From: a virus | Taxonomy: Duplodnaviria > Heunggongvirae > Uroviricota > Caudoviricetes | IMG/VR virus record: IMGVR_UViG_3300045988_163275 | Span: 1-64,000 of that record | Direction: 5' to 3' (one strand) | Length of the DNA: 64,000 nucleotides | Translations under genes and position numbers: made by a program | Part shown: one piece after another, positions 1 to 64,000 of the stretch | Numbering within the stretch: position 1 is the first letter of the stretch | Layout of the letters: each line of letters starts with the position of its first letter | The notes under the pieces: model-generated | The model's database searches: none | What the model was told of the DNA's origin: nothing | The model's input: the letters and a program-made list of their open reading frames with translations, nothing else

Positions 1-2464
1 CATATGTATCCGTTGCCCTTCTGGCAAAAGCAGCCACATGCGCGGCGGTTAAAGTAATATCTTTTGAACCATCAAACTCAACCCCAGAAACCAGTCTTGG
101 CGTTTGCAGCTTTGTTGCTGTCAATGCGTTACCGTTCAGACTTGCAGACAGCTTGGTTCCAATAACCAGTTCGCCGGTTGCGTTATCAATAGCAAACGGT
201 CTTAATGTATTCCATCCACCATAAACATCACCTTGATTGGTAAGCAGCAGGTAAGTTTTAGCGCCATCATTACGCCATAATGCCCCATACTCCCCACCTA
301 TCATTCGAATCTGATTACCACCACGCGCTACAATTTCGTCTGTGGCAAAAAGTTTTTTGCACGACAAGTTATCGTTAACGATTAACGAATGAGACTCATA
401 AAAACCACGCCCACTCTTAAAATCAAGGATAACGTCCGCCGCGATACATTCAGTCGCTGGATTTGTTGCCCCAAACTTATAGGTCGTATCATTAACAACG
501 AGATCAGCACCAGGTGCGGATATTGACAGGCCATCTTCGATAAACGCAAAAACAGGGAAAGCAGCGCCATCAACATAGAACACAGAGCGCAAATCATCGC
601 CCTTATTACTCATCATTATTGAGTGGATGGCTCGTTCATTGTTTTGATATTGCCAGAACATTCCATAAGCATAACGCCCCCTGTCAGTCCAGCCACCAGG
701 CATAACAAATCCGTTAAACTCGCAGTTATTCATCGGATCGCCTGCGGTTCGCGTTGCCGTGGTGATAATGACCCTTGATGCCAGTTCGCTTACTGAGCCA
801 GCAGAACGCATAACAACAACAGGGTAATATTTTCCAGATGTTGCACCTGCAGGAGCGTTAACCCGCACATAACGCATACCACGCTTATCAGCAAAGTCTG
901 TTTTACTGACCGCGTTAATGTTGTTCAGGAAGCGTCCCTTATCGGGTATATCAGCGCCGTTCTGGTCTTTCTGCAGACGTTTCTCTGCATTGTCATAGGC
1001 TGATTTTACTGCCTTTGGCGTTGTCGCCAGCGTTTCAGACGTACTGTTGGTCGCACTGCTGAGCTGTACTATCCCCTTTTTCGTCGTACTTGCATCCTCA
1101 AGCGCCACGGCGGATGCAATATCCTCTGCCCGTTTTGCCGCTGTCTCAGAGCGTGTTGCCGCGGATTCTGCCGCATTTTTGCTCTGCGCAGCCGCCGTCG
1201 CACTGTCTGCCGCTTCCGTCGCCTTCGTTGATGCCGTTGTCGCACTCTCTGCTGCCGCTGACGCCTGGCGAGCGGCCTCATCTTTTGAAGATGACGCCGA
1301 GGAAGCTGAAACAGAGGCAGAGCTTGCAGATTCGGCTGCTGTCTCCTTAGAAGCAGCGGCATTGTCTTCTGAAGTCTTTGCATTGGTTTCAGAAGATTTT
1401 GCCGCCTCTGCTGACTTTTCCGCAGCTGTTGCCTGTTCCGTCGCCTCTGTCGCTTTAGCGGTGGCATTTGCCGCAGATAACGAAGCGCTTTCCGCAGACT
1501 TTTCTGCCGACGTTGCACTTGATGAAGCACTATCCGCGCTTATTGAGGCCGCGCTCGCTGACGTTTCTGCCACAGATTTAGAACTGTTTGCAGACAATGC
1601 ACTCTGTTCGGCAGCAGCTTCAGACGCTTTTGCGTTTGTCTCTGATGCTTTTGCTGCCTTACATGAATTTGCAGCTTCTGTAGCTGATGATGCTGCCGCG
1701 TTTGCACTCGATGAAGCGTTAGTCTCTGATAATTTAGCCGCATCCTTAGATGCAGAGGCACTGGACGCTGATGTGGCTGCCTCCGATGCTTTAGTCGACG
1801 CCACAGATGCTGATTTTGCTGCCGCTTCTTTTGCCGCTTCTGCGTTTGTTTCAGATTTTTCCGCAGCAGCTGCACTCTCACTCGCCGCACTTTGTGAAGA
1901 TACCGCAGCGGATGCACTTTGAGATGCCTGAGAGGCTTTTTCTACAGCAGTGTTGGCACTTTCTGCCGCAGCGACAGCACTGGCCGCCGCCTCCCGAGCT
2001 TTGTCTCCAGCGGCCTCAATCGCATCGGTGTTATTTTTATACCACTCAACGTTTTCGTTATGCTCGTTGACGATCTGCATTAGCGGCTTAACGGTCACTT
2101 CTGTACCGTCTTCACGCTCGATTGTCACATCATCCAGAGCGGTCAACCAACTGCGCATGGACTTGGAATCAGCCGACATACGCGACATTAGTGCAGTAAA
2201 GCGCGCACTAAACTGAGTTAAGTCGCCTTCATAGGTCGTAATGATTCGGCACGGAACTTTAGATTGAGTTTCGCCGGTATAAGGTTCTGAGAGGACAATG
2301 ACCGTATCACTGGTTACGCGCTTGACCTCATACAACTTATTGTCAGGACCAATGACAATCATGCCCGGTAACACGCCGTTTTCGGTCAAATTCCAACGTG
2401 TTCCGATGCCTGATATTGTGTCGCTTCCTTTTGTAAATGTAACAGTACCTTCCCTGTACCACAT
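1..2464 (-). CDS. side tail fiber protein (partial; C-terminal end runs off the window start)
   Basis: Absent from ORF track because it has no stop in the window. Minus-strand translation from ATG at 2464 (RBS AAGGAG) gives MWYREGTVTF..., a long Ala/Ser/Glu-rich repeat shaft, the fiber motif KKGIVQLSSATNSTSETLATTPKAVK and a distal LTATKLQTPRLVSGVEFDGSKDITL segment. Confidence 0.8.
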   Translation of the reverse strand, partial: MWYREGTVTFTKGSDTISGIGTRWNLTENGVLPGMIVIGPDNKLYEVKRVTSDTVIVLSEPYTGETQSKVPCRIITTYEGDLTQFSARFTALMSRMSADSKSMRSWLTALDDVTIEREDGTEVTVKPLMQIVNEHNENVEWYKNNTDAIEAAGDKAREAAASAVAAAESANTAVEKASQASQSASAAVSSQSAASESAAAAEKSETNAEAAKEAAAKSASVASTKASEAATSASSASASKDAAKLSETNASSSANAAASSATEAANSCKAAKASETNAKASEAAAEQSALSANSSKSVAETSASAASISADSASSSATSAEKSAESASLSAANATAKATEATEQATAAEKSAEAAKSSETNAKTSEDNAAASKETAAESASSASVSASSASSSKDEAARQASAAAESATTASTKATEAADSATAAAQSKNAAESAATRSETAAKRAEDIASAVALEDASTTKKGIVQLSSATNSTSETLATTPKAVKSAYDNAEKRLQKDQNGADIPDKGRFLNNINAVSKTDFADKRGMRYVRVNAPAGATSGKYYPVVVMRSAGSVSELASRVIITTATRTAGDPMNNCEFNGFVMPGGWTDRGRYAYGMFWQYQNNERAIHSIMMSNKGDDLRSVFYVDGAAFPVFAFIEDGLSISAPGADLVVNDTTYKFGATNPATECIAADVILDFKSGRGFYESHSLIVNDNLSCKKLFATDEIVARGGNQIRMIGGEYGALWRNDGAKTYLLLTNQGDVYGGWNTLRPFAIDNATGELVIGTKLSASLNGNALTATKLQTPRLVSGVEFDGSKDITLTAAHVAAFARRATDTY

Positions 2465-2508
2465 GTTCTTTTTCACTCCTTGAAGTGTGGGCGTCCTTGC
2501 CCACACAA

Positions 2509-2529
2509 ATAGGTATATACTTACTTATT
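2509..2529. repeat. TAAGTA-type AT-rich palindrome (family copy)
   Basis: ataggtatatacttacttatt; between J stop and stf start, followed by a GC hairpin. Confidence 0.5.
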
Positions 2530-2599
2530 ATCCATGATACAAAATCCTTTTGCACTAAGAAAACACGCTATATACATTGCTGCTCATTATTCCTATCAA

Positions 2600-5500
2600 T
2601 TAACTGATGCCCGACATGGAAAATGCGCCACTTCCACGGCTGATTAGCATCACGGGCGAATAAATATGTGTCTGTGATGAACTGGTCACTTTTACCGTAA
2701 CAGCAACAGTTCTTGAGGTAACATTGTTAAAAGCAGCGTAAAGAGTGCCACCGACGCCTGTAGAACTTGTCGAATTAAGATCAGGGTCTCTGTATGTTGT
2801 CCCCTTACCAGTGGTTGCGGTCTTCGTCACTCCATTGCAGGTAAATTGGGCTGCAACAGGGCCGACGCCCCCCGTATATACATTTATTGCCACATAAATA
2901 TTTTTGGGCAATGCAGACGAAGAAGAGTCTGTATATGTCATTGTATATGTGCCGTTGTAACGAACTGAGAAGTCATTGCCCACATACATGTTAGCGACAT
3001 CGCCTACGAAGTGATCTGCTTGTACCGTGCCTCTGAATGTTCCGCTGGTAGCCTGTATTTCTCCTGTGAATTTGCCATTTGTTGCGTAAACGGTGCCTCT
3101 AACAGTTACATTGTTAAACTCTGAGTTCCCGTTTTTATTAATATGCCACCCCGTCATCCCGCTTGAGTAATCGTTGGACTGAATGAAGTTGCCTATTTTG
3201 GCGTTATCAATGGTGCCGTTCTTGATATAAGCTCCGTTCATATAAGCCACACCGGCATCAATAACGAATGGCGTTGTAATTTTCCCATTAACGGAGTTCA
3301 CCAAACCAAAGCGATCTGCCTGCACCAAAAACTGCGATAGACCTGTTGTGTCGATGCCCAACGCTATGCCGGCAACATATTTTTGGCCTCCGCTGGTGGA
3401 GGTTTCCATTTTCAGCGTCCAGGCTGTTGATACCTTCTTGTTCGTATCAGCAATAGCTGTGGCCTGTTGTTGAATTGTTGCTGTATTTCCATCTACTGAT
3501 GCTTTTAAGGTGTCAACTCTCCCACTTAGTGCATTGTCGGCGCTTGTACGCGCAGTCGCTTCAGATGTAATCGCAGCATGAATATCTTTGCTCGTTTGAG
3601 CCTGTAGATTAGTGATATTAGAAGCCAAAGCGGAATCAGCATCAGTTCTGGCTTTCGTCTCTTCAGCTACAGCCGCCTTAATATCCTTGCCCGTTTGACT
3701 CTTCAATGTAGTTATCTGTTGTGCCAAAGATTCGTCGGCAGTTGCTCGGGCGTTTTTTTCTTCAGATATAGCGGCACTAATATCGCCTTCAACTTTGGCT
3801 TGTAACGATAGGACTTCTTTTGAAAGTGCTTCATCGGCACTGGCTCGCGCCTCTTGTTCACTCACAATTGCGGCAGAAATGTCATCGTTAATCTTTGATT
3901 CAAGTTTGGTGATTCTGCTTCCAATAGCATTATCCGCATCTACACGAGCCGTAGTCTCTTCAGTGATTGAAGCTCTGATATCCTCATTTATTTCAGCTCT
4001 AATCTCTTCCATTTTCGTAGCCATTGCGGACATATCATCTGCAAAAGCCTTCTGAGTTGTGGCGATCCTGGCATTGCTCACCATCTGTTTGTGCTGGTCT
4101 TCATCCTGACGCAAAGCTAAATCGATGTTTGTTTTAGCCAATGCCTCAATGTTTGTCGTCACTTCGGCACTGGAGTGCTCGACTTCAGCCACGGTTTTTT
4201 TCATCTCTTCAATGGTGGCCAAACTGCTATCTACAGTTGACTTCATTGCCTCGATTTCTTTCGCGTTCGCCAAGTCGCCTTCGACTCGTGCCTCACGTTC
4301 CTCCGCAACTAAAGCCGATGAATTGTCCAGTGCTGCATTCGCGGCCTCAACCGCTCCAGCAACGGCCTTGTCCTGCTCTGAAACAGTTTCCTTCAACTGA
4401 ATTAATGCGGCATTTGAGTTTTCAACCTCCTTAAGAGCCTCTTCCACCTTGCTGGCAGTATTAGAAACTTCCGTTCTAAGAACGTTTTGGGCTTCTTCAA
4501 TCCGTTGATCGGTCTCAGTAAATTTGTCATCAAGGCTTTTCAGGCTTTCTTCCATCTGCTTGTTGATTACGTCGACGGCTTCCTGCGAGGCTTTGGTGTC
4601 GATTTCCTCAAGCAGTTCCTGCCCCAATTCCGAAGAAGTGATCTTCCCGGTCAGGAAAGACAGAACATCTTTCGTCATCGCCTCAGTGCCTAAATTGGAG
4701 TTAGGCTGGCTCAACATTCCGCGTTTGTTTGCTGCACGAACCCAATAGAACCAAGTTTCGCTATCTCCAAGACCTGCGTGCGTAAAGGTGGTACTGGCTG
4801 CTTCGGCAATTAGTTTTGCAGTGTCCAGGTTGTTGGTCCGGGATGCATACACGTTGATGTGATCGAGGTCGATTGAGTCCGGGTTAACCCAATTCAGAAT
4901 CACGTTGCGGTAGTCGCCCACGGCCGTCAGTGCAGTCGGTGCATCCGGCGGCGTCATCGTCCCCTGAACTTTGTAGACGGTGCTGATAATTTCTGTTTTT
5001 TTACCGTTGAATGAAACCGCATACAGTTGGAAGTCGTAGCGTCCATTCTCCGCGACATTAACGATTTCGTATTGCTCTTCGGTTACACGCGCCGATTGCC
5101 AGTTCGATACATTGTTTGCATCAGAACGTCGCCAACTGATCCAATACTCTGGAGATTTCCCTTCCCATGTTGCAGTCAGTTTTACTGACAGGTTGCCCGG
5201 GCTTGAGAGATAAGTCCCTTCAGTGATTTGCAAATTAGACGGCTTGGAGTAAGTCGGGTCCAATACCGTCGTATTCTGCGGGATAAGCGTTGCACCATTG
5301 TCGATCGCCTCATATTTAGACGGATTGTTTTCAACAGCGGTGATGTCAAAGCTACCCGACGTTTCCCCCTGAGCGATGTTAACGATGCGAACGCGCATAG
5401 GTTCGAGATCTGGTTCTGTAATTGTCCAGACACCGTTCAAAACAGGCGTTTCCGCTGACGACAGGGCTTTTGAAAACGTAACTTTTGTTATATTTTCGCC

Positions 5501-7180
5501 AGTTTCAAGAACATCGCGTTCAACGATTTTGCCTTCCTGATTCAGTATTCGAATAAAGCAGCCGCCTTTGGCTAACGACACAGGCGCATCGAGTGTGACG
5601 CTGTTTTTGGTAAACGCCACAATTCGACCTGAGTTACGTTTGCCTGCGCGATATTTGTTCTGAATCAGAACGGTTTCACCAGGCATCAAAAATGACGCGT
5701 CTAAGCCGGCAGTAAATGTAATTACATCCGACTCCATTCTGGCGGTATATAAAAGCCACAAACCAACTCGGTGAGCCTGCCCTCGGCTTGTACAGCCAAA
5801 TGCTACGACTTCTGTCTTACGCTCACCATAACGGCGCATTGCGTCCTGATCTTCAACGTACTCGATGTTTTGCTTATAACCGTCCTCCTTGTTGTTGTAG
5901 GTTACGAGCGCAACGGATGGGCGATCTTTACGCGCAGAACCTTTATAGGTAAACAATCCATCTTTGACGTTAGAGTTGGTAAACATCATTACCGGATCTG
6001 ATGGGCTATCCTGCATGATGTTAACCATCCCACCAGCCCAAAACACCATGCCGCGGAATGCTCCAGCAATATCCTGAATTAGCCGGTATGCGTCCTGTCG
6101 ACTGGTGATCTGCGTATTGATTGCAAAGCGTTTCTCTTTGCCACCAAAGCCATCATCGACCTCTTCGTCACAATATCGACCAATCTGGTACAACTGGCCA
6201 AGGTCAATCATAGATTCCGACACATACTGACCAAGGCCATATCGAGCATTGGTCAGCAAATCAAAGAGAATCCACGCAGGGTTTGAAGAAGACAACAGCT
6301 TAAAAGTACCGTCCCATACGCCGACATAAGTATTGGTGTATTCGTTGTAGTTTGACGGTACTCGGATTTTGATACCGCGCACCAAATACGAACGGGAAGG
6401 CATTGTGCTACCAAACTGCTCTGAATTGACCTTCAAGCCAACAAGAGCAGAGTTAGGGTAGTTCATTGGCGTGTCGACAATTTCCCCGATGGAATCCACC
6501 CATGTATCGTTATAGAGATACTGAGTTTTGCTGTCGTCGGTTAGACGTATGACACGAACCTTATATGCACGGCCAGGTTTCGGCAGTTTGAGTTCATAGC
6601 TGCGGTAGTAAACACCTGTCTTCTTCGCTGTCAGTGCAATTTCAACGTCTTTCTCACCTTCAGCAACGACATCGGCAAATGTTCCATCGCCATTGGCAAT
6701 CTGGAACTTGTATTTGACTGTTGTACCGTTGGTGTCGCCGGATTTCTTATCCACGGAACGTAGAGAGGGGAATTTGAGAATGAGTCGAACGCGGTCAGCT
6801 TCATCGTTATCGATGGAGACCGTGACATCATGCGTCTTTTTCAACTGAATGTTGATGGACTTCGGCGTCTCGACGAAATCAAAACCGGCCATAGGCGTCT
6901 GATCTTGCGAACCATCGCGAAAATCCCATGTAATACCGCTGTAGTTTGCAGAGCCGTCTTCATTGAGGATCGGCAGGTCGTCGATAAAAATCGACTTTGC
7001 TCCGTCGACAAGACCGCCAATAGCGCCTTCCCCGAGCAAGTCGAGGATGGACGCCATAGCACGCGAGTTAACGGTATCATCGGCTTCAACCGGCGTGCGG
7101 CTGGAGCTGCTGCTTTTCTTGCCGCCTGCACCTGCGATCAGGAGAGGCAGTCTTTTCTTCTTGAACTGTTCCATGTTCAA
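2600..7180 (-). CDS. host specificity / central tail fiber protein (lambda J-like)
   Basis: 1526-aa ORF directly after I/K/L/M-like genes in lambda order; coiled-coil Ala-rich repeats in the C-terminal half and a distinct C-terminal domain. Confidence 0.85.
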   Translation of the reverse strand: MNMEQFKKKRLPLLIAGAGGKKSSSSSRTPVEADDTVNSRAMASILDLLGEGAIGGLVDGAKSIFIDDLPILNEDGSANYSGITWDFRDGSQDQTPMAGFDFVETPKSINIQLKKTHDVTVSIDNDEADRVRLILKFPSLRSVDKKSGDTNGTTVKYKFQIANGDGTFADVVAEGEKDVEIALTAKKTGVYYRSYELKLPKPGRAYKVRVIRLTDDSKTQYLYNDTWVDSIGEIVDTPMNYPNSALVGLKVNSEQFGSTMPSRSYLVRGIKIRVPSNYNEYTNTYVGVWDGTFKLLSSSNPAWILFDLLTNARYGLGQYVSESMIDLGQLYQIGRYCDEEVDDGFGGKEKRFAINTQITSRQDAYRLIQDIAGAFRGMVFWAGGMVNIMQDSPSDPVMMFTNSNVKDGLFTYKGSARKDRPSVALVTYNNKEDGYKQNIEYVEDQDAMRRYGERKTEVVAFGCTSRGQAHRVGLWLLYTARMESDVITFTAGLDASFLMPGETVLIQNKYRAGKRNSGRIVAFTKNSVTLDAPVSLAKGGCFIRILNQEGKIVERDVLETGENITKVTFSKALSSAETPVLNGVWTITEPDLEPMRVRIVNIAQGETSGSFDITAVENNPSKYEAIDNGATLIPQNTTVLDPTYSKPSNLQITEGTYLSSPGNLSVKLTATWEGKSPEYWISWRRSDANNVSNWQSARVTEEQYEIVNVAENGRYDFQLYAVSFNGKKTEIISTVYKVQGTMTPPDAPTALTAVGDYRNVILNWVNPDSIDLDHINVYASRTNNLDTAKLIAEAASTTFTHAGLGDSETWFYWVRAANKRGMLSQPNSNLGTEAMTKDVLSFLTGKITSSELGQELLEEIDTKASQEAVDVINKQMEESLKSLDDKFTETDQRIEEAQNVLRTEVSNTASKVEEALKEVENSNAALIQLKETVSEQDKAVAGAVEAANAALDNSSALVAEEREARVEGDLANAKEIEAMKSTVDSSLATIEEMKKTVAEVEHSSAEVTTNIEALAKTNIDLALRQDEDQHKQMVSNARIATTQKAFADDMSAMATKMEEIRAEINEDIRASITEETTARVDADNAIGSRITKLESKINDDISAAIVSEQEARASADEALSKEVLSLQAKVEGDISAAISEEKNARATADESLAQQITTLKSQTGKDIKAAVAEETKARTDADSALASNITNLQAQTSKDIHAAITSEATARTSADNALSGRVDTLKASVDGNTATIQQQATAIADTNKKVSTAWTLKMETSTSGGQKYVAGIALGIDTTGLSQFLVQADRFGLVNSVNGKITTPFVIDAGVAYMNGAYIKNGTIDNAKIGNFIQSNDYSSGMTGWHINKNGNSEFNNVTVRGTVYATNGKFTGEIQATSGTFRGTVQADHFVGDVANMYVGNDFSVRYNGTYTMTYTDSSSSALPKNIYVAINVYTGGVGPVAAQFTCNGVTKTATTGKGTTYRDPDLNSTSSTGVGGTLYAAFNNVTSRTVAVTVKVTSSSQTHIYSPVMLISRGSGAFSMSGIS

Positions 7181-7326
7181 AAAATCCTTATTACATAAGC
7201 TGGTCGATGGTGATAGAAGAACTCACAACCTGCGAGCCAACCAAAATTTCCTCTCCATAGATCAGCTGCACCGGGTTTCCTTGGTTAGTGGTGTTCTGCG
7301 GCCCATCGAAATAGAACGAGTCGGAG

Positions 7327-7776
7327 TTATCTGCCTGTCTCGTTAGTGGCTTGCGGAGATATGATTTGCGCTATACCGCCCATCATCAGTGACAAACCGA
7401 GAGGTGCTAAAGCAGGCATCATTACCGCCGATACAACCAACAAAGCGGCTCCTACTACCGTCTGAAACCACCCAAAAGCAGAACCGCCGCTTCCTCGCGG
7501 AACAGGGGTAATGCGGATTTTGGCTATGTTGTCAGACTGCCCCATCATCTGATATTCACTCTCGTCCACAGACCACTTGTAGCCCTGTTTATTGGTGATC
7601 TGGATGTGGTATTTGTCGTAGGTTTTGAGATTTCGCTTCATCCAGGCTTTGAATCCGGGGCGATTAGCCTCAATCAAATCCAGAGCCTGCTTGGTGTTGC
7701 GAACTTTCAAATGCCAATGACGACCAAAATGTTTGGCCATAGGGCCGCCAAGTTGCACATGAACTAACTCAGACAC
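7327..7776 (-). CDS. tail assembly protein (lambda I-like)
   Basis: 149 aa; hydrophobic Gly/Ala-rich C-terminus (GGSAFGWFQTVVGAALLVVSAVMMPALAPLGL); sits between K-like and J-like genes. Confidence 0.65.
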   Translation of the reverse strand: MSELVHVQLGGPMAKHFGRHWHLKVRNTKQALDLIEANRPGFKAWMKRNLKTYDKYHIQITNKQGYKWSVDESEYQMMGQSDNIAKIRITPVPRGSGGSAFGWFQTVVGAALLVVSAVMMPALAPLGLSLMMGGIAQIISPQATNETGR

Positions 7777-8588
7777 TTTTCATCTCCCTTGAGTAAGTCT
7801 CTGTGACGCAGATGGTGCGTCGTATGTTTCTGGTACATGCCGCCGTAATAAGCGCGACAACTCAGGCGGTCGATTTGGTGATGCAGGATCATGCCGTCTC
7901 CGATATACACCGCGCAGTGATCAGGCATTTTCCCGTACTGGATGAAGAAGACATCGCCGCGCTGCGGCTCCGTCCCTGGCGCAAGACGCACAAGCCCTTC
8001 ATTTCGATAGTTATGGTCGAGAATGTCATCATCACCCGTGTACCATGACGGAATATGCAGATGCGCATTCGGGTTCAGCTCGACACCAAACTCTCGTTTC
8101 AGATAGTCGCGACAAAGCATCCAGCAGTCGAAGACGCCGAACACATAGGGTCGGCCCAGATAAGGCATCTCAAAGCCGTCTGGGGTGATCACATTCATTT
8201 CACTGAAGTGAAATGGCGCATCGCCCTCGATGTTCTTGCGAACAGCCAGAATCAGCCACGGAACTTCCGTTGCCTCACATCCGGCGCGGTCGGCGTCTGA
8301 CGCATCAGCAGATTCGTCAGTATGGGAGTGCCAGATGGCAACCACGTCTCCCGCATCTTCCGCAGCGATAATGTCGTCAGCGTGCATAACAAACGTGTTT
8401 TCCGGGTACTCCGACACGTTCCGGGCTTCAATGAAGCGATATTTCTCGCCAGTGGTACGCACCAGAAAGCCACACGCTTCGTTCGGGTAGCGTTTGATGG
8501 CTGTCAGATAGATTTGTTGCATAACGTCCGAGCCAAGCTCAGGGAGCACTTTATTACCCATAACGTGTTGCCCCAATGAACCCGCCAA
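7764..8588 (-). CDS. tail tip assembly protein (lambda K-like; MPN/JAB + NlpC/P60)
   Basis: JAB/MPN-like motif (EACGFL...HSHTDE) followed by NlpC/P60-type Cys context (FDCWMLCRDY); position after L-like gene. Confidence 0.85.
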   Translation of the reverse strand: MAGSLGQHVMGNKVLPELGSDVMQQIYLTAIKRYPNEACGFLVRTTGEKYRFIEARNVSEYPENTFVMHADDIIAAEDAGDVVAIWHSHTDESADASDADRAGCEATEVPWLILAVRKNIEGDAPFHFSEMNVITPDGFEMPYLGRPYVFGVFDCWMLCRDYLKREFGVELNPNAHLHIPSWYTGDDDILDHNYRNEGLVRLAPGTEPQRGDVFFIQYGKMPDHCAVYIGDGMILHHQIDRLSCRAYYGGMYQKHTTHHLRHRDLLKGDEKCLS

Positions 8589-9252
8589 AGTGGATTACGC
8601 CATTGGCAAAGTAGTTGCGCCGTGCGTTGCATGAGTCGTAGCGTTTCGTGCAGTAATCCGCGCCTGACATGGTGGTTTGCTGGTTGTTTTTGTCGAAATA
8701 TGGGCCGGTGTAGCCGCACTCTGGGCCGCGGTATTTCCACGGGCAGGTGTTTTTGATGATCTGGCGGTACGGCAGCTGCACGCCCATCAGATCGAACACA
8801 CTCGACAGCTCAAACTCGACGACCTCATGGGTTTCGAGAGTCTTCTGTTCGATGAACCACATCTCATCCGGGAAGTGCTGATTTGGATCTGCGGTTGGAT
8901 TCCCGTCTTTGAAGTTGGCCTCGTCGAGAAAACGCGCCAGTGTCATCTTGCGGATGATGCGGCAACCTACCAGATCGTCGTTTGCCTGAACTTCAGCGGA
9001 GACAGTTCCGGCAAAGTTGGAGACCTGGATTTTTGGACGAGGCAAAGTACCCTGACCAGTCTTATCAAAGCCTGACGCTTTGATTGGCCACGGTTCGTAG
9101 GACACGCCTTGCCAAACAACCGGCTCCATCAGTTCGTTTGTACCAGCGTGGAAATATAGCTTGCCTCCAGAGGTGGTGTTCGACATATCAAGTTCGAACA
9201 GTTCAATGAGCGCGGAGGGCGACAAGCTCTGAATATCAGCTTTAATACCCAT
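8554..9252 (-). CDS. minor tail protein (lambda L-like)
   Basis: Conserved C-terminal Cys cluster (CPWKYRGPECGYTG ... CTKRYDSCNARRNYF); start moved to Met12 of the track ORF, which has RBS AAGGAAG and lies downstream of a terminator hairpin. Confidence 0.8.
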   Translation of the reverse strand: MGIKADIQSLSPSALIELFELDMSNTTSGGKLYFHAGTNELMEPVVWQGVSYEPWPIKASGFDKTGQGTLPRPKIQVSNFAGTVSAEVQANDDLVGCRIIRKMTLARFLDEANFKDGNPTADPNQHFPDEMWFIEQKTLETHEVVEFELSSVFDLMGVQLPYRQIIKNTCPWKYRGPECGYTGPYFDKNNQQTTMSGADYCTKRYDSCNARRNYFANGVIHFGGFIGATRYG

Positions 9253-9269
9253 TGTTTCTTCCTTGAAAT

Positions 9270-9298
9270 AAAAAGGCGCCAACATCCTGTCAGCGCCA
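9270..9298 (-). terminator. terminator/attenuator hairpin between M-like and L-like genes
   Basis: Minus strand GTGGCGCTGACAGGATGTTGGCGCC followed by TTTTT, then RBS of L. Confidence 0.55.
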
Positions 9299-9309
9299 CA
9301 ATGATAGTA

Positions 9310-9328
9310 AATTAGTACTTACTTATCC
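9310..9328. repeat. TAAGTA-type palindrome
   Basis: aattagtacttacttatcc; between M and L, directly before the terminator hairpin. Confidence 0.5.
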
Positions 9329-9334
9329 AGATAC

Positions 9335-9670
9335 TTAAGCCTCAAATACTTGTCTGAATGTAGCAGTTAAGACACAGTACCCCTGATATCGCTTGACCGT
9401 ATGACTGTCACATACAACTACAATCTGCTTGCCTCTTGGATTAACCCAATAGAACGATTCAACGCCTGATCGCTCAGTCAGGAAGTCATCGATTGCATTA
9501 ATTTCGTTGTATGATCTGGTAAAGGTTAACGACCATTCTTCTTTAATACGATTAAGACCTTGAGCCTGTCGCTGCTCGTAGTCATCACCAAAATTAAGTA
9601 CCGTTACATTCGGTTTTACGCTTTTTTCAGATTCGTAATCTGGATACCAATTAAACGTTTGTCTTTCCAT
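9335..9670 (-). CDS. minor tail protein (lambda M-like)
   Basis: 111 aa ORF immediately downstream of the tape measure gene, as in lambda. Confidence 0.7.
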   Translation of the reverse strand: MERQTFNWYPDYESEKSVKPNVTVLNFGDDYEQRQAQGLNRIKEEWSLTFTRSYNEINAIDDFLTERSGVESFYWVNPRGKQIVVVCDSHTVKRYQGYCVLTATFRQVFEA

Positions 9671-9712
9671 CTCACATCCTTGTGAGACTGCCCCGGTCGG
9701 GGCAGTCGATAG

Positions 9713-12700
9713 TTAGTTACGTTGAGTGTTTGGGTTGAGTGATCCGCCAGGGCGTTTCTCTTGAGCGATAGTCTCAAGCGCGATTGCTTTCATCCGTTGA
9801 GCGGCATTGTTCCATATGCTTTCTGTATCGCCAGATTCAGTTGTGCTACCGTCACTATGGACGTTGATCTCAATTGATACCGGAGAAAGAACATTTCCTC
9901 CTCCACTCATACCATCGGTACTGAGCGTTACAGGGATTGTTCGACCATCAGGCAATGGAACATACGCCTCATTCATAGAACCTTCCCCAAACAACGCTAA
10001 TTGAGGCGAGTTAGCAATACCGCCTTTCTGGTATGCCCGGAGCGGGATCACGCCGTCTTTTCCGAATATTCCTCCATTTGCAAACTTCGGGATTGCAGGA
10101 ATGCCTTTAGTTCCGTCAGCCACACTGCTGGTTGCGGTTTTAGCAGAGTTTGATGTCGCGCTGTCGAAACCACCACCTGCCCATACTGAAACCAACCCAG
10201 ATGCAACTGTCGCGCCGAAATTCAACCACTTATTACCAGAGCCGGAAGCATTAGCTCCAAGCATTGCGAACGCGGCAGACAGAGCACCGGTAACAGAGCT
10301 GAGGTTCTGCATCGAGAAGATGGAATCCTTCACTGCTTTTGTCTCAGCATCTTTGGCTTCGGTGCTATCAAATAGCCCTGATACCCAGCTACCAATCGCA
10401 TTTGTTGCTGTGCCAATTGCGCTGGTGGTCTGCTGTGTCGTTTGCCCCAATCCAGTTACCGAACTGGACGTCTCCTTCGTGGCTTCTCCTACCGACTTGT
10501 CGCCATTAACAGTGTTGCTTATGCGCACACCTTGATTGGCAACTGCGGAAGCAACCCCGGTGAGCAAATTACCACTCTGTGAACTACCAGCTGCGGTGGT
10601 TCCCATCCCCAACATGTTCATTAGAGGCAGCGTGATCTGCGACTTCACGACCATATTGGTGATATCTTTCAAAATGGACTGAGACAGGCTGGAGAAGCTC
10701 ATCTTCCCGTTAATAACGAAATCAGTCAGGACATCCGTTAAGCCACTAAACAAATCAGTCCAGGTGCTTTCGATCTGCTCTGCCAGGTTTTCGTATTCCA
10801 GTGCCAACTTCTGCGTCGCAGTCCCCGTCTCTTTAATAAGCGCGGTATTGCCAGCAGCAATCAGTTGATTGATTTTCTTTGTATAAAGCGCCACAACTTT
10901 AGGATCAGACGCCTTATCACGAAGTTCTATCAACGCTTTGAGATTGCGGTTGTAGGTGTCTTCGAAATCAGCAACTTTCTCTTCGCGAGACGGCGTATAG
11001 CCAGCACTAATAATGGAATCCGCCTCCGGTGCCCAAGTGGAGATCATCTGCTCAACATTGCGGCGATTAAACATCTCGCGATATTCAGGTATCGCATTTT
11101 TAAGGTCTTCAAGACGTTTTTTCGCCTTGTCGATCATCTCTTGAGTGATGAACTCGTTAGGAACCGCATTAGCCAAATCAGTCAGCGATTTCGTTGTATC
11201 GCGAAGAGACTGATCAAACGATACCGTAGCCTTAGAGCTTTCACCCATTTGCCCCATAAGCTGATCGGCTTTATCCAGAGCCTTCTGATATCCGGCCGCC
11301 AGTTTCTGTTGCGCTGCCTGTTCTTTCTTGGCCGCACGCTGAGAAGCATTGGCTGTACGTCGCCCGGCTTTTTCCGCTGCTGCGGCATCCTGTTCGCGCG
11401 CTTTGGTCAGCGCTGCAATGGCTGCGGCGCGTTCCGCATCGCTCATTTTCTCCAGAGAGCTGGCACTGGATGCTTTCTGCAAATTAAGCTGCGTCTTGAG
11501 TTGTTTAGGCCCAATAATCGGCTTACCTTCGAAGTCCATCATCGGAGTGCCGTCAGGCAAAGTACGCTGATAAGTCGCAGAATCCATCTGGTTTCGCATA
11601 TATTGCGCCAGCGCCTTCTGAGCAGCTTTATCAGTTGTACCTAACCCAAGAACAGTCCCCTGGTTTGACATTACGCCCTTACCAGTTTTGGCCGCATTAT
11701 CTCTCTCGAACTCTGCCTGAGTCAGCTCCTGAGCAACGGCTTCCAAATGCTCCTGATAACCACGAATACTGCCTTGCAGTTTCTGGATCTGCTCGGTATT
11801 GCCATCTTTTTTGGCTTTTTCAAGCTGATCATTAAGAGTCGCGATTTGCTTCTCGGTCGCATTCTTACGAGAAGAAAGTGAATCAACCAGTTTTTGCGCA
11901 GGCTCCAGATAGCTTTTGTTTACCGTTTCACGTAACGGTGCCAATAGTTTGTTCTTTTCGTCATCAGAAAGTGAATCGTCATCATTGATTTTTTGGATCT
12001 TCTCCAGAGCCTCTTGACGAGCTTTAGCGAATGTTGCCGCAAAGTCTCTATTCTCTTCCCGTATTTTCTCTATCTGTGATTCTGCCGCATCTTTTGCAAG
12101 ACGTTTGGCTACAGCAGTGTCTCCGCGTTCAATTGCCCCAGTAGTTTTATCGCGTTTCTCACGAAGGTCATTTAGCTCATTTTCTATACGCTTACGTTCA
12201 TCCTGATTAATCTTTACTGTAGTTCCGGCCATACCCGGCCCATAAACCACCTTTTCGCCAGATTTTAACTCTTGTTCCTTTTGCGTGATTTGTTGCTCAA
12301 GACGCGCTTTATACTCCGCCATTTGTGCACGTTTGGCCGCCGTCATCGCCTCTGGTATTTTCCTAATCTCGTCAACGACTTTTGACGTTTCGCTGCGAAG
12401 CATGGTCATATACGTGATCAGCCCGGCCACGGCTACGGTTGCCACGGTAAACGCAGCGCCAATTGGATTTGCTGCAATGAACGCCGTTAATCCAGCAAAA
12501 GCGCCTTTAAGCCCCGTAATCGCCCCACGGATGGCGAAAATAAGAGAGGGGATCGGAGCCAGCCCCATACGTGCCGCACGATTGAATCGAGTTACTGCTG
12601 TAGCGCCGAGGTTAAATGGAGTCTGTATGGCGGTCGCCATCGTGGCAAAGGTGCTAACCATCTGGCTCCCAGCGCCAACTACCCCCATGATCCCTGCTCG

Positions 12701-14305
12701 CATCAGTTTGAACGCAACCATCGCGGCCACGACCTTACCAAGATTAATTACCAGCTCTTGGTTCTTTGCTAACCATTGAGCAAGCTGACGCAACCCATCG
12801 ATTGCCGTCGTTAACCCCGAACCTAAAGAATTAGCAAACGAAATCCCTTCTGCGCTATTCATGATGGAGGCTAGTTCTTTCATTCCCTTAGAGAGAGAAT
12901 CCAGATAGCCCGTCTGACCGACACGATCGGCGAACAACGTAAAGGAGGTTTGTAGTTGCGCCAGCGCACCGGTGTAGGTTTGCATCATGTCTTTGGCGGC
13001 GTTTTCGTTCTCTGCACGCAGACCAACGAACATCAGCGATAACGCCTGTTTCGCTTCCACAGTACCGCTGGAGACTGCTTTGGTCAGTTCCCCCATAGTA
13101 ATGCCGGCAGCGTCTGCCATCGCTTTCATCGCGTTAGGAACGGCTTCACCTAATTGCTGACGCAGTTCTTCCATCGAAACGACGCCCTTACCGGACATCT
13201 GCTGGACGGCCACTGCTGCGCGTTTTAGCAGTTCACTATCGCCGCCGAAGCGTGCAACAGAGTCCACCAATGCTTTCAGCGAACCGTCAGTAGGATCGAG
13301 ACCTGCCGAGCGGAATTTAACGAAGGAATCGGTCAGCGCCTGCATCGCAAACGGGGCGTTTTGCGCCATATCCACGATGTACTGCATATCCTCTGCGGCT
13401 GCTTTGCCAGGGTTGGCCTTGTCCTTGTTCAGCCCGCGCAACATGACGCGCATACGCTCCATTTTGGAGGCAGCTTCGACGATTGGCTTCTGCCAGCCGA
13501 ACAGGATGTCAGTTACCGTTCTTGCCGCATCACCAATCTCGCCCAGCAGGAAAATATTGCCGCGCAGACCAGAGAACACGCCATTTTCAGCACCGCGCCC
13601 GCCGTGGCCATAGGAACCGCTGTGTCGACCGCCACCGCCATTACCACCGCCCTCACCGTAGCCGCTGGTGCGCACACGCACCGGCTTGCTGATCAGCTGC
13701 TGGCGGCCAATCACCGCATCCATCTGATCGCGGACTTTCTTCAGCCCCTCGGCAGCCTGGTTCGTTGTGACACCCCAATTACTGAGACGCTTCGTCGTGG
13801 TGTTAAGGCGCGTATTCATACCACTCACAGATGTAGAGGCTTCTTTTACCTCCGTACCGAAGCGGCTGGCGCTCTTACCAGCGAACGTTGCCCAATCGGA
13901 AAACTCATTGAGTTCAGACTGAACCTTGCGCAACGATGTGGTGAGCTTATTAACGGAAGAGGTGGTTGTGTCGACGCGCTCAATCAGGGTTTTGAGACCT
14001 GAATTGAGGCTGGTAATGTTGCCTCGCGTCTTGCGCGAAACATCAGACACAAGTTCGAAGCCGGCAGCTACATCCTGTAGTTTGTCTGCCGTGGCATCGA
14101 GCTTGGACTCCAGAACGCCGATGATGCGGGAGACCGAACCCAACGAGCGTTCCAGATTGTTAATTTTCTGAGCTGGTTTTGTGGCCTGCTCCCCGAATCT
14201 GGTAAGTAGCTTACCCGCCCGGTCGATTGACGCTGTAAACTGCTTGTCTTCCAGCGACAGGACAAACTCTACGTTTTGTGACATTCCCTTGTCATCCTCT
14301 GCCAA
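9713..14305 (-). CDS. tail tape measure protein
   Basis: 1530 aa, coiled-coil rich, Gly-rich segment (GYGEGGGNGGGGRHSGSYGHGG), hydrophobic central segments; located between G/GT chaperone and M. Confidence 0.9.
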   Translation of the reverse strand: MAEDDKGMSQNVEFVLSLEDKQFTASIDRAGKLLTRFGEQATKPAQKINNLERSLGSVSRIIGVLESKLDATADKLQDVAAGFELVSDVSRKTRGNITSLNSGLKTLIERVDTTTSSVNKLTTSLRKVQSELNEFSDWATFAGKSASRFGTEVKEASTSVSGMNTRLNTTTKRLSNWGVTTNQAAEGLKKVRDQMDAVIGRQQLISKPVRVRTSGYGEGGGNGGGGRHSGSYGHGGRGAENGVFSGLRGNIFLLGEIGDAARTVTDILFGWQKPIVEAASKMERMRVMLRGLNKDKANPGKAAAEDMQYIVDMAQNAPFAMQALTDSFVKFRSAGLDPTDGSLKALVDSVARFGGDSELLKRAAVAVQQMSGKGVVSMEELRQQLGEAVPNAMKAMADAAGITMGELTKAVSSGTVEAKQALSLMFVGLRAENENAAKDMMQTYTGALAQLQTSFTLFADRVGQTGYLDSLSKGMKELASIMNSAEGISFANSLGSGLTTAIDGLRQLAQWLAKNQELVINLGKVVAAMVAFKLMRAGIMGVVGAGSQMVSTFATMATAIQTPFNLGATAVTRFNRAARMGLAPIPSLIFAIRGAITGLKGAFAGLTAFIAANPIGAAFTVATVAVAGLITYMTMLRSETSKVVDEIRKIPEAMTAAKRAQMAEYKARLEQQITQKEQELKSGEKVVYGPGMAGTTVKINQDERKRIENELNDLREKRDKTTGAIERGDTAVAKRLAKDAAESQIEKIREENRDFAATFAKARQEALEKIQKINDDDSLSDDEKNKLLAPLRETVNKSYLEPAQKLVDSLSSRKNATEKQIATLNDQLEKAKKDGNTEQIQKLQGSIRGYQEHLEAVAQELTQAEFERDNAAKTGKGVMSNQGTVLGLGTTDKAAQKALAQYMRNQMDSATYQRTLPDGTPMMDFEGKPIIGPKQLKTQLNLQKASSASSLEKMSDAERAAAIAALTKAREQDAAAAEKAGRRTANASQRAAKKEQAAQQKLAAGYQKALDKADQLMGQMGESSKATVSFDQSLRDTTKSLTDLANAVPNEFITQEMIDKAKKRLEDLKNAIPEYREMFNRRNVEQMISTWAPEADSIISAGYTPSREEKVADFEDTYNRNLKALIELRDKASDPKVVALYTKKINQLIAAGNTALIKETGTATQKLALEYENLAEQIESTWTDLFSGLTDVLTDFVINGKMSFSSLSQSILKDITNMVVKSQITLPLMNMLGMGTTAAGSSQSGNLLTGVASAVANQGVRISNTVNGDKSVGEATKETSSSVTGLGQTTQQTTSAIGTATNAIGSWVSGLFDSTEAKDAETKAVKDSIFSMQNLSSVTGALSAAFAMLGANASGSGNKWLNFGATVASGLVSVWAGGGFDSATSNSAKTATSSVADGTKGIPAIPKFANGGIFGKDGVIPLRAYQKGGIANSPQLALFGEGSMNEAYVPLPDGRTIPVTLSTDGMSGGGNVLSPVSIEINVHSDGSTTESGDTESIWNNAAQRMKAIALETIAQEKRPGGSLNPNTQRN

Positions 14306-14561
14306 AAATTTGCATCAGTTGCTCTTTGGCGTCAGGGTCTGCCTTATCCTTGCGCGGATCGTAGACTTTATCGGTTACGACTGGTCTTCCAATCCTGAGT
14401 TGCAAACCCTCCATGAACGCCTTCACGCCCTCGCCATCTGCCTGGGCAGCGCGAGCGACTTGCAGGTTGCGGACATCCTCTTCCGCACGTAGACGGTCGA
14501 TGTTGCGACTGAGCATCCAGAACATCGTTAGAGGGACGCCCAGCAGCTCTAATGGCGACAC
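14292..14561 (-). CDS. tail assembly chaperone, T segment of G/GT (reached by programmed frameshift)
   Basis: ORF in the -1 frame relative to G; this frame stays open upstream until it overlaps the last codons of G (GAAGGGGCAAAGTAA). Classic G/GT arrangement before the tape measure gene. Confidence 0.55.
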   Translation of the reverse strand: MSPLELLGVPLTMFWMLSRNIDRLRAEEDVRNLQVARAAQADGEGVKAFMEGLQLRIGRPVVTDKVYDPRKDKADPDAKEQLMQIFGRG

Positions 14562-14641
14562 GGCGTAGTGAGCAACTACACGACTGAAATAGAATCCGAG
14601 ATCTATCGATACGGTCTTTACCCCGGATTCATCGCGGGAAA

Positions 14642-14959
14642 TTACTTTGCCCCTTCACCAGCCGCTTTTTCGTTCTCTTCATCAATCACTTCCATAGCGA
14701 AGGTGAAGATTTGCTGAAGCTGCGGAACAGTCAGTTTTTCCAGTACAGCGTCCGGCACGGATGGGATGACCTTGCGAACCAGGTCGGCGTAAGCAGTAAC
14801 CTGCTCTACAGGAGACATGTTCTGAAGATCTTTGCCTTCCATCTGCTTGATGGAGACGAACAGACCAACTGTCATTTCAACGATGGGGTATTCCTGACCG
14901 CCGAACTTGATACTTTTCTTCGGAGGTAGAATGGAGTCGAGATCGAGTAATTTGGTCAT
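14642..14959 (-). CDS. tail assembly chaperone (lambda G-like)
   Basis: 105 aa acidic protein between major tail protein and tape measure; 3' end overlapped by the T frame. Confidence 0.6.
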   Translation of the reverse strand: MTKLLDLDSILPPKKSIKFGGQEYPIVEMTVGLFVSIKQMEGKDLQNMSPVEQVTAYADLVRKVIPSVPDAVLEKLTVPQLQQIFTFAMEVIDEENEKAAGEGAK

Positions 14960-14970
14960 TGGTTAAAATC

Positions 14971-15001
14971 CTTTTAAAAGAGAGGCTCTTCCTGAGCCTC
15001 T
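14971..15001 (-). terminator. hairpin after major tail protein gene
   Basis: Minus strand AGAGGCTCAGGAAGAGCCTCT followed by CTTTTAAAAGG. Confidence 0.45.
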
Positions 15002-15018
15002 GCTTAGTTACGTCACGA

Positions 15019-15765
15019 TTATTCGGCAGAATTAACCGTTACAGCTTTGGTCGCTTTCTTGCCGCCGCTATTGCTGGTGAAGGAGATATTTGCCGAACCT
15101 TCAGCTACTCCGCGAACCAGACCAGTCTGATCAACGGTAGCCTTCTCCTGATTGTCGGACTCCCACACACCGGTTTTGTCGCCGGCATCTGCAGGTGTGA
15201 TCTGGGCTGCCAGCTGCACGCTCTCACCGGCTTTAACTTCCGGAGAATCCGGAGAGATAGAGACGGATTTAACCGGCTTTGGGCCGCTCATTTTCCCCAG
15301 AATACCGTCGTCATCCGGGTAAGCGGTGAACTGAACCGAGAACACGCGAACATCATCAGACTGGTAGGTCATGGTGAAGTTACCTGCGGTCGCAGCTTTC
15401 GGGATGGTCAGAACGTAGTCGGTGGTATCCTGCGGGGTCAGAACCAGCTCTTTAGCTACGTCGATCAGGTTGACGCCCTGTGCGGAAGTGATGGTCACAG
15501 AGTTATCTTCTTCACTCAGGGTAGAACCCGGCATCAGATCGACCATATTCTGCAACACAGACTCGGCCAGCGGCGCAGTGATAGTGATGTTACGGCCCTG
15601 TACCAGCTCGGAGATGGTGGTTTGCCCTAGCTGGTCTACGGTAACTTTCAGAGTTTCGGTCGCAACCTCAACCTGAACACCGCCTTTGGTGTAACCCAGA
15701 TCAACACCACCAAACGACACTTTGCAGGCGCCAAGTTTGATGTTTTTTACATGGGTATTGGACAT
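15019..15765 (-). CDS. major tail protein with C-terminal Ig-like domain
   Basis: 248 aa; C-terminal Big_2-like segment (VKSVSISPDSPEVKAGESVQLAAQITPADAGDKTGVWESDNQEKATVDQTGLVRGVAEGSANISF); followed by a terminator hairpin; lambda V position. Confidence 0.8.
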   Translation of the reverse strand: MSNTHVKNIKLGACKVSFGGVDLGYTKGGVQVEVATETLKVTVDQLGQTTISELVQGRNITITAPLAESVLQNMVDLMPGSTLSEEDNSVTITSAQGVNLIDVAKELVLTPQDTTDYVLTIPKAATAGNFTMTYQSDDVRVFSVQFTAYPDDDGILGKMSGPKPVKSVSISPDSPEVKAGESVQLAAQITPADAGDKTGVWESDNQEKATVDQTGLVRGVAEGSANISFTSNSGGKKATKAVTVNSAE

Positions 15766-15811
15766 TGTTGGAAAACTCCTTTTTCCGTTAAATCAGCACC
15801 TTCATGGCGCC

Positions 15812-15838
15812 AATAGTAAGTATATACTTACTTATTTT
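15812..15838. repeat. TAAGTA-type palindrome
   Basis: aatagtaagtatatacttacttatttt; between U-like and major tail protein genes. Confidence 0.5.
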
Positions 15839-15839
15839 G

Positions 15840-16223
15840 TTAATTCAACAAATAGCCCGCAAATTCAATCGGGATGCCCGCTTCAATCAACGAGCCTTCG
15901 TTTTTTGGATAAGTTATCGGCATCGACATTGGTCGTACCAACCGGAAGTAAACGCCATCTGACACGGTTTCCTCGACTGGAAACATGTCCATGATCTTAT
16001 TGGCTTTCGCCACCGCCTTTGTGATCGTCGCATTACGCACGATGACGGTAAAAGAGTCGTGATAAAAGCCTTTTAACTCATGGTCAATGGCGATCCCCGT
16101 ATTGGGAGTAACCAACAGGACGCCGGACTTCACATTGGCTGGCATGTAGTGACAGAAAATGTCAGTGCCGAGTGTGCCGATCTTCGCCTTCTGCATCAGG
16201 CTCGCAAATGCTTCAATAAACAC
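15840..16223 (-). CDS. tail terminator protein (lambda U-like, by position)
   Basis: 127 aa ORF immediately upstream of the major tail protein gene; assignment by synteny only. Confidence 0.45.
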   Translation of the reverse strand: MFIEAFASLMQKAKIGTLGTDIFCHYMPANVKSGVLLVTPNTGIAIDHELKGFYHDSFTVIVRNATITKAVAKANKIMDMFPVEETVSDGVYFRLVRPMSMPITYPKNEGSLIEAGIPIEFAGYLLN

Positions 16224-16224
16224 A

Positions 16225-16746
16225 TCAACCTCTCGTAAAACCTGCTTTCCTTGCTGCTTCAGCTATCGTCTGAGCGAACTGTTTCTCACTGACCTGTGCC
16301 GCTCTTTCAAGGAACAAAGGCCCAACGCGTGGCTTCACACCAGCAACTGGCGGGTTGGTGACGCTCTTCATGCGGGAGAGATAGCCGAGACGATACTTGC
16401 CCAACTCCATGTACTCCGCATAATCGCCAACCTCAACACCAGGGTTCCCTTCGCGCGGTTTAGCCCCAGACACCGATAACTCAATACGCAGCCCCGTATA
16501 GCCCTCTTTGACAACTCTCGCGAAAATCGCGCTTTCGAGTGAGCCAGTCTCCAGCGGAGCCATTGCCCGCGCCAGACGCTCAACCAGACGCGCCAGCTTC
16601 TCCATGTCACGAATGAGATAACGCTTAAAGGCTTTCTGGCTGTTATTGAGTCTGTCGCCAGCACGCTTAAACTGATGCGAGTCATGCTTCAGGCCCATAT
16701 GTTTGCCCCTACTTCCAGATGACCAGGGCGTCCACGTAACCCCCAA
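16225..16746 (-). CDS. head-tail joining / tail completion protein (by position)
   Basis: 173 aa ORF in the head-tail connector block; real start may be the internal Met (MGLKHDSHQF). No motif recognised. Confidence 0.4.
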   Translation of the reverse strand: MGVTWTPWSSGSRGKHMGLKHDSHQFKRAGDRLNNSQKAFKRYLIRDMEKLARLVERLARAMAPLETGSLESAIFARVVKEGYTGLRIELSVSGAKPREGNPGVEVGDYAEYMELGKYRLGYLSRMKSVTNPPVAGVKPRVGPLFLERAAQVSEKQFAQTIAEAARKAGFTRG

Positions 16747-17033
16747 CGACGATGCACACTGGATACCTTCAGCTTTAGCCCCTCCAGAATAAGAACGTCA
16801 TCAAGTTGCACTGCGGCCTCAAGTGGGACCACCAGAACGACATCGAACAATTCCATATTGGCTTTTCCGCGACTGCCGGAGCTGTCCGCACGTACCGATG
16901 ACTTCTCATTACTTTGTTCAAACTTAACGACACCGACGTTCGTCTTCCTGACGAACTGCAATTGCGCTTCACCGTAGACATTCTTCGAACCCAGACGGTA
17001 AATCGCCATCTCTGCTTGCCATGAAATGTTCAT
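16689..17033 (-). CDS. head-tail connector protein (by position)
   Basis: Track ORF 16689..17147; start moved to internal Met (MNISWQAEMAIYRL) to avoid overlap with the upstream gene. Synteny only. Confidence 0.35.
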   Translation of the reverse strand: MNISWQAEMAIYRLGSKNVYGEAQLQFVRKTNVGVVKFEQSNEKSSVRADSSGSRGKANMELFDVVLVVPLEAAVQLDDVLILEGLKLKVSSVHRRWGLRGRPGHLEVGANIWA

Positions 17034-17130
17034 GCACTCTCCCTGTGGTTGGCATCCGCACGCATTACCAGGCGAAGGCGCGATTGTGCGTCTTGAGCCT
17101 TTCGACCAGAAGTAAATAATGCGACTGGCG

Positions 17131-17964
17131 TTACGCACGGCGAACAATCATGCGGTTGTTGATGTAGCTAACCAGCAGTCTCCAGGTACTGCGAGCCACA
17201 TGTAAATTTGCCGCTTTGCCGGTGCGGTACATATTTGTCGTTTCACCAATGGATTCAGACAGGATGCCGTCCTCGCGAGCTGCCGCTACGTCATTGCCAT
17301 TAGCGATTTCGCAGGCTTCATTAACCACGGCCAGCATTAATGTCTGTTTGAAGTAGTCAGGGAATTCGTCGAATTTATCCTGCGTCATCTTCTCCCAATC
17401 AATCAGATCGTGACGATATGCCCCGTCAGCACCCCACGGTACGTCATATACGTTCAGCATGTTTTGTGGACGGTCGTACCGATCGAAATCGATACGAAGG
17501 ACTTTGCGGATTGAAAACGGCAGCGTTTTGACGCGTCTGGTGGCCTCAATGAGACGTTTGCGCATCAGCCCGTCACCATCAGCCAACAGAGTGTCGCCGT
17601 TCAGCATGTCGATGGCTTGCATCTGGGCGTCTGCGACCGTTGCGAATGACTGGCCTGGGATAGACAGCTCGAAGCTATTTAGCAGAACGTACATCTTGCG
17701 CTCTTCATGCGTCAGACCGGATGCCACCGCTTTGACGAGGACGTAACGCAGATCGCGCTCTTTGTCGGCAAGCAGGTTGTGTTCGGCCGACACGACAACC
17801 GGAATGGACATCTGCCCCTCAGTAATATCGAGAGGTTCGTTATCAACGATGATCGAACCCGCGCCATCTCTGACGGTATACGTTGCCGACTCAATATCCA
17901 GAACGTTAAATGCAAACGACAGGGAAACGGCTTCCCCGCTACGGTACGTGTCGATCTGTGCCAT
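17131..17964 (-). CDS. virion structural protein, function unknown
   Basis: 277 aa ORF in the late operon between capsid and tail genes; no recognisable motif. Confidence 0.4.
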   Translation of the reverse strand: MAQIDTYRSGEAVSLSFAFNVLDIESATYTVRDGAGSIIVDNEPLDITEGQMSIPVVVSAEHNLLADKERDLRYVLVKAVASGLTHEERKMYVLLNSFELSIPGQSFATVADAQMQAIDMLNGDTLLADGDGLMRKRLIEATRRVKTLPFSIRKVLRIDFDRYDRPQNMLNVYDVPWGADGAYRHDLIDWEKMTQDKFDEFPDYFKQTLMLAVVNEACEIANGNDVAAAREDGILSESIGETTNMYRTGKAANLHVARSTWRLLVSYINNRMIVRRA

Positions 17965-18410
17965 TACTCACCGCCCTGTGCTTTCAGGATACCCTCGATC
18001 ATTTCAACGATGCCTTTGGCTTTCACGCCAATTTGGTTGCCGATCTGACGAAGACCCGCAATACCTTCACAGTCCGCAATCGACTCCAGTTCTTCACGAG
18101 TAAAGCGCTGTACCGGTTTGGGCTTTGTTTCAGCCGCACCACGTTTCATTGGCACAATATCCGGGGCTGGCGTCTCGACAATGTCTTCCGCAGTCAAGTT
18201 ATTGCGGCTACTGTACGCGGCAGAAGGAGATACATTTTTACCTTCAACGGTAGTCGCACGCATGGAAGCACAAATCCGCTGCTGATCGACGAATGGCAGT
18301 TCAGCAACTGAGATACCGTCTACAAACTTGATACCGCAGAGAATCCCCGTGTACCCCAAAAATTGAGGCTCCAATAAACGAATTTTTGCTGGTTTCATTT
18401 TTCTTCTCAC
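17964..18410 (-). CDS. head-tail connector / head completion protein (by position)
   Basis: 148 aa ORF, start/stop coupled with the neighbouring late gene. Confidence 0.4.
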   Translation of the reverse strand: MRRKMKPAKIRLLEPQFLGYTGILCGIKFVDGISVAELPFVDQQRICASMRATTVEGKNVSPSAAYSSRNNLTAEDIVETPAPDIVPMKRGAAETKPKPVQRFTREELESIADCEGIAGLRQIGNQIGVKAKGIVEMIEGILKAQGGE

Positions 18411-18441
18411 TTAATGGACAGCTATGCTGCCCATATGTTGG

Positions 18442-18870
18442 TTACGCAGCCGGTGCTGCGGTCACTTCAACGGTCGCAGTCGCTTTGTGACTGCCATCCT
18501 GTGAAGCCACTTCAATGGTTGCCGTACCAACGGCTACGCCAACTACGTTACCGTTCTGATCCACGGTCGCTTTGTCGCTATTTTGAGAAGTCCAGGTGAC
18601 TTTTTGATTGGTTGCGTTTGACGGTTGCACATCAACTCGCAATTTGACTGACTTCCCCTTCTCAACAGAGACAGAATCAGGAGTCAGAGCAACAGACTCC
18701 ACGCTGACAGACTGCGTGAACGGAACTGTCCGGAAGCAAGCCGCAAGATGGTTCTGCTGGCGCTCGCTCAGAGGCTCGTTGGAGACGGAGTTGGTGAATC
18801 CGGCACGGCACATATGCCCTGTGAAATCCGCAAACGTCTCCTCCATGATTTTCATCTTTTGTTCTGGCAT
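18442..18870 (-). CDS. Ig-like (Big_2) domain protein, probable head decoration protein
   Basis: C-terminal Big_2-like segment (VESVALTPDSVSVEKGKSVKLRVDVQPSNATNQKVTWTSQNSDKATVDQNGNVVGVAVGTATIEVAS); immediately downstream of the capsid gene and its terminator. Confidence 0.5.
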   Translation of the reverse strand: MPEQKMKIMEETFADFTGHMCRAGFTNSVSNEPLSERQQNHLAACFRTVPFTQSVSVESVALTPDSVSVEKGKSVKLRVDVQPSNATNQKVTWTSQNSDKATVDQNGNVVGVAVGTATIEVASQDGSHKATATVEVTAAPAA

Positions 18871-18882
18871 TTATCGCTCCTA

Positions 18883-18907
18883 CAAAAAAGGTGGGCGTAT
18901 AGCCCAC
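18883..18907 (-). terminator. intrinsic terminator after major capsid gene
   Basis: Minus strand GGTGGGCTATACGCCCACC followed by TTTTTTGT. Confidence 0.65.
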
Positions 18908-18912
18908 CCATA

Positions 18913-18936
18913 TTAAGTAGATAACTATTTACCTAC
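18913..18936. repeat. TAAGTA-type palindrome (degenerate)
   Basis: ttaagtagataactatttacctac; between capsid stop and terminator. Confidence 0.4.
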
Positions 18937-18944
18937 TTTTCTGA

Positions 18945-19820
18945 TCAAATTTTTACATTGGTCAGCGCGGCGATAGCTTTGTCGTGCTTGTTCGCCAGAG
19001 AGCAGTACCACTTAACGCGGGTACGGGTTGCGTCTTTGTTCTGAACAGTACCGATGTTCTCAACAACGATACCAGCGTTTTCACCGCCATACAGACCGGT
19101 CACACCGTTCTCTTCGGACAGGTGCAGACAGTAGATGCTTGCTTTGCCCGCGTCAGTCGGGATGAAGTCGTTCACGATGAAAGGTACACCGTTGTGGCAC
19201 AACATCGGTCGACCGAAGTTTTCCATCATAATTTCGGACGGGCCGATATTAACGGTACGCAGCAGAGCGCGATAAGCACGCAGATGCTCGGAGCGCATCA
19301 TGATGCAGTCCGCACCCAGATCTTTCACCGCGTCGACCAGTTCGTCGAACATGGAGAAGGTCATGGAAGCGCCTTCGATATCGATCTTCTGATCGTCGTG
19401 CATCAGTTTCGGAATACCGTCGAACGCTTTGGTGTTGGTGCTGGAGTCGCCCAGAATCAGGTTGCGGCGGAATGCGCGAGCCAGACCTTTCACCTTCTGA
19501 CGAACCTGGATTGCCAGCTGGTTGTTGGTGTCGGACATAGTGGTCGCCAGGAATTTGTCGACGTCTACGTCGCCTGCCAGGATACGTAGCTTCGCAACGT
19601 GTTCGCTGAAGGTTGCTGCGCCTTCAGTGATGGTGTCGTTCACATCAATGAAGGTAGCTTCGCTCAGGGTAGCTTCGCGGTTGTAAAGGTATGCCTTAGA
19701 ATTAATCTTCATGAAAGGCAGAATAGCGAACAGGTCATCGCGATCGATGATGGTCTCGATCACACCCTGCTCAAGTTCGTTATTAGACAGCTTTTCAGCT
19801 TCATCACGCAGTAATGGCAT
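18945..19820 (-). CDS. major capsid protein
   Basis: 291 aa ORF between scaffold-like gene and head-tail genes; strong terminator hairpin directly downstream. Synteny plus size; no search run. Confidence 0.7.
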   Translation of the reverse strand: MPLLRDEAEKLSNNELEQGVIETIIDRDDLFAILPFMKINSKAYLYNREATLSEATFIDVNDTITEGAATFSEHVAKLRILAGDVDVDKFLATTMSDTNNQLAIQVRQKVKGLARAFRRNLILGDSSTNTKAFDGIPKLMHDDQKIDIEGASMTFSMFDELVDAVKDLGADCIMMRSEHLRAYRALLRTVNIGPSEIMMENFGRPMLCHNGVPFIVNDFIPTDAGKASIYCLHLSEENGVTGLYGGENAGIVVENIGTVQNKDATRTRVKWYCSLANKHDKAIAALTNVKI

Positions 19821-19846
19821 CTTTCATTTCCCTATGATTTAAGATG

Positions 19847-20743
19847 TTACTTGAGTCCGATTTTTCCCAGACCGGAGGTCAACTTATCCATAGTCGACTT
19901 GCTCTTCGGCTGGCTTACTTTGTGGGTCGGTTTGCTATTGGAACCAGCACCCTGCTTGGCTTCGCTACGCAACAGTGCGTCAGCTTCCGGATCTGCACGC
20001 AGAATGCGCTCAATCGCGGATTCGAACGGTAACGGCTTGCCTTCACCGTCAACCAGAACTGCACGTTCTTTCTGACCGGCTGGCTTATCAAAGCCCACAA
20101 CACTACCGTCTTCACCCACTTCGAAATGAGAGCCGTAGATAACGCGTGCCTTAGCCGGAGTCATCAGAACTTTGTCACGCAGGAAAGCAGAACTGCTGAA
20201 GGAAACACCAACAGTCATTTCGACCAGTTGAGCCTTCAGTGCGGCGTTCTCGCTCTCCAGAGCGGAGTAGCGTTCGTCGCGCTGTGCCAGTTCAGTCTGG
20301 TGTGCTTCGATCATCTGCTTTTTCACAGCATCGAACTCACCACGACGTTCCAGTTCAGCCTGCTCCGCCTCCCGACGTGCGGTTTCTGCGGCTTGTTCAG
20401 CTTCGAGAAGCTGGCGAGCACGCGTCGGGTCAATATCACCGTACTGAGCCAGCTGATCGGCCAATGTGCGCTCTTTCTCCTTGCGCTTCATGTTCTCTTT
20501 CAACAGATCTGCACCGGCTTTCTTAGACTTACGCAGTTCTGCCAGCAACTCTTCCTGAGTCATACCGGCATACTCGTCGTCGTCACCCTTCGGTTGCTCT
20601 TTTTGCTCGCCCTGTTTGCCTGGGTCTTGAATGCTCTGCTCATTGTCTCCAGCAGGAGCACCGCCACCAGCGCCGCCGCGCTCATGCGCTTCGGCTACAT
20701 CCATCAGGCCACGACGGGCCATAAGCATTTGCCACAGATTCAT
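19847..20743 (-). CDS. head scaffolding protein (putative)
   Basis: 298 aa, highly charged coiled-coil (ELLAELRKSKKAGADLLKENMKRKEKERTLADQLAQ ... AEQAELERRGEFDAVKKQM); between portal and capsid genes. Confidence 0.55.
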   Translation of the reverse strand: MNLWQMLMARRGLMDVAEAHERGGAGGGAPAGDNEQSIQDPGKQGEQKEQPKGDDDEYAGMTQEELLAELRKSKKAGADLLKENMKRKEKERTLADQLAQYGDIDPTRARQLLEAEQAAETARREAEQAELERRGEFDAVKKQMIEAHQTELAQRDERYSALESENAALKAQLVEMTVGVSFSSSAFLRDKVLMTPAKARVIYGSHFEVGEDGSVVGFDKPAGQKERAVLVDGEGKPLPFESAIERILRADPEADALLRSEAKQGAGSNSKPTHKVSQPKSKSTMDKLTSGLGKIGLK

Positions 20744-20765
20744 AGAAATACCTTTTCGTTACTTA

Positions 20766-22340
20766 TCACTCGGTCTCTTGAGTAGATGAGTCCCCATTCC
20801 CTCGGGGTTGATCTTGTCCGCTTTCTTGGACTATATCGCAATCATAAGTAAGTGCTGACTTATTTTCAAGGGCGCCAGGAGCATTTTTTAGAGGAAATTT
20901 CAAGAGATCTTTTTTAAATTCCTTTTGCATCGCTTCGGAAATATTCGGGAAGATCTTTTCTATGAGCATTTCCATCTGATGACGACGTACAGAATCAGGC
21001 GCCTGTAACAGCGACAATTTCTCAGCGACGGCAAATTCGTCAGTCAGACCACGAATATCGAAACTCTCCGGGTAAGCGATCAGAGAGTGGTCTTCATCCA
21101 ATTCGATGCCCATCCATTTCGCAGCCAACTCCATCATTTGGCGTTCTGCCCTTTCGAGGCGCTCTGCTTTTGTCACCAGCAGACTGTTAATACGTTGGAA
21201 GTCGTACATCTTCGCTGCCCCCGAAGAGTTGTCGATACCCTGCGCGTTATCCTGCTTGGTTCGCTCACCAGCCACACCAACGGAATGGTAGATCTCATTA
21301 ATCACCGTCTTAATCGTGGTGATGATCATCTGAGCCTGTTTCGGGTCTGGAGACAGATAGAATGGCTGATTACCGCTCTCAGAATCGAAGGTGAAGACAC
21401 GTTTTGTCCCCATTTCGAGCACTTTGGTGTGGTTTTCATCGCCCGGCAGCAGGGACTGAACCGGAATCGCTAACTGGCTGAATGTCTGATCCTGAATAAT
21501 CGCGTCAAGGTTCGACAGGTAGTTGGCCACGGCGCGGTCAAGATAGGCGATATCGTCAATTAACGACGGGCTAAAATACGGAGACTCGCTTTCACCAATG
21601 CAATCCACCGGAAACACCGGCACCACCCCAAGATTATGATTGCCACTATCCTCCAGAACGACTTTGGCCTGACGACGACCACTATTCCCTGAACCTTTCT
21701 TCACTTCTTCACGGAACAGATACCACTCGTTTTGCGTCCACAGACGGTAACGCTGGTATTCCTGCCCGGTTGATGTGAACGGATCTTCGTCGTCGCGCGC
21801 GATTTCAACAATCAACGCCCACAACATATTGCCATCTTCATCCCAGGCAACATCAAGCAGCTGCTGCGGCGAAATCCAGTAAGCGTAGGCACGCGCATCA
21901 TTTTTCTTCTCGTCTGCAACAGACTCAACATCGACGTTCATCGTGCTATCCACGACAACCCAGATACGGCCATAAATGGATGATTGCAGATCGATAGCCG
22001 CCATAAACGCATCGATGGAGGCGTTCTGGCGCGTGGCTCGCTTCCAGAAATTGCGGATCTGCTCCGGTGCTTCATCAGTGTTGCGGTGAATGACCTCTTT
22101 GAAGAGGTATTTGTTGATGAGGTTTACCACTTCGCGCGTATGGTTGAAGCGATAAGCGCGTTCCAGGCGCTCTTTGAACTCCTGATCGCCCTCTTTGAAG
22201 TAACGGAAGATATTGTCGTTGAACCAGGCACGCCCGCCAGCGTAGGTGCTGGCGAGGAAGTCCCAATGTTCTTTTTTCTTCTCATATTCAGGGTGGCGTC
22301 GTGCCACAAGGTCTTTGATTTGCTTGTCAGTCAATTCCAT
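20766..22340 (-). CDS. portal protein
   Basis: 524 aa ORF immediately downstream of terminase large subunit; size and position typical of a portal. Confidence 0.75.
   Translation of the reverse strand: MELTDKQIKDLVARRHPEYEKKKEHWDFLASTYAGGRAWFNDNIFRYFKEGDQEFKERLERAYRFNHTREVVNLINKYLFKEVIHRNTDEAPEQIRNFWKRATRQNASIDAFMAAIDLQSSIYGRIWVVVDSTMNVDVESVADEKKNDARAYAYWISPQQLLDVAWDEDGNMLWALIVEIARDDEDPFTSTGQEYQRYRLWTQNEWYLFREEVKKGSGNSGRRQAKVVLEDSGNHNLGVVPVFPVDCIGESESPYFSPSLIDDIAYLDRAVANYLSNLDAIIQDQTFSQLAIPVQSLLPGDENHTKVLEMGTKRVFTFDSESGNQPFYLSPDPKQAQMIITTIKTVINEIYHSVGVAGERTKQDNAQGIDNSSGAAKMYDFQRINSLLVTKAERLERAERQMMELAAKWMGIELDEDHSLIAYPESFDIRGLTDEFAVAEKLSLLQAPDSVRRHQMEMLIEKIFPNISEAMQKEFKKDLLKFPLKNAPGALENKSALTYDCDIVQESGQDQPRGNGDSSTQETE
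20843..20866. repeat. TAAGTA-type palindrome
   Basis: cataagtaagtgctgacttatttt; at the portal 3' end / scaffold upstream region. Confidence 0.45.
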
Positions 22341-22357
22341 TTGATTTTCCTTTCCGC

Positions 22358-22379
22358 TTAGGTAAGTACTTACCTATCT
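22358..22379. repeat. TAAGTA-type palindrome (near-perfect)
   Basis: cttaggtaagtacttacctatc; between TerL stop and portal start. Confidence 0.55.
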
Positions 22380-23630
22380 AGAACCACCAAGAATAACACG
22401 ATTTTTCACCGGATACCTACGATGAACCGGATAACCCAACGCATCCGCACTGTGTTCGATGCCGCCAGTCTTATCCATATCGCGTGAGCCTGGCTTGTAG
22501 ATCACCTTCTCCAGCGAGTCGATGAGGTGTTTGCACTTCGGATCGATGTACAACCGGGTTTCGCCCGAGGCACTCATCAACATGCGGTTCACTGCGTTAA
22601 CACGGTCTGCGATCGGCGGGTGCTTCTTCGGATAATCGACTCGAAGGAAACCTTTCTCTTTGAAGATGTCGACGTCAGATTCGCCGCGTGCGTGCTGGCG
22701 ATACGCACCTGCCGGGTCAGGAAAGATAGTGACCTGAGATTTCCAGCGCCAGTATCGACGCTCCAGCTCGTCACACACTTCAGCCGTGTTGGAAGAGAAC
22801 AGCACAACCTCGTCCACGGCCCACAACTCGCCATTTGGCTGCGGCTGCAGGATGACCGATGACATAGGGTCGATGTTGAAGTCCTGACCAACCCAGATCG
22901 GAAGTTTCGGATTGAACTGGAGTGGCTTCACATGCACATTGCGGTCGAACGGGTAGTAAACGCGTCCGGACATGTTTTCGAAGCTGGCCAGGTATTCCTG
23001 TGCGAACGATTTAGGGTCCATATCGTTCTTCGCTGCTTCGATTTCCGCGCTCGGTACGAACGGAGAATCGGCCGTAACGAACTGCCAGCTCTTCCACTGC
23101 CCCTTGCGTTGCAAATCTTTGTTCTGACCGATAGTCCACAGCTTGTGGAACTCGGAGAAGCCTTTTGGCGTACCGATGATCAGCGCACCGCCACGGGTGG
23201 AGGACAGTGTCGGACGCAGTACCTTGTACCAGGTGTCAGGCTTCATATCCTGAAATTCATCGAGCACCACAAAGTGCAGTGCCACACCACGAAGCGTATC
23301 GGGCTTATCCGCACCTTTCAGCGCGATTTCAGAGCCGTTCTTCAGCACGATGGTCATCGTGGTGTCGTTTTTCTTACGAACCCATTTGCGCGGCAGAACT
23401 TCCTGCAGGTCATCCCACAAGATCTGGCGAGCCATCTGGTAAGTCGGTGCGACGTACCAGACACGTTGCTTCTTCTCTTTGGCTGCCGCGCGGATGATGG
23501 TGGAGATCGACAACCGGGATTTACCCCAGCGTCGACCCGCACACACCACTTTGAAACGATGTGGCGACTGGAAGACTTGCATCTGCCCAGAATGCAGCTG
23601 TACGAGACTCAGAGACGACGGGATGGCCAT
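22374..23630 (-). CDS. terminase large subunit
   Basis: Walker A (VVCAGRRWGKS), Walker B (HFVVLDEF), C-terminal nuclease-like region (IWVGQDFNIDP...); follows the small subunit gene. Confidence 0.85.
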   Translation of the reverse strand: MAIPSSLSLVQLHSGQMQVFQSPHRFKVVCAGRRWGKSRLSISTIIRAAAKEKKQRVWYVAPTYQMARQILWDDLQEVLPRKWVRKKNDTTMTIVLKNGSEIALKGADKPDTLRGVALHFVVLDEFQDMKPDTWYKVLRPTLSSTRGGALIIGTPKGFSEFHKLWTIGQNKDLQRKGQWKSWQFVTADSPFVPSAEIEAAKNDMDPKSFAQEYLASFENMSGRVYYPFDRNVHVKPLQFNPKLPIWVGQDFNIDPMSSVILQPQPNGELWAVDEVVLFSSNTAEVCDELERRYWRWKSQVTIFPDPAGAYRQHARGESDVDIFKEKGFLRVDYPKKHPPIADRVNAVNRMLMSASGETRLYIDPKCKHLIDSLEKVIYKPGSRDMDKTGGIEHSADALGYPVHRRYPVKNRVILGGSR

Positions 23631-23632
23631 AG

Positions 23633-24274
23633 TCAGACGCTCCCATCACTTTCATCACCAGACGCTTCAGAATCGCCCTCAGCTTCGCTCAGTGCTTCCT
23701 CTTCGAGTGACTCAAGCAGATCGTCATCAATCAGATCCGGCTCATCATCTTCCTTACGCAGCTGCGCCACCTGGGAAGGCGTAAGTTCGCCAAATACCAG
23801 GTTCGGGATTTCGTCGTCCTCGTTCTCCACGCGATCCATACCGAGCGCTTTCGACGATATTTCGAAGCACTTAGCGAGTGTGCCGCTGGCACGCTGGAGA
23901 CTCTTCAGGTCATCTTCGATGGCTGCCAGTGGCCTGCCGTCCTTCTTGGCTGTGGCCACCTCATGCATCACCATACGACCGAGTGCGAACGCCCAATCGT
24001 CGTAACGAGTCCGGCGCTCTTCGATTTTCTCTGCACGCGCCTTCGCACGCAGCTCTGCGTCGGATTTGAGCGACTCGCGCACCATCTTCCCAACGGAGTC
24101 CGCGCCTTTCTCTAATCCACGCTTTTTGAAATGTCTGGAGAGCGTTTCACGACGAATGCCGTACTCTTCCTCCAGCCTGGAGAGTGTGTATTCGCCGGAA
24201 GTCCACTTCGCTTCGGCTTCTGCCCACTCAGCTGGTGTCAGGCGAGTTTTGCTCTCGTCTTTTTCTACAGTCAT
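23633..24274 (-). CDS. terminase small subunit (putative)
   Basis: 213 aa with N-terminal HTH-like region and acidic C-terminal tail; start/stop coupled to TerL; preceded by two operator palindromes and a hairpin. Confidence 0.6.
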   Translation of the reverse strand: MTVEKDESKTRLTPAEWAEAEAKWTSGEYTLSRLEEEYGIRRETLSRHFKKRGLEKGADSVGKMVRESLKSDAELRAKARAEKIEERRTRYDDWAFALGRMVMHEVATAKKDGRPLAAIEDDLKSLQRASGTLAKCFEISSKALGMDRVENEDDEIPNLVFGELTPSQVAQLRKEDDEPDLIDDDLLESLEEEALSEAEGDSEASGDESDGSV

Positions 24275-24311
24275 AGATCCCTCTAAAACACTCAGAGCGC
24301 ATCCTTGCGCT

Positions 24312-24356
24312 CCTAAACAACTTGTTTAATTCAGTGCCTAACCAATTTGTTTTCTG
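24312..24356 (-). promoter_or_regulatory. two tandem AAACAAnTTGTTT palindromes upstream of terS
   Basis: TAAACAACTTGTTTAA (24314-24329) and AACCAATTTGTTTTC (24340-24354), followed by hairpin GAGCGCAAGGATGCGCTC and the terS RBS. Confidence 0.55.
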
Positions 24357-24387
24357 GGTGTTTAAAACCGGGCTGGGGAGTATTCAG

Positions 24388-24466
24388 AACCTGCTTCCGT
24401 ATATATTTAATAAGTCACTTAGTATTTATATATACGGAAGCAGGCTCTCAAACTGGCTCCCAGACC
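24388..24466. repeat. 80-bp element: 17-bp inverted repeat around a TAAGTA-type palindrome (copy A)
   Basis: CCTGCTTCCGTATATAT, 21-nt loop (taataagtcacttagtattt), ATATATACGGAAGCAGG, then CTCTCAAACTGGCTCCCAGAC; between operon stop and terS promoter. Confidence 0.7.
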
Positions 24467-24469
24467 GAC

Positions 24470-24736
24470 TTACATCACCAGTAATTTGGCTCTGGCACGA
24501 CCTAACGTGGTCAGTCCCAGCGTGCGACGGTGGTAGCCGGAATCACCGCGCTGGCGGCACATTCCTTTCTCCACCAGCCCCTTTTTCACCAGTGCGCGGA
24601 TAGAGAACTGCATACTCTGTTTGGTCGTTTTGTACGGCAGCACTTCAAGCAGCTCGTCCAGATCGAGCAGATGCCCACGCTCATGGCCTAAATTGATGGT
24701 TTTGATGATGTCTTTTTGTTTGTCGGTCAACGTCAT
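24470..24736 (-). CDS. small winged-helix DNA-binding protein (putative regulator)
   Basis: 88 aa, HTH-like core (TTKQSMQFSIRALVKKGLVEKG); last gene of the ParB/ABC/GNAT operon, just upstream of the 17-bp IR hairpin element. Confidence 0.4.
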   Translation of the reverse strand: MTLTDKQKDIIKTINLGHERGHLLDLDELLEVLPYKTTKQSMQFSIRALVKKGLVEKGMCRQRGDSGYHRRTLGLTTLGRARAKLLVM

Positions 24737-24745
24737 GGCAAATCC

Positions 24746-25645
24746 TTATGCCGGTAATGCAATTTCAAGAGGTTTATTCAAAGGCTGTTTGTCGAATGCC
24801 AGCAGTGGCAGCGTGTCCGGCAGCTGACGACCAAAGTCCGGGTTTCGGTACACGCCATACAGCGGAGACGTGAAGCTCAGGTTGTGAATGTCCTTGAGCA
24901 GCTTCACGATGCTGGTCTCGTCCACCAGGCTGTCGGCAATGTCCTGAATCGTCGTGCCACGATTACGCCCGGCTTTGGCCAGGGAACTGTTCTTGTGGTA
25001 GTCAGCGACCAGATCACGCAGCGCACGACGACGGCGAGACTCACTCATGGCGAACAGCTCTTTGACGATCGCTTCGTTGTCGCCAGGGTCAGAACGGAAA
25101 TGACGCTGGAAGACGCGCAACGCACTCTCATAGCTCTTCGGACGCTCCGGACGGATGAACTGGAACCCTGCTTTCATGGCGAACGGGTTGTATTTGCTCA
25201 TCGACGACTGGATCTCGATGATTGGCCGGTCGTGCATCCTGCTAACCAGGTTAATCATTCGATAGGAGACGCCGACACCGCGGTACTGAGTGTCAACAAC
25301 GGAACGGCTGATCACGGCAAAGTTGTTGTTCACGTACCGGCCCCAATACTGGTTGGCCACGGTGGTATTGGTGGTTGGCTTCAGCTTAGGAAACATGCGA
25401 TGGCGAGGCGCCAGCAGCAGTTTCGGGTAAGCCATAACCACGACGCCCACCAGCCGGTCGTCCAGTTCGCAGCGATAATACGTTGGCGCGAACGGCTTAC
25501 CATCCGTCTTGTAGTGCAGCGACTTCAGCGCGTGCCAGTCTTCAACCGTGCCTTTGGTAACGGTCATACGCTCCAGAAAGTCCAGATGACGCGGGAACTC
25601 TTCCGGGCGGTAGCGTTTGATGATGATGCCTGTCATGTCGATCAC
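24746..25645 (-). CDS. GNAT-like acyltransferase domain protein with C-terminal extension
   Basis: GNAT-type motifs (VVDTQYRGVGVSYRMINLV ... NPFAMKAGFQFI) in the N-terminal half, plus about 130 aa of unknown C-terminal sequence. Confidence 0.4.
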   Translation of the reverse strand: MIDMTGIIIKRYRPEEFPRHLDFLERMTVTKGTVEDWHALKSLHYKTDGKPFAPTYYRCELDDRLVGVVVMAYPKLLLAPRHRMFPKLKPTTNTTVANQYWGRYVNNNFAVISRSVVDTQYRGVGVSYRMINLVSRMHDRPIIEIQSSMSKYNPFAMKAGFQFIRPERPKSYESALRVFQRHFRSDPGDNEAIVKELFAMSESRRRRALRDLVADYHKNSSLAKAGRNRGTTIQDIADSLVDETSIVKLLKDIHNLSFTSPLYGVYRNPDFGRQLPDTLPLLAFDKQPLNKPLEIALPA

Positions 25646-25896
25646 CTGCGCTCGATATTGGTATTGATGAAGTCCAGACGAAGCGATTCCATCGCCCCCA
25701 CCATGACGTATGGGCGCCCACCGTTATGCCAGCAATCCATAACATTGCCGTCGTTGTCGATCATCAGCAGAGCCAGGCTCTGACTTTTGCCTTCTCTTGC
25801 GTACTGGAGTGCTTCTTCCAGCAGGCGGATGACTTCAACGTTGTTGTTGTCAGTCTCTTTCGATGGCTTCAGCTCTACGATCTTCAAATCAGGCAT
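25642..25896 (-). CDS. hypothetical protein
   Basis: 84 aa ORF overlapping its neighbours by a few nt (operon context). Confidence 0.35.
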   Translation of the reverse strand: MPDLKIVELKPSKETDNNNVEVIRLLEEALQYAREGKSQSLALLMIDNDGNVMDCWHNGGRPYVMVGAMESLRLDFINTNIERR

Positions 25897-26527
25897 ATTC
25901 CACCTTCACGCGTTCTTTGTAGTGCTTGGTGATCTGCATATCCGGGCGCAGCGCGTTCTTCAGGTCTTCGTGGGTCGTCGCCACCATTACCGTCGCACCA
26001 ACCTTACGGGCGGCACGCTGGAGGTTCGACGCCACAACCTGGGCGGTTACACGGTCGAGAACAGCGCCAAATTCGTCGGCAGCCCAGACTTTCGCGCCGG
26101 ACTCGATCAGCTTGGCGATCTTGAGACGGTATTTCTGGCCGTCAGACATCTCGGATGGCTTACGCACAAAGAGATAGGCGTCATTCAATCCGGCCATAGA
26201 CAGCAGCCCCAGCGCTTCGCTGGTGGTTTTGCCCAGCTGGTCAATGACGTTAACCTCATTGTCGAAGGCAAAGTCATCGATGGAGGCTACAGAAAGCCCT
26301 TCATCCTTCATCTGGCGTTGCAGCTCGCGCAGCACAACGGATTTACCGGAACCGGATTGGCCGGTGATGTACACCACATCGCCCTGCTTCACTTCCAGCT
26401 CCAGATTGTCGTAAAGCGTCCACTCTTTTTCGTCCAGGCCAAGACCGAACGATTCGGCAATCTCCAGCGTGCGCGTGGTTTTGTTCACGCGGGTCTGAAA
26501 CGATACGTTGATGGTGTATTTGCTCAT
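25889..26527 (-). CDS. ABC-type ATPase (stand-alone nucleotide-binding domain)
   Basis: Walker A (GQSGSGKS), ABC signature-like (MSDGQKYRL), Walker B (VWAADEFGAVLD), H-loop (ATTHE). Confidence 0.65.
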   Translation of the reverse strand: MSKYTINVSFQTRVNKTTRTLEIAESFGLGLDEKEWTLYDNLELEVKQGDVVYITGQSGSGKSVVLRELQRQMKDEGLSVASIDDFAFDNEVNVIDQLGKTTSEALGLLSMAGLNDAYLFVRKPSEMSDGQKYRLKIAKLIESGAKVWAADEFGAVLDRVTAQVVASNLQRAARKVGATVMVATTHEDLKNALRPDMQITKHYKERVKVEYA

Positions 26528-27192
26528 GCGGCCAGCTCCCCAGAAGAAACTTTCTCCGCATACGCCACGAAAGCGTCTACCCCGCTCTCTCCCGTGATTT
26601 CTTCCATGTGGGCAAGCAAATCCCCAACCACAATGGCAGAGCCAGCAGGGAGCGTTTTAAAGCCCAATACGTCGATGACGCGGACTTCTTCAGAGGCCAC
26701 TTCGCGACTGATCTCGGTGTGCTCTTCCTTCTGGCGCTCCGTCTCTTCGCCCAGATCGAGCACCAGAGAGCCGGTTTCCATCTCTTCGGTCATGCTGCCG
26801 ACAAGCACGTTCAGCTCGCGCTCTTCAAAACCGAAGACCTCGACGTCGCCCAGCACCAGGGATTCCAGTTCCTGCTGCAATTTGATGGCGTCGTAGTCAA
26901 TACTGGCCAGGCGGTTGTCTTCCAGACGCTTAGCCTTCACTTCTTCTTCGCTCAGATCGTCGCGAACAATGACCGGCACACGCTCCAGACCAGCCAGAAG
27001 AGCCGCCTCGCGACGACCGTGGCCAGTAATGATGACGTCGTGCTTGTCGACAGTGATCGGCTGGTCAAAACCGCGCTTTTTGATGGCGGCCGCCAGATCG
27101 CGGATCTGCTGTTCGTCATGTTTTTTGGCGTTCATCTCATACGGGATGAGTTCTGCCGGGTTTCGATAGACGATTTCAAAGTTTTTGGTCAT
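26524..27192 (-). CDS. ParB-like nuclease domain protein
   Basis: ParB N-terminal domain motif (VIITGHGRREAALLAGLERVPVIV); acidic C-terminal half; start taken at MTKNFEIV, overlapping the upstream stop. Confidence 0.6.
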   Translation of the reverse strand: MTKNFEIVYRNPAELIPYEMNAKKHDEQQIRDLAAAIKKRGFDQPITVDKHDVIITGHGRREAALLAGLERVPVIVRDDLSEEEVKAKRLEDNRLASIDYDAIKLQQELESLVLGDVEVFGFEERELNVLVGSMTEEMETGSLVLDLGEETERQKEEHTEISREVASEEVRVIDVLGFKTLPAGSAIVVGDLLAHMEEITGESGVDAFVAYAEKVSSGELAA

Positions 27193-27890
27193 TACATACG
27201 CTCCTTGTAGTAGTCGACCAGCCACACCAGGGCTTCCCCGGCGTTCTCCATTTCGTTACCGGTATTGATTCCCTGCTCTTTGATGATGGTTTTGATGGTG
27301 TCGGCGACGCGATCTGACGCATCAAACGTCACCTTGAAGCGCATCGTCTGGTGTTCAGCGCCGACTCGCTCGGTTTTCTCGCGTTTGTCCTCATCGACCG
27401 GCTCGTCATCGCCACGGGAGAGCGCTTCCAGCGCTTCAAGATCGATAACGGACGCTTTGGCGAGTGTTGCCGCCATTTCGTCGTCATACGGGGCGATATC
27501 GGACAACCGGTAGTCGATTTCAGACTGGATTTCTTCGATTAAGCGCTGCAAAGCGACCTGATCGTCTTCGCCGTAGCGCTCGTTGTCGACGAGGGAAATC
27601 TGTTTGGCCACCAGATCGTTAATTTTGCCCACGGAGATGACGGGAACCGTTGAAATGCCCTGCTCCATCGCGGCACGCCAGCGGTGTTCACCACCGAGGA
27701 TCTCAAAAATGCCCCCGTCCAACTCCCGCGCCAGAATTGGCTTAAAAAAGCCCAATTTTTCGATAGAGCCTTTCAGTTTTTCGAAGTTTTGCGCCCCAAC
27801 GGAGTTGGTATTCCAGGGATTCGGACGCAGGTTCGCGACTTCCACCTGCAGAATCGTAATTTTCACACCCATAGTTCTGATACAATCCAT
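27192..27890 (-). CDS. ParB-like nuclease domain protein
   Basis: ParB N-terminal motif (FEILGGEHRWRAAMEQGISTVPVI); first gene of the operon, divergent from the helicase gene. Confidence 0.6.
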   Translation of the reverse strand: MDCIRTMGVKITILQVEVANLRPNPWNTNSVGAQNFEKLKGSIEKLGFFKPILARELDGGIFEILGGEHRWRAAMEQGISTVPVISVGKINDLVAKQISLVDNERYGEDDQVALQRLIEEIQSEIDYRLSDIAPYDDEMAATLAKASVIDLEALEALSRGDDEPVDEDKREKTERVGAEHQTMRFKVTFDASDRVADTIKTIIKEQGINTGNEMENAGEALVWLVDYYKERM

Positions 27891-27893
27891 TGT

Positions 27894-27910
27894 ATAAGTA
27901 CTTACTTACC
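27894..27910. repeat. TAAGTA-type palindrome
   Basis: tataagtacttacttacc; in the 64-bp divergent region between the ParB-like operon and the helicase gene. Confidence 0.5.
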
Positions 27911-27954
27911 ATAATAGCCAATTACCATACAAAAGGCACGAAGGAAAGAGGTTT

Positions 27955-29514
27955 ATGACAGTTCGGATTGTATCGAATGCAGTCAATGCGCTGATTTCTA
28001 GCGCTGATGACAACGTGAAGCGGCTCGTTCAGGAGATGTTGAGCTATGAAGTGGAGGCTGGGGACTGGAAAGGAACCAGCACGATGTTCAACTGGAGCAA
28101 AAACGCGTTCCCGGCTGGGTTTGCGAAGCCAGTTGCAGCCAACCTTCTGAAAGCTGGCATCAAATGCGTGCATGTGCGCAAGGAAAAAGCTCCCGCGCTG
28201 GGCAAGCCGAACCCGGTAGTTAACCCATTCCCGTATAACCCGGACTATGCGTATCAGGATCAGACAGTGGAAACACTGGTGCGCGAAGGGATGATGATTG
28301 CCCAGATTGCGACGGGTGGCGGTAAATCGAACGTAGCGTGTAAGGCTGCTGCTCGCATTGGTCGTATGACGCTGTTTTTAACCACGCGATCGGTTCTGAT
28401 GTTCCAGATGGCAGAGAACTTCCAGAAATCCATCGACTACCGCGCGGAGAATGGCGAGCCGTGGCTGAAAGGTCAGAGAGTTGGGGTGATTGGATCGGGT
28501 GAGTTCCAGGTCTCGCGCCATATCAACGTTGCCACGGTGCAGACCCTGGCCAGTTTTCTCGAAGAGCCACCGCGCGACGCATCACCGGAGAAAAAACAGT
28601 ACCACCTGAAGCGCCGGGAACTGGTTAAACGCTTCCTGTCCAGCGTTTCTCTGCTGATTCTGGAAGAGGCACACGAATCATCTGGTTCTAACTTCTACGA
28701 CATCGCCCGGTTGTGCATCAATGCCGACTACCGTCTGGCGCTGACAGCTACGCCGTTCATGAAGGACTCGACTGAAGCAAATATGCGTCTCATGGCCGTT
28801 GCGGGTCGCATCGAGATAAAAGTAACGGAGAAATATTTGATCGACAGAGGTATTTTAGCGAAACCATACTTTTTATATCATAAAATCGCGTACACTCCAG
28901 ATGAGGCGCGGATTAGAGCCGAACTTGCTTCAAAACACCTGAATTTTCGGGTTGGAATGAGCACGGCTTACCAGAAAGCCTATCAGTTAGGCATCGTCTA
29001 TAATCTGGGCCGCAACGAAGCTATTGTGCGTGAAGCGCTAATGTACAAGAGTCACGGTCTGAACTGTATGACATTGGTTCGTCTGAAGCGTCATGGTCAG
29101 ATCTTGATGGAAATGATGAAAGAGAGTGGCCTCAAGGTCGATTTCATCTACGGAGAATCAAACCAGACTACCCGACAAGCAAAACTTAATAGTCTGGCGG
29201 CAGGCAAGATAGATGTTCTCATTGGTTCAACCATTCTGGATGTTGGTGTCGACGTTCCAAGCGTAGGCGCGGTGATTCTGGGTGGTGGCGGGAAAGCAGA
29301 AGTTGAAATGAGACAGCGTGTCGGTCGTGGCTTACGAGCCAAGAAAAATCAGGCTAACGTGTGCTTTATTACCGACTTCATCGACGTGAGCAACAAATAC
29401 CTCATGTCGCATTCATATGAGCGGAAACACATTATCGACACGACGCCTGGGTTTGCCGAGGGGGTCTTGCCGGTTGGCAGCACATTCGATTTCACTGTTT
29501 TGGATAGAGAGTAA
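27955..29514 (+). CDS. SF2 DNA helicase (DEAH-like)
   Basis: Motif I (ATGGGKS), motif II (LEEAHE), motif III (TATP), motif VI (QRVGRGLR). Confidence 0.8.
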   Translation: MTVRIVSNAVNALISSADDNVKRLVQEMLSYEVEAGDWKGTSTMFNWSKNAFPAGFAKPVAANLLKAGIKCVHVRKEKAPALGKPNPVVNPFPYNPDYAYQDQTVETLVREGMMIAQIATGGGKSNVACKAAARIGRMTLFLTTRSVLMFQMAENFQKSIDYRAENGEPWLKGQRVGVIGSGEFQVSRHINVATVQTLASFLEEPPRDASPEKKQYHLKRRELVKRFLSSVSLLILEEAHESSGSNFYDIARLCINADYRLALTATPFMKDSTEANMRLMAVAGRIEIKVTEKYLIDRGILAKPYFLYHKIAYTPDEARIRAELASKHLNFRVGMSTAYQKAYQLGIVYNLGRNEAIVREALMYKSHGLNCMTLVRLKRHGQILMEMMKESGLKVDFIYGESNQTTRQAKLNSLAAGKIDVLIGSTILDVGVDVPSVGAVILGGGGKAEVEMRQRVGRGLRAKKNQANVCFITDFIDVSNKYLMSHSYERKHIIDTTPGFAEGVLPVGSTFDFTVLDRE

Positions 29515-29516
29515 GC

Positions 29517-29795
29517 ATGAGCGAGAAACGCGCTATTAACTGCCAGGTTAAGTTAACCGAAAAAGCAAACGATAAACTAGAGACCTTTCAGAATCGACTG
29601 CGTGAACGCAGCATAAAACTGTCAAAGGCAGACATCATCAATCTGGTGCTGTCCAATATGACGATGGGTGATTTTGATAAGATAGCTACGTCATTAGAGA
29701 CTACTGCAAAGGCTCGTGAAAAGGTCATGAAGATTTACGAAAACTCGGGTATGACCAAAGAAGATCTGGCCGATATTCTAAAACGCCTCGATTGA
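29517..29795 (+). CDS. hypothetical protein
   Basis: 92 aa ORF starting 3 nt after the helicase stop. Confidence 0.4.
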   Translation: MSEKRAINCQVKLTEKANDKLETFQNRLRERSIKLSKADIINLVLSNMTMGDFDKIATSLETTAKAREKVMKIYENSGMTKEDLADILKRLD

Positions 29796-29854
29796 GCATT
29801 ATGGCGCCTTGAGGCGCCATGATTTTCGTAAAGATAAGGATTTTGTTCGGCACA

Positions 29855-30277
29855 ATGAAACACGTATTACTTCCTCTGGTTGCTGCCTCCGCGTTACTTA
29901 TCACTGCATGTCAATCTCGTCCTATTCCTGTCTCTGAGGCAAAGCCAGCACCGCAGACCAGAATATTCAAATACCAATCTCCGGCGGCATCGACGCTGGT
30001 GGTTATGAGAGATAAAAGCATGGTGGGCGCCGGTTGCGACGCATCGATCTTCATCAATGGCGAAACCGTTGCAAAACTGGAAACAGGTGAAAAAGTCACT
30101 TTTCATCTGGATGCCGGAGAATGGATTGTTGGCGCCTCACTCGAAGACGCTGGGCTGTGCGCACTGAATCCTGCTCGTCAGGAACGCGAGACGATTACCA
30201 AAGCTGGCGAGACGAAAGTCTTCCGGGTGTTCACCAGTAATGCTGGTGACATCGATATCTTACCAACGACACTGTGA
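29855..30277 (+). CDS. lipoprotein (candidate superinfection-exclusion protein)
   Basis: Start at MKHVLLPLVAASALLITAC: signal peptide with lipobox LITA-C; mature domain about 120 aa with 2 further Cys. Confidence 0.5.
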   Translation: MKHVLLPLVAASALLITACQSRPIPVSEAKPAPQTRIFKYQSPAASTLVVMRDKSMVGAGCDASIFINGETVAKLETGEKVTFHLDAGEWIVGASLEDAGLCALNPARQERETITKAGETKVFRVFTSNAGDIDILPTTL

Positions 30278-30281
30278 CGAT

Positions 30282-30809
30282 ATGACGAATATTACTGACA
30301 TCACCTACGGGATTCCTGCAGAAGTCTGGCCGCGCGATTACACCAACGTGGAGAAAGCGCTGATGTTCTGGCGCAAGTCTCTTATTCCTGTAAGGGTCAC
30401 GATGGAAGATGGTCAGGTGTTCTGCATGTATGTTCAGGGTCTCATGTCGTCACGCAACAAGGTCGACCTTTGCCCTGCCCCGTTCGACAAAGATAATCGT
30501 ATAAGGCTCCCACTTGAGCGAATCAGCACGATTGAATCAGGTGTGACAGAAGGCATTGCACACGACTTCACGGGTCGGACAACGATACACCCAGACTATG
30601 TGGACAATCGGCCATCTCGCCGTGATTTCTTCAAAATTTGTCGCCAGGCCCATGAGATGCAGAAGTCTATAAGGGTCTACATGGCGGATGGCCGTGAAAT
30701 TGAGGGGGTGTCTTCAGGCGTTGACGCTTGTCAGGTCACACTCAACATGGGGGACGGTAGGAAGACAGTCGCCATGTTCGATTGGGTCGAACGGATTTTA
30801 CCGTTTTAA
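30282..30809 (+). CDS. hypothetical protein
   Basis: 175 aa from MTNITDITYG; last gene before the AT-rich island. Confidence 0.4.
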   Translation: MTNITDITYGIPAEVWPRDYTNVEKALMFWRKSLIPVRVTMEDGQVFCMYVQGLMSSRNKVDLCPAPFDKDNRIRLPLERISTIESGVTEGIAHDFTGRTTIHPDYVDNRPSRRDFFKICRQAHEMQKSIRVYMADGREIEGVSSGVDACQVTLNMGDGRKTVAMFDWVERILPF

Positions 30810-31054
30810 ATCTATAAGGGTAATAACCGGCTAAGTCCGGTTATTATTTTATTCGTCACTTCCCGTTATATTTATTTCCCACAAACTCGATTCCAATTTA
30901 AATATATAAGGGTGATTGGCTGAATAGAGAATTTATTTAGGCAACACCTTCGAGAAAATGCATTTTATTTCTAAGACTTTGATTTTTATTGAATAAAATT
31001 TTTCATTCCCGAACAAAAAAACTCTTGATTTTATTTTCTGTATGTCGATAATTA

Positions 31055-31125
31055 ATCACATCGAAAGCGAACGCGCTAACGATAAATAAATAAAAAATTA
31101 AGTTATCAATATTACATAAGGATTA
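31055..31125 (+). promoter_or_regulatory. sigma70-like promoter without operator palindrome (low-GC island)
   Basis: cTTGATTttattttctgtatgtcGATAATtaatcac in a roughly 320-bp AT-rich region upstream of 31131..31781; no AAACAAnTTGTTT copy. Confidence 0.45.
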
Positions 31126-31130
31126 ACATC

Positions 31131-31781
31131 ATGTCTAACGTTACCATTTCTAAAAAATCCATCATCGACGCTGCTGTAGTTATCGCTAATGAATTGCAAG
31201 TTGCAGCCAACAACGCTACTCAGACTTATAACAATCATTATCAGAATGGTACACACACAAAAGCGGATAAAGCCAACATGCTTGCAGCGTCTACCAAACT
31301 AGCATACTTCACCAACAACGTTTTAAACGCTGTTAATGATGAGAAATTAGCTGGTGTCTTTTACTACGCGATTAAAGCAAGCAAACAAGCGCCAGAAGTG
31401 TTTTTCCGCGAAGCTATGACAAATAGCTATTCACTCGAAAAATTGGTTTATCTGGTTAAATCAATTAAATCTGGCAAATGCGTTTATTCCGTCGCTGATA
31501 TGTCCGGATCTCGTGTATTCGCGTTAATCGATATGATTAACGACGAGATCGACACGTTCACTAATGGCGCTGTTTTCGATTTAATGAATGAAGCGAAAAA
31601 AGCCAACGAAATAAAATTAGACGCTGGATACACTCAAGCCAACCAGCTTATCAATCTTTGCGAACGTCTGGGACTGGTCGAAAAAATCAAAGGAATGGGT
31701 GCAGCGAAAAACGGATCACAGCAATATCGCTTCGTTAAAAATGATTTTTATAACTATCTGGCTGATGCTTTCAAAGCGTAA
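31131..31781 (+). CDS. hypothetical protein (low-GC island gene 1)
   Basis: 216 aa, Asn/Lys-rich, markedly lower GC than flanks; upstream AT-rich region with sigma70-like TTGATT-N16-GATAAT and no operator palindrome; hairpin immediately downstream. Confidence 0.5.
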   Translation: MSNVTISKKSIIDAAVVIANELQVAANNATQTYNNHYQNGTHTKADKANMLAASTKLAYFTNNVLNAVNDEKLAGVFYYAIKASKQAPEVFFREAMTNSYSLEKLVYLVKSIKSGKCVYSVADMSGSRVFALIDMINDEIDTFTNGAVFDLMNEAKKANEIKLDAGYTQANQLINLCERLGLVEKIKGMGAAKNGSQQYRFVKNDFYNYLADAFKA

Positions 31782-31787
31782 TTAGAT

Positions 31788-31812
31788 GGATATAGCGCCC
31801 ATAGTGGGCGCT
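31788..31812 (+). terminator. intergenic hairpin between island genes (attenuator-like)
   Basis: AGCGCCCATAGTGGGCGCT followed by a short T-run, then RBS AAGGAG. Confidence 0.4.
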
Positions 31813-31831
31813 AGTTTTAAGGAGCTTAATC

Positions 31832-32062
31832 ATGTTTGTTCTTATTGCTGGCGTTAACGTGCGCAATGATTATTTTGTTAATCGCATCGCTGGGATCGCG
31901 GGGTACGCTGGGCGCTCAGTCGAGTTTATAAATGAAACAACGCGCAAAATTGACTTATTGAACGACCAGGAGCGAAAAAAAGCAGACGTGAATGACGCTG
32001 ATATATTTTTAATGTTAAAAGCGTTTGTAGAAATAGGATTTGAAATCAGTTTACACAAATAA
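31832..32062 (+). CDS. hypothetical protein (low-GC island gene 2)
   Basis: 76 aa; RBS AAGGAG; followed by an intrinsic terminator. Confidence 0.45.
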   Translation: MFVLIAGVNVRNDYFVNRIAGIAGYAGRSVEFINETTRKIDLLNDQERKKADVNDADIFLMLKAFVEIGFEISLHK

Positions 32063-32092
32063 AATCGAGCGCCCACTATGGGCGCTTTTTTC
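32062..32092 (+). terminator. intrinsic terminator after low-GC island
   Basis: AGCGCCCACTATGGGCGC followed by TTTTTTCG; same stem as the intergenic hairpin. Confidence 0.7.
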
Positions 32093-32107
32093 GTTTCCAA
32101 TACTCCC

Positions 32108-32136
32108 ACCATAACGCGCCATCATTGGCGCGTTTT
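32108..32136 (+). terminator. second intrinsic terminator
   Basis: AACGCGCCATCATTGGCGCGTT followed by TTTTTATT. Confidence 0.65.
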
Positions 32137-32679
32137 TTATTGTCCGAAGTTAGCCAAAACAGACCAAAGGCAAGCGCCATAAAAGCGCCAATTTAACGCA
32201 TTTTTGCGAGTCGCAGTATCTGACCATTACCCACAATAAAAACACGTTATAGCACGTTTTACAGCGTTTTAGCGTGTTGCTTATTTTGTCGTGTCGTTGG
32301 CGTGATCCGCGCTATCCTTCGGGACGTGTCGGCAATATTGGCGCTATCCGTGGGCGCTCGCATATGATTGCCACGTTGGGCAACGTGTACGCGCTTACAG
32401 TGGTTTACCCACGGATTCACATAATCACATAGCGAAAGCTATCTGGATGGCCCAGGGGCTGAAACCCCACCAGCGCTACCCCAGCGCCGCTACGCAATTT
32501 CTGGCGCGATTCCGGGTTTCTCCCGCTCAGTTTTCTACATAAAGGCGACCCCCGCCGTTTCCCGAAAAAATCTTGGCCGTTTCCCGTCGGCTCATGAATG
32601 CGTTCCTCGCCGTTTCTGAAAATTTCCCTGCGGCAGCTGGTGGCTATAGAGAAAGGGCCGTTTCTGGCCCTCTTCTCAG

Positions 32680-33162
32680 TTACACGCCATCAAGGATGTG
32701 GATGCGGTTGCTTGCGTATACATTCAGCATAAAGTTAGCGCAAAACAGTTTCCATGTGTCAACGCCAGCGGCATACGTAATGTTTTTGCATTTTATTGCA
32801 TTGTTGGCGATCCACATCCCCTGCGATACTGCTTCATCGTCGGAAAATTTGAACGACGATTGAGTTTTAATCCAGACAGAAATCTGCGTAGCGAACTCAA
32901 TCAGCTTGGACTGGCAGAATCGCCCGGAGCGCACCGGAAAGACGAACGTTCCGAATCCAGAATTTACCACATATGCTTTCTCAAATACCCGCGAGTAACG
33001 ACGATTGCCAATGATGTCGCGTGCAATAATGCATTTTTCTTGTGCTGACAGTTCTACCGTCTCATTGTCGCGCCATGCACCAAGTACTCGTTTTTCAATG
33101 TCAGAGAACGTTACAGCGATATTGCCATGTGCGGGTGCGTTTACAGTAGCGATAAAATTCAT
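32680..33162 (-). CDS. hypothetical early protein
   Basis: 160 aa; conserved promoter plus palindrome module directly upstream. Confidence 0.45.
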   Translation of the reverse strand: MNFIATVNAPAHGNIAVTFSDIEKRVLGAWRDNETVELSAQEKCIIARDIIGNRRYSRVFEKAYVVNSGFGTFVFPVRSGRFCQSKLIEFATQISVWIKTQSSFKFSDDEAVSQGMWIANNAIKCKNITYAAGVDTWKLFCANFMLNVYASNRIHILDGV

Positions 33163-33179
33163 GATTAATTACTTATCGT

Positions 33180-33240
33180 AAATAACAAATTGTTTTCTTG
33201 TTGGTGTTAATTATCGTTGTACGAATAAGGCGTCAAAGTG
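33180..33240 (-). promoter_or_regulatory. promoter plus AAACAAnTTGTTT palindrome module
   Basis: Minus strand: CTTTGACG-N16-GATAAT-taacaccaacaag-AAAACAATTTGTTA, upstream of 32680..33162. Confidence 0.55.
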
Positions 33241-33366
33241 GAAAGTTGCGGTAGCCGGACGGGAACAGGTGGGTTTGTCGGTTGCCTGGAGGTAAGAGGT
33301 TGGTGTTTTTAGCCTGCGGGAAACAGGATGGTCATTTAAGGCCACCAGCATTGGTGGCCTTACTCT

Positions 33367-33648
33367 TTAGTGGAGCAGACCGATGTCGATGGTATCCCCT
33401 GAATCATCCACACGGATCATCAGCATGGCGAAGGCGTTTAGTGGATAGCTTGCGTGCCATTCAGGGAAGCGGTCATCTCGCATGAAGTCGGCAATGTCGT
33501 AAACGCAGCCCTCAAAGTGGAAGAATCGCGTGCTTACCTGCTCGTCATATTCCACATGATCCATTTCTTGCTGTTCTGTTTCCGGCAAGTCCAGCCATGA
33601 TTCAAGGAATACATTTTGTGCTTTAGGGGTAATGGTGAAATCAGTCAT
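33367..33648 (-). CDS. hypothetical early protein (acidic)
   Basis: Start at MTDFTITPKA with RBS GAGGA; promoter plus palindrome module upstream. Confidence 0.45.
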   Translation of the reverse strand: MTDFTITPKAQNVFLESWLDLPETEQQEMDHVEYDEQVSTRFFHFEGCVYDIADFMRDDRFPEWHASYPLNAFAMLMIRVDDSGDTIDIGLLH

Positions 33649-33664
33649 GAGCATATCCTCACTG

Positions 33665-33722
33665 CGTAAACATATTGTTTTCTTGTTGGTGTAATTATCG
33701 CAGTGTAGATAAGGCATAAAAG
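33665..33722 (-). promoter_or_regulatory. promoter plus palindrome module
   Basis: Minus strand: ...GCGATAATtacaccaacaagAAAACAATATGTTT, upstream of 33367..33648. Confidence 0.55.
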
Positions 33723-33983
33723 ACGTTAATACAGGCTGAATACACAAGAAAGGTTCTGGAAGTTGATAGCCAGGTTTCAAACTAACCTTCGGTTATTAAA
33801 AGTCATTTAAGACCACCAATGCTGGTGGCCTTAATAATTATCGCCCGATTACGCTAAGGATCTTTTCCTCAACTGATTTGTTGTTGCGACTAAACTGCCT
33901 TGCGTATCTTATGACAGAAGAGGCGTTTCGCTTTCTGACCATCTCGGCTCTCTCCTTCAGGCGTTTCTTGAAATCGCCCATAT

Positions 33984-34358
33984 TTACCACCAGGCGCAGA
34001 AGGTCAGTCTATTATTGTGAAAGTCGTGGTTCTTAATCAGATCTTCCACAATCTCTTTCAACTCCCCCACATCATGCCAGTAACCTTCATCGTACTCCTG
34101 ACTGCCGAAGAAAAAACCTTCCTGGGTAGGCAAGTACTCTTCGCAATTACTTTCGTTTATGTGCATCAAATGAGCCTTCAGAAAACAAATGTCATTCATC
34201 GTTAATTCTAAAAGCTCACAATTTTCGACTTCACCTACGTTGCGCTCCATCCACCCAACGAGCGCATTGAACTTACGGAAGTAAGCAACCTGCTTTCTGG
34301 ATGCCTCGTTATTCAGATCGTTTTTTGGCTGCGTCTCGATGTAGATATCAAGCCCCAT
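33984..34358 (-). CDS. hypothetical early protein
   Basis: Start at MGLDIYIETQ (RBS AAGGAAACC); palindrome copy upstream. Confidence 0.4.
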   Translation of the reverse strand: MGLDIYIETQPKNDLNNEASRKQVAYFRKFNALVGWMERNVGEVENCELLELTMNDICFLKAHLMHINESNCEEYLPTQEGFFFGSQEYDEGYWHDVGELKEIVEDLIKNHDFHNNRLTFCAWW

Positions 34359-34414
34359 GATGGTTTCCTTATTAAGTTGCTTCAGTGAAATCATTTTCAC
34401 AAATCAGATAAGGC

Positions 34415-34435
34415 AGAAAACAAATTGTTATCGGG
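34415..34435. promoter_or_regulatory. AAACAAnTTGTTT-type palindrome copy
   Basis: GAAAACAAATTGTTAT upstream of 33984..34358; flanked by the recurring GCCTTATCT block. Confidence 0.4.
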
Positions 34436-34475
34436 CATAAGAAAATGGCGCGGGGTACGCGCCATTCAAAGAGGA

Positions 34476-34871
34476 TTAAGCGAATACGCTTTCAGGGACA
34501 ATGGTGTCGATCTTTTCGCCGGAGATTATTCGCAGACCGTGTTGTCCCATCCAGGTACTATTGGTATTTAAACTCGATGTATAAACCGCATCGACCTTTT
34601 TCATCAAATTTTCAAACAACGTCTGATCCGCGCCACGGAAATGAGTTTCCAGTTTTATCAGTAAAGGGTCAGAAGCATTACTGATGCTTTGGTAACGCAC
34701 CGAATATTTCCCCTTTGTCGCCTCGCCGGTGCGAGTTAAGGTACTGGTGTGAACTTCTTCGCCGGAGGCATTATCGCGTAGCACAATTGTAATTTTTGCA
34801 ACTTTGTCTCCATTTTCCGTCTCTGATGCATAATACATATCCAGGGTCAGATTTTCGCGTTTAACGGTCAT
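34476..34871 (-). CDS. hypothetical early protein
   Basis: 131 aa; TAAGTA-type palindrome upstream. Confidence 0.4.
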   Translation of the reverse strand: MTVKRENLTLDMYYASETENGDKVAKITIVLRDNASGEEVHTSTLTRTGEATKGKYSVRYQSISNASDPLLIKLETHFRGADQTLFENLMKKVDAVYTSSLNTNSTWMGQHGLRIISGEKIDTIVPESVFA

Positions 34872-34908
34872 TTCACTCTCCTTAGTGTTTAATTTTTAAT
34901 TTTATTAT

Positions 34909-34927
34909 CATAAGTAAGTACTTACAA
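34909..34927. repeat. TAAGTA-type palindrome
   Basis: cataagtaagtacttacaat; upstream of 34476..34871. Confidence 0.5.
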
Positions 34928-34992
34928 TACAAAAAAGCCCCGAAGGATTGGCGGGGCTGTCGTACATTCGACTAACTACTGCTTGCACATGT

Positions 34993-35304
34993 TTAAGCTA
35001 CCGCCTGAACAGACGCTCGTTGGATCTCTTGTTGGGCGACACGGTTGGCTTCCATCAGCGCCAGTTCAAGCTGGTCCTCTGGCCACATTTTCTGGACCGA
35101 CATCCACCCTCTTCCACGCTGGCGACGAACTACCATCACATAGCGCGTAAAATTGCCCGCGTCGAAGGTAATGGCTTTTTCACGAAACAGACGGATAGAA
35201 GTCCCATTCGCTACGATATCCAGCAATGTGAGATGCCCCATTAAGGTTGGTTTTTCTTTTCTATCCTGGCCTTCAGCAAGACCCAGCACCAATGAAGTAT
35301 TCAT
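34993..35304 (-). CDS. hypothetical early protein
   Basis: Start at MNTSLVLGLAEG (RBS GGAG); promoter plus palindrome module upstream. Confidence 0.4.
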   Translation of the reverse strand: MNTSLVLGLAEGQDRKEKPTLMGHLTLLDIVANGTSIRLFREKAITFDAGNFTRYVMVVRRQRGRGWMSVQKMWPEDQLELALMEANRVAQQEIQRASVQAVA

Positions 35305-35311
35305 CACCACT

Positions 35312-35385
35312 CCGTAAACAAATTGTTTTCTCAATGGCGTAAATAATACCAGTGTAAAAACGGCTACAAAGCATATTGCTCAGGC
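35312..35385 (-). promoter_or_regulatory. promoter plus palindrome module
   Basis: Minus strand: TTTGTAGCC...TATTATttacgccattgagAAAACAATTTGTTTacGGAG, upstream of 34993..35304. Confidence 0.5.
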
Positions 35386-35464
35386 ACATGAATTATCTAA
35401 AGGTGGTTCTGCCCTGCGGCTACAGAGAAGTTAAGCCAGCAGGCGGTGCTGGCTTTGGTTGGGC

Positions 35465-35794
35465 TTACGCGAATAACTCAAGGAATTCCTGCACGTCCCA
35501 ATGCTGGACAAGGTGAAGATAGAGCTTAGAAATCACGTCATTCTCGCTATCGCATGTGAAGTAGTACTTCTGGCTGCGGTTGTATGTGTCCACACAAAAT
35601 TCGCTCATATCCATAAAGTCAGCATCTTCACCCATGTCGCAAATAATCAAAGCAGGAGCATCATCACGAGTCATCAGCTCAAGCACCCAGCGCGAATTGA
35701 TCAGCGTGGAAGACCAACCTTCTAACTCATAAAACTGGTCAAACTCTTTTTGAGTCATTTTCTTGATTTGGTTGATGTCGATATTTGCAAACAT
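35465..35794 (-). CDS. hypothetical early protein (acidic)
   Basis: Start at MFANIDINQ (RBS AAGGAT); promoter plus palindrome module upstream; acidic (DMGEDADFMDMSEF). Confidence 0.4.
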   Translation of the reverse strand: MFANIDINQIKKMTQKEFDQFYELEGWSSTLINSRWVLELMTRDDAPALIICDMGEDADFMDMSEFCVDTYNRSQKYYFTCDSENDVISKLYLHLVQHWDVQEFLELFA

Positions 35795-35802
35795 AAAGCA
35801 AT

Positions 35803-35882
35803 CCTTAAACATGTTGTTTTCTGAATTGCGTAAACAATACCAGTAAGAAAACGGCCACAAAGTATATCGTTACGGTGCTGCG
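35803..35882 (-). promoter_or_regulatory. promoter plus palindrome module
   Basis: Minus strand: ...TATTGTttacgcaattcagAAAACAACATGTTTAAGGAT, upstream of 35465..35794. Confidence 0.5.
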
Positions 35883-35933
35883 CTGCCCCGGAGGTTAATA
35901 GCGACAAAAGCCACCGTGCTGGTGGTCTCACTC

Positions 35934-36152
35934 TTAATCTTCGTCGTCCGGGAACTCGCTGTGTACCGCGTCCACCAGCTCCCGCTTTTCATCTTCACTA
36001 AGCAGGTGCCAGATATCCTTCCCTTTGGGCGATTCCCCTTCTGCCGGGACGAACGACCACAACTTGCGGTACAACTCCGGCCCCACTGCATCCAGACACT
36101 CAGCCAGGGAATCCACGCCCCACACCTCAACCGTCACAGGCATCTTAATCAT
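35934..36152 (-). CDS. hypothetical small acidic protein
   Basis: 72 aa, very acidic C-terminus (LLSEDEKRELVDAVHSEFPDDED); RBS GAGGA; promoter plus palindrome module upstream. Confidence 0.45.
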   Translation of the reverse strand: MIKMPVTVEVWGVDSLAECLDAVGPELYRKLWSFVPAEGESPKGKDIWHLLSEDEKRELVDAVHSEFPDDED

Positions 36153-36181
36153 CTCTTCATCCTCACTTCGTTTCTATAACG

Positions 36182-36242
36182 TCTAAATATGTTGTTTACT
36201 TGTTGGTGTTATTATCGCAATAAGACAAAGGCGAAAAAGGAT
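36182..36242 (-). promoter_or_regulatory. promoter plus palindrome module
   Basis: Minus strand: CCTTTTTCGCCTTTG...GCGATAATaacaccaacaagTAAACAACATATTT, upstream of 35934..36152. Confidence 0.55.
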
Positions 36243-37382
36243 TTTATGTCGTGAAAGCCAGGCTGGGCAGTGAATATCCGGGAACGACACGGGAACCAGT
36301 ATTTACGATATTCTGCTCTACGCGCGCCGCAGGGCTGGTGGGCAGAATTTTCTTCTCCCCGAAAACCTACTGAAATCGCTTGAGACCCGAGGATGGTCTG
36401 GCAGACTGGAGTTCAGCAGCTGCACGAGAGGGAACGACACTCCCCCGCGATTTTCAGGCGAGTGAAGAGTAAGGCGCACTCCCGAAGATTTCCCGCACCG
36501 CTCCCGCAGTCGTCTCTCACTCTGTACCGGGATGTACCCGTTTCCCGACCGGCAGCCAGCCTTTTCCCGGTTCGTATAGCGAGATTCCCACCGTTTCCCT
36601 GAAAAACCTCCAGCCTTTTCCCTGCGGCGACGTTCCCGTTCCTGAAAAGGGACATGGCCTTTTCCCTGGATGGCCCGAAGGCTGACCGAAGGGGTGGATA
36701 GGGACGTTACGGGGGATGAAAGCTATGGCTTGAATTTATACGAAGAAAGTGGCGATACCCCTCCTTCCCTTCCCACTTATACCTCCCACGAATTTTCTCT
36801 CTTATGTGGGCATAAATCTTCTCTCTGATAACGCTCAATACGGCGACTATTCCTGTGGGTGAAATGGGTGGTTTGTTCTTTCTACCGGCATATGTGGTTT
36901 CGTTCTTCTTGAGGTGGTTCTTCTCTGTGTTTTCGTCAGGGTTGTTCTCGTTGTTTTGGTGATTGTTCTTCTCTGTGTATGGAGTAATGGCAGGTGGGCG
37001 ATTCCTTTCGTTATTGTATTTGAGTTGTTTGTCTTGAGAGCGTGAAAGGCTTTTGTGGTTATTTGTGTATTGAGTAATGGCGTTTCCCCGCGAATGTTCT
37101 GTTTCGTGTCTTTGGGGATTGAGGGAGTCCTTGCGGTAACAGGCTTCGTTAGAGTTTCAGTGGTTCTGGTGTTTATTCGCTGTTTGGGGAATGGCGTGTA
37201 GTGGGTATCGCATGTATGAATGTTTCGAGTTGCCTGTGAAAGTTAGGTTGGTTGTCCGGTAGCCTGGGAAGAAGAGGTGGGTCTTTTCAGTAGCCTGCCA
37301 TAAAGAGGTTGGTTGTTTTTGGGAATGTGGGTAATGGCGTCTCTGGGTTTCCTGTGGGTGTGGTTAGCTTGTTTTCTTGTGT

Positions 37383-37403
37383 CTGAAAACAACTTGTTTA
37401 GAT
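37383..37403 (+). promoter_or_regulatory. plus-oriented palindrome copy inside the gene-free region
   Basis: ttgttttcttgtgtctGAAAACAACTTGTTTAG on the plus strand; no obvious downstream protein gene. Confidence 0.35.
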
Positions 37404-37741
37404 GTCCAATATAACGCAACGGGAGCGCTTCTGAGCGTGTCTGTTTTTGGGTGGTATCACGAGTCGTTTTTGACGTTTTGGTCGCAGGGAGATGGATTCT
37501 GGTACGCTGGATTTGGGTATAAGAGATGGCGTGCGAAAACATCAACTTTTTAGACCAAATCAGGGGAAAGCGTTGACTTTACGTTGATGTGTTATTTATT
37601 TGTTTTCTTATGGGTGTAATTAGCTTAAATGCCTTGTCACGCCTGGGATTGAGTGGGGTAGGGTGGTGGGGAAAGTGGCGATCAACGGACTCTTATAGAA
37701 ATCCTCAATTTGTGACCGCCAATATCAACGAGTTGCAGCCG

Positions 37742-38311
37742 TTAGTTGTTCAGATAGGCATCCGGAACGCGCACATAAAAGTTTCTTTCGCCGGTCAGTT
37801 CCAGAGTAACGTTTATGTCGTTGCCGTTATCCAGCGTAGCCGTCGCTTTATAGAACTTGTCCGTCACCTTGTCCTGAATTGTCACCTTCATACATTTCGG
37901 CGCTGTGGTTCCGTTATTCTCTTTCAGAATGGTCGTTACGAGAGGACAAGCCGCTTCTTCAAGAGCAACCTCTTCCTGGTGTGGGATACCGATGAAGATG
38001 TTACCAGCAAGCAACGCGACGATTACGATAAAAGGAAGTCGACTGCCTTTTGTAACGGTGGCACGTTTCCAGAGATAGACCGGAAGGAGAAATACTCCCC
38101 ACAGGATGGCCGGTGGTTCATACCCTGCATCAGACAATGCCATTCTGTCAGCCACCAGAAAGCCGAGTCCAGCGACTCCACCTATCACTATTGCATAATT
38201 CAAATACTCATCTGGCGGTACTCCAAAGAAGAGAGGCAGTAAAGCTAGAAGCCACGCATAAGCATTATTCAGAGGTTTTGTTTGTTGGTTCTGGGTTTCC
38301 ATCACATCCAT
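37742..38311 (-). CDS. integral membrane protein (candidate exclusion protein)
   Basis: Three predicted TM helices (WLLALLPLFFGV, AIVIGGVAGLGFLV, ILWGVFLLPVYLW, FIVIVALLAGNIFIGI) and a C-terminal soluble domain; last gene of a three-gene early operon. Confidence 0.5.
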   Translation of the reverse strand: MDVMETQNQQTKPLNNAYAWLLALLPLFFGVPPDEYLNYAIVIGGVAGLGFLVADRMALSDAGYEPPAILWGVFLLPVYLWKRATVTKGSRLPFIVIVALLAGNIFIGIPHQEEVALEEAACPLVTTILKENNGTTAPKCMKVTIQDKVTDKFYKATATLDNGNDINVTLELTGERNFYVRVPDAYLNN

Positions 38312-38387
38312 TCCATCAGATTAAAAAGCGGTACTATGTTACCAATTTTCTTCGCTTATATGACATGATTACTCAACGAGTGGGCGA

Positions 38388-38708
38388 TCACCATTCCCAT
38401 GCAGGTAGCCCATCCACCAGCTCGGCGTCGCAATCGAAGTGAACCACGTCAAAGCCGTCATCCAGTATGGTCTGTATGTTGGAGATCGCCTCTTGGGAAA
38501 TGCCGTACTCACGCAGTTCTTCCTTCCAGTCATTCCCTCGCATTCCAGCACGAACAATCCAGCCGTACTGTGTACCGTGTACCCAATTCAACCCGCGATC
38601 AGTAAGTGGGTCGAAGCAGGCAATGGGTAGCCGTTCTGAATCCGCTGCCGTGACGTGGGCGGTGCTGATCACCGCCGTCTTATACGATTCGGTGATTTTC
38701 AGCATCAT
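38388..38708 (-). CDS. hypothetical early protein
   Basis: 106 aa, start/stop coupled to the upstream gene. Confidence 0.45.
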   Translation of the reverse strand: MMLKITESYKTAVISTAHVTAADSERLPIACFDPLTDRGLNWVHGTQYGWIVRAGMRGNDWKEELREYGISQEAISNIQTILDDGFDVVHFDCDAELVDGLPAWEW

Positions 38709-38938
38709 GCCTTCTCCTTTGGAAACAGAATGTTGGCCGTGTCAGAAATGACATCCCAATTCACGCCGACGCTGGCGTCATGGCACTCTTTGATTTTTCG
38801 CAAAACCTGAACGCACTGTTCGTCAGTCAGGTCTGGTCGCCCTTCACCTACATCTTCCTTGTGCCACATCACCATCAGCAGCGGCTCGTCTTCTGGGTAG
38901 TTCTCCAGCTTTTCGATAATTTCTTTCGCGGTTCCGAA
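38705..38938 (-). CDS. hypothetical early protein
   Basis: Start at MFGTAKEIIEKL with RBS AAGGAG; promoter plus palindrome module upstream. Confidence 0.45.
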   Translation of the reverse strand, partial: FGTAKEIIEKLENYPEDEPLLMVMWHKEDVGEGRPDLTDEQCVQVLRKIKECHDASVGVNWDVISDTANILFPKEKA

Positions 38939-38949
38939 CATGATTAACT

Positions 38950-39012
38950 CCTTAAACAATTTGTTTTCTTATTGGTATTATTATCTCAAATAACGAAAGG
39001 CAGAAAACAAGA
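38950..39012 (-). promoter_or_regulatory. promoter plus palindrome module
   Basis: Minus strand: CCTTTTCTGCCTTTCG...GAGATAATaataccaataagAAAACAAATTGTTTAAGGAG, upstream of the 38938-37742 operon. Confidence 0.55.
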
Positions 39013-39026
39013 TGTTTAAGGGATGA

Positions 39027-39350
39027 CTAGGTGAGTTTGAAGTCGTCTATGTCATCAACAAACTCCATATACCTGGCTTCGACACTCGACAATCTGATCA
39101 GATACGCAAGCCCGTAACTTAGTGAAGTGGGTTGCTCCAGCACAAATTCGAACCCATCCTCATGCGTTTTACCAAGCCAGAACCCCCCACCGTATTCTTT
39201 TTCACGTTGGAAGAAAACGAACTGTCCGGGTATTAGGTGCTTGAGTGCTTCGCCCCTATAGACGATCACATATTTAGAATTCTTGCTGCCCATTGCTCGC
39301 CTCGCAATACTGCACATATAAACAGTGGTATTTATTACGGTACTGGTCAA
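39027..39350 (-). CDS. hypothetical protein
   Basis: 107 aa ORF (true start may be internal MGSKNSKYVIVYRG); palindrome copy upstream. Confidence 0.35.
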   Translation of the reverse strand: MTSTVINTTVYMCSIARRAMGSKNSKYVIVYRGEALKHLIPGQFVFFQREKEYGGGFWLGKTHEDGFEFVLEQPTSLSYGLAYLIRLSSVEARYMEFVDDIDDFKLT

Positions 39351-39377
39351 CTTTACGGGTTAATTGAATAACAAGAT

Positions 39378-39400
39378 GGTGAAAACAATTTGTTTTGGCG
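39378..39400. promoter_or_regulatory. palindrome copy in the region between genes 39350 and 39481
   Basis: GAAAACAATTTGTTTTGG. Confidence 0.4.
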
Positions 39401-39480
39401 CTTGAGATTTTGCAAATCGCACCTACATGGAAAACGGCAATTTTTGAAACCTGATTTGACCCATGTGAAAGGAGGAAACG

Positions 39481-39684
39481 ATGAAGACCTATGATCGCAA
39501 CCGTAACACTATCACTACCGGCAGCCGAGTGATGGTGGCAACGAATGGTGCAACGGGAGTCATCAAGGAAATCTGCGGAGAAGGCAAATCAGAAGAACAA
39601 TTACGCCGCTCTGACTGCGTGTCTATCGAAGGTGTGGAAGATCTGTTCTGCCCAATGGATTTAGTTCGCCTGGGATTCCAATAA
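39481..39684 (+). CDS. hypothetical small protein
   Basis: 67 aa with strong RBS AGGAGG; terminated by palindrome plus hairpin. Confidence 0.45.
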   Translation: MKTYDRNRNTITTGSRVMVATNGATGVIKEICGEGKSEEQLRRSDCVSIEGVEDLFCPMDLVRLGFQ

Positions 39685-39704
39685 TTACACCACTAATTAA
39701 ACAA

Positions 39705-39745
39705 ATTGTTTAAGGCCACAAATAATGGCCTTATCTGGCTTACGG
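39705..39745. terminator. palindrome plus hairpin between convergent genes
   Basis: TTAAACAAATTGTTTAAGG followed by hairpin AAGGCCACAAATAATGGCCTT, between 3' ends of 39481..39684 (+) and 39740..40444 (-). Confidence 0.4.
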
Positions 39746-40444
39746 AACAGCAGTAATCAGATCGCAAATGCCTGTTTTAGTTAAATCACTATTTAGCTTC
39801 TGAAAATTGGCATTCAGCATTGCGGTATGTATTCGATTCTCAAGTTCAAAGAAGAGATCGATCTTGCCCTCTTTGGCTGCCACCTTCTTCCAAATATTCA
39901 CCTGGTCATCTGCGATACGACTTGCGCAGGTGAACAAGAACGAACTCCCTCTGGGAAGGGATGTCGTGCTGTAGTATTCACCGTCAACTTCAATATACTT
40001 AGCTCGGAATGACTCCAGAGTTAGCTTTTTACCGCTCTCAGCCTGCTTTGTGTCTGCCTTGCTTGTCTTTTCCTGAACTTCAGGCTGTTTCTGCACAGGC
40101 TTTGGTGTCTCATTGACCACCGCAGTGCTGGCCGAACCATCCAAACTCTTGAGGCCATTAATTTGGATTAGATAAGCCAACTCCAGAGTCTTATCACCAG
40201 TGAGTTTTCCACGCATACTTACCCATTGACGCTGAACCGTCTTTAAGGCGTCTGCGTCCCCCGGGTTTGCTTTGAGTGCGTTGGAATAGGTAGAGCTAAG
40301 TTGTTCGTCTAATTTTGACAGGCGTTCGTTATCGCAGATTTTGTGTTCGATTTCTGCCGAAGCCTTTTGGCAGTCAAAGCTGGCTGCAAATACAGCCGGC
40401 GATGCCACCAACAATGATGCCAGTAGGATATTTTTCATATTCAC
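39740..40444 (-). CDS. secreted protein with lysozyme-inhibitor-like (LprI/DUF1311-type) N-terminal domain
   Basis: Signal peptide (MNMKNILLASLLVASPAVFA), then FDCQKASAEIEHKICDNERLSKLDEQLSSTYSNALK...QRQWVSMRG, resembling the Cys-containing DUF1311 pattern; family assignment from memory. Confidence 0.45.
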   Translation of the reverse strand: MNMKNILLASLLVASPAVFAASFDCQKASAEIEHKICDNERLSKLDEQLSSTYSNALKANPGDADALKTVQRQWVSMRGKLTGDKTLELAYLIQINGLKSLDGSASTAVVNETPKPVQKQPEVQEKTSKADTKQAESGKKLTLESFRAKYIEVDGEYYSTTSLPRGSSFLFTCASRIADDQVNIWKKVAAKEGKIDLFFELENRIHTAMLNANFQKLNSDLTKTGICDLITAVP

Positions 40445-40476
40445 TCCATAAATATAAAAGCGCCTGACTATAGCAC

Positions 40477-40692
40477 TTAACCGATTGCTTCTCTCATCTG
40501 ATTGTGAAGCTCTTTCAGCCCATTACGTACCGCGTTCATGATACGTTCCAGGTATTGGTATCTGGGGTTTGGCACCGTTGGCCAACCGGCATACCACGGA
40601 TCGTCACCAAACAGACTCAGCAGTTCGTTACCGACACCGAAACAGCAGCAACTTTCTTTTACGTCATCAGCGTTTTCTGCCTCGTCCCACAT
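40477..40692 (-). CDS. hypothetical small protein
   Basis: 71 aa ORF in the early cluster. Confidence 0.3.
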   Translation of the reverse strand: MWDEAENADDVKESCCCFGVGNELLSLFGDDPWYAGWPTVPNPRYQYLERIMNAVRNGLKELHNQMREAIG

Positions 40693-40738
40693 ATTGCGGG
40701 CCTGCTCTGCGTCGATTTCTCTCTCTCCCTGCGCAACT

Positions 40739-40978
40739 TTATGATTTCGGATTTGACGAAAAGCAGGTTTGCGTCGTTGTCATCGTCGACCGTACTGAAG
40801 TGGCACACTGAATTTGGCCGTCTGTAATGGGCAGATCCGGCAACTGTTTAAAAACTTCCATCTGCTCATGGATACGCAGAAACCACCTTGCCAGCTCCAT
40901 CTGCTCACCGCGGGTGAGGGGATTATTCAGCGGGGACTTAACAAAAGCGGAGACTCGCTCGACAAGCAGATCATTCAT
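40739..40978 (-). CDS. hypothetical small protein
   Basis: Start at MNDLLVERVS, ATGA-coupled to the upstream gene. Confidence 0.35.
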   Translation of the reverse strand: MNDLLVERVSAFVKSPLNNPLTRGEQMELARWFLRIHEQMEVFKQLPDLPITDGQIQCATSVRSTMTTTQTCFSSNPKS

Positions 40979-41664
40979 GCCGCGCACCTCTCTGCTTTCT
41001 CCTGCAATTCGCGAACGAACTCGACCAAAGAGCCACCTGGCGGGATCTGGCATTCCTCAACCAACTGGAAGTATATGTCTGCGGCCGCGCGTGTGTTCGA
41101 GCCTTTGTTTAGCTGCTCTTCGCGCAGCGCATCACGTTCATTAATCAAACGGACGCACTCGCCGTTACGCTGATCCACAACGGCCTCAAGTTCAGCGATA
41201 CGTTCGCCAGGAGTCTTACCTTCTTTACGTTGAATGGTGACGGTAAACTCACCCATTTCAGGAACGTCGTACCCCAGCTCCAGGTAGTTTCTGGCCCCGC
41301 TACGAACAAACTCACCGGCAAACATGGTTGCGAACATCGCAGAGGCCATTTCACCTTTAAACAGAGACTCCAAATCTAACGGAGTACCCGCAGCCAGAGC
41401 CGTTTTTTCTGTATCAATTGCAGACATGAATGCATCAAATTCACGAGCACGTTTTTCCAGGTCTCTCCATTGCTCGCTCCAACGTTTAGCAACGAAGTCT
41501 ATGAATGTTTTCGCGGATTCATCATAATCCCCTTCAAACTTAACAGTGCCTTTGTCAATGATGATCTGGTCTACTGCTTCCTCTGCATAACCTCTCATTA
41601 CAAATTTGAAAGGAAAGTCGGCATGGCTTTTGACGTTAAAACGCTCTAACGGAAGATTGCTCAT
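40975..41664 (-). CDS. hypothetical protein
   Basis: 229 aa; TAAGTA-type palindrome upstream; no recognisable motif. Confidence 0.45.
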   Translation of the reverse strand: MSNLPLERFNVKSHADFPFKFVMRGYAEEAVDQIIIDKGTVKFEGDYDESAKTFIDFVAKRWSEQWRDLEKRAREFDAFMSAIDTEKTALAAGTPLDLESLFKGEMASAMFATMFAGEFVRSGARNYLELGYDVPEMGEFTVTIQRKEGKTPGERIAELEAVVDQRNGECVRLINERDALREEQLNKGSNTRAAADIYFQLVEECQIPPGGSLVEFVRELQEKAERCAA

Positions 41665-41706
41665 GTGTTTTTTCTCTTATCATATAGTCACTATATTCTT
41701 ACATAG

Positions 41707-41728
41707 ATTAGGTAAGTATTTACCTCTC
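41707..41728. repeat. TAAGTA-type palindrome
   Basis: attaggtaagtatttacctctc; between the methyltransferase stop and 41664 start. Confidence 0.5.
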
Positions 41729-43412
41729 ATTTAACGCGTTTAAAAACGTATACGCTGACAGTAATCCCGGTGTCTTCAAACATGTTAGTAAACGACTTCC
41801 CTTTGGCATAAACGTAATTATCCAGCGTCATCCAGTTTAGAATTGGCGCGTCGCCCGGCAGCACTGCTACCAGACGCCCACCGACTTTCAGATGTCCCAG
41901 CGCGGCCAACGTGTGCTCTCTGTGACGGCCAAGAGAGTAGGGCGGGTTCATGACGATTTTGTCGAACTGATAACCTGCGTTGTCCTCAGACCACTTCATG
42001 AAGTCGCAGCAGACCGTATTTGTGTACCCCTTGCCAAGCAGGATATCAGCGAAGAGAGGTGCGACTTCTATGCAGGTAACGTCTTCCGGATTGGCGTCGA
42101 TGCAGGCCAGCAGATCTCCGCGCCCGGCTTCAGGCTCCAGCAGCTTCTCACCTGGCTTCAGCTCGATGGCTCTGGCAACGTACTCCGCTATCAAACGCGG
42201 GGTAGGGTAGAACTGGTGTGATTTTGTATCCGGTATTAAGCCGGTGGCCACAATCGTATTGAGCGTATGGCCGATCTCATACGGGAACTGCCAGTGCTTG
42301 TTCTCCTGCACGCCGCCAATAAAGCTCAGTGTACGCTCCAGCTCTTCCACCTGTGACTTCTGAAGACCGGAATCAGAGAAGTACCATACGCGTTTGTCAT
42401 TGCCAGATCGCCCGTCGCGAAGCGCAGTACGCACCGGCTCGGAGATCGTCTTCTGGATTAACCCGAACTGTTTTGGTGCCCGTGTTTTGGGCGCAGTACG
42501 ACATGGAGCCGGGATTGCAGCGGGCATACTGTAAGCCAGCACCTCATTCAGCTTCCAGGCTACGTCAGGATGTATTTCAAAGTGAACGTTGCCGTTCTTA
42601 AACATCTTCACACGCATCAGGTTTCCGTCGACATTCATCCAGTCGCCGGTCTGGCAGTCATTTGCTCGATACGCAGCTGACAGCATCTCGGCCGTGCGGT
42701 TGATGGTGATAAATTCTTTGTGTGCAAAGAAATGCAACATGACGCGCAGGTCGTCTATGTAATCCTCTTTCCGGTAGTTAACGCTGACGCTGTCCCGCCA
42801 GAAATCGGAAATGCAGTCGGCGATGATCAGACGCTCGCTGAAGCCGTTCGTCTTATTGGTCTTGTGAGCAGGACTCAACGCCTTAAACAAGCCATACACG
42901 CGCTCAGAGAGATATTTGTGCCTGTCATTCAGCAAATTAAGCATCGTTGGTATGACCGTTTCTGCTTTGAACTCAGGTACACCAACGAACTCTTTAACCT
43001 TCATTTGATAGCCAGTTCTGTCAGTCTTGATCGTTTCCTGCTTGCCCTCGATAAACTGTTCACGCCACTCGTCGCGGCGGGATGCTGGCATGATCAGCAG
43101 AACGTTGGTCATATCCGTGACCTTCTTCCAGTACTCGGCCCAGATATTTTGTTTCACCCATTCCAGGTCGACTTTGTCCAGCCAGGTTCTGTTAAAGCGT
43201 GTGCGCTCGTCGTCCGGCCGGTGGTTAAGTCGCAGTAGACGGTTAATCATGTTGTGGCGTTCGTCGCCATAAACGAAGTCGTGAACCTTATTCATGAACG
43301 CAATCTCTTTCTCGCATTCGGCCACAATTTCGTGGATAACATTCATTTCCTGCCGGTAGTCAATACCGGTGTCTGGAGTGATAGAGTCAATGATGGAAAG
43401 GGCTGTATTCAT
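41727..43412 (-). CDS. DNA methyltransferase (N6-adenine/N4-cytosine type) with large N-terminal domain
   Basis: C-terminal methyltransferase motifs: motif I (LLEPEAGRGDLL) and motif IV (VMNPPYS); about 390-aa N-terminal region of unknown function; true ATG at MNTALSIIDS; promoter plus palindrome module upstream. Confidence 0.7.
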   Translation of the reverse strand: MNTALSIIDSITPDTGIDYRQEMNVIHEIVAECEKEIAFMNKVHDFVYGDERHNMINRLLRLNHRPDDERTRFNRTWLDKVDLEWVKQNIWAEYWKKVTDMTNVLLIMPASRRDEWREQFIEGKQETIKTDRTGYQMKVKEFVGVPEFKAETVIPTMLNLLNDRHKYLSERVYGLFKALSPAHKTNKTNGFSERLIIADCISDFWRDSVSVNYRKEDYIDDLRVMLHFFAHKEFITINRTAEMLSAAYRANDCQTGDWMNVDGNLMRVKMFKNGNVHFEIHPDVAWKLNEVLAYSMPAAIPAPCRTAPKTRAPKQFGLIQKTISEPVRTALRDGRSGNDKRVWYFSDSGLQKSQVEELERTLSFIGGVQENKHWQFPYEIGHTLNTIVATGLIPDTKSHQFYPTPRLIAEYVARAIELKPGEKLLEPEAGRGDLLACIDANPEDVTCIEVAPLFADILLGKGYTNTVCCDFMKWSEDNAGYQFDKIVMNPPYSLGRHREHTLAALGHLKVGGRLVAVLPGDAPILNWMTLDNYVYAKGKSFTNMFEDTGITVSVYVFKRVK

Positions 43413-43421
43413 GATTGCACC

Positions 43422-43482
43422 ATTAAACAAATTGTTTTCTTATTGGTGTTATTTTCTCAAAGCTAAAAAGGCGTAAAAGCAG
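43422..43482 (-). promoter_or_regulatory. promoter plus palindrome module
   Basis: Minus strand: GCTTTTACGCCTTTTT...GAAAATAACACCAATAAGAAAACAATTTGTTTAATGG, upstream of the methyltransferase gene. Confidence 0.55.
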
Positions 43483-43552
43483 CATTCACAGGCGTTGCAG
43501 CTGATTTAAGACGTAAAAAGGGGGCTTTCGTCCCCTGTACGCAGGTGAGAGA

Positions 43553-44125
43553 TTAGTGGTGTACGTGCTGCGTTTTGTACGGCTGTTTGTTCAGGTTGTG
43601 GCGGTGCATAAGCTCGCGCATCATGTCTTCAAGACGGCTCTTGGTGTCGTCAAGCTGGTCGGCCATTGCCCCCAGCAGCTGGCGAAGGGCCATCGGATCG
43701 TCGCTGTTCAGCTCAGGCATTTTGAACCCAGCCTGGGAAGACATCAGTTTGAAAGCGGCCAGCAACATCGCCAGAGAAGACTTCAGCCCGGCGATTTCAT
43801 GATCTTTGCTGGCGTTGGTTTCATCTGCCTTGACTGAATCCAGTGAGCACTTCGGCTTGCTTACCATTTCCAGAGTTGCCTGAAGTTTGTCGGCGCGTTC
43901 TTTCTCTTCCAGATACGCTTCGCCGAAATGACGCGCCAGCATCACAATTTCAATCGGATCATCAATCATGCTTGAGAACTTGAGAACGCTGAAAAGGCGG
44001 TCAATAGGGGAGGCGTCGTCTTCGTGACCAACCACAAGACCCATGATCTCAACCAGTTCGGCCGCACCAACTTTTTTAATCACGCTTTCAACTTTGGCAT
44101 TAGTTTTTTTGCATTTTTCACACAT
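43553..44125 (-). CDS. hypothetical protein
   Basis: 190 aa, N-terminal CxxC (MCEKCKK); promoter plus palindrome module upstream. Confidence 0.45.
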   Translation of the reverse strand: MCEKCKKTNAKVESVIKKVGAAELVEIMGLVVGHEDDASPIDRLFSVLKFSSMIDDPIEIVMLARHFGEAYLEEKERADKLQATLEMVSKPKCSLDSVKADETNASKDHEIAGLKSSLAMLLAAFKLMSSQAGFKMPELNSDDPMALRQLLGAMADQLDDTKSRLEDMMRELMHRHNLNKQPYKTQHVHH

Positions 44126-44141
44126 GTGTTCTTCCTTATGC

Positions 44142-44205
44142 TTTTAAACAAGTTGTTTTCTTAATTGTTTAATTGTCTCAAATTCTATGATGATGTGAAG
44201 AGTTG
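44142..44205 (-). promoter_or_regulatory. promoter plus palindrome module
   Basis: Minus strand: ...ACAATTAAACAATTAAGAAAACAACTTGTTTAAAAG, upstream of 43553..44125. Confidence 0.5.
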
Positions 44206-44333
44206 CATTAAGGCGAAAAGACACGCAAAAGGAAAAATCAGGCATACCAGACATTTATTTAAAGTGGCATTCATAGCAGAATGTTCTCATTGCCGAAGTT
44301 CTATTCAGACGTCAGTCCCTAAGAGAGAGCAAA

Positions 44334-45293
44334 ATGTTTGGTAATCTTTTCAAAACGGAAGAAACTAAGGCCCGGGAGGGCTTGGAGTCTCATTATCAGA
44401 AAGTCATGAGCTTCGTTGCTGAAAATGATCTACATGAAGCATGGGAAAAAACACGCAATATCATTTTTCGAAATATGGAAGTTAGAAGCTACATCACGCA
44501 AAACGGCGCGTTCGATCGTAACGATTTTTACTATAAGTCAGCCAAAGAGAAGCTTATTCAAAGCGCCTTCACTTCATACCTACTCATAAAAGTTTTACCT
44601 CAGTTCTATGAAATGCATCTCACCACTTTGAAAAGAAAAGAAAAAACACTCACAACACAGGATGAATACGGGGTCTGGAACTTTGACAAGTGGTTTGATG
44701 AAGTAGACTACTTTTATGACAAGGTAGTAAAAGAGAAAGTTTACGATTGGATCGAAGAGAACACAGGCCGGCTCAACAACCTTTGGTTGGCAGAGTCGGA
44801 GGACAAGAATGCCTGGGGGCGGCCAGTTTACTTTAAATTCCAGTTGCCTGAACAATTTGATCGCTGCGCAATAAATCACATTATGACGGTGGTAGACAAT
44901 ACACCAGAACCTGAATTACCTGAGTACACTTCGCTACTGACCGGGCACGAATATGAGCATTTTGTCGCTGGGGAGTTTATGAAGTATGGATCCGACACCC
45001 AAGTAACTAAGGGCAGCGGCGATCACGGTCTGGATATCCTTGTAACCTATAGAGAAGTTCGAATGGCTGTTCAGTGCAAACACTACCAGTCTAAAGTAGG
45101 CAACAAAGCTATTCAGGAAGCATTTTCCGCGAAACAGTTCTACGATTGCTCCCTCGCAATAGTAGTCAGCAACAGCGAGTTTACCCCTCACGCCAGACAA
45201 GCAGCCAAAAAACTGGACGTTTATCTGTATCACCATGAAGATATACACTTAATAATAGACGCCATTAATAATTGGCTGGATGCGCCGGAGTGA
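44334..45293 (+). CDS. Mrr-type restriction endonuclease domain protein with novel N-terminal domain
   Basis: C-terminal PD-(D/E)xK Mrr-catalytic pattern (GHEYEHFVAGEFMKYG...GSGDHGLDILVT...VQCKHYQSKVGNKAIQEAFSA...VVSNSEFTPHARQAAKK); aromatic-rich N-terminal region of about 200 aa. Confidence 0.65.
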   Translation: MFGNLFKTEETKAREGLESHYQKVMSFVAENDLHEAWEKTRNIIFRNMEVRSYITQNGAFDRNDFYYKSAKEKLIQSAFTSYLLIKVLPQFYEMHLTTLKRKEKTLTTQDEYGVWNFDKWFDEVDYFYDKVVKEKVYDWIEENTGRLNNLWLAESEDKNAWGRPVYFKFQLPEQFDRCAINHIMTVVDNTPEPELPEYTSLLTGHEYEHFVAGEFMKYGSDTQVTKGSGDHGLDILVTYREVRMAVQCKHYQSKVGNKAIQEAFSAKQFYDCSLAIVVSNSEFTPHARQAAKKLDVYLYHHEDIHLIIDAINNWLDAPE

Positions 45294-45328
45294 AGATTGA
45301 GGGGCTAATGCCCCCCCCTATTCGTCGG

Positions 45329-45517
45329 TTAAAAGAACCCGAGGATGCCGCCCACTGGAACAATGAAAACTCCCACGACACGCGCAAGTGTCACTCCGGC
45401 ATGAGACTGGAGATCGCCATCGTTCACAAGTTTCACCAGATTCATGATCCAGCCGCTAAACAAAAAAACGGTAAAGCCAACAATCATCAAGGTGAATTTC
45501 TGGAAGTTCCATTTCAT
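45329..45517 (-). CDS. small two-helix membrane protein
   Basis: 62 aa with two hydrophobic helices (FTLMIVGFTVFLFSGWIMNLV; VVGVFIVPVGGILGFF); ATGA-coupled to the upstream ORF. Confidence 0.4.
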   Translation of the reverse strand: MKWNFQKFTLMIVGFTVFLFSGWIMNLVKLVNDGDLQSHAGVTLARVVGVFIVPVGGILGFF

Positions 45518-45771
45518 ACAATAGCCTCAGTCACAGCAGAAGGAAGATCCGGAGTCGCAGGTCGAGCTGGAATCGTGTCCATCAGCATCCCATCCAGAGA
45601 GACAGGAGGTCGTTCGGGCAGGGGGGTCATCTGCAAGGCCGTGGTGGCAGTGGAAGTAGTTGTGCCCGGCATCAAAAGGCTCTGACCGGCTGGTACGGTA
45701 ACCGCTGCCAGAGTTGCCAAAATCACTCCGTAGGCCATTGGCTTCAGTCGATTTCGTTGAAAATTTTCCAT
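45514..45771 (-). CDS. secreted Pro/Thr-rich small protein (embedded ORF)
   Basis: Start at MENFQRNRLK with RBS AAGGA; signal-peptide-like segment (MAYGVILATLAAVTVPAG) then Thr/Pro-rich tail; lies in another frame inside the 3' half of ORF 45527..46120. Confidence 0.35.
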   Translation of the reverse strand: MENFQRNRLKPMAYGVILATLAAVTVPAGQSLLMPGTTTSTATTALQMTPLPERPPVSLDGMLMDTIPARPATPDLPSAVTEAIV

Positions 45772-46120
45772 GAGAACTGTCCTTGTGTGTCCGGGTTTCA
45801 CGCAAAACACGAGAAGCAACGCTATTACGCACCTTCTCCATGCCTACTGTCGTGCCCAGATTAGCTATGGCGGTAGCTTGCGCATTAATGCGCTTCTCCA
45901 GTTCAAACACTCGTTCTTCCAGTTCCGCAAGGCGTGCGGAAACACGACCACTAAACAGCTCGGTCAGCACCAGGCGAATTGAACGGGGACGTTTATTGAA
46001 AGAAGTGAAAGACGTTTGACGGGCCATGTGGATTCCATTCAGTGTCAGAAAGAGTTGCGGCTGGCCAAGCCGCCTTTTGGCGTTCCATCCTGGAACCGTA
46101 CCTAACCGGTACTTCGTCAT
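45527..46120 (-). CDS. hypothetical protein with coiled-coil segment (overlaps embedded ORF)
   Basis: 197-aa ORF; N-terminal half protein-like with coiled coil (RLAELEERVFELEKRINAQATAIANL); C-terminal half low-complexity and overlapped out of frame by 45514..45771. Confidence 0.25.
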   Translation of the reverse strand: MTKYRLGTVPGWNAKRRLGQPQLFLTLNGIHMARQTSFTSFNKRPRSIRLVLTELFSGRVSARLAELEERVFELEKRINAQATAIANLGTTVGMEKVRNSVASRVLRETRTHKDSSHGKFSTKSTEANGLRSDFGNSGSGYRTSRSEPFDAGHNYFHCHHGLADDPPARTTSCLSGWDADGHDSSSTCDSGSSFCCD

Positions 46121-46152
46121 CCTGACGATTTATAAGATACCTGATTTATTAT

Positions 46153-46174
46153 AGTAGGTAAATACTTACTTATC
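46153..46174. repeat. TAAGTA-type palindrome
   Basis: agtaggtaaatacttacttatc; between rnhA stop and 46120 start. Confidence 0.5.
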
Positions 46175-46177
46175 TTT

Positions 46178-46774
46178 TTATGACAAAAACCCAATGTCAT
46201 GCTTGTGAGGCATATCAGCTGCGGAATAGGCGGCGATCTTCGCCAGACGGTCACACATTTCGTTCTCGCGATGACCTGCATGGCCTTTAACCCACTTCCA
46301 GCGGACATTATGACGACTGGCGGCCGCGTCGAGACGTTTCCAGAGATCCACGTTTTTGACTGGCTTCTTCTCAGACGTGATCCATCCGTTACGCTTCCAG
46401 CCTTTCATCCAGAGCGTCATGCCGTTTTTAAGATACTGGCTGTCGGAATGCAGGATCACGTTGCAGGGGTACTTCAGACGCTCCAGCGCAATCAGGGCGC
46501 CCATCATCTCCATCCGATTGTTGGTCGTGCTGTGGAAGCCCTCAGAAAGCTCGCGCTCTTCGCCTCGATACTGGAGAACGATGCCGTAACCGCCCGGCCC
46601 GCCCGGATTTTTGAGGCAGGAGCCATCACTGAATACTTTTACGGTTTTGAGCTGGGGATTGAACTCGACTACGGGTGTGTTGAAATTGGTACGGGAATGC
46701 TGGTGGGTTTGGCATCTGGCTTTAGACTTCGTGCGGCAGCCAGTGCGTTGCCGGACTGGGTTCTTGGTCGTCAT
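46178..46774 (-). CDS. rnhA: ribonuclease HI
   Basis: Close match to E. coli RnhA pattern ([20 protein letters not shown]...[12 protein letters not shown]...[11 protein letters not shown]...[10 protein letters not shown]...[18 protein letters not shown]); about 40-aa basic N-terminal extension; RBS GGAG. Confidence 0.85.
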
Positions 46775-47350
46775 TTTGGCTCCAGAATCGTGCGCCGCGA
46801 CGATTTTTGTTTTCTCGCGCGTGTGCGCACGCGTGCGTGTAAATAATAAAAAATTTTATAAAAGAAAAACTTACTTCCCAGAACAGGTTTTAATAAAACC
46901 TGAACTGAACGAACGAAGTGAGTGAAGTTCACCTCGAACGAAGTGAGAGGTTGTCTTTTCAGGTAATACTCTCCCAGGGAGGTGAGTACAAAATTTCCTC
47001 ACCAACCTGGTCGTTTCATAACCTGAAAAGTTATGACCTAAGTCTACTGCCAGCTTAGGCTTGGGAAGTTATGGATGACAGCACCCCAGAACCGAGATCT
47101 TCCCACACTTTATGAAGGGGAGTACTGGAATCAACCTCTCGAAACACTCCAGACTCGACAATCATAAAGTGACCCTTCTCTCTGCTCACTTTGGTTCCCC
47201 CTTCCCCAACCCCTAAACGGTGCTGGTTCTACGCTGGTAGTGAGCTTTTTTAAACCTGACGCCAGTGACGCAATCCCCCACCCATCAGGTCGAGCTGCCG
47301 AAAGTATCCGGAAGCGGATAGATTGTATCACTGGTTAGTGGCGCTTTGAA

Positions 47351-47368
47351 TGGTAAGTACTTACCTAT
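47351..47368. repeat. TAAGTA-type palindrome
   Basis: tggtaagtacttacctat; overlaps the stop codon of 47368..47598. Confidence 0.5.
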
Positions 47369-47598
47369 TATATTGATTGATTAATTTCTCGCCCATGCAG
47401 CTGGACATTCAGAGCAAACACCTCATTGATCAGCTCACCCAACAACTGCTCCACCAGTTCTATGTGCTCGCCTGAATGAAGACACTTGAGCGACCATTCG
47501 TAGAGACTGAAAGCCTTATCGCGATCTTTCATCATGTCGCGTATCTTGGCCAGAAAATCGCTCTCAACGAGCGCTACGACGTTCGTCGGGTATATCAT
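47368..47598 (-). CDS. hypothetical protein
   Basis: 76 aa ORF downstream of the 17-bp IR hairpin element. Confidence 0.4.
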   Translation of the reverse strand: MIYPTNVVALVESDFLAKIRDMMKDRDKAFSLYEWSLKCLHSGEHIELVEQLLGELINEVFALNVQLHGREINQSI

Positions 47599-47714
47599 GA
47601 TAATTTTCCTTACTGTGGTTCATAAAATCGATTCTAGAGCGTCTGGAGAGGGACTCCAGTGGGTTCTGGAGGTGTAAAACGGTCTGGGAGTTGTTTGGAA
47701 ATCACGTCTTAAAA

Positions 47715-47795
47715 AGCCTGCGTCTGTATATATTAATAATTAGTACTTAGTTATTTATATATACGGAAGCAGGTTCTCAAACTAACTCCCAGACT
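47715..47795. repeat. 80-bp element: 17-bp inverted repeat around a TAAGTA-type palindrome (copy B)
   Basis: CCTGCGTCTGTATATAT ... ATATATACGGAAGCAGG then TTCTCAAACTAACTCCCAGAC; right arm identical to copy A; immediately 3' of dam. Confidence 0.7.
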
Positions 47796-47800
47796 GGTGT

Positions 47801-48394
47801 TTACGCTGCCTTTTTACGTGGTCTCTTCTTCCTGACAACATTGGCAGGGTCATAACCACCCAGCTTTTTCATCACCGCCAGCGGTATCTTGCTGATGGTG
47901 TGCCCAGCTTCCTGACAGTAGCCACGGAAGATAAGCAACATGCTGCCACCAGGGTTGATGTTCACCTCCACCAGCCCAAGTTCAACATCCGGCTCAACGA
48001 ACGCCACGCGGCCGCCAGACAAGATGACGGTTTCGTTGGCGCATTCAGCCGCACGCTCGTACCACTGCGTATCGAGGGATTGTGGTATCAGCATGACCGT
48101 CGTCACTCCACGCGCCTGCTCGCGAATGGCTGCGTCTATCCAGGGGGTGATTTTGGAGTAGGGCGGGTTAAGGAACGCCACAGTGCCAGGTTCTCCCCAA
48201 CTGCACTTGAGCGCATCACGCTCAACACCGATAAAGTTCGGCAGGAGAGCATTATCTTTGTTGCAGGCGACGTCCACATCGAACTTTACGCCTATGTAAC
48301 GTTGGATGGCGACAAACAACCACTGCGGTGTGCGCCAAAGGTCGCGAAGAGAGGCATCACGCTCTCGCTTTTTGATTTTTTCGGCTGCGATCAT
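47801..48394 (-). CDS. dam: DNA N6-adenine methyltransferase (phage Dam-type)
   Basis: NPPY motif in context FLNPPYSKITPWIDAAI; about 197 aa as in small phage Dam enzymes. Confidence 0.75.
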   Translation of the reverse strand: MIAAEKIKKRERDASLRDLWRTPQWLFVAIQRYIGVKFDVDVACNKDNALLPNFIGVERDALKCSWGEPGTVAFLNPPYSKITPWIDAAIREQARGVTTVMLIPQSLDTQWYERAAECANETVILSGGRVAFVEPDVELGLVEVNINPGGSMLLIFRGYCQEAGHTISKIPLAVMKKLGGYDPANVVRKKRPRKKAA

Positions 48395-48403
48395 TACTTT
48401 ACT

Positions 48404-48427
48404 CTGATAGGTAAATACTTACCTATT
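48404..48427. repeat. TAAGTA-type palindrome
   Basis: ctgataggtaaatacttacctatt; 10-15 nt upstream of the dam start. Confidence 0.55.
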
Positions 48428-48548
48428 TTTTCATTTAATCCAACGGATAGCAAACAAAGAAGAACGCGCCAGATTCGCAAACGGGAAGCTCTCTGGCGCG
48501 TTTTATCGATGCTGGGTAAGCCAATTCATACCCAGCATCCTAAAGCTC

Positions 48549-49421
48549 TCAGGGTGCTTTAGATCGTGCAGAGGAACATTGTTCAATGGAATACTCCGCT
48601 ATGAATTTTTTGACGATCGGCGACTCTTTATTAAGCGTTAGATTTCCACCTTCTCTGGTGGCAATGCCTGTGGCCGGAAACACAGCCATCATCTGGCCAG
48701 CCTGAGTCGAAGCCGTGTTAAGTGGATATGGTTTCTCCGGGTAGCTCATTAGCGCCAGTTTGATGCTATTGCTGGTCGCCGTGTTCGTATCAAGAATATG
48801 GCGCATTGCGATTACCGTGTAGACGCTGATTTCCGGGCCACCACTAAACCAGTTCAGGAGGTTTAAGATTTTGTCTTTCGCTTTGACCGGCGCGCCTTCA
48901 AATGCGGCAGTAAAGCGCTCACTATCCAGACCGGCTGTCACATAGAACGATTCATCCTTACCCTCCAGCGTGAAGCGAGGTTTGGTCGGCGCACGCTTTG
49001 ATTGTGCCTTCTGGTGTTTTGGCTGCTCTTCTTCAGGTTTAGGCCCAGACTCCACTGAAGGTAAAAGCGTTGGAGCTATATCGGTGGTCTCAGCGCTTCG
49101 AGCATCAAGTTCAGGTGTTGGCTCGTCCACTATCTCCGCAATAGGGCCACGCTCTGGCTCCTCGACCTTCACCGATTCGTGTGCAATCTCAAGCTCTTCC
49201 AGAACGCCACTCAGATCGCCGGTAGAGCTGACATTCATGACTTCATCTGCCACCGCCTCGACTGGTTTTGCGATTGCATCATCCAGACCAGAAAGAAGAT
49301 CGTCGATCTCGTCGACACCGCTCATTTTCGCAGCTTTCTGAACCGGTTCTTCGAGAGATTGCAGCATTGCAGTCAATTCATCCAGGTCATCGTTTTTAAC
49401 AATGTTTGAAACTGCGCTCAT
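48549..49421 (-). CDS. hypothetical protein with acidic N-terminal region
   Basis: Start at MSAVSNIV; Asp/Glu-rich N-terminal 150 aa then a C-terminal domain; terminator hairpins downstream. Confidence 0.4.
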   Translation of the reverse strand: MSAVSNIVKNDDLDELTAMLQSLEEPVQKAAKMSGVDEIDDLLSGLDDAIAKPVEAVADEVMNVSSTGDLSGVLEELEIAHESVKVEEPERGPIAEIVDEPTPELDARSAETTDIAPTLLPSVESGPKPEEEQPKHQKAQSKRAPTKPRFTLEGKDESFYVTAGLDSERFTAAFEGAPVKAKDKILNLLNWFSGGPEISVYTVIAMRHILDTNTATSNSIKLALMSYPEKPYPLNTASTQAGQMMAVFPATGIATREGGNLTLNKESPIVKKFIAEYSIEQCSSARSKAP

Positions 49422-49549
49422 TTTTAACTCCTTATGTTTTCGTTGGTGCATTTCCGCGTTTTGGTTGAGCTTATTCTGGCAAAACCTATCAGGCAGAAAA
49501 GTCATAACTACAGGCAGTTAAAGGAACTGGAGGCAAAGAAAAAGCGCCA

Positions 49550-50104
49550 TCAGGCGCTTTCGAATGGGAGTTTGAAGAAGCCGTATTTCTCTCGGGCTTT
49601 GAAGAAACACTGCATCATCAGATCAGTATCGTAGAGAGCACTGTGGGCTTTCTCACGGTCGTAAGTGAACCCAAGTGAGAATGCCAGCTCTTCCAGGCGT
49701 GGGCGCTTCCCATCCTCGGTAGCCCACAGGGAAAATAGAGTGTCAACCAGAGGGATTTCTGGCAATTTCACTCCATAGCTTCCGAACTCGTGGCGAATGA
49801 ACGGAAGGTCAAAAGCCTCCCCGTTATGGGCGACTAACGCGCTACATGCCCCCATATATGCAGCAATCTTACCTGCGTGATCAGCCAACAGCGGTTCAGC
49901 AGCCAGTTCTTCCAGAGAGATACCATGTACAGCCTGCGCCTTCGGATCGATGCTACGACGCGGGTTGAAGCGCATCTCAAGGCTGTCAATGCGCTTCTGG
50001 GTTTCCAGTTCATAACGAGATATCGCGATTTCGATAATTTTGTGGCCGGATGTGAAGTCCAGCCCCGTGGACTCAATATCGACGCCACCGACAATCGTGG
50101 TCAT
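49550..50104 (-). CDS. DEDDh 3'-5' exonuclease (DnaQ-like)
   Basis: Exo I (VDIESTGL), Exo II (HNGEAFDLPFI), Exo III (HSALYDTD). Confidence 0.75.
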   Translation of the reverse strand: MTTIVGGVDIESTGLDFTSGHKIIEIAISRYELETQKRIDSLEMRFNPRRSIDPKAQAVHGISLEELAAEPLLADHAGKIAAYMGACSALVAHNGEAFDLPFIRHEFGSYGVKLPEIPLVDTLFSLWATEDGKRPRLEELAFSLGFTYDREKAHSALYDTDLMMQCFFKAREKYGFFKLPFESA

Positions 50105-50113
50105 TGGTACTCC

Positions 50114-50548
50114 TTACAGCTTCTTCGCGCCTTTCAGCAGTGCGCCACGCACAAACTGAGCAGCCTTTTTTAGTGCGTCCTCGCCGCTTTCGCAGACGAC
50201 CGGCTCACGCCATTCGCCCGTTGACGTGTTGAGGAGCTGAATTTGGTTAGTCTCCAGGCAAACGGACACATACAAAACCGTACCGCCCGAGAGTTTGAGA
50301 TGCATAGGAAACAGAGAGCGCTTGGTGCCGCCATTGAATTGCGACATCGCCGCATTAATGGCTTCACCAACCTCTTCCCCAACAAGACCTTGAACGGACT
50401 CAAACACTGCTCGGATAGCCAGACGTGCTTCACGTTCACTCATTAAGGAACGGGATTGTTCGTCAGCAATACGGATCAGTGCTTCAATCGCTTTGCGATC
50501 TAATTCATCCGACAGGGGAAGTTCATCTATCATTCTGTTTTTCCTCAA
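50114..50548 (-). CDS. hypothetical protein
   Basis: 144 aa ORF in the replication/nucleotide-metabolism block. Confidence 0.4.
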   Translation of the reverse strand: MRKNRMIDELPLSDELDRKAIEALIRIADEQSRSLMSEREARLAIRAVFESVQGLVGEEVGEAINAAMSQFNGGTKRSLFPMHLKLSGGTVLYVSVCLETNQIQLLNTSTGEWREPVVCESGEDALKKAAQFVRGALLKGAKKL

Positions 50549-50596
50549 TTTATTTAGCGTGTCTTATTGTCACACTGCCCAACAGGGGAACAACAT

Positions 50597-51241
50597 TCAG
50601 TGGAAGGTCACTCGTCCTGTTATACGGCTCTCGATGTTTTCAGTGGCTCTTTCCAGCACACGCAATACCGATCTGGCTCGCGCCTCAACCGTGCGGCACT
50701 TTTCAGAGATAATGAAAACCTGCAAATCGCCGGTATGGGGAAGGGCGCTAATTTTCGTCAGCTCGCCACACATAAGTGCATCGATGCGAGCAACATAGAG
50801 ACGGTCAAGCGATCCTCGCTGGGGACGCGCGAGATCTTTGCTGGAAAGCTCAACGCCCGGGCGAAGACCCGCTATAGCATTAAAGTTGGAAATGGCCGCT
50901 TTGTGGCAAAACTGCTCAATGTCGAGAGCCAGCTCGATGCAGCGGTCTTCGTTGGTCTGGCCGACCAGGTCAAGCGTATAAGCCATGACATCGGCTGGCG
51001 TGCGGTCGATGACAAAACCTTCAACGCCGCGGGTGATCATCTCGATGTGTCTGGCAATCTCCATCTGAACCTGAAGACGCTCGTAAAGGGGCAAACGCTC
51101 GCCAACCTTCACCCCCAGACTGCTCATCAGCTTGCCAACACCGGCATCCACATACGGAATGCCATAGTGCGCATCGATGTACCTTGCCAGGGTTGTTTTC
51201 CCACTGCCCTGTGCGCCAGTGATTCCAATCCGGTAATCCAT
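50597..51241 (-). CDS. P-loop NTPase, putative (deoxy)nucleotide kinase
   Basis: Walker A (GITGAQGSGKTT) near the N-terminus; stop overlaps DHFR gene context. Confidence 0.45.
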   Translation of the reverse strand: MDYRIGITGAQGSGKTTLARYIDAHYGIPYVDAGVGKLMSSLGVKVGERLPLYERLQVQMEIARHIEMITRGVEGFVIDRTPADVMAYTLDLVGQTNEDRCIELALDIEQFCHKAAISNFNAIAGLRPGVELSSKDLARPQRGSLDRLYVARIDALMCGELTKISALPHTGDLQVFIISEKCRTVEARARSVLRVLERATENIESRITGRVTFH

Positions 51242-51717
51242 TACGACCTTCTGTATACGATCTGCAAAAAGCCAGGCTCATCCTCATTTGCACGTTGGGT
51301 ATAAGCCGTTTCGACTGGTACGAACCCTAAAGAACGCATCATTGGCGCCGGGAAGAACGCATCCGCGCCCGACACATCCACGCCAATATGCGACAGCCAG
51401 ATCTCTTCAACGTGTGGCATAAAGAGCGAGTAAATCTGCCCGCCACCAATCACCCAGACCGGATCTGGTAGTTTTAAAACGTCATCGATGCCAGCGGGGT
51501 AGAAACCATTGGGGATATAGCCACGAGAGCGCGTCAAAACGAGGTTATGGCGCTCTGGCAGCGGGCGTTTGAGACTTTCCATCGTCTTACGTCCCATCAC
51601 GACAGTGGCGTTTTTGGTGAGTTGTTTGAACAGTTTCAGATCGGTCGGGCAACGCCAGGGAAGTTCGTTGCCAATGCCGATTTCATAGTTGCGGCCGACA
51701 GCTGCAATCATCTTCAT
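51241..51717 (-). CDS. folA: dihydrofolate reductase
   Basis: FolA-like pattern (MIAAVGRNYEIGIGNELPWRCPTDLKLFKQLT...VVMGRKT...VWVIGGGQIY). Confidence 0.8.
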   Translation of the reverse strand: MKMIAAVGRNYEIGIGNELPWRCPTDLKLFKQLTKNATVVMGRKTMESLKRPLPERHNLVLTRSRGYIPNGFYPAGIDDVLKLPDPVWVIGGGQIYSLFMPHVEEIWLSHIGVDVSGADAFFPAPMMRSLGFVPVETAYTQRANEDEPGFLQIVYRRS

Positions 51718-52127
51718 TGGCTTACCTCATAGATGGTTGGTCGCTGGTGAGAATCTGCCAGCGCAGAACGCAGACGCGGATCATGAACCAGTGCGGCGAT
51801 AAGTAAGTCGCCTTTGTGCTCTGCCAGCGTGCGCTTGATATGGGTTTCAAAACTGACACCGCGCGGAACCAGGTGGAGCCAGTCATAATCAATGCCGAAG
51901 TCCTTCAGCCAGCGCTTGGTTGGGCCTTCGAGCGCTTCCGGACGACTACTGATAAGCACCACTTCAGCACCGGAGCGAGCAAAACCACGCAACATGCGGC
52001 TGGTGGGAAAGATGAGTTCATCACCGGCAATGAGAGCGCCTGCATCCGCATCAGGCACTGCTTTGCGATGGCTGGCTCTCGCCAGCACACCTTCAATTTC
52101 ACACAACACATACATCCCTCTGGCCAT
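51714..52127 (-). CDS. hypothetical protein, possibly HAD-like nucleotidase
   Basis: Start at MARGMYVLCEIEGVL, 2 nt after the TS stop; HAD-like first-motif position has E instead of D, so assignment is weak. Confidence 0.3.
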   Translation of the reverse strand: MARGMYVLCEIEGVLARASHRKAVPDADAGALIAGDELIFPTSRMLRGFARSGAEVVLISSRPEALEGPTKRWLKDFGIDYDWLHLVPRGVSFETHIKRTLAEHKGDLLIAALVHDPRLRSALADSHQRPTIYEVSQ

Positions 52128-52128
52128 A

Positions 52129-53244
52129 TCACACCGCCACTGGAACCTTGATCCACGGAAGAGGGCTGTAGCCGCACACCTGCACACCTTCCCATTTGAA
52201 GTCGTCCAGTTCGGCCCATTCATGCGGGAAGATGACAACCGGGTCGGACTCTTTGGGCGGCTCGCACTTCATCAGTTCCTCAACGCCTTCCATGTGGTTG
52301 TCGTAGAGATGAACGTCAAAGCCAAAATGCACGAATGCGCCAGCCATGTGGCCGGTGATCTTCGCGAGGAAGTGGGTGAGAATGCCGTAACCGGCGATGT
52401 TGAACGGCATACCAACAAAGGTATCGACACTGCGTTGAACCAGGCATGAGTTCAGAATGCGTTTCGGGATGCCCAGCTCGTCCAGCATGTTCTCAGTAAT
52501 GCCGCCATCTCTTTCCAGAAGACACAGCATCTGGGTGTAAATGGACTCGTGGCCGTGGCGGTTGTGCTGTATGCCAATGTCGGTGGCCATAGTCAGTCGG
52601 GTCTCAAAGTCCAGCTCGCGACTCCACAGTGAAAACACGAAATGGCATGGCGGCAGCTTCATATCTTCCAGTTCGCCAACATTCCAGGCATTCAGCAGGA
52701 TGCGACGATCTGTAGGGTTGGTGCGAAGCGTGTCAACGATACGCTGTAGCTGGTCAATTTCACGGGACAACACAACGCGATCTTCACTTACGCCCAGATA
52801 CCCCTCGACCTTGTACCCGCGCTCACGGAACGTGTCGATTTTGCGCAGATACTCGCTATGGCTCACGATGCGAGTGTCTTCCCACCGACGCCATTGCTTG
52901 CCATAGACCGGGCCTAAATCGCCATTTTCATCGGCCCAGGCATCCCAGATTTTGACGCCATTGTCTTTCAGGAACTGGATGTTGCCTGTTCCTTTGAGAT
53001 ACCACTCCAGCTCAACCAGTAACGGCTTCAGATTGACGGCTTTTCCGGAGATAAGTGGAACAGATCCGCCCGTCAGCATGTAGTAGGAAGGGACATATGA
53101 AACACTTTTTGTGCCGGTTCCGGTGCGATCACCCGCGTGAACGCCAGTGTTGAGCACCGTTTCAACCACTTTGGCATACGAATCACTGGCAAACTGACCG
53201 TTCGTAAAGTCTCGATTCAGTAGGATAGACAAAATCAACCTCAC
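52129..53244 (-). CDS. thyA: thymidylate synthase (ThyA family) with two insertions
   Basis: DRTGTGT, WADENGDLGPVYGKQWR, catalytic LPPCH, QRSVD, MPFNIAGY all present; two extra segments (about 38 and 50 aa) relative to E. coli ThyA; GTG/TTG start near 53244. Confidence 0.8.
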   Translation of the reverse strand: MRLILSILLNRDFTNGQFASDSYAKVVETVLNTGVHAGDRTGTGTKSVSYVPSYYMLTGGSVPLISGKAVNLKPLLVELEWYLKGTGNIQFLKDNGVKIWDAWADENGDLGPVYGKQWRRWEDTRIVSHSEYLRKIDTFRERGYKVEGYLGVSEDRVVLSREIDQLQRIVDTLRTNPTDRRILLNAWNVGELEDMKLPPCHFVFSLWSRELDFETRLTMATDIGIQHNRHGHESIYTQMLCLLERDGGITENMLDELGIPKRILNSCLVQRSVDTFVGMPFNIAGYGILTHFLAKITGHMAGAFVHFGFDVHLYDNHMEGVEELMKCEPPKESDPVVIFPHEWAELDDFKWEGVQVCGYSPLPWIKVPVAV

Positions 53245-53247
53245 ACA

Positions 53248-53270
53248 AGATAAGTAAGTACATACCTATT
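53248..53270. repeat. TAAGTA-type palindrome
   Basis: agataagtaagtacatacctatt; immediately upstream of the thyA start. Confidence 0.5.
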
Positions 53271-53319
53271 ATTTTATACAAGTTTATCTGTCAGAAGTGT
53301 GTAAGGCTAGGAGGGGAGT

Positions 53320-53347
53320 AAAAAAAATGGTGGCTCTTCGGCCACCA
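53320..53347 (-). terminator. intrinsic terminator between MazG-like gene and thyA
   Basis: Minus strand TGGTGGCCGAAGAGCCACCA followed by TTTTTTTT. Confidence 0.7.
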
Positions 53348-53402
53348 TTGCAATGAGCAATTAAGAACTTGGACAATAAAACACGCCAAGGCAATATATA
53401 AT

Positions 53403-53419
53403 GATAAGTACTCACTTAC
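53403..53419. repeat. TAAGTA-type palindrome
   Basis: gataagtactcacttac; at the MazG-like stop, before the terminator. Confidence 0.45.
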
Positions 53420-54290
53420 AATTATTTTTTACCATCTCGTAAAGAGATGAGGACTTCGCCTTCTCAACAAAGCAAGTCAGATCCACATCGCTGTAGGTTG
53501 GGGATTTGAGGATCTTGCCATCAGAAACTCTGAAGCCGATCATCATGTCAGTCCCTTCAGCATGGCGGAACCCCAGATCTTCCTTATCGTATTTGCAATT
53601 CTCTACCGCCACACGACGCTCTTCGGCGTCAGCCGGCCACAGCTTGGTCATGTTGGAACGGTGGATTTCTGCCACCAGCTCAACAATATCGATTCCGAGA
53701 AAATCAGCCAGACGGTAGGTCATCATGCAGGCAACGTAGATTTTGTTCATCACGCGGCGCAGCTCCTGCACCAATTCGGAATCGCTTATCGGCTTCGCTT
53801 CAAGTTTGTCAGCCAGCGCATTCAGCATTAATGCAGCTTCTTTTGCTTCTTCAAACGGGATAGCCATATCGTCAAAGACCGTGTTGCCCGGAACCATGAT
53901 GGTGTGGATGAAGCGATCAACACTCTGCTCTTGGGTGTAGTAACTCATGCCCGTCGAGATGCCGCCTTTGATGGCCACCATTGTGCCGACGCCCACGTAA
54001 AGGAAGTCAGCCATCGCGTCCAGCAGTGCCGTCATATCCCCATTTTTGGCTGCCGGGATGCCCTCGGTAACTGCTTCTTCGTGGATCAGCTTGGCACGCA
54101 GACGCAGTAATGCCGGATCTGGAATGGCACGGCGTGGGTGCTGAAACAGTGTGTGGAACTGGTCAACCATCAGGTAGATGCTTTCCGTTGTCTTGCCGAA
54201 ACCGGGATTCAACTCGTAAGGCTCTGGTTTAAACCCCACGAGTTTGTCTGCGGCAAGTTTCAGATGATCGGTCAGTTTCGTAAATTTCAT
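53412..54290 (-). CDS. hypothetical protein, possibly MazG-like NTP pyrophosphohydrolase
   Basis: All-alpha segments with acidic motifs (RAKLIHEEAVTE; EAKEAALMLNALADKLE) reminiscent of MazG/HisE-type enzymes; weak. Confidence 0.3.
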   Translation of the reverse strand: MKFTKLTDHLKLAADKLVGFKPEPYELNPGFGKTTESIYLMVDQFHTLFQHPRRAIPDPALLRLRAKLIHEEAVTEGIPAAKNGDMTALLDAMADFLYVGVGTMVAIKGGISTGMSYYTQEQSVDRFIHTIMVPGNTVFDDMAIPFEEAKEAALMLNALADKLEAKPISDSELVQELRRVMNKIYVACMMTYRLADFLGIDIVELVAEIHRSNMTKLWPADAEERRVAVENCKYDKEDLGFRHAEGTDMMIGFRVSDGKILKSPTYSDVDLTCFVEKAKSSSLYEMVKNNCK

Positions 54291-54496
54291 GTTTTCTTTC
54301 CTTTAGACTTCTCTTGATACGCCAATTTTGACCCAGCAGCGCCAGGCCACAAAGTGGTTAAACTCGGCTTAGAGGTATTCGAACTGGCTCAGGCCAGTGC
54401 AATCGACAGCGAACTTTGTCAGCGCTTCATGCAACTGGCAGCGGCTCGGTGGGCGTTACGTTTTACGATGCTTATTATGTGTAGCCCAATTAAAAA

Positions 54497-54516
54497 GACC
54501 ACTATATATAGTGGTC
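54497..54516. repeat. perfect 20-bp palindrome GACCACTATATATAGTGGTC
   Basis: Perfect inverted repeat whose arms (CCACTATA) match the repA iteron core; about 7 kb from the origin. Confidence 0.5.
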
Positions 54517-54524
54517 TCATGGTA

Positions 54525-54545
54525 ATAGATAAGCACTTACCTATC
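54525..54545. repeat. TAAGTA-type palindrome
   Basis: atagataagcacttacctatc; downstream of the RuvC-like stop. Confidence 0.45.
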
Positions 54546-54555
54546 AATTATCAAC

Positions 54556-55125
54556 TTATAAAATTCCAGCAAGAACATCGCGAACCTGACGGAATTGATC
54601 AGTTTGCATACCGGTGTAAATCGATGCGACAGCGTCCGCAAGGTGCTCGTTTTTATTCACCAGCACTTCCTTGCCCGATTGCTTCCGGCGCAACCACGGG
54701 GCGTTTGGCTGCTTCTGCGTAGCCCACTGAATGATCTCTTCTTTCGACGTAGTCAGCTTATTCCCGACATAGTACTTAATCTCGTTTGGCGTGACCTGTA
54801 TCAGTGGCTTATCCACACACGCCAGTACGCCAAGACAACCACCATAAGAAACCATCGCTCTAGCAGATTGACTGCCTACTGGCAGTTCACAGAACACTAA
54901 ATGAACTTGGTCAATCAGTGGCTTAATACCACGCCAAATCTCGTTCAACCGCCGCATATCGTCACTGTTAACGCGAACTTGCTTTTTCGTATCACCAGCT
55001 TTCGTCTCAATGAGATGCAACTTATTGACCTGCAATGCACCTGAATCCAGTTCTATTTCTCCGATGGCAACGCCAAAATTTGACAGAGATGGATCGAGAC
55101 CTGCAACTTTGATTACTTTTTTCAC
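54556..55125 (-). CDS. RuvC-like Holliday junction resolvase
   Basis: N-terminal GLDPSLSNFGVAIGE (first catalytic Asp), FCELP, C-terminal EHLADAVASIY, consistent with the RuvC/RNase H-like fold. Confidence 0.6.
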   Translation of the reverse strand: MKKVIKVAGLDPSLSNFGVAIGEIELDSGALQVNKLHLIETKAGDTKKQVRVNSDDMRRLNEIWRGIKPLIDQVHLVFCELPVGSQSARAMVSYGGCLGVLACVDKPLIQVTPNEIKYYVGNKLTTSKEEIIQWATQKQPNAPWLRRKQSGKEVLVNKNEHLADAVASIYTGMQTDQFRQVRDVLAGIL

Positions 55126-55898
55126 TCTGTGACCTCCATTTCAACAAAATGCGGTAGATTGTGCTCTTCGATAAATCGCTTACGCGCTAAGTAAGCCTCC
55201 AATTCATCGTGACATTGATACAAGAAGACACACTCTCCTTTCCACACAACTCTAGCAACCCAAACCTTGTTCGTTTTGCAGTAATGAACGCCAGTAAACT
55301 TCGACGTACTACCATCCACTTTCCCTTGTTTATTTGCACTCTGGACGTGCTTGTCAGCCCACCTCAGATTCCCTGGTTCATATCCCTTGCTGGAGTCGAT
55401 GCGATCAAGCGTAACCCCCTCTACAACTCTCTCCGTATCGGAAAACGGATAGCCCTCAAGTACGGAAACATACCTGTAAAAATTATCAAAATCCTCGAAC
55501 CCGGTGGCGTAAGATATTCCCCGTCCACCATACTTTTCGTATCTTGCCCGATTTGGATTGTTACAACGCGCCTTCATACTTGCCCAAGTCCAGTACAGAG
55601 GGTTTTCCATGACTTTATATTCTGCGTTCTGGCGATATATCCCGGCACATTTATTTGAGCAGGTCTTCTGTCTGACTCGCTTCGCGTTCTCAAGGTTTGC
55701 AGAGAATCGATGACCGCAGATAAAGCATTCAAGCTCAACAATTCGGCGCTTACGCTCCCTTGAATCAAATATTGGCTCCAACTCTCTAATGAAATTTCCG
55801 TCGAAATCGTCGGGATTGATAGGTTTCGCATCTTTTCTTAATTTTGTCGCTCTTCCTCTCACTTTTGGTCTCCTTACCACGTAGCCCAGGTTGGGCAT
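55122..55898 (-). CDS. HNH homing endonuclease with AP2 DNA-binding domain
   Basis: HNH_3-like motif (LDRIDSSKGYEPGNLRWADKHVQSANK) plus AP2-like C-terminus (KFTGVHYCKTNKVWVARVVWKGECVFLYQCHDELEAYLARKRF). Confidence 0.7.
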   Translation of the reverse strand: MPNLGYVVRRPKVRGRATKLRKDAKPINPDDFDGNFIRELEPIFDSRERKRRIVELECFICGHRFSANLENAKRVRQKTCSNKCAGIYRQNAEYKVMENPLYWTWASMKARCNNPNRARYEKYGGRGISYATGFEDFDNFYRYVSVLEGYPFSDTERVVEGVTLDRIDSSKGYEPGNLRWADKHVQSANKQGKVDGSTSKFTGVHYCKTNKVWVARVVWKGECVFLYQCHDELEAYLARKRFIEEHNLPHFVEMEVTE

Positions 55899-56620
55899 TC
55901 CATTAGTTTCTGTTCAAGTGTCTTCTCCGGCTCGCGAGTTGGCGGCTTCGGAATGTCGTTAACTACGTGAATGCCATCGTTGATCAGAACGCCTGCAGCA
56001 ATATCTGCATCAATCATGCTCTGGCCGATGAAATGCCGCATGATGTCAATAAGTTGGCACGCAGCCTTTTCATTCGCGTTGAATACGTGGGGGAGGAGAA
56101 CTTCAATAATCGCTACTTCACATCCCTTCTCGTAAAAGCAGAGTTTCGCCCGCTTTGAAATTGGCGCGTGCCGGTCATAGTCAACAGAGAAGCTGGCGAA
56201 GGCAGCACCCGGCATTGCAACGTGATCCGCGCGTGCGTTAGCGTGTCGAATCAGATTAGTGAATGCGGTGCTGATGTGCGTCTCCATTGCATTGAAGAGT
56301 GCATTTTCTTGGATGTTCAGCGTTCCGGTTTCAGGAATCACAACGAACCCCGGCCCAGAATGTGGGAGATATCCACCTTCCGTAAATGGATTAATAAGGA
56401 TCGGCGCAGTGCTTCCTGACGGCAGATTAGCCAAGCTCGGCATCAAAGGAGTCGATGACAATAGATTGGTTAATACCGAGAACTGGTTGTCGCTGATGTT
56501 TACGTTTTTCCACAAAAGTGCAGGCGGAGTTACTTTTGCTGTATGGTTGTTTATCAGCTTTATAGACTGCATCACGGCAAACATCTGCAAAAACTGCGTG
56601 CGGCTCAAGTTAAACGACAT
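55874..56620 (-). CDS. hypothetical protein
   Basis: 248 aa ORF between SbcC-like and HNH genes. Confidence 0.4.
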   Translation of the reverse strand: MSFNLSRTQFLQMFAVMQSIKLINNHTAKVTPPALLWKNVNISDNQFSVLTNLLSSTPLMPSLANLPSGSTAPILINPFTEGGYLPHSGPGFVVIPETGTLNIQENALFNAMETHISTAFTNLIRHANARADHVAMPGAAFASFSVDYDRHAPISKRAKLCFYEKGCEVAIIEVLLPHVFNANEKAACQLIDIMRHFIGQSMIDADIAAGVLINDGIHVVNDIPKPPTREPEKTLEQKLMECPTWATW

Positions 56621-58526
56621 AGCTGCGCCCCTCTTTAACTTCGACAGTGATAATTTCCCGGAACCACGATTTCATCTCTTTGTGGGAGATGATCATCACT
56701 GTGCCACGTTCACGCGCTTTGGCTTCCAGAATCCCCATGAGACGCTCCAGACCGGCTGTGTCGAGCGCGTCGTCAATTTCATCACCGATAAATAGCTCGA
56801 TATTCTTACTGGCGCGACTGGCAACCAGATCCTGCAAAGCCAGAGAGCACGCAATACGTACCTTACGCTTCTCACCACCAGACAAAGTCTGGAAGGATTT
56901 GCTGGAGCCTGTTTTGATTACGCTGATATTGAATTTGTCGCGATACTCACCTTTCTTCGTTGTCTCCATTGTCGACCATTCGGCAACGATATTGCCGTCC
57001 GACAGCGTGTTGAGATACTCCGCAGTCCTGATGTTCAGGAAAGGCGTAACGGAGGTCAGGATGTGTGAACGCACGCCTGCTGGGGAGTAAACCTGGCGGG
57101 CCTTCTCCAGCAACAGAGCCTGTTTCTGAATGCTCTTTAACTCATTTTTAAGTACTGCATGATTAGATTTATTGGCAGCCAGGTTGTCTTCATGGCGCTT
57201 AATAACGGCCAGAAATGGGTTTGCTTCCGCCATGATGCGATTCACTTCAGTACGCGCCCGCGCAACCATCGCTTCGACGGCCACAACTTCACGTTCGCGA
57301 TGACGCAGCGCACTTAGCTCATTGGTCAGGCGTTCTATTGTGGAGATGATTTCTGAGACGTCGGGTGTGGCTGCGACCAGTGCAGACTCGATACCGAGCG
57401 CTTTCTCAAGACGAGCCTTGTGTTGAGCCACTGCCGCTGCTGATGTCTGCGCAAGGCCGATCTCATTGCGCGCTTGTTCAATGAAGCTCTCCTTCACCGT
57501 GGATAAATCTTCTTCGCAGTAGGGCTTTCCGCACGTAATGCAGGGTGCCCCGATCTTTGTGCTGACCTCTTCAGCTTTGGTTTTAAACGAGCGAGCACGG
57601 TTTATCGACTCGTTCTGTGCCGCTTCTGAAGTACGGATGCTTGAGCGGATCTCAGTAATAGCACTGCGCACCTTCAGCAGTTTGGCGTCATGCTCTTCTT
57701 TGGAGGCCAGCTTGCTGCGTTCGCCAGCAATCGCGTTTTCCGTATCACGGATCTGTTCCGGCAGCGAGCGAATTTCCATCTCGACTTCAGACAGTGTTAC
57801 CTCCGCGCCAGCCAAATCGGCTCGGGCCTTGTCCAGACGCTCGCCGCGATCGCGCTCCCAGCTTTCAGAGGACGCTTTGGCCGCCTCAATCTCTGACTGT
57901 GCAGTCTCGATAAGCGTGAGACAGGCGTCCATTTTGGATTTGGTAACGTCCATACGTGCGGCAGCTGCATTAGCACGCTCGCGGGCAATGGCATAGGCTC
58001 GCGTCAATCGGTCGACGCCAGCAGCTTCTTCAACGATGGTTTTGAGGCTCTTGTCGGACATACCGGGCAGATCTGGCATCGCTTCCTGACTGGCGTAGAT
58101 GGACGCCATGAACACCTCTTTCGATGCCCCAATCAGACGTTCTACGAACGTCTGTGTCAGCGTGTCCTTGCCTTTGGTCATATCACCGTCTTCACCACGG
58201 ACGATTAGTCGGTTCTTGAACTCTTTGTGTTTACGATGGCGAATGATCGCGTATTTCTTACCTTCGTCTTCAACTGTAACCATCACACGGCAGTTCTTCT
58301 CATGGCCCGTCGACAGCACGTCATCGCCTTTGACGCCATGTGCAGTCTCACCATACAGACACCACATTAAGCTATTCATCAGAGTGGATTTCCCGGCGCC
58401 ATTGCTGGCAGCAGACGTATCGCCACTGTTCACACCCTGGATCAGCACCAGTCCACGCTGGTCTAACTCGACTTCTGCGCTGGCGATTGCCATAAAATTT
58501 TCAACCTGGAGCTTTAAAAACTTCAT
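56610..58526 (-). CDS. sbcC: SbcC/Rad50-like recombination ATPase
   Basis: Start moved to MKFLKLQVENF (E. coli SbcC begins MKILSLRLKNL); Walker A (NGAGKST), long coiled coil with CxxC hook-like (CITCGKPYC), C-terminal signature (LSGGEKRKVRIACSLAL) and Walker B (LFIGDEID). Confidence 0.8.
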   Translation of the reverse strand: MKFLKLQVENFMAIASAEVELDQRGLVLIQGVNSGDTSAASNGAGKSTLMNSLMWCLYGETAHGVKGDDVLSTGHEKNCRVMVTVEDEGKKYAIIRHRKHKEFKNRLIVRGEDGDMTKGKDTLTQTFVERLIGASKEVFMASIYASQEAMPDLPGMSDKSLKTIVEEAAGVDRLTRAYAIARERANAAAARMDVTKSKMDACLTLIETAQSEIEAAKASSESWERDRGERLDKARADLAGAEVTLSEVEMEIRSLPEQIRDTENAIAGERSKLASKEEHDAKLLKVRSAITEIRSSIRTSEAAQNESINRARSFKTKAEEVSTKIGAPCITCGKPYCEEDLSTVKESFIEQARNEIGLAQTSAAAVAQHKARLEKALGIESALVAATPDVSEIISTIERLTNELSALRHREREVVAVEAMVARARTEVNRIMAEANPFLAVIKRHEDNLAANKSNHAVLKNELKSIQKQALLLEKARQVYSPAGVRSHILTSVTPFLNIRTAEYLNTLSDGNIVAEWSTMETTKKGEYRDKFNISVIKTGSSKSFQTLSGGEKRKVRIACSLALQDLVASRASKNIELFIGDEIDDALDTAGLERLMGILEAKARERGTVMIISHKEMKSWFREIITVEVKEGRSYVV

Positions 58527-58714
58527 ATAACACCTCTGATATCGTGTGTTAACTTTTGACCATCTTTCAATCTGAACTCCGTATGCGCGGGGAAGGATCT
58601 GCGATTCAATAAGCCTTTTCTGGTTAGCCTTCCAAGATAAAACGCTACGGGATTTCCTCCTGAAGGGTATGGCTTGTGAAACATAACCGTCTGGCCTTTT
58701 TGAAGTTTTTTCAT
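58523..58714 (-). CDS. hypothetical small protein between sbcD and sbcC
   Basis: About 63 aa from MKKLQKGQTV; stop overlaps the sbcC start (ATGA). Confidence 0.25.
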   Translation of the reverse strand: MKKLQKGQTVMFHKPYPSGGNPVAFYLGRLTRKGLLNRRSFPAHTEFRLKDGQKLTHDIRGVI

Positions 58715-58755
58715 CACGATGGCAAACTCTCGAAAGCTCCCATAATAACGTTGCC

Positions 58756-59841
58756 TCACACAGCCTCCGCACTCTCTGCTTCGGTCAAGATCTCCTGACA
58801 CAGTATGTCCAGCTTGCTCAGGTCGAAGCCACCGTCAGTGTCGTGAACGATCTTGCAGTACGCCGCAACGGACTCTCCCAGGCTGTCAATTTTGCTGGTT
58901 TCCGCAGTACTGGCAGCGCCTTCCATCATCGATGCCTTGCGAATGAAGTTGCAGACGACACCCTTCGCGCCCATTGTTTTCAGGACATTCTGAAGTTTGA
59001 TGCCTTCTTCATCGCTCTCAACAACGGCACGGAAGCGCACGTAGTTGCCGCGAATCTGATCGTCATCTACATCGTCCTCAAGGTTCACGAATTTAGGTGC
59101 CGAGGTTTCGTGGTGAGTGAATGAGCCGTCCGGTTTGACGATCATGAAGCCGGCCAGTGAACCAACATCCCCCCAATTCTGGTGTGTCAGCGCCCCGATA
59201 CTTACCACTCCAGGCAGCACTTCTTTGTGGTTGTGGTAGTGCCCGGACAACAATAAACGGAAGCCGATATCTTTCAGTTCCTGTGCGTCGATGCCGACAT
59301 CGGGCATGGTGGGGATCGCTTTGTTGATTGAGGTATGTACAACAACATCATGGTTGTCACCATCCAGCCCGGAACGCAGCGTTTTGAGATCGCTGATAAG
59401 TTCTGCGTGGTTATTACGCCAGCTAATCAGATGGACGGTTACGTCGCCCATTTTGATGGAATGAGGACGTTTGCCGCAGACGATTTCCACACCGATTGAG
59501 CGCAGAGAGGCTGCTGCATTGGCGCTGTATACGGAATCGTTGGTTTCGAGGTCGTGGTTGCCAGCCAGCATTACCACCTTGAGACCCAACTCTTTGATGA
59601 TCCACTCGTAAGTTTCGGTCACGAAATGCAGAACGGAAGGTGATATAGCACCGCGAACATGGAAGGTATCACCAGCTACCAGCATGTGCTTACAGCCAGC
59701 AGCTTTCATCGCTTTGGCCGCCTCCTTCGTAGCGTCCAATTGGATCTCCAGCCGAGAGTTAAGCCCGTCAGCGTTTGTTGTCGCAAAAGCATCCCAACGA
59801 TGATAATGGGGATCTGATATTACCCCGTATGGCAATGTCAT
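58756..59841 (-). CDS. sbcD: SbcD/Mre11-like nuclease
   Basis: Calcineurin-like phosphoesterase motifs (VISDPHYH; AGDTFH; LAGNHD; GHYH). Confidence 0.8.
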   Translation of the reverse strand: MTLPYGVISDPHYHRWDAFATTNADGLNSRLEIQLDATKEAAKAMKAAGCKHMLVAGDTFHVRGAISPSVLHFVTETYEWIIKELGLKVVMLAGNHDLETNDSVYSANAAASLRSIGVEIVCGKRPHSIKMGDVTVHLISWRNNHAELISDLKTLRSGLDGDNHDVVVHTSINKAIPTMPDVGIDAQELKDIGFRLLLSGHYHNHKEVLPGVVSIGALTHQNWGDVGSLAGFMIVKPDGSFTHHETSAPKFVNLEDDVDDDQIRGNYVRFRAVVESDEEGIKLQNVLKTMGAKGVVCNFIRKASMMEGAASTAETSKIDSLGESVAAYCKIVHDTDGGFDLSKLDILCQEILTEAESAEAV

Positions 59842-59956
59842 GTGTCTTTTCCTTTGTGGTTATTTTGATACAAATTCTAAGCGTGCATAAGAGGCGTACA
59901 ACCCAGACAACACGGCACACGAAAGAATATAAAGGCACATGATAATGACAAAAAAA

Positions 59957-59977
59957 ATAAGTAAGTAAATACCTATC
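59957..59977. repeat. TAAGTA-type palindrome
   Basis: ataagtaagtaaatacctatc; upstream of sbcD. Confidence 0.45.
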
Positions 59978-60238
59978 AGATAGGGCAGCAACGATTTCTA
60001 AACGTCACAAGCAATTTTATGAGAGCAGTCATTTACTGATGACAAGAAATGAAAAAGGAGAACGGACGGTGAAGTTGTGAGATGACATTTACGGCGTTTG
60101 CGTGCGTCGTCTTCAAACGCATCCGTCGGCCACAGTTTCTGCTCTTGAATAAAATTCACTCATGCATTAATCCCTAAAGCTCTCAGTGTCTTTCTAAGAC
60201 ACCATATTTTATGCCCGGTAAAAAGCATGAGTTTGCCT

Positions 60239-60883
60239 TTAAAACGTCTCTGAGGGCTTCTGACGCGCTCTGCTGATGTCTATTACCCCAGCTTTTGGAC
60301 GAGGGTCTACAAGATTCAACTCTTCAGCACTGTGATACTCCGTGTCGAACTCCCGATCGACATGGCGAATGTAAATGGCTGTCAGAAGGCTGTTATCATT
60401 CAGAAAGTGTCCGTAAGATTTGCGAATTACTTCGCCAACCTTCTCAATCTTCTCTCCGCCCATGCAGAGATGGTTAAATCGGCTGTGTTTCCGCAGCATT
60501 TCATCCACCGGGCCTGAGTAGACCTTATCAACTCTCCCGAACCGGATGACATTTCCGGTATCAGCTTCAACCAGACAAACGAGTTTGCCAGGTTCGACAC
60601 GATCTCGCCAAGTGACACCAGAGCGCAGTGTGTTGAAGTAGGGAGCATCCAATCCGATGATCGGTTTACGAAATGCTAGTAGTGGCACGTAACGTATGCA
60701 GCTGTTTAGGTGGAAATGCGCACCGGCGTCGTGGAGTTTAAGCCGGGTTTCGTTAATCGGGCATTTCGAAGCAATGCCGCAAAGGTCGCAGAGCAACTTC
60801 TGTTTGTTCAGACTAGTGTTTGATTCAATGGTGTAGGAGCCATCTTCAAGACGGCGAACCCAGCGCGTGCGTTTAAGATCCAT
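60239..60883 (-). CDS. hypothetical protein
   Basis: 214 aa ORF between the sbcD upstream region and the repA origin; no motif recognised. Confidence 0.4.
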   Translation of the reverse strand: MDLKRTRWVRRLEDGSYTIESNTSLNKQKLLCDLCGIASKCPINETRLKLHDAGAHFHLNSCIRYVPLLAFRKPIIGLDAPYFNTLRSGVTWRDRVEPGKLVCLVEADTGNVIRFGRVDKVYSGPVDEMLRKHSRFNHLCMGGEKIEKVGEVIRKSYGHFLNDNSLLTAIYIRHVDREFDTEYHSAEELNLVDPRPKAGVIDISRARQKPSETF

Positions 60884-61069
60884 AATTCTTGTTCAAATAA
60901 TTTTGTCCGGGGCAACGATAACGGATAAGGCGCACCGGAGTTTGCAAATGCCTGTTTACTTATTCACTTTATTCACAGGCCCGATCCAATATTTAGATCC
61001 CCAGAGAGATCCTACAGAAGATCAAAAGAGATCCCCGATCGTCTCCAGCGCTTGCGGTTACTGGCTTGA

Positions 61070-61590
61070 GAAGGGGTTACTATCCACTATAGGGAGCAAA
61101 ATAACCACTGTAGAGAGCATAATAACCGCTATGAAGAGCAAAACAACCTCTCTGGAGAGTAGTCGGTATCCACTGTAGTGAGTAGGAGACAATGTTTTAA
61201 CTGGATAACTCCGAGCCTGTTTTTCTGCGGCAGATGGCTGATATTCTTGGAAATATTGTAAATTTTGCGTTGCGGCGTGTTTATTTCGATCACACATTAT
61301 CCCCAGAAGGGGAGTGATGCCTGATTTTGTAATTATCTGATTTTTATACACAGGCCCGATCCAGTAATTCAGATCCCTGTTAGAACCAAAGAGAACCACA
61401 AAGACCCAAAGAGATCCCCGGACCCTGCAAACCGTTGTGCCACATGGCTTTAGAGGTTATCGATATCCACTATAGCGAGAATAACAACCACTATGGAGAG
61501 TAAATCAACCACTATGGAGAGTAGAAAAACCGCTGTAGGCGGTAGGATAACCACTGTGATGGGTGCTACTATCCACTGTAATCAGTAAAG
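61070..61590 (+). repeat. origin iteron arrays upstream of repA
   Basis: About 11 direct repeats of roughly 20 bp (TATCCACTATAGGGAG, TAACCACTGTAGAGAG, CAACCACTATGGAGAG ...) in two clusters (61076-61185; 61460-61585) separated by an AT-rich segment; GATC clusters at 60990-61040 and 61350-61420. Confidence 0.8.
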
Positions 61591-61625
61591 GCACCCAAGC
61601 CGTCGAATAAAAAGAGACATTTGGA

Positions 61626-62681
61626 ATGAGCGTAAACGACAATAAAAACATTGCGATAAGCGAAGCATTTTCCGAAACAGACAAAAAGACCGGCGAAGTT
61701 GTTACGTTAGTTCCTAACACCAACAACACAGTTCAGCCTGTTGCTCTGATGCGTCTTGGTCTCTTCGTTCCGACGCTGAAATCGACATCCAGGGGTAGAA
61801 AGGGGCAAATGGTCTCTATGGACGCCTCCGCTGAACTCAAACAGCTGTCTCTGGCCAAAGCCGAAGGGTACGAGGATATAAGGATTGCTGGTCTTCGTCT
61901 TGATATGGATAACGATTTCAAAACATGGGTGGGCATCATCCACGCGTTCGCCAAGCACAAGGTTGTTGGTGACACCGTCACGTTGCCGTTCGTCGAGTTC
62001 GTCAGACTTTGTGGCATACCAACAGCCAGATCGTCCGCGAAGTTACGTAAGCGCCTGGACAGCTCTCTAAGTCGTATCGCCACAAACACCATCTCATTCC
62101 GCAGCAAAGGCTCTGAAGAGTATTACGTTACGCACCTTGTGCAGACGGCAAAGTACAGTACCAAGAATGACACGGTCGAACTGAAGGCCGATCCTAAGAT
62201 TTTCGAACTTTACCAGTTCGACAAAAAGGTGCTTTTGCAACTTCGGGCCATCAACGAACTCTCCAGAAAGGAATCCGCGCAGGCGCTCTACACCTTCATT
62301 GAAAGTTTGCCACCAGACCCGGCGCCAATCTCATTGGCTCGCTTACGCGCCAGACTTAACTTAACCAGCCGCACCATTACCCAGAATGCGACAGTCAGGA
62401 AGGCGATGGAGCAACTGCGAGAGATCGGCTATCTCGATTACACTGAAGTGAAACGCGGCAGCTCGGTCTACTTCGTCATCCACTATAGACGGCCGAAGTT
62501 ACGTTCGGCACTGCCGCCATCTATGGCCACGCCTGAAGATCCAGAAGATATCTTGCCAGGTGATGATCCGGAGGACATTATCGATGTTGCTCCTGAAGAA
62601 AAAGACGGGGAAATGGTCATGTTGAGCAAGGAAGAACTGGCGATTCTCGAAGAGCTGCGCAAGGCAAAGGCTCGCAAATAG
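61626..62681 (+). CDS. repA: iteron-binding replication initiator (P1/RepFIB-type RepA)
   Basis: N-terminal [21 protein letters not shown] and central [78 protein letters not shown] resemble RepFIB/P1 RepA; flanked by iteron arrays. Confidence 0.85.
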
Positions 62682-62684
62682 CCC

Positions 62685-63245
62685 AACCACTGTAGAGAGT
62701 AAAAAGGCTCACTATCCACTGTAGTGAGCCTTTTTGTTTATCGGAAATGCAATATCCACTGTAGTGAGTAAAAGAAACCGAAGAATAACCACTGTAGGCA
62801 GTGCGCACAAATCGCGAAGTAAATGTTAGTGGTTGCAAACATAGATAAAACAAGGGCTGAGAGGTTAGCGGTCACTGGGTATCCATGTTAAGTCTACTCT
62901 CTACAGCGGTTATCGTCGCTCTCTTCATTGTTGACTATCCACTGTGAAGAGCAGAATTGGCTGACTTGACCTTTATCCACTGTAGTGAGTGGATATCTGT
63001 TTAAAACAGCGAAGATTTACTCTCCATAGTGGATATCCGCTGGAGGAGGCATTCCATCACTCTCTATAGTGGTTGTTTGTAGTCAGTGAACGCCTGTTTA
63101 CTCACTACAGTGGATAGTTGATATCGTGGCAGAGGGTTTGCTCACTACAGTGGTTGGGGTGCATACCTGAAGGGTGTTCTACTCGCTACAGTGGTTATGA
63201 GCCGGATTCACACACGGTGAGCTGGCTACTCACCGCAGTGGATAG
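62685..63245. repeat. iteron array downstream of repA (incA-like)
   Basis: About 13 copies of the same CCACTGTAG core in both orientations (e.g. CTCACTATCCACTGTAGTGAG; CTCACTACAGTGGATAG). Confidence 0.8.
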
Positions 63246-63250
63246 TGTTA

Positions 63251-63466
63251 TCAGTGGATTTTCTTCAGCAGACCCCAGAGTGTCCCGGCCTTCGTTGCGA
63301 GCTTACCTGTTTCCGGATCGTACATGTGCCATTCACGTCGCTGGTGGACAATATACCCATCTTCACGTTCCAGTCGTTCCAGTACGCCGGACTGCTTGAA
63401 CCCTTTGGCACGCCAGTAGCCGCTTGTTTTTTCGATTTCCAGACCTGTCAGTGTAACCGCCATCAA
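63251..63466 (-). CDS. hypothetical small protein
   Basis: 71 aa; last gene of a three-gene operon ending at the downstream iteron array. Confidence 0.35.
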   Translation of the reverse strand: MMAVTLTGLEIEKTSGYWRAKGFKQSGVLERLEREDGYIVHQRREWHMYDPETGKLATKAGTLWGLLKKIH

Positions 63467-63798
63467 CTAATCTCCTTGCAGTCATCGAAAAGGTAGCTGT
63501 CGTTCTTCGCGTGAACGCCGTATACATCACCCGATTTGTTGTAAACGAACCTATCTTTACCTACGCCAGATAGTTCGCCGTTACGTTTAGTGAGAAACGG
63601 GGAAGACAGGACGCGATCATCGCGTACCACATAAAACTGTTCGCCGCGGTCCACAACCATCGCGCCGTAATTAGCTTTAACGACGTTACGGATCAGGCCG
63701 TTTTTCGCTTCGACCACAAACATTTCGCACTCATAGACATGTGTGTCCGCAAAGACGGGGAGAGTGAGCAGCGCCAGTACCAGGGCTGTTTTCTTCAT
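63463..63798 (-). CDS. secreted small protein
   Basis: Signal peptide MKKTALVLALLTLPVFA; mature part about 94 aa with 2 Cys. Confidence 0.45.
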   Translation of the reverse strand: MKKTALVLALLTLPVFADTHVYECEMFVVEAKNGLIRNVVKANYGAMVVDRGEQFYVVRDDRVLSSPFLTKRNGELSGVGKDRFVYNKSGDVYGVHAKNDSYLFDDCKEIS

Positions 63799-63974
63799 GC
63801 CACGACTCCTTTGAAAACGCCTAATGCTGAGTCGAAGACCAGTACTACGGCCAGCGCATTGATCATCACATCATTAACAGGCGCCAGCGCTTTACGGATT
63901 GCCTCTGTGAAGATGCAGTCGAGCACAAAGGCTATCGAGATAATAAGTAACGTAATATCTAATAAAATTTTCAT
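63795..63974 (-). CDS. small membrane protein (59 aa; below ORF-track cutoff)
   Basis: Minus-strand translation MKILLDITLLIISIAFVLDCIFTEAIRKALAPVNDVMINALAVVLVFDSALGVFKGVVA; stop overlaps the ATG of the next gene. Confidence 0.35.
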   Translation of the reverse strand: MKILLDITLLIISIAFVLDCIFTEAIRKALAPVNDVMINALAVVLVFDSALGVFKGVVA

Positions 63975-63995
63975 GATAGGTAAATGCTAACTTAT
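63975..63995. repeat. TAAGTA-type palindrome
   Basis: gataggtaaatgctaacttat; immediately upstream of the 59-aa membrane ORF. Confidence 0.45.
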
Positions 63996-64000
63996 ATATT

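Follow-up and report, generated by a model that had tools for sequence, protein, structure and literature searches.

A conserved ParB-ABC-GNAT gene module upstream of the terminase genes of an SSU5-like phage-plasmid as a candidate system for acyl modification of phage DNA

In an SSU5-like phage-plasmid, the six genes directly upstream of terS make up a late-gene module that is conserved among SSU5-type phages. We propose, with a probability of roughly 0.5, that this locus encodes an ATP-driven, ParB-assisted system for the acyl modification of phage DNA. The window, i.e., the whole stretch of 64,000 nucleotides that was analyzed, is 98% identical to Salmonella phage SSU5. This kind of system has been predicted by others from genomes, and the module in the window would be a further member: Iyer, Zhang, Burroughs and Aravind (NAR 2013, as cited in PMC7824862) predicted that an ABC-coupled GNAT modifies a DNA nucleobase by acylation. 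The first-pass annotation had offered three functions, namely a DNA modification or processing system, an anti-defense module and a novel segregation system; the evidence favored DNA modification, while segregation was unsupported.

Layout and conservation of the module

All six minus-strand genes were found exactly where they had been placed, and their content, i.e., two ParB-like proteins, an ABC ATPase, a GNAT-like protein and two small proteins, had been read correctly. In operon order, they encode ParB-A (27192..27890; 232 aa), ParB-B (26524..27225; 233 aa with a GTG start), a stand-alone ABC-type nucleotide-binding domain (25889..26527; 212 aa), an 84-aa protein (25642..25896), a GNAT-fold acyltransferase-like protein (24746..25645; 299 aa, as compared to 296 aa in the SSU5 annotation) and an 88-aa basic protein (24470..24736). 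The SSU5 annotation starts ParB-B at the ATG at 27192, which is probably the true start and yields a protein of 222 aa. With this start, the genes overlap by 1 nt, 4 nt, 8 nt and 4 nt in operon order, and the final junction, between the GNAT gene and the 88-aa gene, is a 9-nt gap. As judged from the sequence, these junctions are compatible with translational coupling. A divergent intergenic region of 64 bp (27891..27954) separates ParB-A from the gene of an SF2 (UvsW-like) helicase.

The gene order was compared with that of related loci. In the 32 loci reaching both flanks, the helicase was followed by the two ParB genes, the ABC gene, an insertion slot that may be filled, the GNAT gene, in most cases the 88-aa gene, in many a palindrome, then terS, terL and the portal gene. 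Two further related loci were short contigs with partial order (ABC-GNAT part only). The four genes for ParB-A, ParB-B, the ABC ATPase and the GNAT protein were co-inherited in every related locus covering the region: ParB-A was present in 32 of 32 loci extending far enough upstream, the other two being cut short, and ParB-B was present in the same 32. The six ORFs thus do not make up a uniform unit, as first described: only these four are core, the 88-aa gene is a frequent, not universal, companion and the 84-aa gene occupies a variable slot.

Sequence identity among the related loci went down to 36–40%, across alpha-, beta- and gamma-proteobacteria, and the module also occurred in integrated prophages: L004, located on a 3.3-Mb contig, and L007 of Hyphomonas both have chromosomal genes at their flanks. 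This spread, with integrated prophages included, argues against a plasmid partition cassette. The proteobacterial relatives all come from a single phage lineage; therefore, their terS/terL adjacency is inherited and is not independent evidence. The operon is encoded on the same strand as terS-terL-portal and directly upstream of it. A separate TerS candidate (PHROG 867), whose N-terminus contains an HTH-like segment, was identified.

Between the operon and terS, starting 19 nt past the stop codon of the 88-aa gene and located some 110 nt ahead of terS, lies a palindrome with an AT-rich center (24383..24451). No other inverted repeat in the 64-kb window is as strong, and the RNA fold calculated for it has -44.1 kcal/mol (z = -8.5). 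The 17-bp inverted-repeat hairpin reported previously is real and located at the operon end, but it is larger: the arms (24383-24406 and 24428-24451) comprise 24 nt with 92% complementarity and a 21-nt spacer. Many related loci, although not all, have, in the same place, a long inverted repeat that differs in sequence and surrounds an AT-rich core, and the GenBank records of SSU5 and Cyrano start and finish within the palindrome center. The palindrome marks the operon end, with a terminator, a protein site and a packaging-related site as candidate roles. The 64-bp divergent region contains a palindromic word, TAAGTACTTA, which precedes the start codon of ParB-A by 5 nt. Sequences of the form TAAGT(N0-3)ACTTA occurred five times (0.09 expected); the remaining copies lie in the palindrome center, between terL and the portal gene, and in front of two further minus-strand genes.

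The ABC-GNAT pair and the ParB-like proteins

The reading of the 212-aa protein as a stand-alone ABC-type ATPase was confirmed by Pfam (ABC_tran, E 4.9e-13) and by conserved motifs, and 183 solved ABC chains matched it. Walker A (GQSGSGKS), signature (MSDGQKYR), Walker B (VWAADEF) and H-loop (TTHED) were intact and were kept across 28 diverse ABC homologues. The 299-aa protein contains, as anticipated, a GNAT core (about residues 27-168), which belongs to an ABC-linked GNAT family and is followed by a helical C-terminal domain. The GNAT fold and the motif-A loop were conserved among relatives, the R-G-x-G loop was retained, and the protein is the predicted catalytic subunit. The best match of its structure model among viral predicted structures was, marginally, a Mom protein, and TacT was one of many equal structural matches. 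Toxin–antitoxin pairs of the TacT/AtaT type are two-gene mobile cassettes of a GNAT toxin of about 170 aa and an adjacent small antitoxin. Such a pair was ruled out, as the window protein has 299 aa, is tied to an ABC ATPase and is fixed in a late-gene block.

A profile of the GNAT protein retrieved about 1000 relatives; among the distant ones, most were 450–500 aa long and possessed an N-terminal ABC domain. More than 2178 proteins from Firmicutes, Bathyarchaeia and Thermoproteota make up this fused ABC-GNAT family, and single-chain relatives were located in phages, archaeal viruses and defense-island-like loci. Across the family, the GNAT protein was always paired or fused with an ABC ATPase. 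By sequence comparison, the ABC ATPase of the window is the partner of the GNAT protein, and the two correspond to the halves of a single-chain COG2401-type protein. The set had been taken to be of an unrecognized kind; this did not hold, as the ABC and GNAT pair corresponds to COG2401, "ABC-type ATPase with predicted acetyltransferase domain", of the MK0520 type, and several phage records already give the SSU5-type GNAT gene this name. While the same two protein families are involved, the window differs from the COG2401 fusions in that two genes, separated by an insertion slot, encode the two halves, and in that a pair of stand-alone ParB paralogues and one small basic protein are added. The C-terminal domain of the window GNAT protein is conserved within its phage lineage, and the function of the COG2401 family is itself a prediction.

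The ParB N-domain is a recurrent third partner, which in some organisms is fused to give ParB-ABC-GNAT. In the triple fusion P0317, a ParB_N domain (11-119) precedes an ABC segment (185-382; 46% identical to the window ABC protein, E 1e-59) and a GNAT domain (403-558; 2e-16), in the order of the window genes, and the AlphaFold2 model of P0317 was confident over the ABC-GNAT part. ParB was absent in four of the six fused contexts examined and is therefore accessory.

The ABC-GNAT family has DNA-directed partners or contexts. Fused ABC-GNAT genes were located directly after terL in a Bathyarchaeota provirus, without ParB, and, in prophages of Desulfofarcimen and Pelotomaculum, ahead of terL and portal. 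In a 98-kb phage, the fused gene adjoins DNA polymerase III alpha and DnaB; elsewhere, the neighbors were an N6/N4 methyltransferase and a type I restriction-modification system. In some of these loci, i.e., those with replication genes, methyltransferase or restriction-modification genes, no terminase was detected within 9 kb. In defense-island-like loci, the neighbors of ParB-ABC-GNAT triple fusions included a methyltransferase as well as a type I restriction-modification system. Further members were fused to a family B DNA polymerase, and one form contained an intein.

The two ParB N-terminal-domain proteins were borne out by Pfam ParB_N matches in ParB-A (E 1.4e-13) and ParB-B (E 1e-8), and this ParB/Srx (NTP-binding) domain was the only one that Pfam found in either. 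ParB-A, with the motif GGEHRWRAA, belongs to PHROG 723 (E 6.5e-86), and ParB-B, with GHGRREAA, to PHROG 930 (E 4e-115); they share 31% identity over 104 residues. The best solved relatives of ParB-A were the N-domains of Spo0J, ParB and Noc. Among 28 homologues, G66, G67, H69 and R70 of ParB-A and its D-N-x-R-Y-G-x-D-D motif were invariant or nearly so, and the GHGR motif of ParB-B was invariant. Both proteins are acidic (pI 4.6 and 4.55, with predicted net charges of -16 and -23, for ParB-A and ParB-B, respectively), while the GNAT protein (pI 9.8, +14) and the 88-aa protein (pI 10.1, +8) are basic. The segment aligned to the Spo0J HTH was acidic in both (pI about 4.05; the ParB-A middle segment has a pI of 4.05) and did not contain the basic residues of Spo0J. 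A ParB-like protein with a nucleotide-binding N-domain and without an evident DNA-binding domain is, hence, encoded beside a predicted modifying enzyme.

The N-terminal approximately 170 residues of both proteins are homologous to the N-domains of chromosomal ParB, Spo0J and Noc, but, unlike ParABS, the operon has no ParA partner, convincing HTH or centromere repeats. The CCGTTTCCC repeats that had been named as candidate ParB sites do exist (5 copies versus 0.33 expected), but none was found within or adjoining the operon. ParB-B also matched the N-terminal residues 28-182 of phrog_498, a ParB-methyltransferase fusion family (E 7.7e-33). The N-terminal part of these fusions is homologous to both ParB-like proteins, as is PADLOC MTase_II, whereas the predicted modification enzyme of the window is separate and is not a methyltransferase.

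Proposed DNA modification and alternative readings

The locus is proposed to encode an ATP-dependent nucleic-acid acyltransferase machine of the phage, most likely for post-replicative acylation of DNA bases. The basic GNAT subunit would bind dsDNA and move an acyl group onto the exocyclic amine of a base. The retained R-G-x-G loop suggests acyl-CoA as the donor; aminoacyl-tRNA, as with Mu Mom, is another possibility. The ABC domains would dimerize on ATP and power DNA clamping or base exposure, by analogy to the ATPase domain of TmcA/NAT10. The two acidic ParB paralogues, lacking a convincing HTH, could by analogy act as a nucleotide-dependent activator or clamp enabling action on duplex DNA, and the 88-aa basic protein would be a probable DNA-binding specificity or regulatory factor. 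The mark would be made late, on DNA soon to be packaged, and would protect against restriction in the next host; late timing is suggested by the common strand, the position directly upstream of terS-terL-portal and the shared upstream word.

TmcA/NAT10 are ATP-dependent N4-acetylcytidine synthases of RNA, in which a P-loop ATPase is coupled to a GNAT domain. As predicted for the window pair, they acylate the aromatic exocyclic amine of a nucleic-acid base; however, their ATPase is of the helicase type and their substrate is RNA, while the window ATPase is an ABC domain. No homology of the window proteins to TmcA/NAT10, which are mentioned in PMC13219725, was detected beyond the GNAT fold, so the likeness is one of analogy only. 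Mom of phage Mu is a late-expressed GNAT-fold enzyme that glycylates the N6 of adenine in dsDNA using Gly-tRNA (PMC13219725). No sequence-level relationship of the window GNAT protein to Mom was found with Pfam and PHROG. Mom works alone, without ATPase or ParB, whereas the window GNAT is paired with an ABC ATPase and, unlike Mom, carries a CoA-type R-G-x-G loop and an extra C-terminal domain. Regarding the ParB-like proteins, a phage ParB-like protein without DNA-binding domain is needed for thymine dioxygenase activity on dsDNA (PMC13229309). Mutations of nucleotide-site residues did not abolish function there (PMC13229309) and, thus, the role of nucleotide binding is uncertain even in this system. 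The ParB-like ATPase DpdB is required for preQ0 insertion (as quoted in PMC12839542). In 5mYOX176/ParB176 (PMC13229309) and DpdA/DpdB, the gene of a ParB-like protein adjoins that of an enzyme modifying DNA after replication, which needs this protein for activity on duplex DNA. The arrangement in the window is similar, but the predicted enzyme is an ABC-GNAT pair, it is accompanied by two ParB paralogues instead of one, and neither a dioxygenase nor a TGT (tRNA-guanine-transglycosylase) domain was found in the operon by Pfam and NCBIfam.

In the searched literature, neither modified SSU5-type DNA nor DNA-base acyl transfer by any COG2401-type member was found to be reported. As the chemistry of the enzyme is itself predicted, its target could be RNA, protein or a small molecule. 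The ABC-GNAT pair might acylate a protein of the host or the phage, tRNA, aminoacyl-tRNA or a small molecule, e.g., a nucleotide signal, to serve host takeover or anti-defense, and the ParB-like proteins would then be nucleotide-binding regulators not directed at DNA. We regard this as unlikely, though still a serious alternative, because the fusions and neighbors point overwhelmingly to DNA (ParB N-domain, family B polymerase, terL, polymerase III, methyltransferase, restriction-modification), both the GNAT subunit and the 88-aa protein are highly basic, PADLOC gave no defense-type match and the other known ATPase-coupled GNATs, i.e., TmcA/NAT10, act on nucleic acid. HNH or ParB-like nucleases process the packaging site in some other phages, and the module could be a packaging accessory in which ParB-like proteins and ABC ATPase recognize, organize or process a site such as the palindrome for TerS/TerL. 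The constant position upstream of terS-terL-portal, the fused genes abutting terL in the archaeal provirus and just upstream of it in two Firmicute prophages, the palindrome in which the SSU5 and Cyrano records start, and ParB-domain genes adjoining terminase or portal genes in unrelated phages, e.g., DLP3, speak for such a role. It nevertheless seems improbable, as GNAT acyltransferases have no known packaging role, the proteobacterial synteny is a single inherited arrangement, fused relatives also occur by replication, methyltransferase or restriction-modification genes with no terminase detected within 9 kb, and a separate TerS candidate is present.

A restriction-like defense or superinfection exclusion on behalf of the host, aimed at incoming DNA, would fit the triple fusions in defense-island-like loci and the fact that phage-plasmids frequently carry defense genes. 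We give it very little weight: PADLOC matches were limited to generic ATPase and ParB-methyltransferase domains, the operon contains no nuclease or other effector, and the module belongs to the fixed core of the late region and is not a variable accessory. Even less plausible is a novel plasmid segregation system with two centromere-binding ParB-like proteins and an ABC ATPase in place of a Walker-type ParA. The element is indeed a low-copy phage-plasmid, the nucleotide-site motifs of both ParB N-domains are conserved, and database annotations name these proteins partition proteins. However, the module also resides in chromosomally integrated prophages, the part that aligns with the Spo0J HTH is highly acidic, the ABC protein makes up the N-terminal half of a fused acyltransferase, ParB-ABC-GNAT exists as a single polypeptide, and the ABC-GNAT core adjoins terL without ParB in the archaeal provirus. 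The view that this is not a canonical ParAB cassette was upheld: among the ORFs and Pfam matches of the operon, no Walker-type ParA was found, the sole ATPase being the ABC domain, and SSU5 has a separate ParA-like protein, SSU5_033, with small genes downstream, which is encoded outside the window.

The two small proteins

The 84-aa protein (PHROG 796) had no match in Pfam, NCBIfam or PADLOC, and its gene was found in the closest relatives only. The slot between the ABC and GNAT genes was empty in L012, L014, L019-L021, L029 and phage Cyrano, and held one to four unrelated small ORFs elsewhere. The 84-aa gene is an unrelated passenger outside the core. The 88-aa protein belongs to PHROG 900 (E 4.9e-49), and a homologue was detected in 28 of the 32 loci reaching its position. 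Its earlier description as a winged-helix protein received weak backing from LexA_DNA_bind (E 0.14) and a PADLOC CARF-associated C-terminal region (E 2.8e-4); on these matches, it probably binds DNA through a winged helix. Small but unrelated winged-helix genes of the HTH_45 type were observed near the fused ABC-GNAT genes in L040 and L042.

The SSU5-type module and its conservation

The region 23600-28000 shared 98.4% identity with Salmonella phage SSU5 in a sequence comparison, and 83-85% identity with a set of Klebsiella and Escherichia phage-plasmids. Based on the identity to SSU5, the window was assigned to the SSU5-type phage-plasmids, a group often found in Salmonella, Klebsiella and E. 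coli. The six genes correspond to SSU5_125 to SSU5_130, annotated in the SSU5 record as two 'ParB-like partition proteins', an 'ABC transporter', a hypothetical protein, an 'ABC transporter ATP-binding subunit' and a second hypothetical protein. In other records, the fifth gene is named 'ABC-type ATPase fused to a predicted acyltransferase domain' or 'MK0520 protein'. A copy 99% identical to the window's GNAT gene was present on a 108-kb contig of Yersinia pestis NCTC5923, and contigs in MAGs labelled Bacillota or 'Candidatus Fimivivens' carried copies with 99% and 90% identity (the loci behind these observations are L008, L011 and L009). The two MAG labels probably reflect mis-binning of an enterobacterial phage-plasmid. 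A 567-aa ORF on the minus strand (41727-43430) was taken as the counterpart of the SSU5 'DNA methyltransferase'; its only Pfam match was DUF4942, and since no ParB domain was detected by Pfam, a ParB-methyltransferase fusion was rejected for this ORF.

All six minus-strand ORFs of the first-pass annotation were found where it had placed them. Neighbouring genes overlap by 1 to 8 nt, and only the last gene is set apart, by a 9-nt gap. ParB_N was matched in both ParB-like proteins, as was ABC_tran in the 212-aa ATPase, which retains the Walker A, signature, Walker B and H-loop motifs. The GNAT assignment of the 299-aa protein received no support from Pfam (E 0.07); an AlphaFold2 model built from a 39-sequence alignment was confident (pLDDT 89). 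Support for the proposed winged helix in the 88-aa protein was weak, and BLAST revealed no link between this protein and the HTH_45 genes near fused homologues. ParB-A retains G-G-x-H-R and D-N-x-R-Y-G-x-D-D and ParB-B retains G-H-G-R, both sets corresponding to the nucleotide-binding boxes of ParB. Both ParB proteins are very acidic (pI 4.6), most so in the segment aligned to the Spo0J HTH (pI about 4.05), whereas basic values were obtained for the GNAT protein (pI 9.8, net charge +14) and for the 88-aa protein (pI 10.1). Judged from these calculated charges, the GNAT and 88-aa proteins are more likely to be the DNA-contacting parts than the ParB proteins.

A homologue search with the GNAT protein yielded 487 relatives, while a search with ParB-A matched near-identical Klebsiella sequences only. 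Scanning one genome per species gave 30 loci, four others were added, and ten neighbouring proteins were mapped onto the 30 + 4 loci. Gene order was identical in the 32 loci that span both flanks; the two remaining, short contigs cover the ABC-GNAT part only. A divergent SF2 (UvsW-like) helicase gene is followed by ParB-A, ParB-B, ABC, a variable slot, GNAT and usually the 88-aa gene, and then by an intergenic region, a terS candidate, terL and portal. The loci span alpha-, beta- and gamma-proteobacteria, with identities down to 36-40%. Contigs of about 100-118 kb, which are probably phage-plasmids, carry many of them; other loci are chromosomally integrated, e.g., L004 and L007, which have flagellar or pantoate-ligase genes on their flanks. 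Several lineages and phage Cyrano have nothing in the slot between ABC and GNAT, which elsewhere holds 1-4 unrelated small ORFs; the 84-aa gene is confined to the closest relatives. The conserved core of the proposed unit thus comprises four genes, commonly joined by a fifth. In SSU5, the module takes a split form, with two ParB paralogues, a small basic protein that is often present, and a hot spot at which genes are inserted.

Fused ABC-GNAT relatives and their surroundings

A GNAT profile search against 1.84 billion representative proteins returned about 1000 relatives. Outside the phage lineage, most are 450-500 aa long, with the ABC domain first and GNAT beginning near residue 200. A search with one fused protein enlarged the family to >2000 members, and fused members occur in Firmicutes, Bathyarchaeia, Thermoproteota and metagenomes, frequently under the label 'ABC-type ATPase with predicted acetyltransferase domain'. 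Phage-protein HMMs matched both halves in every fused ORF examined. In several fused members, ParB_N is present as an additional, N-terminal domain. In one such triple fusion, P0317, the segments follow the gene order of the window (ParB, ABC, GNAT), with identities to the window proteins of 28-31% for ParB, 46% for ABC (E 1e-59) and 26% for GNAT (E 2e-16), and its AlphaFold2 model was confident across the ABC-GNAT part. These fusions constitute Rosetta-stone evidence that the ParB N-domain, the ABC ATPase and the GNAT act as one machine. ParB was missing from four of six fused contexts; ABC-GNAT is the obligatory core, and ParB is a frequent accessory. Among further relatives (P0174, P0190, P0162 and P0155), proteins of 791 and 1260 aa join ABC-GNAT to family B DNA polymerase, one of 847 aa has its ABC domain split by an intein that carries a LAGLIDADG endonuclease, and one of 665 aa has a TFIIB repeat after ABC-GNAT.

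The surroundings of the ABC-GNAT family are nearly all DNA-directed. The fused gene lies just upstream of terL and portal in Desulfofarcimen acetoxidans and Pelotomaculum thermopropionicum prophages, and directly after terL in a Bathyarchaeota provirus. It stands beside DNA polymerase III alpha, DnaB and RecJ on a 98-kb phage contig. One triple fusion has an 841-aa N6/N4 DNA methyltransferase as its neighbour, and a type I restriction-modification system lies beside another. Behind the fused gene in the Desulfofarcimen and Pelotomaculum prophage loci (L038, 10542-12328; L041, 10522-12344) come genes for Amidoligase_2, a conserved small protein and a gamma-glutamyl cyclotransferase (GGACT), which may make or trim the transferred group. 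The methyltransferase and restriction-modification neighbours belong to the unrelated metagenomic loci L039 (8089-9041) and L040 (5497-6386), in both of which two small genes precede the ParB-ABC-GNAT triple fusion; one product has about 130 aa and a faint indication of an HTH, the other about 160-186 aa. Their conservation between the two loci (54% and 31% identity) suggests a putative three-gene operon in these organisms.

Predicted function and alternative explanations

The best-supported reading is that the module encodes a predicted ATP-dependent, ParB-assisted acyltransferase acting on DNA. Homology, fusions, co-inheritance, motif conservation, charge pattern and DNA-related contexts were shown. 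DNA, rather than RNA or protein, would be the substrate; the donor, the roles of ATP and ParB, the timing and an anti-restriction purpose are likewise predicted. The mark would most likely be put on phage DNA before packaging. In its most far-reaching form, given a probability of roughly 0.4, SSU5-type phage-plasmids and thousands of other phages and archaeal viruses may mark their DNA with an undescribed acyl (e.g., acetyl or aminoacyl) base modification by means of an ATP-powered ABC-GNAT enzyme that requires a ParB heterodimer on duplex DNA.

Comparable components are known from other DNA-modifying systems. A subclass of phage thymine dioxygenases requires a ParB-like activator, needed specifically on dsDNA, that retains the nucleotide-binding and C-terminal domains and has no obvious DNA-binding domain (PNAS 2026; PMC13229309). 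DpdB is summarised in PMC12839542 as a ParB-like ATPase supporting DpdA in preQ0 insertion into DNA. The GNAT Mom of phage Mu, which is expressed late, moves glycine from Gly-tRNA onto adenine in dsDNA (PMC13219725). The literature search found no experimental work on the ABC-GNAT family and nothing on DNA modification, genome ends or packaging type of SSU5-type phages. The module is one of a class of systems known so far from computational prediction.

Acylation of a target other than DNA by ABC-GNAT is the leading alternative but unlikely, given the DNA-directed surroundings. An accessory role in packaging, ranked next, is considered improbable; it rests mainly on the position of the module and is kept in play by the palindrome between operon and terS, within whose centre the GenBank records of SSU5 and Cyrano begin and end. 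Both ParB-like genes are routinely labelled partition proteins, and a parB gene has reportedly served as a screening marker for SSU5. As the first-pass annotation had held in denying a canonical ParAB cassette, the module is not the partition system: because it occurs in integrated prophages, because a separate ParA exists and because ParB is fused to ABC-GNAT, plasmid partition was rejected despite the annotation, and a segregation system is scarcely credible. A defence or exclusion system is highly improbable; a known defence system was rejected since PADLOC matched generic ATPase and ParB-methyltransferase domains only. A GNAT toxin-antitoxin pair was dismissed because of the protein's size, its coupling to an ATPase and its fixed position.

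If DNA acylation is correct, DNA modification would gain a new chemical class, and an ABC ATPase would for the first time have an enzymatic part in modifying a base. Three widely studied folds would be in unfamiliar use to place an acyl mark on DNA, with the ABC ATPase as the motor of a base-modifying enzyme and the ParB N-domain as its activator. The family is large, comprising >2000 fused members and the split phage forms in bacteria, archaea and their viruses. Since the SSU5 group is widespread, cultivable and genetically tractable in E. coli, Salmonella and Klebsiella, it offers a convenient test bed in which mass spectrometry and long-read sequencing can put the long-standing computational prediction of an acylated DNA base to a direct test.

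The intergenic region before terS

The inverted repeat reported before terS is real but had been described as too small: the palindrome (24383-24451) has 24-nt arms, is the best inverted repeat in the whole window and gave an RNA fold z of -8.5. A long inverted repeat with an AT-rich, often internally palindromic core lies between the module and terS in many relatives, though not all, including L002 (4754-4842), L003 (11175-11289), L004 (11181-11322) and L007 (11184-11320) as well as L017, L023, L027, L029, L032, L033 and L034. The arms measure 15-51 nt, with no sequence relationship from one lineage to the next. At often 35-90 nt, the spacers exceed the length suited to ordinary terminators. 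The inverted repeat might serve in packaging, bind a protein or act as an unusual terminator. Rfam gave sub-threshold chance matches only, and a structured RNA in the region was therefore rejected.

The centre of the window's palindrome bears the palindromic word TAAGTCACTTA. The decamer TAAGT(N0-1)ACTTA has five copies in the window (0.09 expected), and each sits in a short gap directly ahead of the start of a minus-strand gene: 5 nt before the ParB-A start (27895-27904), in the palindrome centre (24411-24421), in the terL-portal gap (22363-22372) and before two other genes (34915-34924, 47354-47363). The heptamer GTAAGTA was found in 20 copies (3.3 expected). In distant relatives, GTAAGTA/TAAGTACTTA was for the most part not retained as an exact word at the three corresponding intergenic sites; it preceded terS in 6 of 25 distant loci.

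The palindromic word AACAANTTGTT (≤1 mismatch) was present in 15 copies versus 3.1 expected in the window, two of them between palindrome and terS (24316-24326, 24341-24351) and 13 clustered between 33184 and 44861; it is probably an operator or promoter element of a phage regulator. Downstream of these two words, the minus strand carries the terminator-like GC hairpin GGAGCGCAAGGATGCGCTCT with a weak T run (24294-24313), whose end lies some 20 nt before the start codon of terS. This layout could subject the late operon to attenuation or antitermination. Together with the words shared by the ParB-A, terS and portal gaps, the features before terS suggest, by inference, that the six-gene operon and terS-terL would be separate but similarly regulated transcription units.

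The CCGTTTCCC repeat, present in five copies versus 0.33 expected in the window, includes two pairs about 22 and 53 nt apart (copies at 32555-32585, 36538-36599 and 17922-17930). It had been put forward as the candidate ParB site, a role rejected for this operon because every copy lies far from it; the repeats may instead be iterons or operator repeats of a replication/maintenance region.

Follow-up and report, generated by a model that had tools for sequence, protein, structure and literature searches.

Among the closest known systems to the lipoprotein described here are Cor, encoded by phages phi80, N15, HK022 and T1, and Llp, the FhuA-inactivating lipoprotein of phage T5. Like our protein, these are phage-encoded, carry a lipoprotein signal and are presumed to be outer-membrane lipoproteins. 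The cor gene lies beside the tail-fibre genes in N15, and T5 lpp beside the receptor-binding gene oad, a placement that resembles the position of relatives of our gene by tail-tip and fibre genes. The mature domain, however, is ~61 aa in Cor and Llp and 122 aa in the protein studied here, whose alleles do not track the receptor-binding proteins of its own element and for which an exclusion role is a candidate function. A further precedent comes from the mEpimmI coliphages, whose lipoproteins Lpp021 and Lpp010 exclude phages that use OmpA or LamB, as demonstrated by experiment (PMC11893012). The mEpimmI lipoproteins sit inside the structural gene cluster and occur as several interchangeable sequence types (PMC11893012). 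Our lipoprotein likewise comes from temperate phages or elements and exists in several sequence types, whereas for mEpimmI exclusion is an experimental result. Also counted among the closest systems are the TssJ-type outer-membrane lipoproteins, which have a transthyretin-like fold, and PHROG 890, whose profile the window lipoprotein matches over its full length; PHROG 890 and the Pfam family DUF2846 are both without an assigned function.

The phage-plasmid and the neighbourhood of the lipoprotein gene

The window, that is, the whole stretch of DNA analysed, comprises 64,000 nucleotides of a Caudoviricetes record in IMG/VR (IMGVR_UViG_3300045988_163275, positions 1 to 64,000). E. coli plasmids such as NZ_CP101235.1 (IncFIB, non-mobilizable) match the region round the lipoprotein gene at 99.9% identity, and Salmonella phage SSU5 matches it at 95%. 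In the annotation of NZ_CP101235.1, tail, head and terminase genes and two ParB-like genes are followed by a same-strand run in the order helicase, 92-aa ORF, lipoprotein, ‘transcriptional regulator’ and more small genes. These identities, together with the gene content of the matching plasmid, identify the window as an SSU5/pHCM2/pMT1-type phage-plasmid of E. coli. The SSU5 orthologue of the lipoprotein gene, SSU5_122, is already annotated ‘lipoprotein’.

Several differences from NZ_CP101235.1 were seen elsewhere in the window. Collinearity is lost beyond ~33 kb, and the IS1 and ISKox3 transposase genes of the plasmid are absent among the window's long ORFs. A gpI-like tail assembly gene at ~7190-7783 (minus strand) carries an 8-bp deletion at ~7340 that shifts the reading frame; the phage-plasmid copy in the window may fail to produce infectious tails, or the deletion could be a sequencing error. 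A second exported protein, with a signal-peptide-like N-terminus, is encoded at 39740-40444 on the minus strand, and a protein of similar length in NZ_CP101235.1, probably its counterpart, is annotated as belonging to the lysozyme inhibitor LprI family.

The following features make up the same-strand run around the lipoprotein gene:

27955-29514, plus strand: SF2 DEAD/DEAH helicase, first gene of the run (Pfam DEAD, ResIII and Helicase_C domains)
29517-29795, plus strand: orf92, a 92-aa ORF of PHROG 1466, left border of the variable cargo slot
29801-29822, plus strand: hairpin AUGGCGCC-UUGA-GGCGCCAU, directly 3′ of the orf92 stop, with a short U run after it
29855-30277, plus strand: lipoprotein gene, 140 aa; signal peptide residues 1-18, predicted lipidated Cys19, 122-aa mature domain
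30282-30809, plus strand: FljA-like ‘repressor of phase-1 flagellin’ gene (Pfam PF03614, E 1.5e-95)

The helicase also matches PADLOC PbeA models (best E 1.8e-22), a match that may come from shared SF2 motifs alone. Compensatory base changes preserve the stem of the hairpin in Y. pestis pMT and in Enterobacter, and the folding energy is -21 kcal/mol (z = -2.1). It was not called in the terminator scan because it is followed by only 4 U. The hairpin is possibly a weak terminator or an RNA-stability element, and may make the lipoprotein/FljA pair partly independent of the helicase and orf92. A search of the window for a consensus promoter of the lipoprotein gene found none, this weak hairpin being the only element upstream. 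An earlier note on this DNA had assigned the gene to a ‘helicase operon’; the conserved hairpin that parts the gene from the helicase and orf92 leaves that assignment uncertain. The same note had placed the gene between the helicase and a low-GC island (roughly 30800-31400, GC 0.30-0.36); it adjoins neither, as orf92 and the hairpin intervene upstream and the FljA-like gene downstream.

Only 4 bp separate the lipoprotein stop from the FljA-like start, and the spacing is the same in pMT, in Enterobacter and in two E. coli variants. The FljA-like gene is probably co-expressed with the lipoprotein. It is conserved in SSU5-type phage-plasmids of E. coli, Salmonella, Yersinia pestis, Enterobacter and Klebsiella. 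The gene suggests that SSU5-type elements switch off host flagellin through its product; our literature search found no paper tying fljA to SSU5-like elements.

A conserved lipoprotein under purifying selection

Lipoproteins were recognised by a positive n-region, a hydrophobic core and a lipobox of the form [LVI][ASTVI][GAS]C (PROSITE PS51257). The N-terminus of the 140-aa protein, MKHVLLPLVAASALLITAC, fits this pattern: the match is VAASALLITAC, with Lys2 in the n-region, the lipobox L-I-T-A-C and the cysteine at position 19. The hydrophobic core has a mean Kyte-Doolittle hydropathy of 2.4, and residue +2 is Gln, not Asp. The earlier note's description of a phage-encoded lipoprotein, with a signal peptide ending in a lipobox (LLITA-C) and followed by about 120 aa, is thus upheld by the PS51257 match, Cys19 and the length of the mature part, as well as by PHROG 890; its remark that a lipoprotein has no obvious role in DNA replication we also count as supported.

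All 16 close relatives compared keep Cys19, Cys61 and Cys102. Among more distant relatives the lipobox is present in 134 of 148, Asp occurs at +2 in none, and the usual cysteine count is three. Five pairwise comparisons gave dN/dS values of 0.05-0.18. The gene is therefore under purifying selection; on these values it is a real selected gene, and we rejected the reading of 29855-30277 as a chance ORF. An alternative upstream ATG at 29819 would yield a protein of 152 aa (12 residues more), but in the versions from Y. pestis pMT and Enterobacter a TGA interrupts the frame opened by this ATG, which identifies 29855 as the conserved start. The AlphaFold2 model (pLDDT 77, pTM 0.70) has an eight-stranded beta-sandwich behind a flexible linker.

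Family membership and comparison with known lipoproteins

By profile comparison the protein belongs to PHROG 890 (‘lipoprotein’), with a full-length match (E 1.8e-52) in which residues 8-140 align to profile positions 5-136 of 136. By the Pfam threshold it is not a member of DUF2846 (PF11008), to which the match is weak (19.9 bits, E 7.8e-4) and below the gathering cut-off of 34.3 bits. DUF2846 is weakly matched by 12 of 44 family members, with a best E of 2.1e-5; Bd1399, the sole structure discussed under DUF2846, was reassigned to DUF4360 by its authors. An exhaustive profile search recovered 1208 cluster representatives at E <= 0.001, 489 of them at E <= 1e-10. The representatives are nearly all ~140 aa in length and come from Pseudomonas, Yersinia, Stenotrophomonas, Cedecea and others, and every listed member with a named source is annotated ‘hypothetical protein’. 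No functional study of PHROG 890 members was found in the literature. NCBIfam and PADLOC gave no match for the lipoprotein, and no PADLOC defence model was hit.

Structural comparison placed the fold in a common class. PDB chain sequences gave no match to the family profile even at E 10, and a Foldseek search of the PDB with the lipoprotein model returned nothing at E <= 0.001. The best match in a BFVD fold search was a DUF4352 protein (E 4.7e-5). All fold matches were to a generic transthyretin-like beta-sandwich, none of them informative, and no Cor or Llp entry was found among the PDB fold matches.

We compared the family alignment with Cor and Llp by hhalign. With N15 Cor, 18 columns were aligned, all of them within the signal peptide (probability 42%), and with the T5 lipoprotein (‘lpp’ in NC_005859, the classical Llp) 20 columns, again all signal peptide. 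Membership of the Cor or T5 Llp families was rejected, since the mature domains do not align. The likening to T5 Llp and lambdoid Cor in the earlier note consequently fails if it is taken as homology, with signal peptides alone aligning and no similarity of fold. A tblastn search of a phage collection, which may or may not contain mEpimmI genomes, matched only 16 records, none of them mEpimmI, and in this search no sequence similarity to the mEpimmI lipoproteins was detected. Two other candidates were set aside: a Bor or TraT homologue, as Pfam gave no match to Lambda_Bor or TraT, and an o-spanin, as neither the helicase, orf92 nor the FljA-like gene, its neighbours, is a lysis gene.

Genomic placement of relatives

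The positions of relatives proved the most telling line of evidence. Phage mEp390, K. aerogenes prophages (49% identity), Klebsiella N15-like phage-plasmids (~51% identity) and three Pseudomonas prophages all carry their relative of the lipoprotein gene with tail gene K on one side and I/J on the other. In 80 IMG/VR contigs, a set that was retrieved with tail-module-type members and is thus biased to that subfamily, gpI was the next gene downstream, on the same strand, in 78, and gpK lay upstream in 75. In the Pseudomonas satellite phage phiAH14b (16.8 kb, satellite-like), the only genes from the tail module are the tail assembly protein I gene and the lipoprotein homologue (together L006 4320-5384), and these two appear to travel as a pair. 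The homologues in Pseudomonas phages AH14a and AH14b (AH14a_p83 and AH14b_p21) have been proposed, without experiment, to be Cor-like (PMC4936722).

In two Pseudomonas prophages a strong intrinsic terminator directly follows the lipoprotein stop and precedes gpI, an arrangement that, as far as sequence can tell, is the classic layout of a moron. A different context was found in Shewanella prophages, in which the relative directly follows a CI-type repressor (HTH_3 and Peptidase_S24). In one Shewanella lineage it also precedes a PF14373 gene (Imm_superinfect, T4 Imm-family superinfection immunity), for which the positions are:

L023 7445-7882: PF14373 gene of a Shewanella prophage, immediately following the lipoprotein homologue, with the CI-type repressor upstream of both
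L024 7445-7882: PF14373 gene in the same arrangement

Other copies were found in an integrative element, beside a decayed integrase and, in one case, alone in the chromosome with no mobile-element genes within 7 kb. Among complete E. coli genomes the gene is present in 108 of 5426 (~2%) and is always plasmid-borne; it is carried as well by Y. pestis pMT1 and by Salmonella pHCM2-type plasmids. Judged by their gene contexts, the relatives are almost all cargo of temperate phages.

Carriage on pMT1, on pHCM2-type plasmids and in 108 E. coli genomes would also suit a moron that benefits the host in ways unrelated to phages, through serum or stress resistance, adhesion (as for lambda Bor) or envelope homeostasis, and both the moron-like layout of the family and the fixation of one homologue as a lone chromosomal gene agree with this. 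We nevertheless regard such a host-fitness role as unlikely. The Pfam searches gave no link to Bor or TraT, prophages of environmental Pseudomonas, Shewanella and Nevskia carry the family just as commonly, which makes a role in an animal host unlikely, and the tight linkage to gpI/J and to CI and Imm genes points instead to interactions between phages.

Allele exchange in a variable slot

On comparison of SSU5-type elements, what lies between orf92 and the FljA-like gene varies: this segment is a cargo slot with swappable content. While orf92 is kept in Cyrano and in the Klebsiella phage-plasmid, their slot genes differ. The slot of Cyrano (L026 2105-3889) holds a 199-aa protein and a 266-aa lipoprotein with Asp at +2, and that of Klebsiella phage vB_KpnS_p4727 (L027 2240-3942) holds two proteins of unassigned function and a 118-aa secreted protein. 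The 266-aa Cyrano lipoprotein and the 118-aa Klebsiella secreted protein belong to a common family, PHROG 2320, and the slot appears to be a hot spot for exported proteins.

Five SSU5-like elements were compared at the amino acid level, with the J C-terminus defined as the last 400 aa:

Window against pMT or Enterobacter: lipoprotein 84% identity, flanking genes 90-99% (orf92 lowest), J C-terminus 51-54%, fibre 40-42%
CP056300.1 against NZ_OP378623.1 (E. coli): lipoprotein 58%, flanking genes 86-99% (orf92 lowest), J C-terminus 100%, fibre 23%
pMT against Enterobacter: lipoprotein 99%, flanking genes 98-99%, J C-terminus 56%, fibre 39%

Between CP056300.1 and NZ_OP378623.1, six of the seven structural and replication genes compared are at 98-100% identity and the tail fibres at 23%; J, K, L, tape-measure, capsid, portal, terminase and helicase stand at 98-100%, and FljA at 97%. 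The dS of the lipoprotein gene in this E. coli pair is 2.2, against ~0.1 in the flanking genes. These allele identities and dS values show that the gene behaves as a cassette: it is recombining and under purifying selection, its alleles exchanged by recombination. The family as a whole bears the marks of a moron, with a slot that varies in SSU5-like elements, a jump in dS, and terminators in two Pseudomonas prophages.

The same comparison bears on the central proposal of the earlier note, that the lipoprotein masks the phage's own receptor in the manner of Llp or Cor and so blocks its own virion and phages with the same receptor. Relatives do adjoin J and tail-fibre genes, Cor, Llp and the mEpimmI lipoproteins provide precedents, and the same proposal has been made for the Pseudomonas phage homologues (PMC4936722). 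However, among the five elements, a small sample, the lipoprotein alleles showed no co-variation with the tail-tip C-terminus or the tail fibre, so that the data argue against a mask whose alleles match the tail-tip or fibre protein of the element. In addition, the reported receptor of SSU5 is the LPS core oligosaccharide (PMC4138488) and not a protein that the lipoprotein could plug. These two results weaken a strict self-receptor mask; the protein also lacks homology to Llp or Cor, and in the window the gene lies ~22 kb away from the tail-tip genes. We consider such a mask quite unlikely. Support for the earlier proposal comes from the placement of relatives at exclusion or lysogenic-conversion positions.

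Proposed function

We tentatively propose that the lipoprotein is an outer-membrane exclusion or surface-modifying factor, carried as accessory cargo of the resident phage-plasmid. The protein would be exported by Sec, lipidated at Cys19 and cleaved by signal peptidase II, and the Gln, rather than Asp, at +2 predicts that Lol sorts it to the outer membrane. Its small beta-sandwich of transthyretin-like type is probably stabilised by a disulfide that links Cys61 to Cys102. At the outer membrane the lipoprotein would bind or alter a component of the envelope, such that incoming phages adsorb poorly or fail to deliver their DNA. Exclusion is meant here in a broad sense, and released progeny may also be kept off cell debris. 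The resident element would make the lipoprotein together with the FljA-like flagellin repressor, whose gene would change the cell surface too. That the protein reaches the outer membrane, that it is expressed while the element is a plasmid-prophage, and that it excludes phages by way of an envelope target are steps that we infer. Placement at exclusion or moron positions, adjacency to Imm-type and repressor genes, and the precedents of Cor, Llp and mEpimmI argue by analogy for a reading of the exclusion type, to which we give cautious credence short of an even chance.

A helper of the lytic cycle, which would prevent progeny from re-adsorbing to debris or vesicles or aid envelope events at release and would have no role in the carrier state, is improbable: although the gene in lambdoid phages forms part of the late tail operon, with the same orientation, and would be transcribed late from there, it occupies a repressor operon in Shewanella, is parted from gpI by its own terminator in Pseudomonas prophages and is coupled here to an FljA-like regulator whose effect is relevant only in long-term carriage, while the folded 122-aa mature protein looks unlike an o-spanin from what is generally known of these, and the spanins of SSU5 are assigned elsewhere in a phage spanin census (PMC6139136).

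A wider form of the exclusion reading is somewhat less likely than that reading itself. PHROG 890 might constitute a new and widespread family of exclusion lipoproteins, unrelated to Cor and Llp and ranging from Enterobacterales to Pseudomonas, Shewanella and Xanthomonadales. Its members would travel as a cassette with gpI/J in lambdoid phages and with a repressor in others, and in SSU5, pMT1 and pHCM2 would form, with the FljA-like repressor, a two-gene surface-remodelling module in which an outer-membrane target is altered and the flagella are switched off.

Implications

The gene and its ‘lipoprotein’ label were already in the databases, and the idea of a Cor-like role had been voiced for homologues. 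New are the scale of the family, the strict synteny with gpI, the CI/Imm context, the cassette-like exchange and, in SSU5-type elements, the partnership with a flagellin repressor. If the exclusion function is true, the family would be new but its task of a known kind: a large class of lipoproteins, unrelated in sequence to the known ones, would join the short list of receptor or entry blockers, and there would be an explanation for the conserved ‘extra’ gene that many lambdoid prophages have beside tail gene I. With the gene present on Y. pestis pMT1, on Salmonella pHCM2-type plasmids and in ~2% of complete E. coli genomes, such a function could shape the phage susceptibility of clinically relevant strains and would bear on phage therapy and phage typing.

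Follow-up and report, generated by a model that had tools for sequence, protein, structure and literature searches.

Recombining, module-sharing gene cassettes as the probable basis of a variable accessory segment in an SSU5/pHCM2-type phage-plasmid

The 64,000-nt stretch of DNA analysed here (the window) is an E. coli SSU5/pHCM2-type phage-plasmid. With a probability of about 0.6, its positions 32680-44125 represent a hyperplastic, variable accessory segment of this phage-plasmid, composed of approximately 12 self-contained cassettes that share modules and recombine. A preliminary description had presented the region as an arsenal of small ORFan early genes directed against host immunity. The sequence features it described are real, and the coordinates of its examples agree exactly or to within one start codon; of its interpretation, the array of small genes with individual promoters, the enrichment of acidic products and the plasticity were upheld, while strict ORFan status and a region-specific palindrome were not.

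Gene content and relatives

Over 69% of the length of the region, SSU5 was found to be 87.7% identical to it, and over 98%, the E. coli plasmid pLR-46_1 was 97.8% identical. Matches to the region were found in 782 plasmid records and in 347 of 5426 complete E. coli genomes. A total of 19 ORFs were called, all on the minus strand except ydfZ (g12):

32680..33162, minus: g1, 160 aa, pI 9.0, phrog_1641; dN/dS 0.12-0.19; type A palindrome (defined below) 20 nt upstream
33367..33648, minus: g2, 93 aa, pI 4.1, net charge -15, phrog_1845; dN/dS ~0.1
33838..33981, minus: g2b, 47 aa, basic; start 3 nt past the g3 stop
33984..34358, minus: g3, 124 aa, pI 4.6, phrog_7971
34476..34871, minus: g4, 131 aa, phrog_2473
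34993..35304, minus: g5, 103 aa, pI 9.8, phrog_5125
35465..35794, minus: g6, 109 aa, pI 4.2; very narrow family
35934..36152, minus: g7, 72 aa, pI 4.3; predicted five-helix bundle with acidic tail (pLDDT 88.5)
37742..38311, minus: g8, 189 aa, predicted membrane protein; last in the g10-g9-g8 unit
38388..38708, minus: g9, 106 aa, pI 4.4, DUF5983 (YeeW-like; 7e-22)
38705..38941, minus: g10, 78 aa, pI 4.6, DUF1380 (RefSeq name)
39027..39293, minus: g11, 88 aa, phrog_2100
39481..39684, plus: g12, 67 aa, YdfZ family (9e-30)
39740..40438, minus: g13, 232 aa, signal peptide and LprI/DUF1311 domain (3.7e-5, above gathering score)
40477..40692, minus: g14, 71 aa; C-terminal remnant of a phrog_3451-type gene
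40739..40978, minus: g15, 79 aa; N-terminal remnant of an Eaa-like gene
40975..41664, minus: g16, 229 aa, pI 4.75, phrog_8364
41727..43412, minus: g17, 561 aa, DUF4942 and N6-adenine DNA methyltransferase domain (EPEAGRG ... NPPY)
43553..44125, minus: g18, 190 aa, phrog_5508

As originally described, nearly all of the 19 ORFs are short, the methyltransferase g17 being the exception. Of these ORFs, g14 and g15 are gene remnants (the g14 equivalent in a relative is marked as a pseudogene by RefSeq), and 1.4 kb of the region is non-coding. Orthologs of 17 of the 19 ORFs were found in SSU5, Cyrano or Klebsiella pJN2-26, among which g8 has none; the g2b homolog in Cyrano is annotated as CYRAN_109. 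Where dS was measurable, dN/dS of the orthologs was 0.03-0.57, mostly <0.25 and lowest for g17 (0.03-0.06).

The products were said to be ORFans with no recognizable motif. The second statement is correct in part, but Pfam families were matched by four products (DUF5983, YdfZ, LprI, and DUF4942 with the methyltransferase domain), g10 is a fifth named product, and all ORFs except g2b have a full-length match to a PHROG family; in the strict sense, these genes are therefore not ORFans. Even g2 belongs to an uncharacterized family of ~90-aa proteins, with ~75 remote relatives of that size recovered by profile search. At the level of a word index, g2, g6 and g7 are restricted to SSU5-type elements, and the g6 family comprises 10 clusters, all with at least ~74% identity. 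Fold searches gave no match for the AF2 model of g2 (pLDDT 70) and no significant match for g7.

Acidic products were indeed overrepresented, with a pI <4.7 for 7 of the 19 ORFs (g2, g3, g6, g7, g9, g10 and g14) compared to 3 of 62 greedy ORFs called elsewhere in the window (Fisher p = 0.001). Membrane and secreted products, which had also been noted, are represented by g8, with three to four hydrophobic segments, and by g13, which is predicted to be secreted, its N-terminal signal-like segment ending VFA/AS. Since g17 has no partner nuclease, it is regarded as an orphan methyltransferase.

Promoter-operator modules and palindromes

Two palindromes recur in the region. Type A is the 13-bp palindrome AAACAAnTTGTTT, of which 14 sites with at most one mismatch were found in the window (0.38 expected), 12 of them inside the region, where a 13th site carries two mismatches. 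Type B, GTAAGTACTTAC, replaces type A at g4 and g16 and occurs at 12 sites in the window (0.5 expected). The observed counts of types A and B were reached in 0 of 100 shuffles. The following control elements were delineated:

33168..33240, minus: g1 module, type A palindrome 33183-33195
33653..33721, minus: g2 module, type A palindrome 33668-33680
34390..34445, minus: putative g3 promoter region, type A 34418-34430, inverted, at the -35 position
34895..34930, minus: putative g4 promoter, type B palindrome 34914-34925
35301..35376, minus: g5 module, type A palindrome 35316-35328
35792..35860, minus: g6 module, type A palindrome 35807-35819
36170..36238, minus: g7 module, degenerate type A palindrome 36185-36197
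38939..39022, minus: putative g10 promoter, type A on both flanks (38954-38966, 39005-39017)
39367..39400, no strand assigned: divergent control region of g11 and ydfZ, type A palindrome 39383-39395
39681..39715, plus: reverse-oriented type A module, overlapping the ydfZ stop, antisense toward g13; possibly a relic or an antisense promoter
41700..41735, minus: putative g16 promoter region, type B palindrome 41712-41723
43410..43478, minus: g17 module, type A palindrome 43425-43437
44131..44199, minus: g18 module, type A 44146-44158; also the boundary of the Mrr insertion

Type A precedes the ATG by 11-32 nt at g1, g2, g5, g6, g7, g10, g17 and g18 and lies 59 nt ahead of g3; its distance to the divergent pair g11/g12 is 85-89 nt. 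In the modules it is located between the predicted transcription start and the Shine-Dalgarno (SD) sequence, often abutting the latter; the 5' flank is also conserved, and a TGn-extended -10 element was found in 8 of the 9 modules examined. Position and conservation thus suggest promoter and operator roles for these modules. Strong hairpins follow the stop codons of nine genes (g1, g2, g2b, g4, g5, g6, g7, g13 and g18). The 19 genes are predicted to form ~12 transcription units, with g2b, g8, g9 and g13-g15 internal to operons, so that the proposed pairing of each gene with a promoter and a palindrome applies to most of these units, except that two carry type B and several genes lack a control element of their own.

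The palindrome module is not a trait of this region alone. The SSU5 genome contains 20 type A sites (~0.4 expected), 15 of them in the homologous region and others upstream of terS (two sites), parA, dnaB, SSU5_049, SSU5_063 and nrdB, as well as 19 overlapping type B hits representing ~17 sites. In Klebsiella pJN2-26, 11 type A sites were found in 18.9 kb, some upstream of non-homologous cargo (TerB and GFA genes), and one strict module variant was found upstream of 15 unrelated ORF families in viral contigs.

Two further modules have no gene and are part of the non-coding stretch:

36250..37700, no strand assigned: conserved non-coding stretch with five GGGAAAMGG repeats, 24- and 30-nt repeats and two orphan modules
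37387-37399 and ~37594-37630: orphan modules

Compared to SSU5, this stretch shows indels of 1, 10 and 11 nt, and its mismatches are spread evenly over the codon phases (69/62/64); no Rfam match was found. Relatives have ORFs annotated within this ~1.4-kb stretch.

Gain, loss and recombination of cassettes

In SSU5, one module is a chimera, with its upstream flank corresponding to that of the g6 module and its downstream part to that of the g5 module, and g6 is missing; in Cyrano, a g7/g6 chimeric module was found, and g7 is missing. The g5 and g6 modules form a direct repeat (83% over 69 nt). As judged from their sequences, the modules act as recombination joints, with the chimeras marking gain or loss of a single cassette in SSU5 and Cyrano; direct evidence for recombination within modules is confined to these two chimeras. 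Furthermore, the g3 and g2b cassette is missing from SSU5, g8 stands in place of SSU5_106/107, and other homology breakpoints fall at modules (33721/34407, 35375/35792, 36175 and 44161). Under selection, breakpoints would be expected to be intergenic in any case. An Mrr-type nuclease gene is inserted at a module boundary, that of g18.

Expression of homologs in Cyrano

RNA-seq data for the relative Cyrano cover overnight LB and macrophage time points, with two replicates and low counts from a small induced subpopulation (PMC9928086, S1 table). In overnight LB, homologs of the region were mostly at 0.6-2.6 times the prophage background, except for CYRAN_109 and CYRAN_102 at ~6 times background; among Cyrano morons, values were 10-70 times higher for toxin-antitoxin genes and >700 times higher for CYRAN_43 (PMC9928086). 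The median log2 value of the region homologs was 3.3 in overnight LB and 5.6 at 1 h in macrophages, compared to 3.8 for structural and 4.1 for DNA-metabolism genes at 1 h (PMC9928086). The designation as early genes agrees with this rise ahead of both classes, but the early-rise contrast (MB1-BLB) was not significant (p = 0.135), and the data fit an early expression class weakly. First genes linked to type A level off by 1 h, whereas genes linked to type B climb to 6 h (MB6-MB1: +0.31 versus +1.27, p = 0.011; PMC9928086 data). As lysogens express parA despite its type A site, type A does not always silence.

Alternative interpretations

The original proposal was that the region encodes inhibitors of host immunity expressed immediately on entry, with the acidic products g2, g3, g6, g7, g9 and g10 acting as DNA mimics or as other anti-restriction or anti-defence proteins. 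The acidic enrichment is real, purifying selection and unit-wise gain and loss are as expected of arms-race cargo, the array includes an orphan N6-adenine methyltransferase, and the Cyrano homologs rise early (with the p value of 0.135 given above). DUF5983 and DUF4942 are recurrent in CP4-type islands, which also bear ArdB/KlcA-type genes, and on an unrelated metagenomic contig, a remote g2 relative is part of an array of small genes together with RdgC and a DUF5983 protein. However, the homology and fold searches that had been suggested (Pfam, NCBIfam, PHROGs, PADLOC, PDB sequence and fold searches) matched no known anti-defence protein, and net charge by itself counts for little, acidity being common among small phage accessory proteins. 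Several members are evidently other in kind (YdfZ, the secreted LprI/DUF1311 protein, the membrane protein and the remnants); the non-coding stretch is also part of the region. Since the module would also drive terS, parA, dnaB and nrdB, it does not mark an anti-defence regulon, and an established link to restriction evasion exists for the orphan methyltransferase only. We regard an anti-defence arsenal as plausible, but of rather low probability.

A less probable interpretation is that the cassettes are morons, i.e., lysogenic-conversion or defence cargo that would help the carrier cell not by countering defence but by means of superinfection exclusion, envelope protection or restriction. A promoter and a terminator for each cassette is moron anatomy, two of the products, g13 (LprI/DUF1311) and g8, are predicted to be secreted and to lie in the membrane, respectively, the Mrr-type nuclease sits at a module boundary, and in relatives the corresponding place harbours a GIY-YIG nuclease, an HD hydrolase, TerB, and Ant or Rha. 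While lysogens do express CYRAN_102 and the g2b homolog, most homologs remain near prophage background, far below true Cyrano morons, and PADLOC matched nothing beyond the methyltransferase domain and Mrr.

The ~30-nt leader ACACCAAyAAGAAAACAAnTTGTTTAAGGAG could also be a shared 5' UTR, bound by a translational repressor (e.g., FljA-like) or enhancing translation, as would fit the location of the palindrome ahead of the SD sequence and the conservation 5' of it. An FljA-like protein (30240-30809; PF03614, 1.9e-95) is encoded 2 kb away and is conserved in SSU5, Cyrano and Klebsiella pJN2-26. The fliC mRNA leader is the binding target of FljA; to our knowledge, flagella are absent in Klebsiella. 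A perfect 6+1+6 palindrome, however, is the hallmark of a protein that binds DNA as a dimer, its RNA would form only ~five weak A-U pairs, the palindrome lies in the -35 region, outside any transcript, at g3 and 5' of g10, and neither motif is present in the E. coli K-12 fliC leader, making an RNA-level element rather improbable. Chance ORFs with a compositional motif, for which the two remnants and a non-coding stretch annotated with ORFs in relatives might speak, were rejected as practically negligible on the basis of the motif counts against shuffles and dN/dS values well below 1 for almost all ORFs, in addition to the full-length PHROG matches.

Proposed model

In the preferred reading, that of an accessory segment of recombining cassettes, each cassette would consist of a weak -35, a TGn-extended -10, 14 nt close to ACACCAAyAAGA, type A centred ~15 nt past the predicted transcription start, and the SD sequence and ATG, followed by one to five small genes and usually a strong hairpin terminator; the g4 unit and the g16-g13 unit would carry type B inside the promoter instead. 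As sites of both palindromes are spread over the whole genome of the element, the cassettes appear to be plugged into its global circuits. In the plasmid prophage, a putative dimeric DNA-binding repressor would keep them near background, and once this control is lifted they would be switched on with the first wave. The cargo consists mostly of small, often strongly acidic, lineage-restricted proteins under purifying selection, along with the orphan methyltransferase, the secreted LprI-like protein, the membrane protein, YdfZ and the two remnants. The likeliest collective role would be accessory host interaction and establishment as infection or induction begins, possibly including some counter-defence.

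The resemblance to phage accessory and early regions, pointed out previously, holds with respect to plasticity. Judging from sequence, the ~70-nt modules double as homology patches, with recombination between them adding, deleting or swapping single cassettes, and can in this respect be likened to the PeSLs of T4 as recombination joints through which single cassettes are added or removed.

Gene content of the region and identity of the element

The region (window 32680-44125) corresponds to SSU5 80-95 kb, as 69% of it aligns with Salmonella phage SSU5 (87.7% identity); E. coli plasmid pLR-46_1 aligns with 98% of it (97.8% identity). The region also has matches in 782 plasmid records, and 347 of the 5426 complete E. 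coli genomes contain a match. The flanks follow the SSU5 order (terminase, tail genes, ParB-like genes, DEAD-box helicase, RNase H and Dam). These matches and the gene order of the flanks identify the window as part of an SSU5/pHCM2-type phage-plasmid.

Nineteen ORFs (g1 to g18 and g2b) were called in the region, all on the minus strand except g12 (ydfZ); their products are 47 to 232 aa long, with one of 561 aa, and the example genes of the preliminary description have coordinates consistent with these calls. Orthologs of 17 of the 19 ORFs were found in SSU5, in the relative Cyrano or in Klebsiella phage pJN2-26, and dN/dS was 0.03-0.57, mostly <0.25, for the orthologs with measurable dS. These ORFs represent real genes, and the sequence comparison shows them to be under purifying selection. 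No ortholog of g8 was found in SSU5, Cyrano or pJN2-26. Genes g14 and g15 are remnants, as a deletion has taken out the equivalents of SSU5_098-100, and g2b (33838-33981, minus strand) is a 47-aa basic ORF that starts 3 nt past the g3 stop codon.

Scans of all products against Pfam, NCBIfam, PHROGs and PADLOC named only DUF5983, YdfZ, LprI, DUF4942/methyltransferase and, beyond g18, Mrr.

Named products of the region
g9, minus strand: DUF5983 (YeeW-like), Pfam
g10, minus strand: DUF1380, a RefSeq name, without a Pfam match here
g12, plus strand: YdfZ, Pfam
g13, minus strand: LprI/DUF1311, Pfam
g17, minus strand: DUF4942 and an N6-adenine methyltransferase domain with EPEAGRG and NPPY, without a partner nuclease, Pfam

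With four Pfam matches, and a PHROG family for every product but that of g2b, the initial view of the genes as ORFans without motifs is too strong; it survives insofar as each of these PHROG families except that of the methyltransferase is of "unknown function". Databases already list the genes as hypothetical proteins. The claimed acidity of several products was borne out, a pI <4.7 being found for 7 of the 19 products compared to 3 of the 62 greedy ORFs called in the rest of the window (p = 0.001), as was the presence of membrane or secreted products, represented by g8, with three to four hydrophobic segments, and g13, with a signal-like N-terminus ahead of its LprI/DUF1311 domain. The g17 product is a predicted orphan N6-adenine DNA methyltransferase, in which EPEAGRG represents motif I (FxGxG-like) and NPPY motif IV; its domain matches include the N6_Mtase, mad2, type II and orphan methyltransferase models. 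No nuclease matches were found for its neighbours g16 and g18, and the Mrr gene is a variable insertion separate from g17.

Predicted promoter-palindrome modules and their distribution

With at most one mismatch, a palindrome that we term type A (AAACAAnTTGTTT) occurs at 14 sites in the window, where 0.38 would be expected. It forms part of a conserved module of about 45-70 nt, present in at least 10 copies, which reads along the gene as a weak -35 element, a TGn-extended -10 element, 14 nt resembling ACACCAAyAAGA, the palindrome, a Shine-Dalgarno sequence and ATG. The extended -10 element (GATAAT, TATTAT or GAAAAT) was found in 8 of 9 aligned modules. Type A sites lie 11-32 nt 5' of the start codons of g1, g2, g5, g6, g7, g10, g17 and g18, and 11-90 nt upstream over all linked genes. 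At g3 the palindrome occupies the -35 position, the g10 promoter has a palindrome on either side, and the divergent genes g11 and ydfZ have one between them, while g4 and g16 carry a perfect palindrome of a second family, type B, in place of type A.

Strong hairpins follow nine genes of the region and differ in sequence, except for the g2/g2b pair; the conserved palindrome is not a terminator. From the layout of modules and hairpins, the 19 genes form about 12 transcription units. The claimed modules are real and far more frequent than expected by chance; g2b, g8, g9 and g13-g15 are internal to operons. The hairpins 3' of g2 (33336-33362) and g2b (33807-33834) are near-identical, with 27-nt arms that are 96% complementary to each other, so terminators may also travel with the cassettes (i.e., modules with their gene or genes). 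A complete type A module in reversed orientation (39681-39715, plus strand) overlaps the ydfZ stop codon and points antisense into the LprI-like gene g13 from just beyond the g13 terminator; it is either a putative antisense promoter or the relic of a lost cassette.

The modules are not confined to this region but are found genome-wide. In the whole SSU5 genome, 20 type A sites were found compared to about 0.4 expected, 15 of them in the homologous segment and the others upstream of terS (two sites), parA, dnaB, SSU5_049, SSU5_063 and nrdB. The terS-like gene of the window has the same double site (24315 and 24340). The Klebsiella element has kept type A sites, also upstream of non-homologous cargo, and a strict variant of the module precedes at least 15 unrelated ORF families in viral contigs, a count for which alone this pattern, with some chance matches, was used. 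The high density of type A sites in the region reflects its composition of single-gene units. Both the anatomy of the module and its genome-wide distribution are directly evident from the sequences.

The type B palindrome (GTAAGTACTTAC) is present 12 times in the window (0.5 expected), and its sites precede structural, DNA-metabolism and two accessory units.

Type B sites in the window
2513, 15816, 22362, 27894, 34914, 41712, 46158, 47353, 48411, 53254, 59961

SSU5 has 19 overlapping type B matches, representing about 17 sites, upstream of structural and DNA-metabolism genes, with an extended consensus of about AAAAATAAGTAAGTACTTACTTATCA. Within 24290-24500, the terS-like gene is also preceded by a hairpin with AAGGAT in its loop, and upstream are a long AT-rich hairpin and a gene for a 77-aa phrog_900 protein (24506-24736, minus strand), which may be a winged-helix protein and is a candidate regulator.

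Modules as recombination joints

Homology of the window to SSU5 or Cyrano breaks off at modules (33721/34407, 35375/35792, 36175 and 44161), and SSU5 and Cyrano each carry a chimeric module. SSU5, which does not have g6, carries a single module with an upstream flank that matches the g6 module of the window and a downstream part that matches the g5 module; Cyrano, which does not have g7, carries a g7/g6 chimera. The g5 and g6 modules of the window are 83% identical over 69 nt and flank g6 as a direct repeat. The cargo of the relatives at the same sockets includes Ant or Rha regulators, an HD hydrolase, a GIY-YIG nuclease and TerB.

At the g18 end, an insertion (44162-45330) with a gene for an Mrr-type (type IV) restriction endonuclease (44334-45293, plus strand) sits exactly at the module boundary, a position occupied by an Ant anti-repressor gene in SSU5 and by a Rha regulator gene in another relative. 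Therefore, this defence gene uses the same variable socket.

Expression of homologs in Cyrano

Published RNA-seq data for Cyrano in strain LF82 (S1 table, PMC9928086) represent two replicates with low counts and a small induced subpopulation, and concern a relative of the element in the window. In overnight LB, the Cyrano homologs of g1, g2, g3, g4, g5 and g6 were expressed at 0.6-2.6x the prophage background, and the g2b homolog CYRAN_109 was at 6x background in the lysogen, unlike its upstream neighbour (PMC9928086). Among the homologs of the region, only CYRAN_109 and CYRAN_102 exceeded the authors' lysogen cutoff, the others being at 0.6-2.6x background, and parA, although it carries a type A site, was expressed in the lysogen (PMC9928086).

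In the genome of Cyrano, we located 18 sites of type A and 20 of type B. First genes linked to type A sites were up by 1 h in macrophages and then reached a plateau, whereas genes linked to type B sites climbed until 6 h (MB6-MB1 of +1.27 versus +0.31 for type A, p = 0.011); the early contrast itself (MB1-BLB) was not significant (p = 0.135). At 1 h, the homologs of the region were the most responsive group, with a median log2 of 5.6 compared to 3.8 for structural and 4.1 for DNA-metabolism genes. Most type A-linked genes were at background in overnight LB and up by 1 h, in a dataset that compares overnight LB with macrophage time points. Low expression in the lysogen and an earlier rise are supported by published data, which would fit genes that are kept down in the lysogen and come on early.

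A conserved non-coding stretch

The region includes about 1.4 kb (36250-37700) with 84% identity to SSU5 and 72% to Cyrano. It is non-coding, as mismatches to SSU5 are distributed 69/62/64 over the codon phases and indels are of 1, 10 and 11 nt; the annotation of the relatives shows ORFs in the equivalent stretch. Two orphan type A modules, a strong strand skew and three types of repeats were found in it.

Repeats in the non-coding stretch
36538-36666: five GGGAAAMGG repeats
36916-36978: a 24-nt tandem repeat
37223-37319: repeats of about 30 nt

Rfam gave no match in the region or in this stretch, which may function as an origin or a centromere or encode a long RNA. Shorter copies of its repeat types are found at 32440-32660, with two GGGAAACGG repeats downstream of g1, and at 33275-33338, with two CAGGCTAC-type repeats of about 30 nt between g1 and g2; the g1-g2 gap in SSU5 holds the "repressor-like" gene SSU5_116 instead of repeats.

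Acidic gene families and the anti-defence question

Searches with g2, g7 and g6 gave 35, 38 and 10 clusters, respectively, at 62% identity or more except for a few weak partial matches; matches with an organism name were from Enterobacterales, and contigs long enough to judge were about 100-115 kb, the size of phage-plasmids. An exhaustive profile search with the g2 family yielded 84 representatives, about 75 of which are remote relatives of about 90 aa that have the pattern ITTNNxPR...FFRYxGxxYxLxDFMR...FSGxLI...GDxVxVG in common and belong to no Pfam family. One of these remote relatives is encoded in an ENA metagenome scaffold (62 kb), within an array (7949-14525) of about 30 small unannotated ORFs that also holds a DUF5983-domain protein, RdgC and two DUF7609 proteins. 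Families of this array, including the g2 and DUF5983 families, seem to move as a group among the small-gene regions that unrelated elements carry.

The preliminary description had proposed the region as an arsenal of inhibitors of host immunity. For small acidic early proteins encoded beside an orphan methyltransferase this is a reasonable prior, and charge and context are all the positive evidence that was found: net charge is -15 for g2 (93 aa), -13 for g6 (109 aa), -11 for g7 (72 aa) and -13 for g3 (124 aa), as in DNA mimics. Several members (secreted, membrane, YdfZ) point elsewhere, and the defence gene mrr sits at the same hotspot. No resemblance to known anti-defence proteins, Ocr, ArdA and ArdB among them, was found by Pfam, NCBIfam, PHROGs, PADLOC, PDB sequence or fold searches. 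PDB sequence searches (phmmer for g2, g6 and g7, and also g17) gave nothing meaningful; a multicystatin match of g6 had no passing stretch. AlphaFold predicts a five-helix bundle for g7 with high confidence (pLDDT 88.5) and gives a weak model for g2 (pLDDT 70); neither model significantly matched a solved structure. As DNA mimics have diverse folds, the acidic products may still be mimics. Overall, we consider it rather unlikely that several of the products are anti-defence inhibitors.

A system for comparison is provided by the early anti-restriction genes represented by T7 Ocr and by ArdA and ArdB/KlcA of plasmid leading regions (Samuel et al. 2024, PMC11541004). As in that system, products are small and acidic, a DNA methyltransferase gene is found alongside, gene content is variable and expression is probably early. 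Unlike in plasmid leading regions, there were no ssb, psiB or ardA matches by Pfam or NCBIfam. The DUFs of the region are not mentioned in the leading-region paper (PMC11541004), and 752 of the 782 matching plasmids were typed as non-mobilizable by MOB-suite. A leading-region reading was rejected, as the distant DUF1380-like homolog in the one plasmid examined, out of several large plasmids with the same match, adjoins repB and hypothetical genes rather than ardA, psiB or ssb.

Proposed regulation and candidate regulators

We put at roughly 0.6 the probability that the region is explained by cassettes that share an operator and are shuffled. Host RNA polymerase would transcribe each cassette from the predicted extended -10 promoter, and a dimeric DNA-binding regulator encoded by the element would occupy the palindrome, located shortly after the start or at the -35 position, and keep the unit near-silent in the plasmid prophage. 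Upon release, all type A units would come on together and type B units later, under a second control, and homologous recombination between modules would shuffle the cargo, whatever functions it may have. The chimeric junctions on which this last step builds are seen directly in the relatives.

Candidates for the putative repressor are the FljA-like protein (30240-30809), the phrog_900 protein and the homologs of CYRAN_45 and CYRAN_98, located outside the window. The first of these is encoded on the plus strand, belongs to the FljA family of "repressor of phase-1 flagellin" proteins (PF03614, 1.9e-95) and is kept in SSU5, Cyrano and the Klebsiella phage-plasmid. Klebsiella is not known to have flagella, which would suggest a role intrinsic to the element. 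Neither palindrome is present in the E. coli K-12 fliC leader; the FljA link is therefore unsupported and is kept only as a candidate. A ParB/KorB-like global regulator was rejected, as neither of Cyrano's ParB-like genes is expressed in the lysogen, which speaks against a role of their products as lysogenic repressors.

A broader scheme combines control of the whole genome by two operators (A early, B later), a type A socket that trades counter-defence cassettes across Escherichia, Salmonella and Klebsiella, and an FljA-family regulator. We regard this combination as quite improbable; if true, "phase-1 flagellin repressors" would turn out to derive from regulators of phage-plasmids.

Clinical Enterobacteriaceae commonly harbour SSU5/pHCM2-type phage-plasmids, and such elements carry resistance genes. 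A module that serves both as regulatory wiring and as recombination joint would explain the turnover of their accessory repertoire. It also provides a sequence handle for cargo, as the ORF that follows a module, and thereby a limited set of testable candidates to screen for anti-defence or host-takeover functions, and the two palindrome families offer an entry to the unstudied regulation of SSU5-type elements.

Comparison with known systems

The morons of lambdoid phages are autonomous promoter-gene-terminator units that are typically expressed from the repressed prophage. The cassettes resemble them in having their own predicted promoter and terminator and in being present or absent between otherwise collinear relatives, but differ in that most Cyrano homologs are near background in the lysogen, with the exception of the two above the cutoff.

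Dispersed-operator regulons of temperate phages are represented by the P1 C1 operators and the stoperators of cluster A mycobacteriophages. As in these, many copies of one short site are dispersed over the genome at the promoters of many small units, so that a single regulator could silence most genes of the plasmid prophage. The operator sites of P1 and L5 are asymmetric, whereas those described here are perfect palindromes of two families; in contrast to C1-type silencing, parA is expressed in the lysogen despite its putative site.

In the literature searched, we found no description of either palindrome family, of module-mediated shuffling in SSU5-type phage-plasmids or of a function of the region. 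Promoter cassettes in hyperplastic regions are already known from T4-type phages, where promoter-early stem-loops (PeSLs) act as mobile regulatory cassettes (Arbiol et al. 2010, PMC2839356; PMC4122927). PeSLs combine a promoter with a terminator stem-loop and are carried by virulent T4-like phages, whereas the unit described here combines a promoter with a 13-bp palindromic operator-like site that is used genome-wide, core genes included, and is carried by a temperate phage-plasmid. Like PeSLs, it is a short conserved intergenic unit with a sigma-70-type promoter, as predicted here from sequence, and is found in a hypervariable region, where it flanks small non-essential genes of unknown function; in both systems, recombination between units accounts for insertions, deletions and replacements between close relatives.
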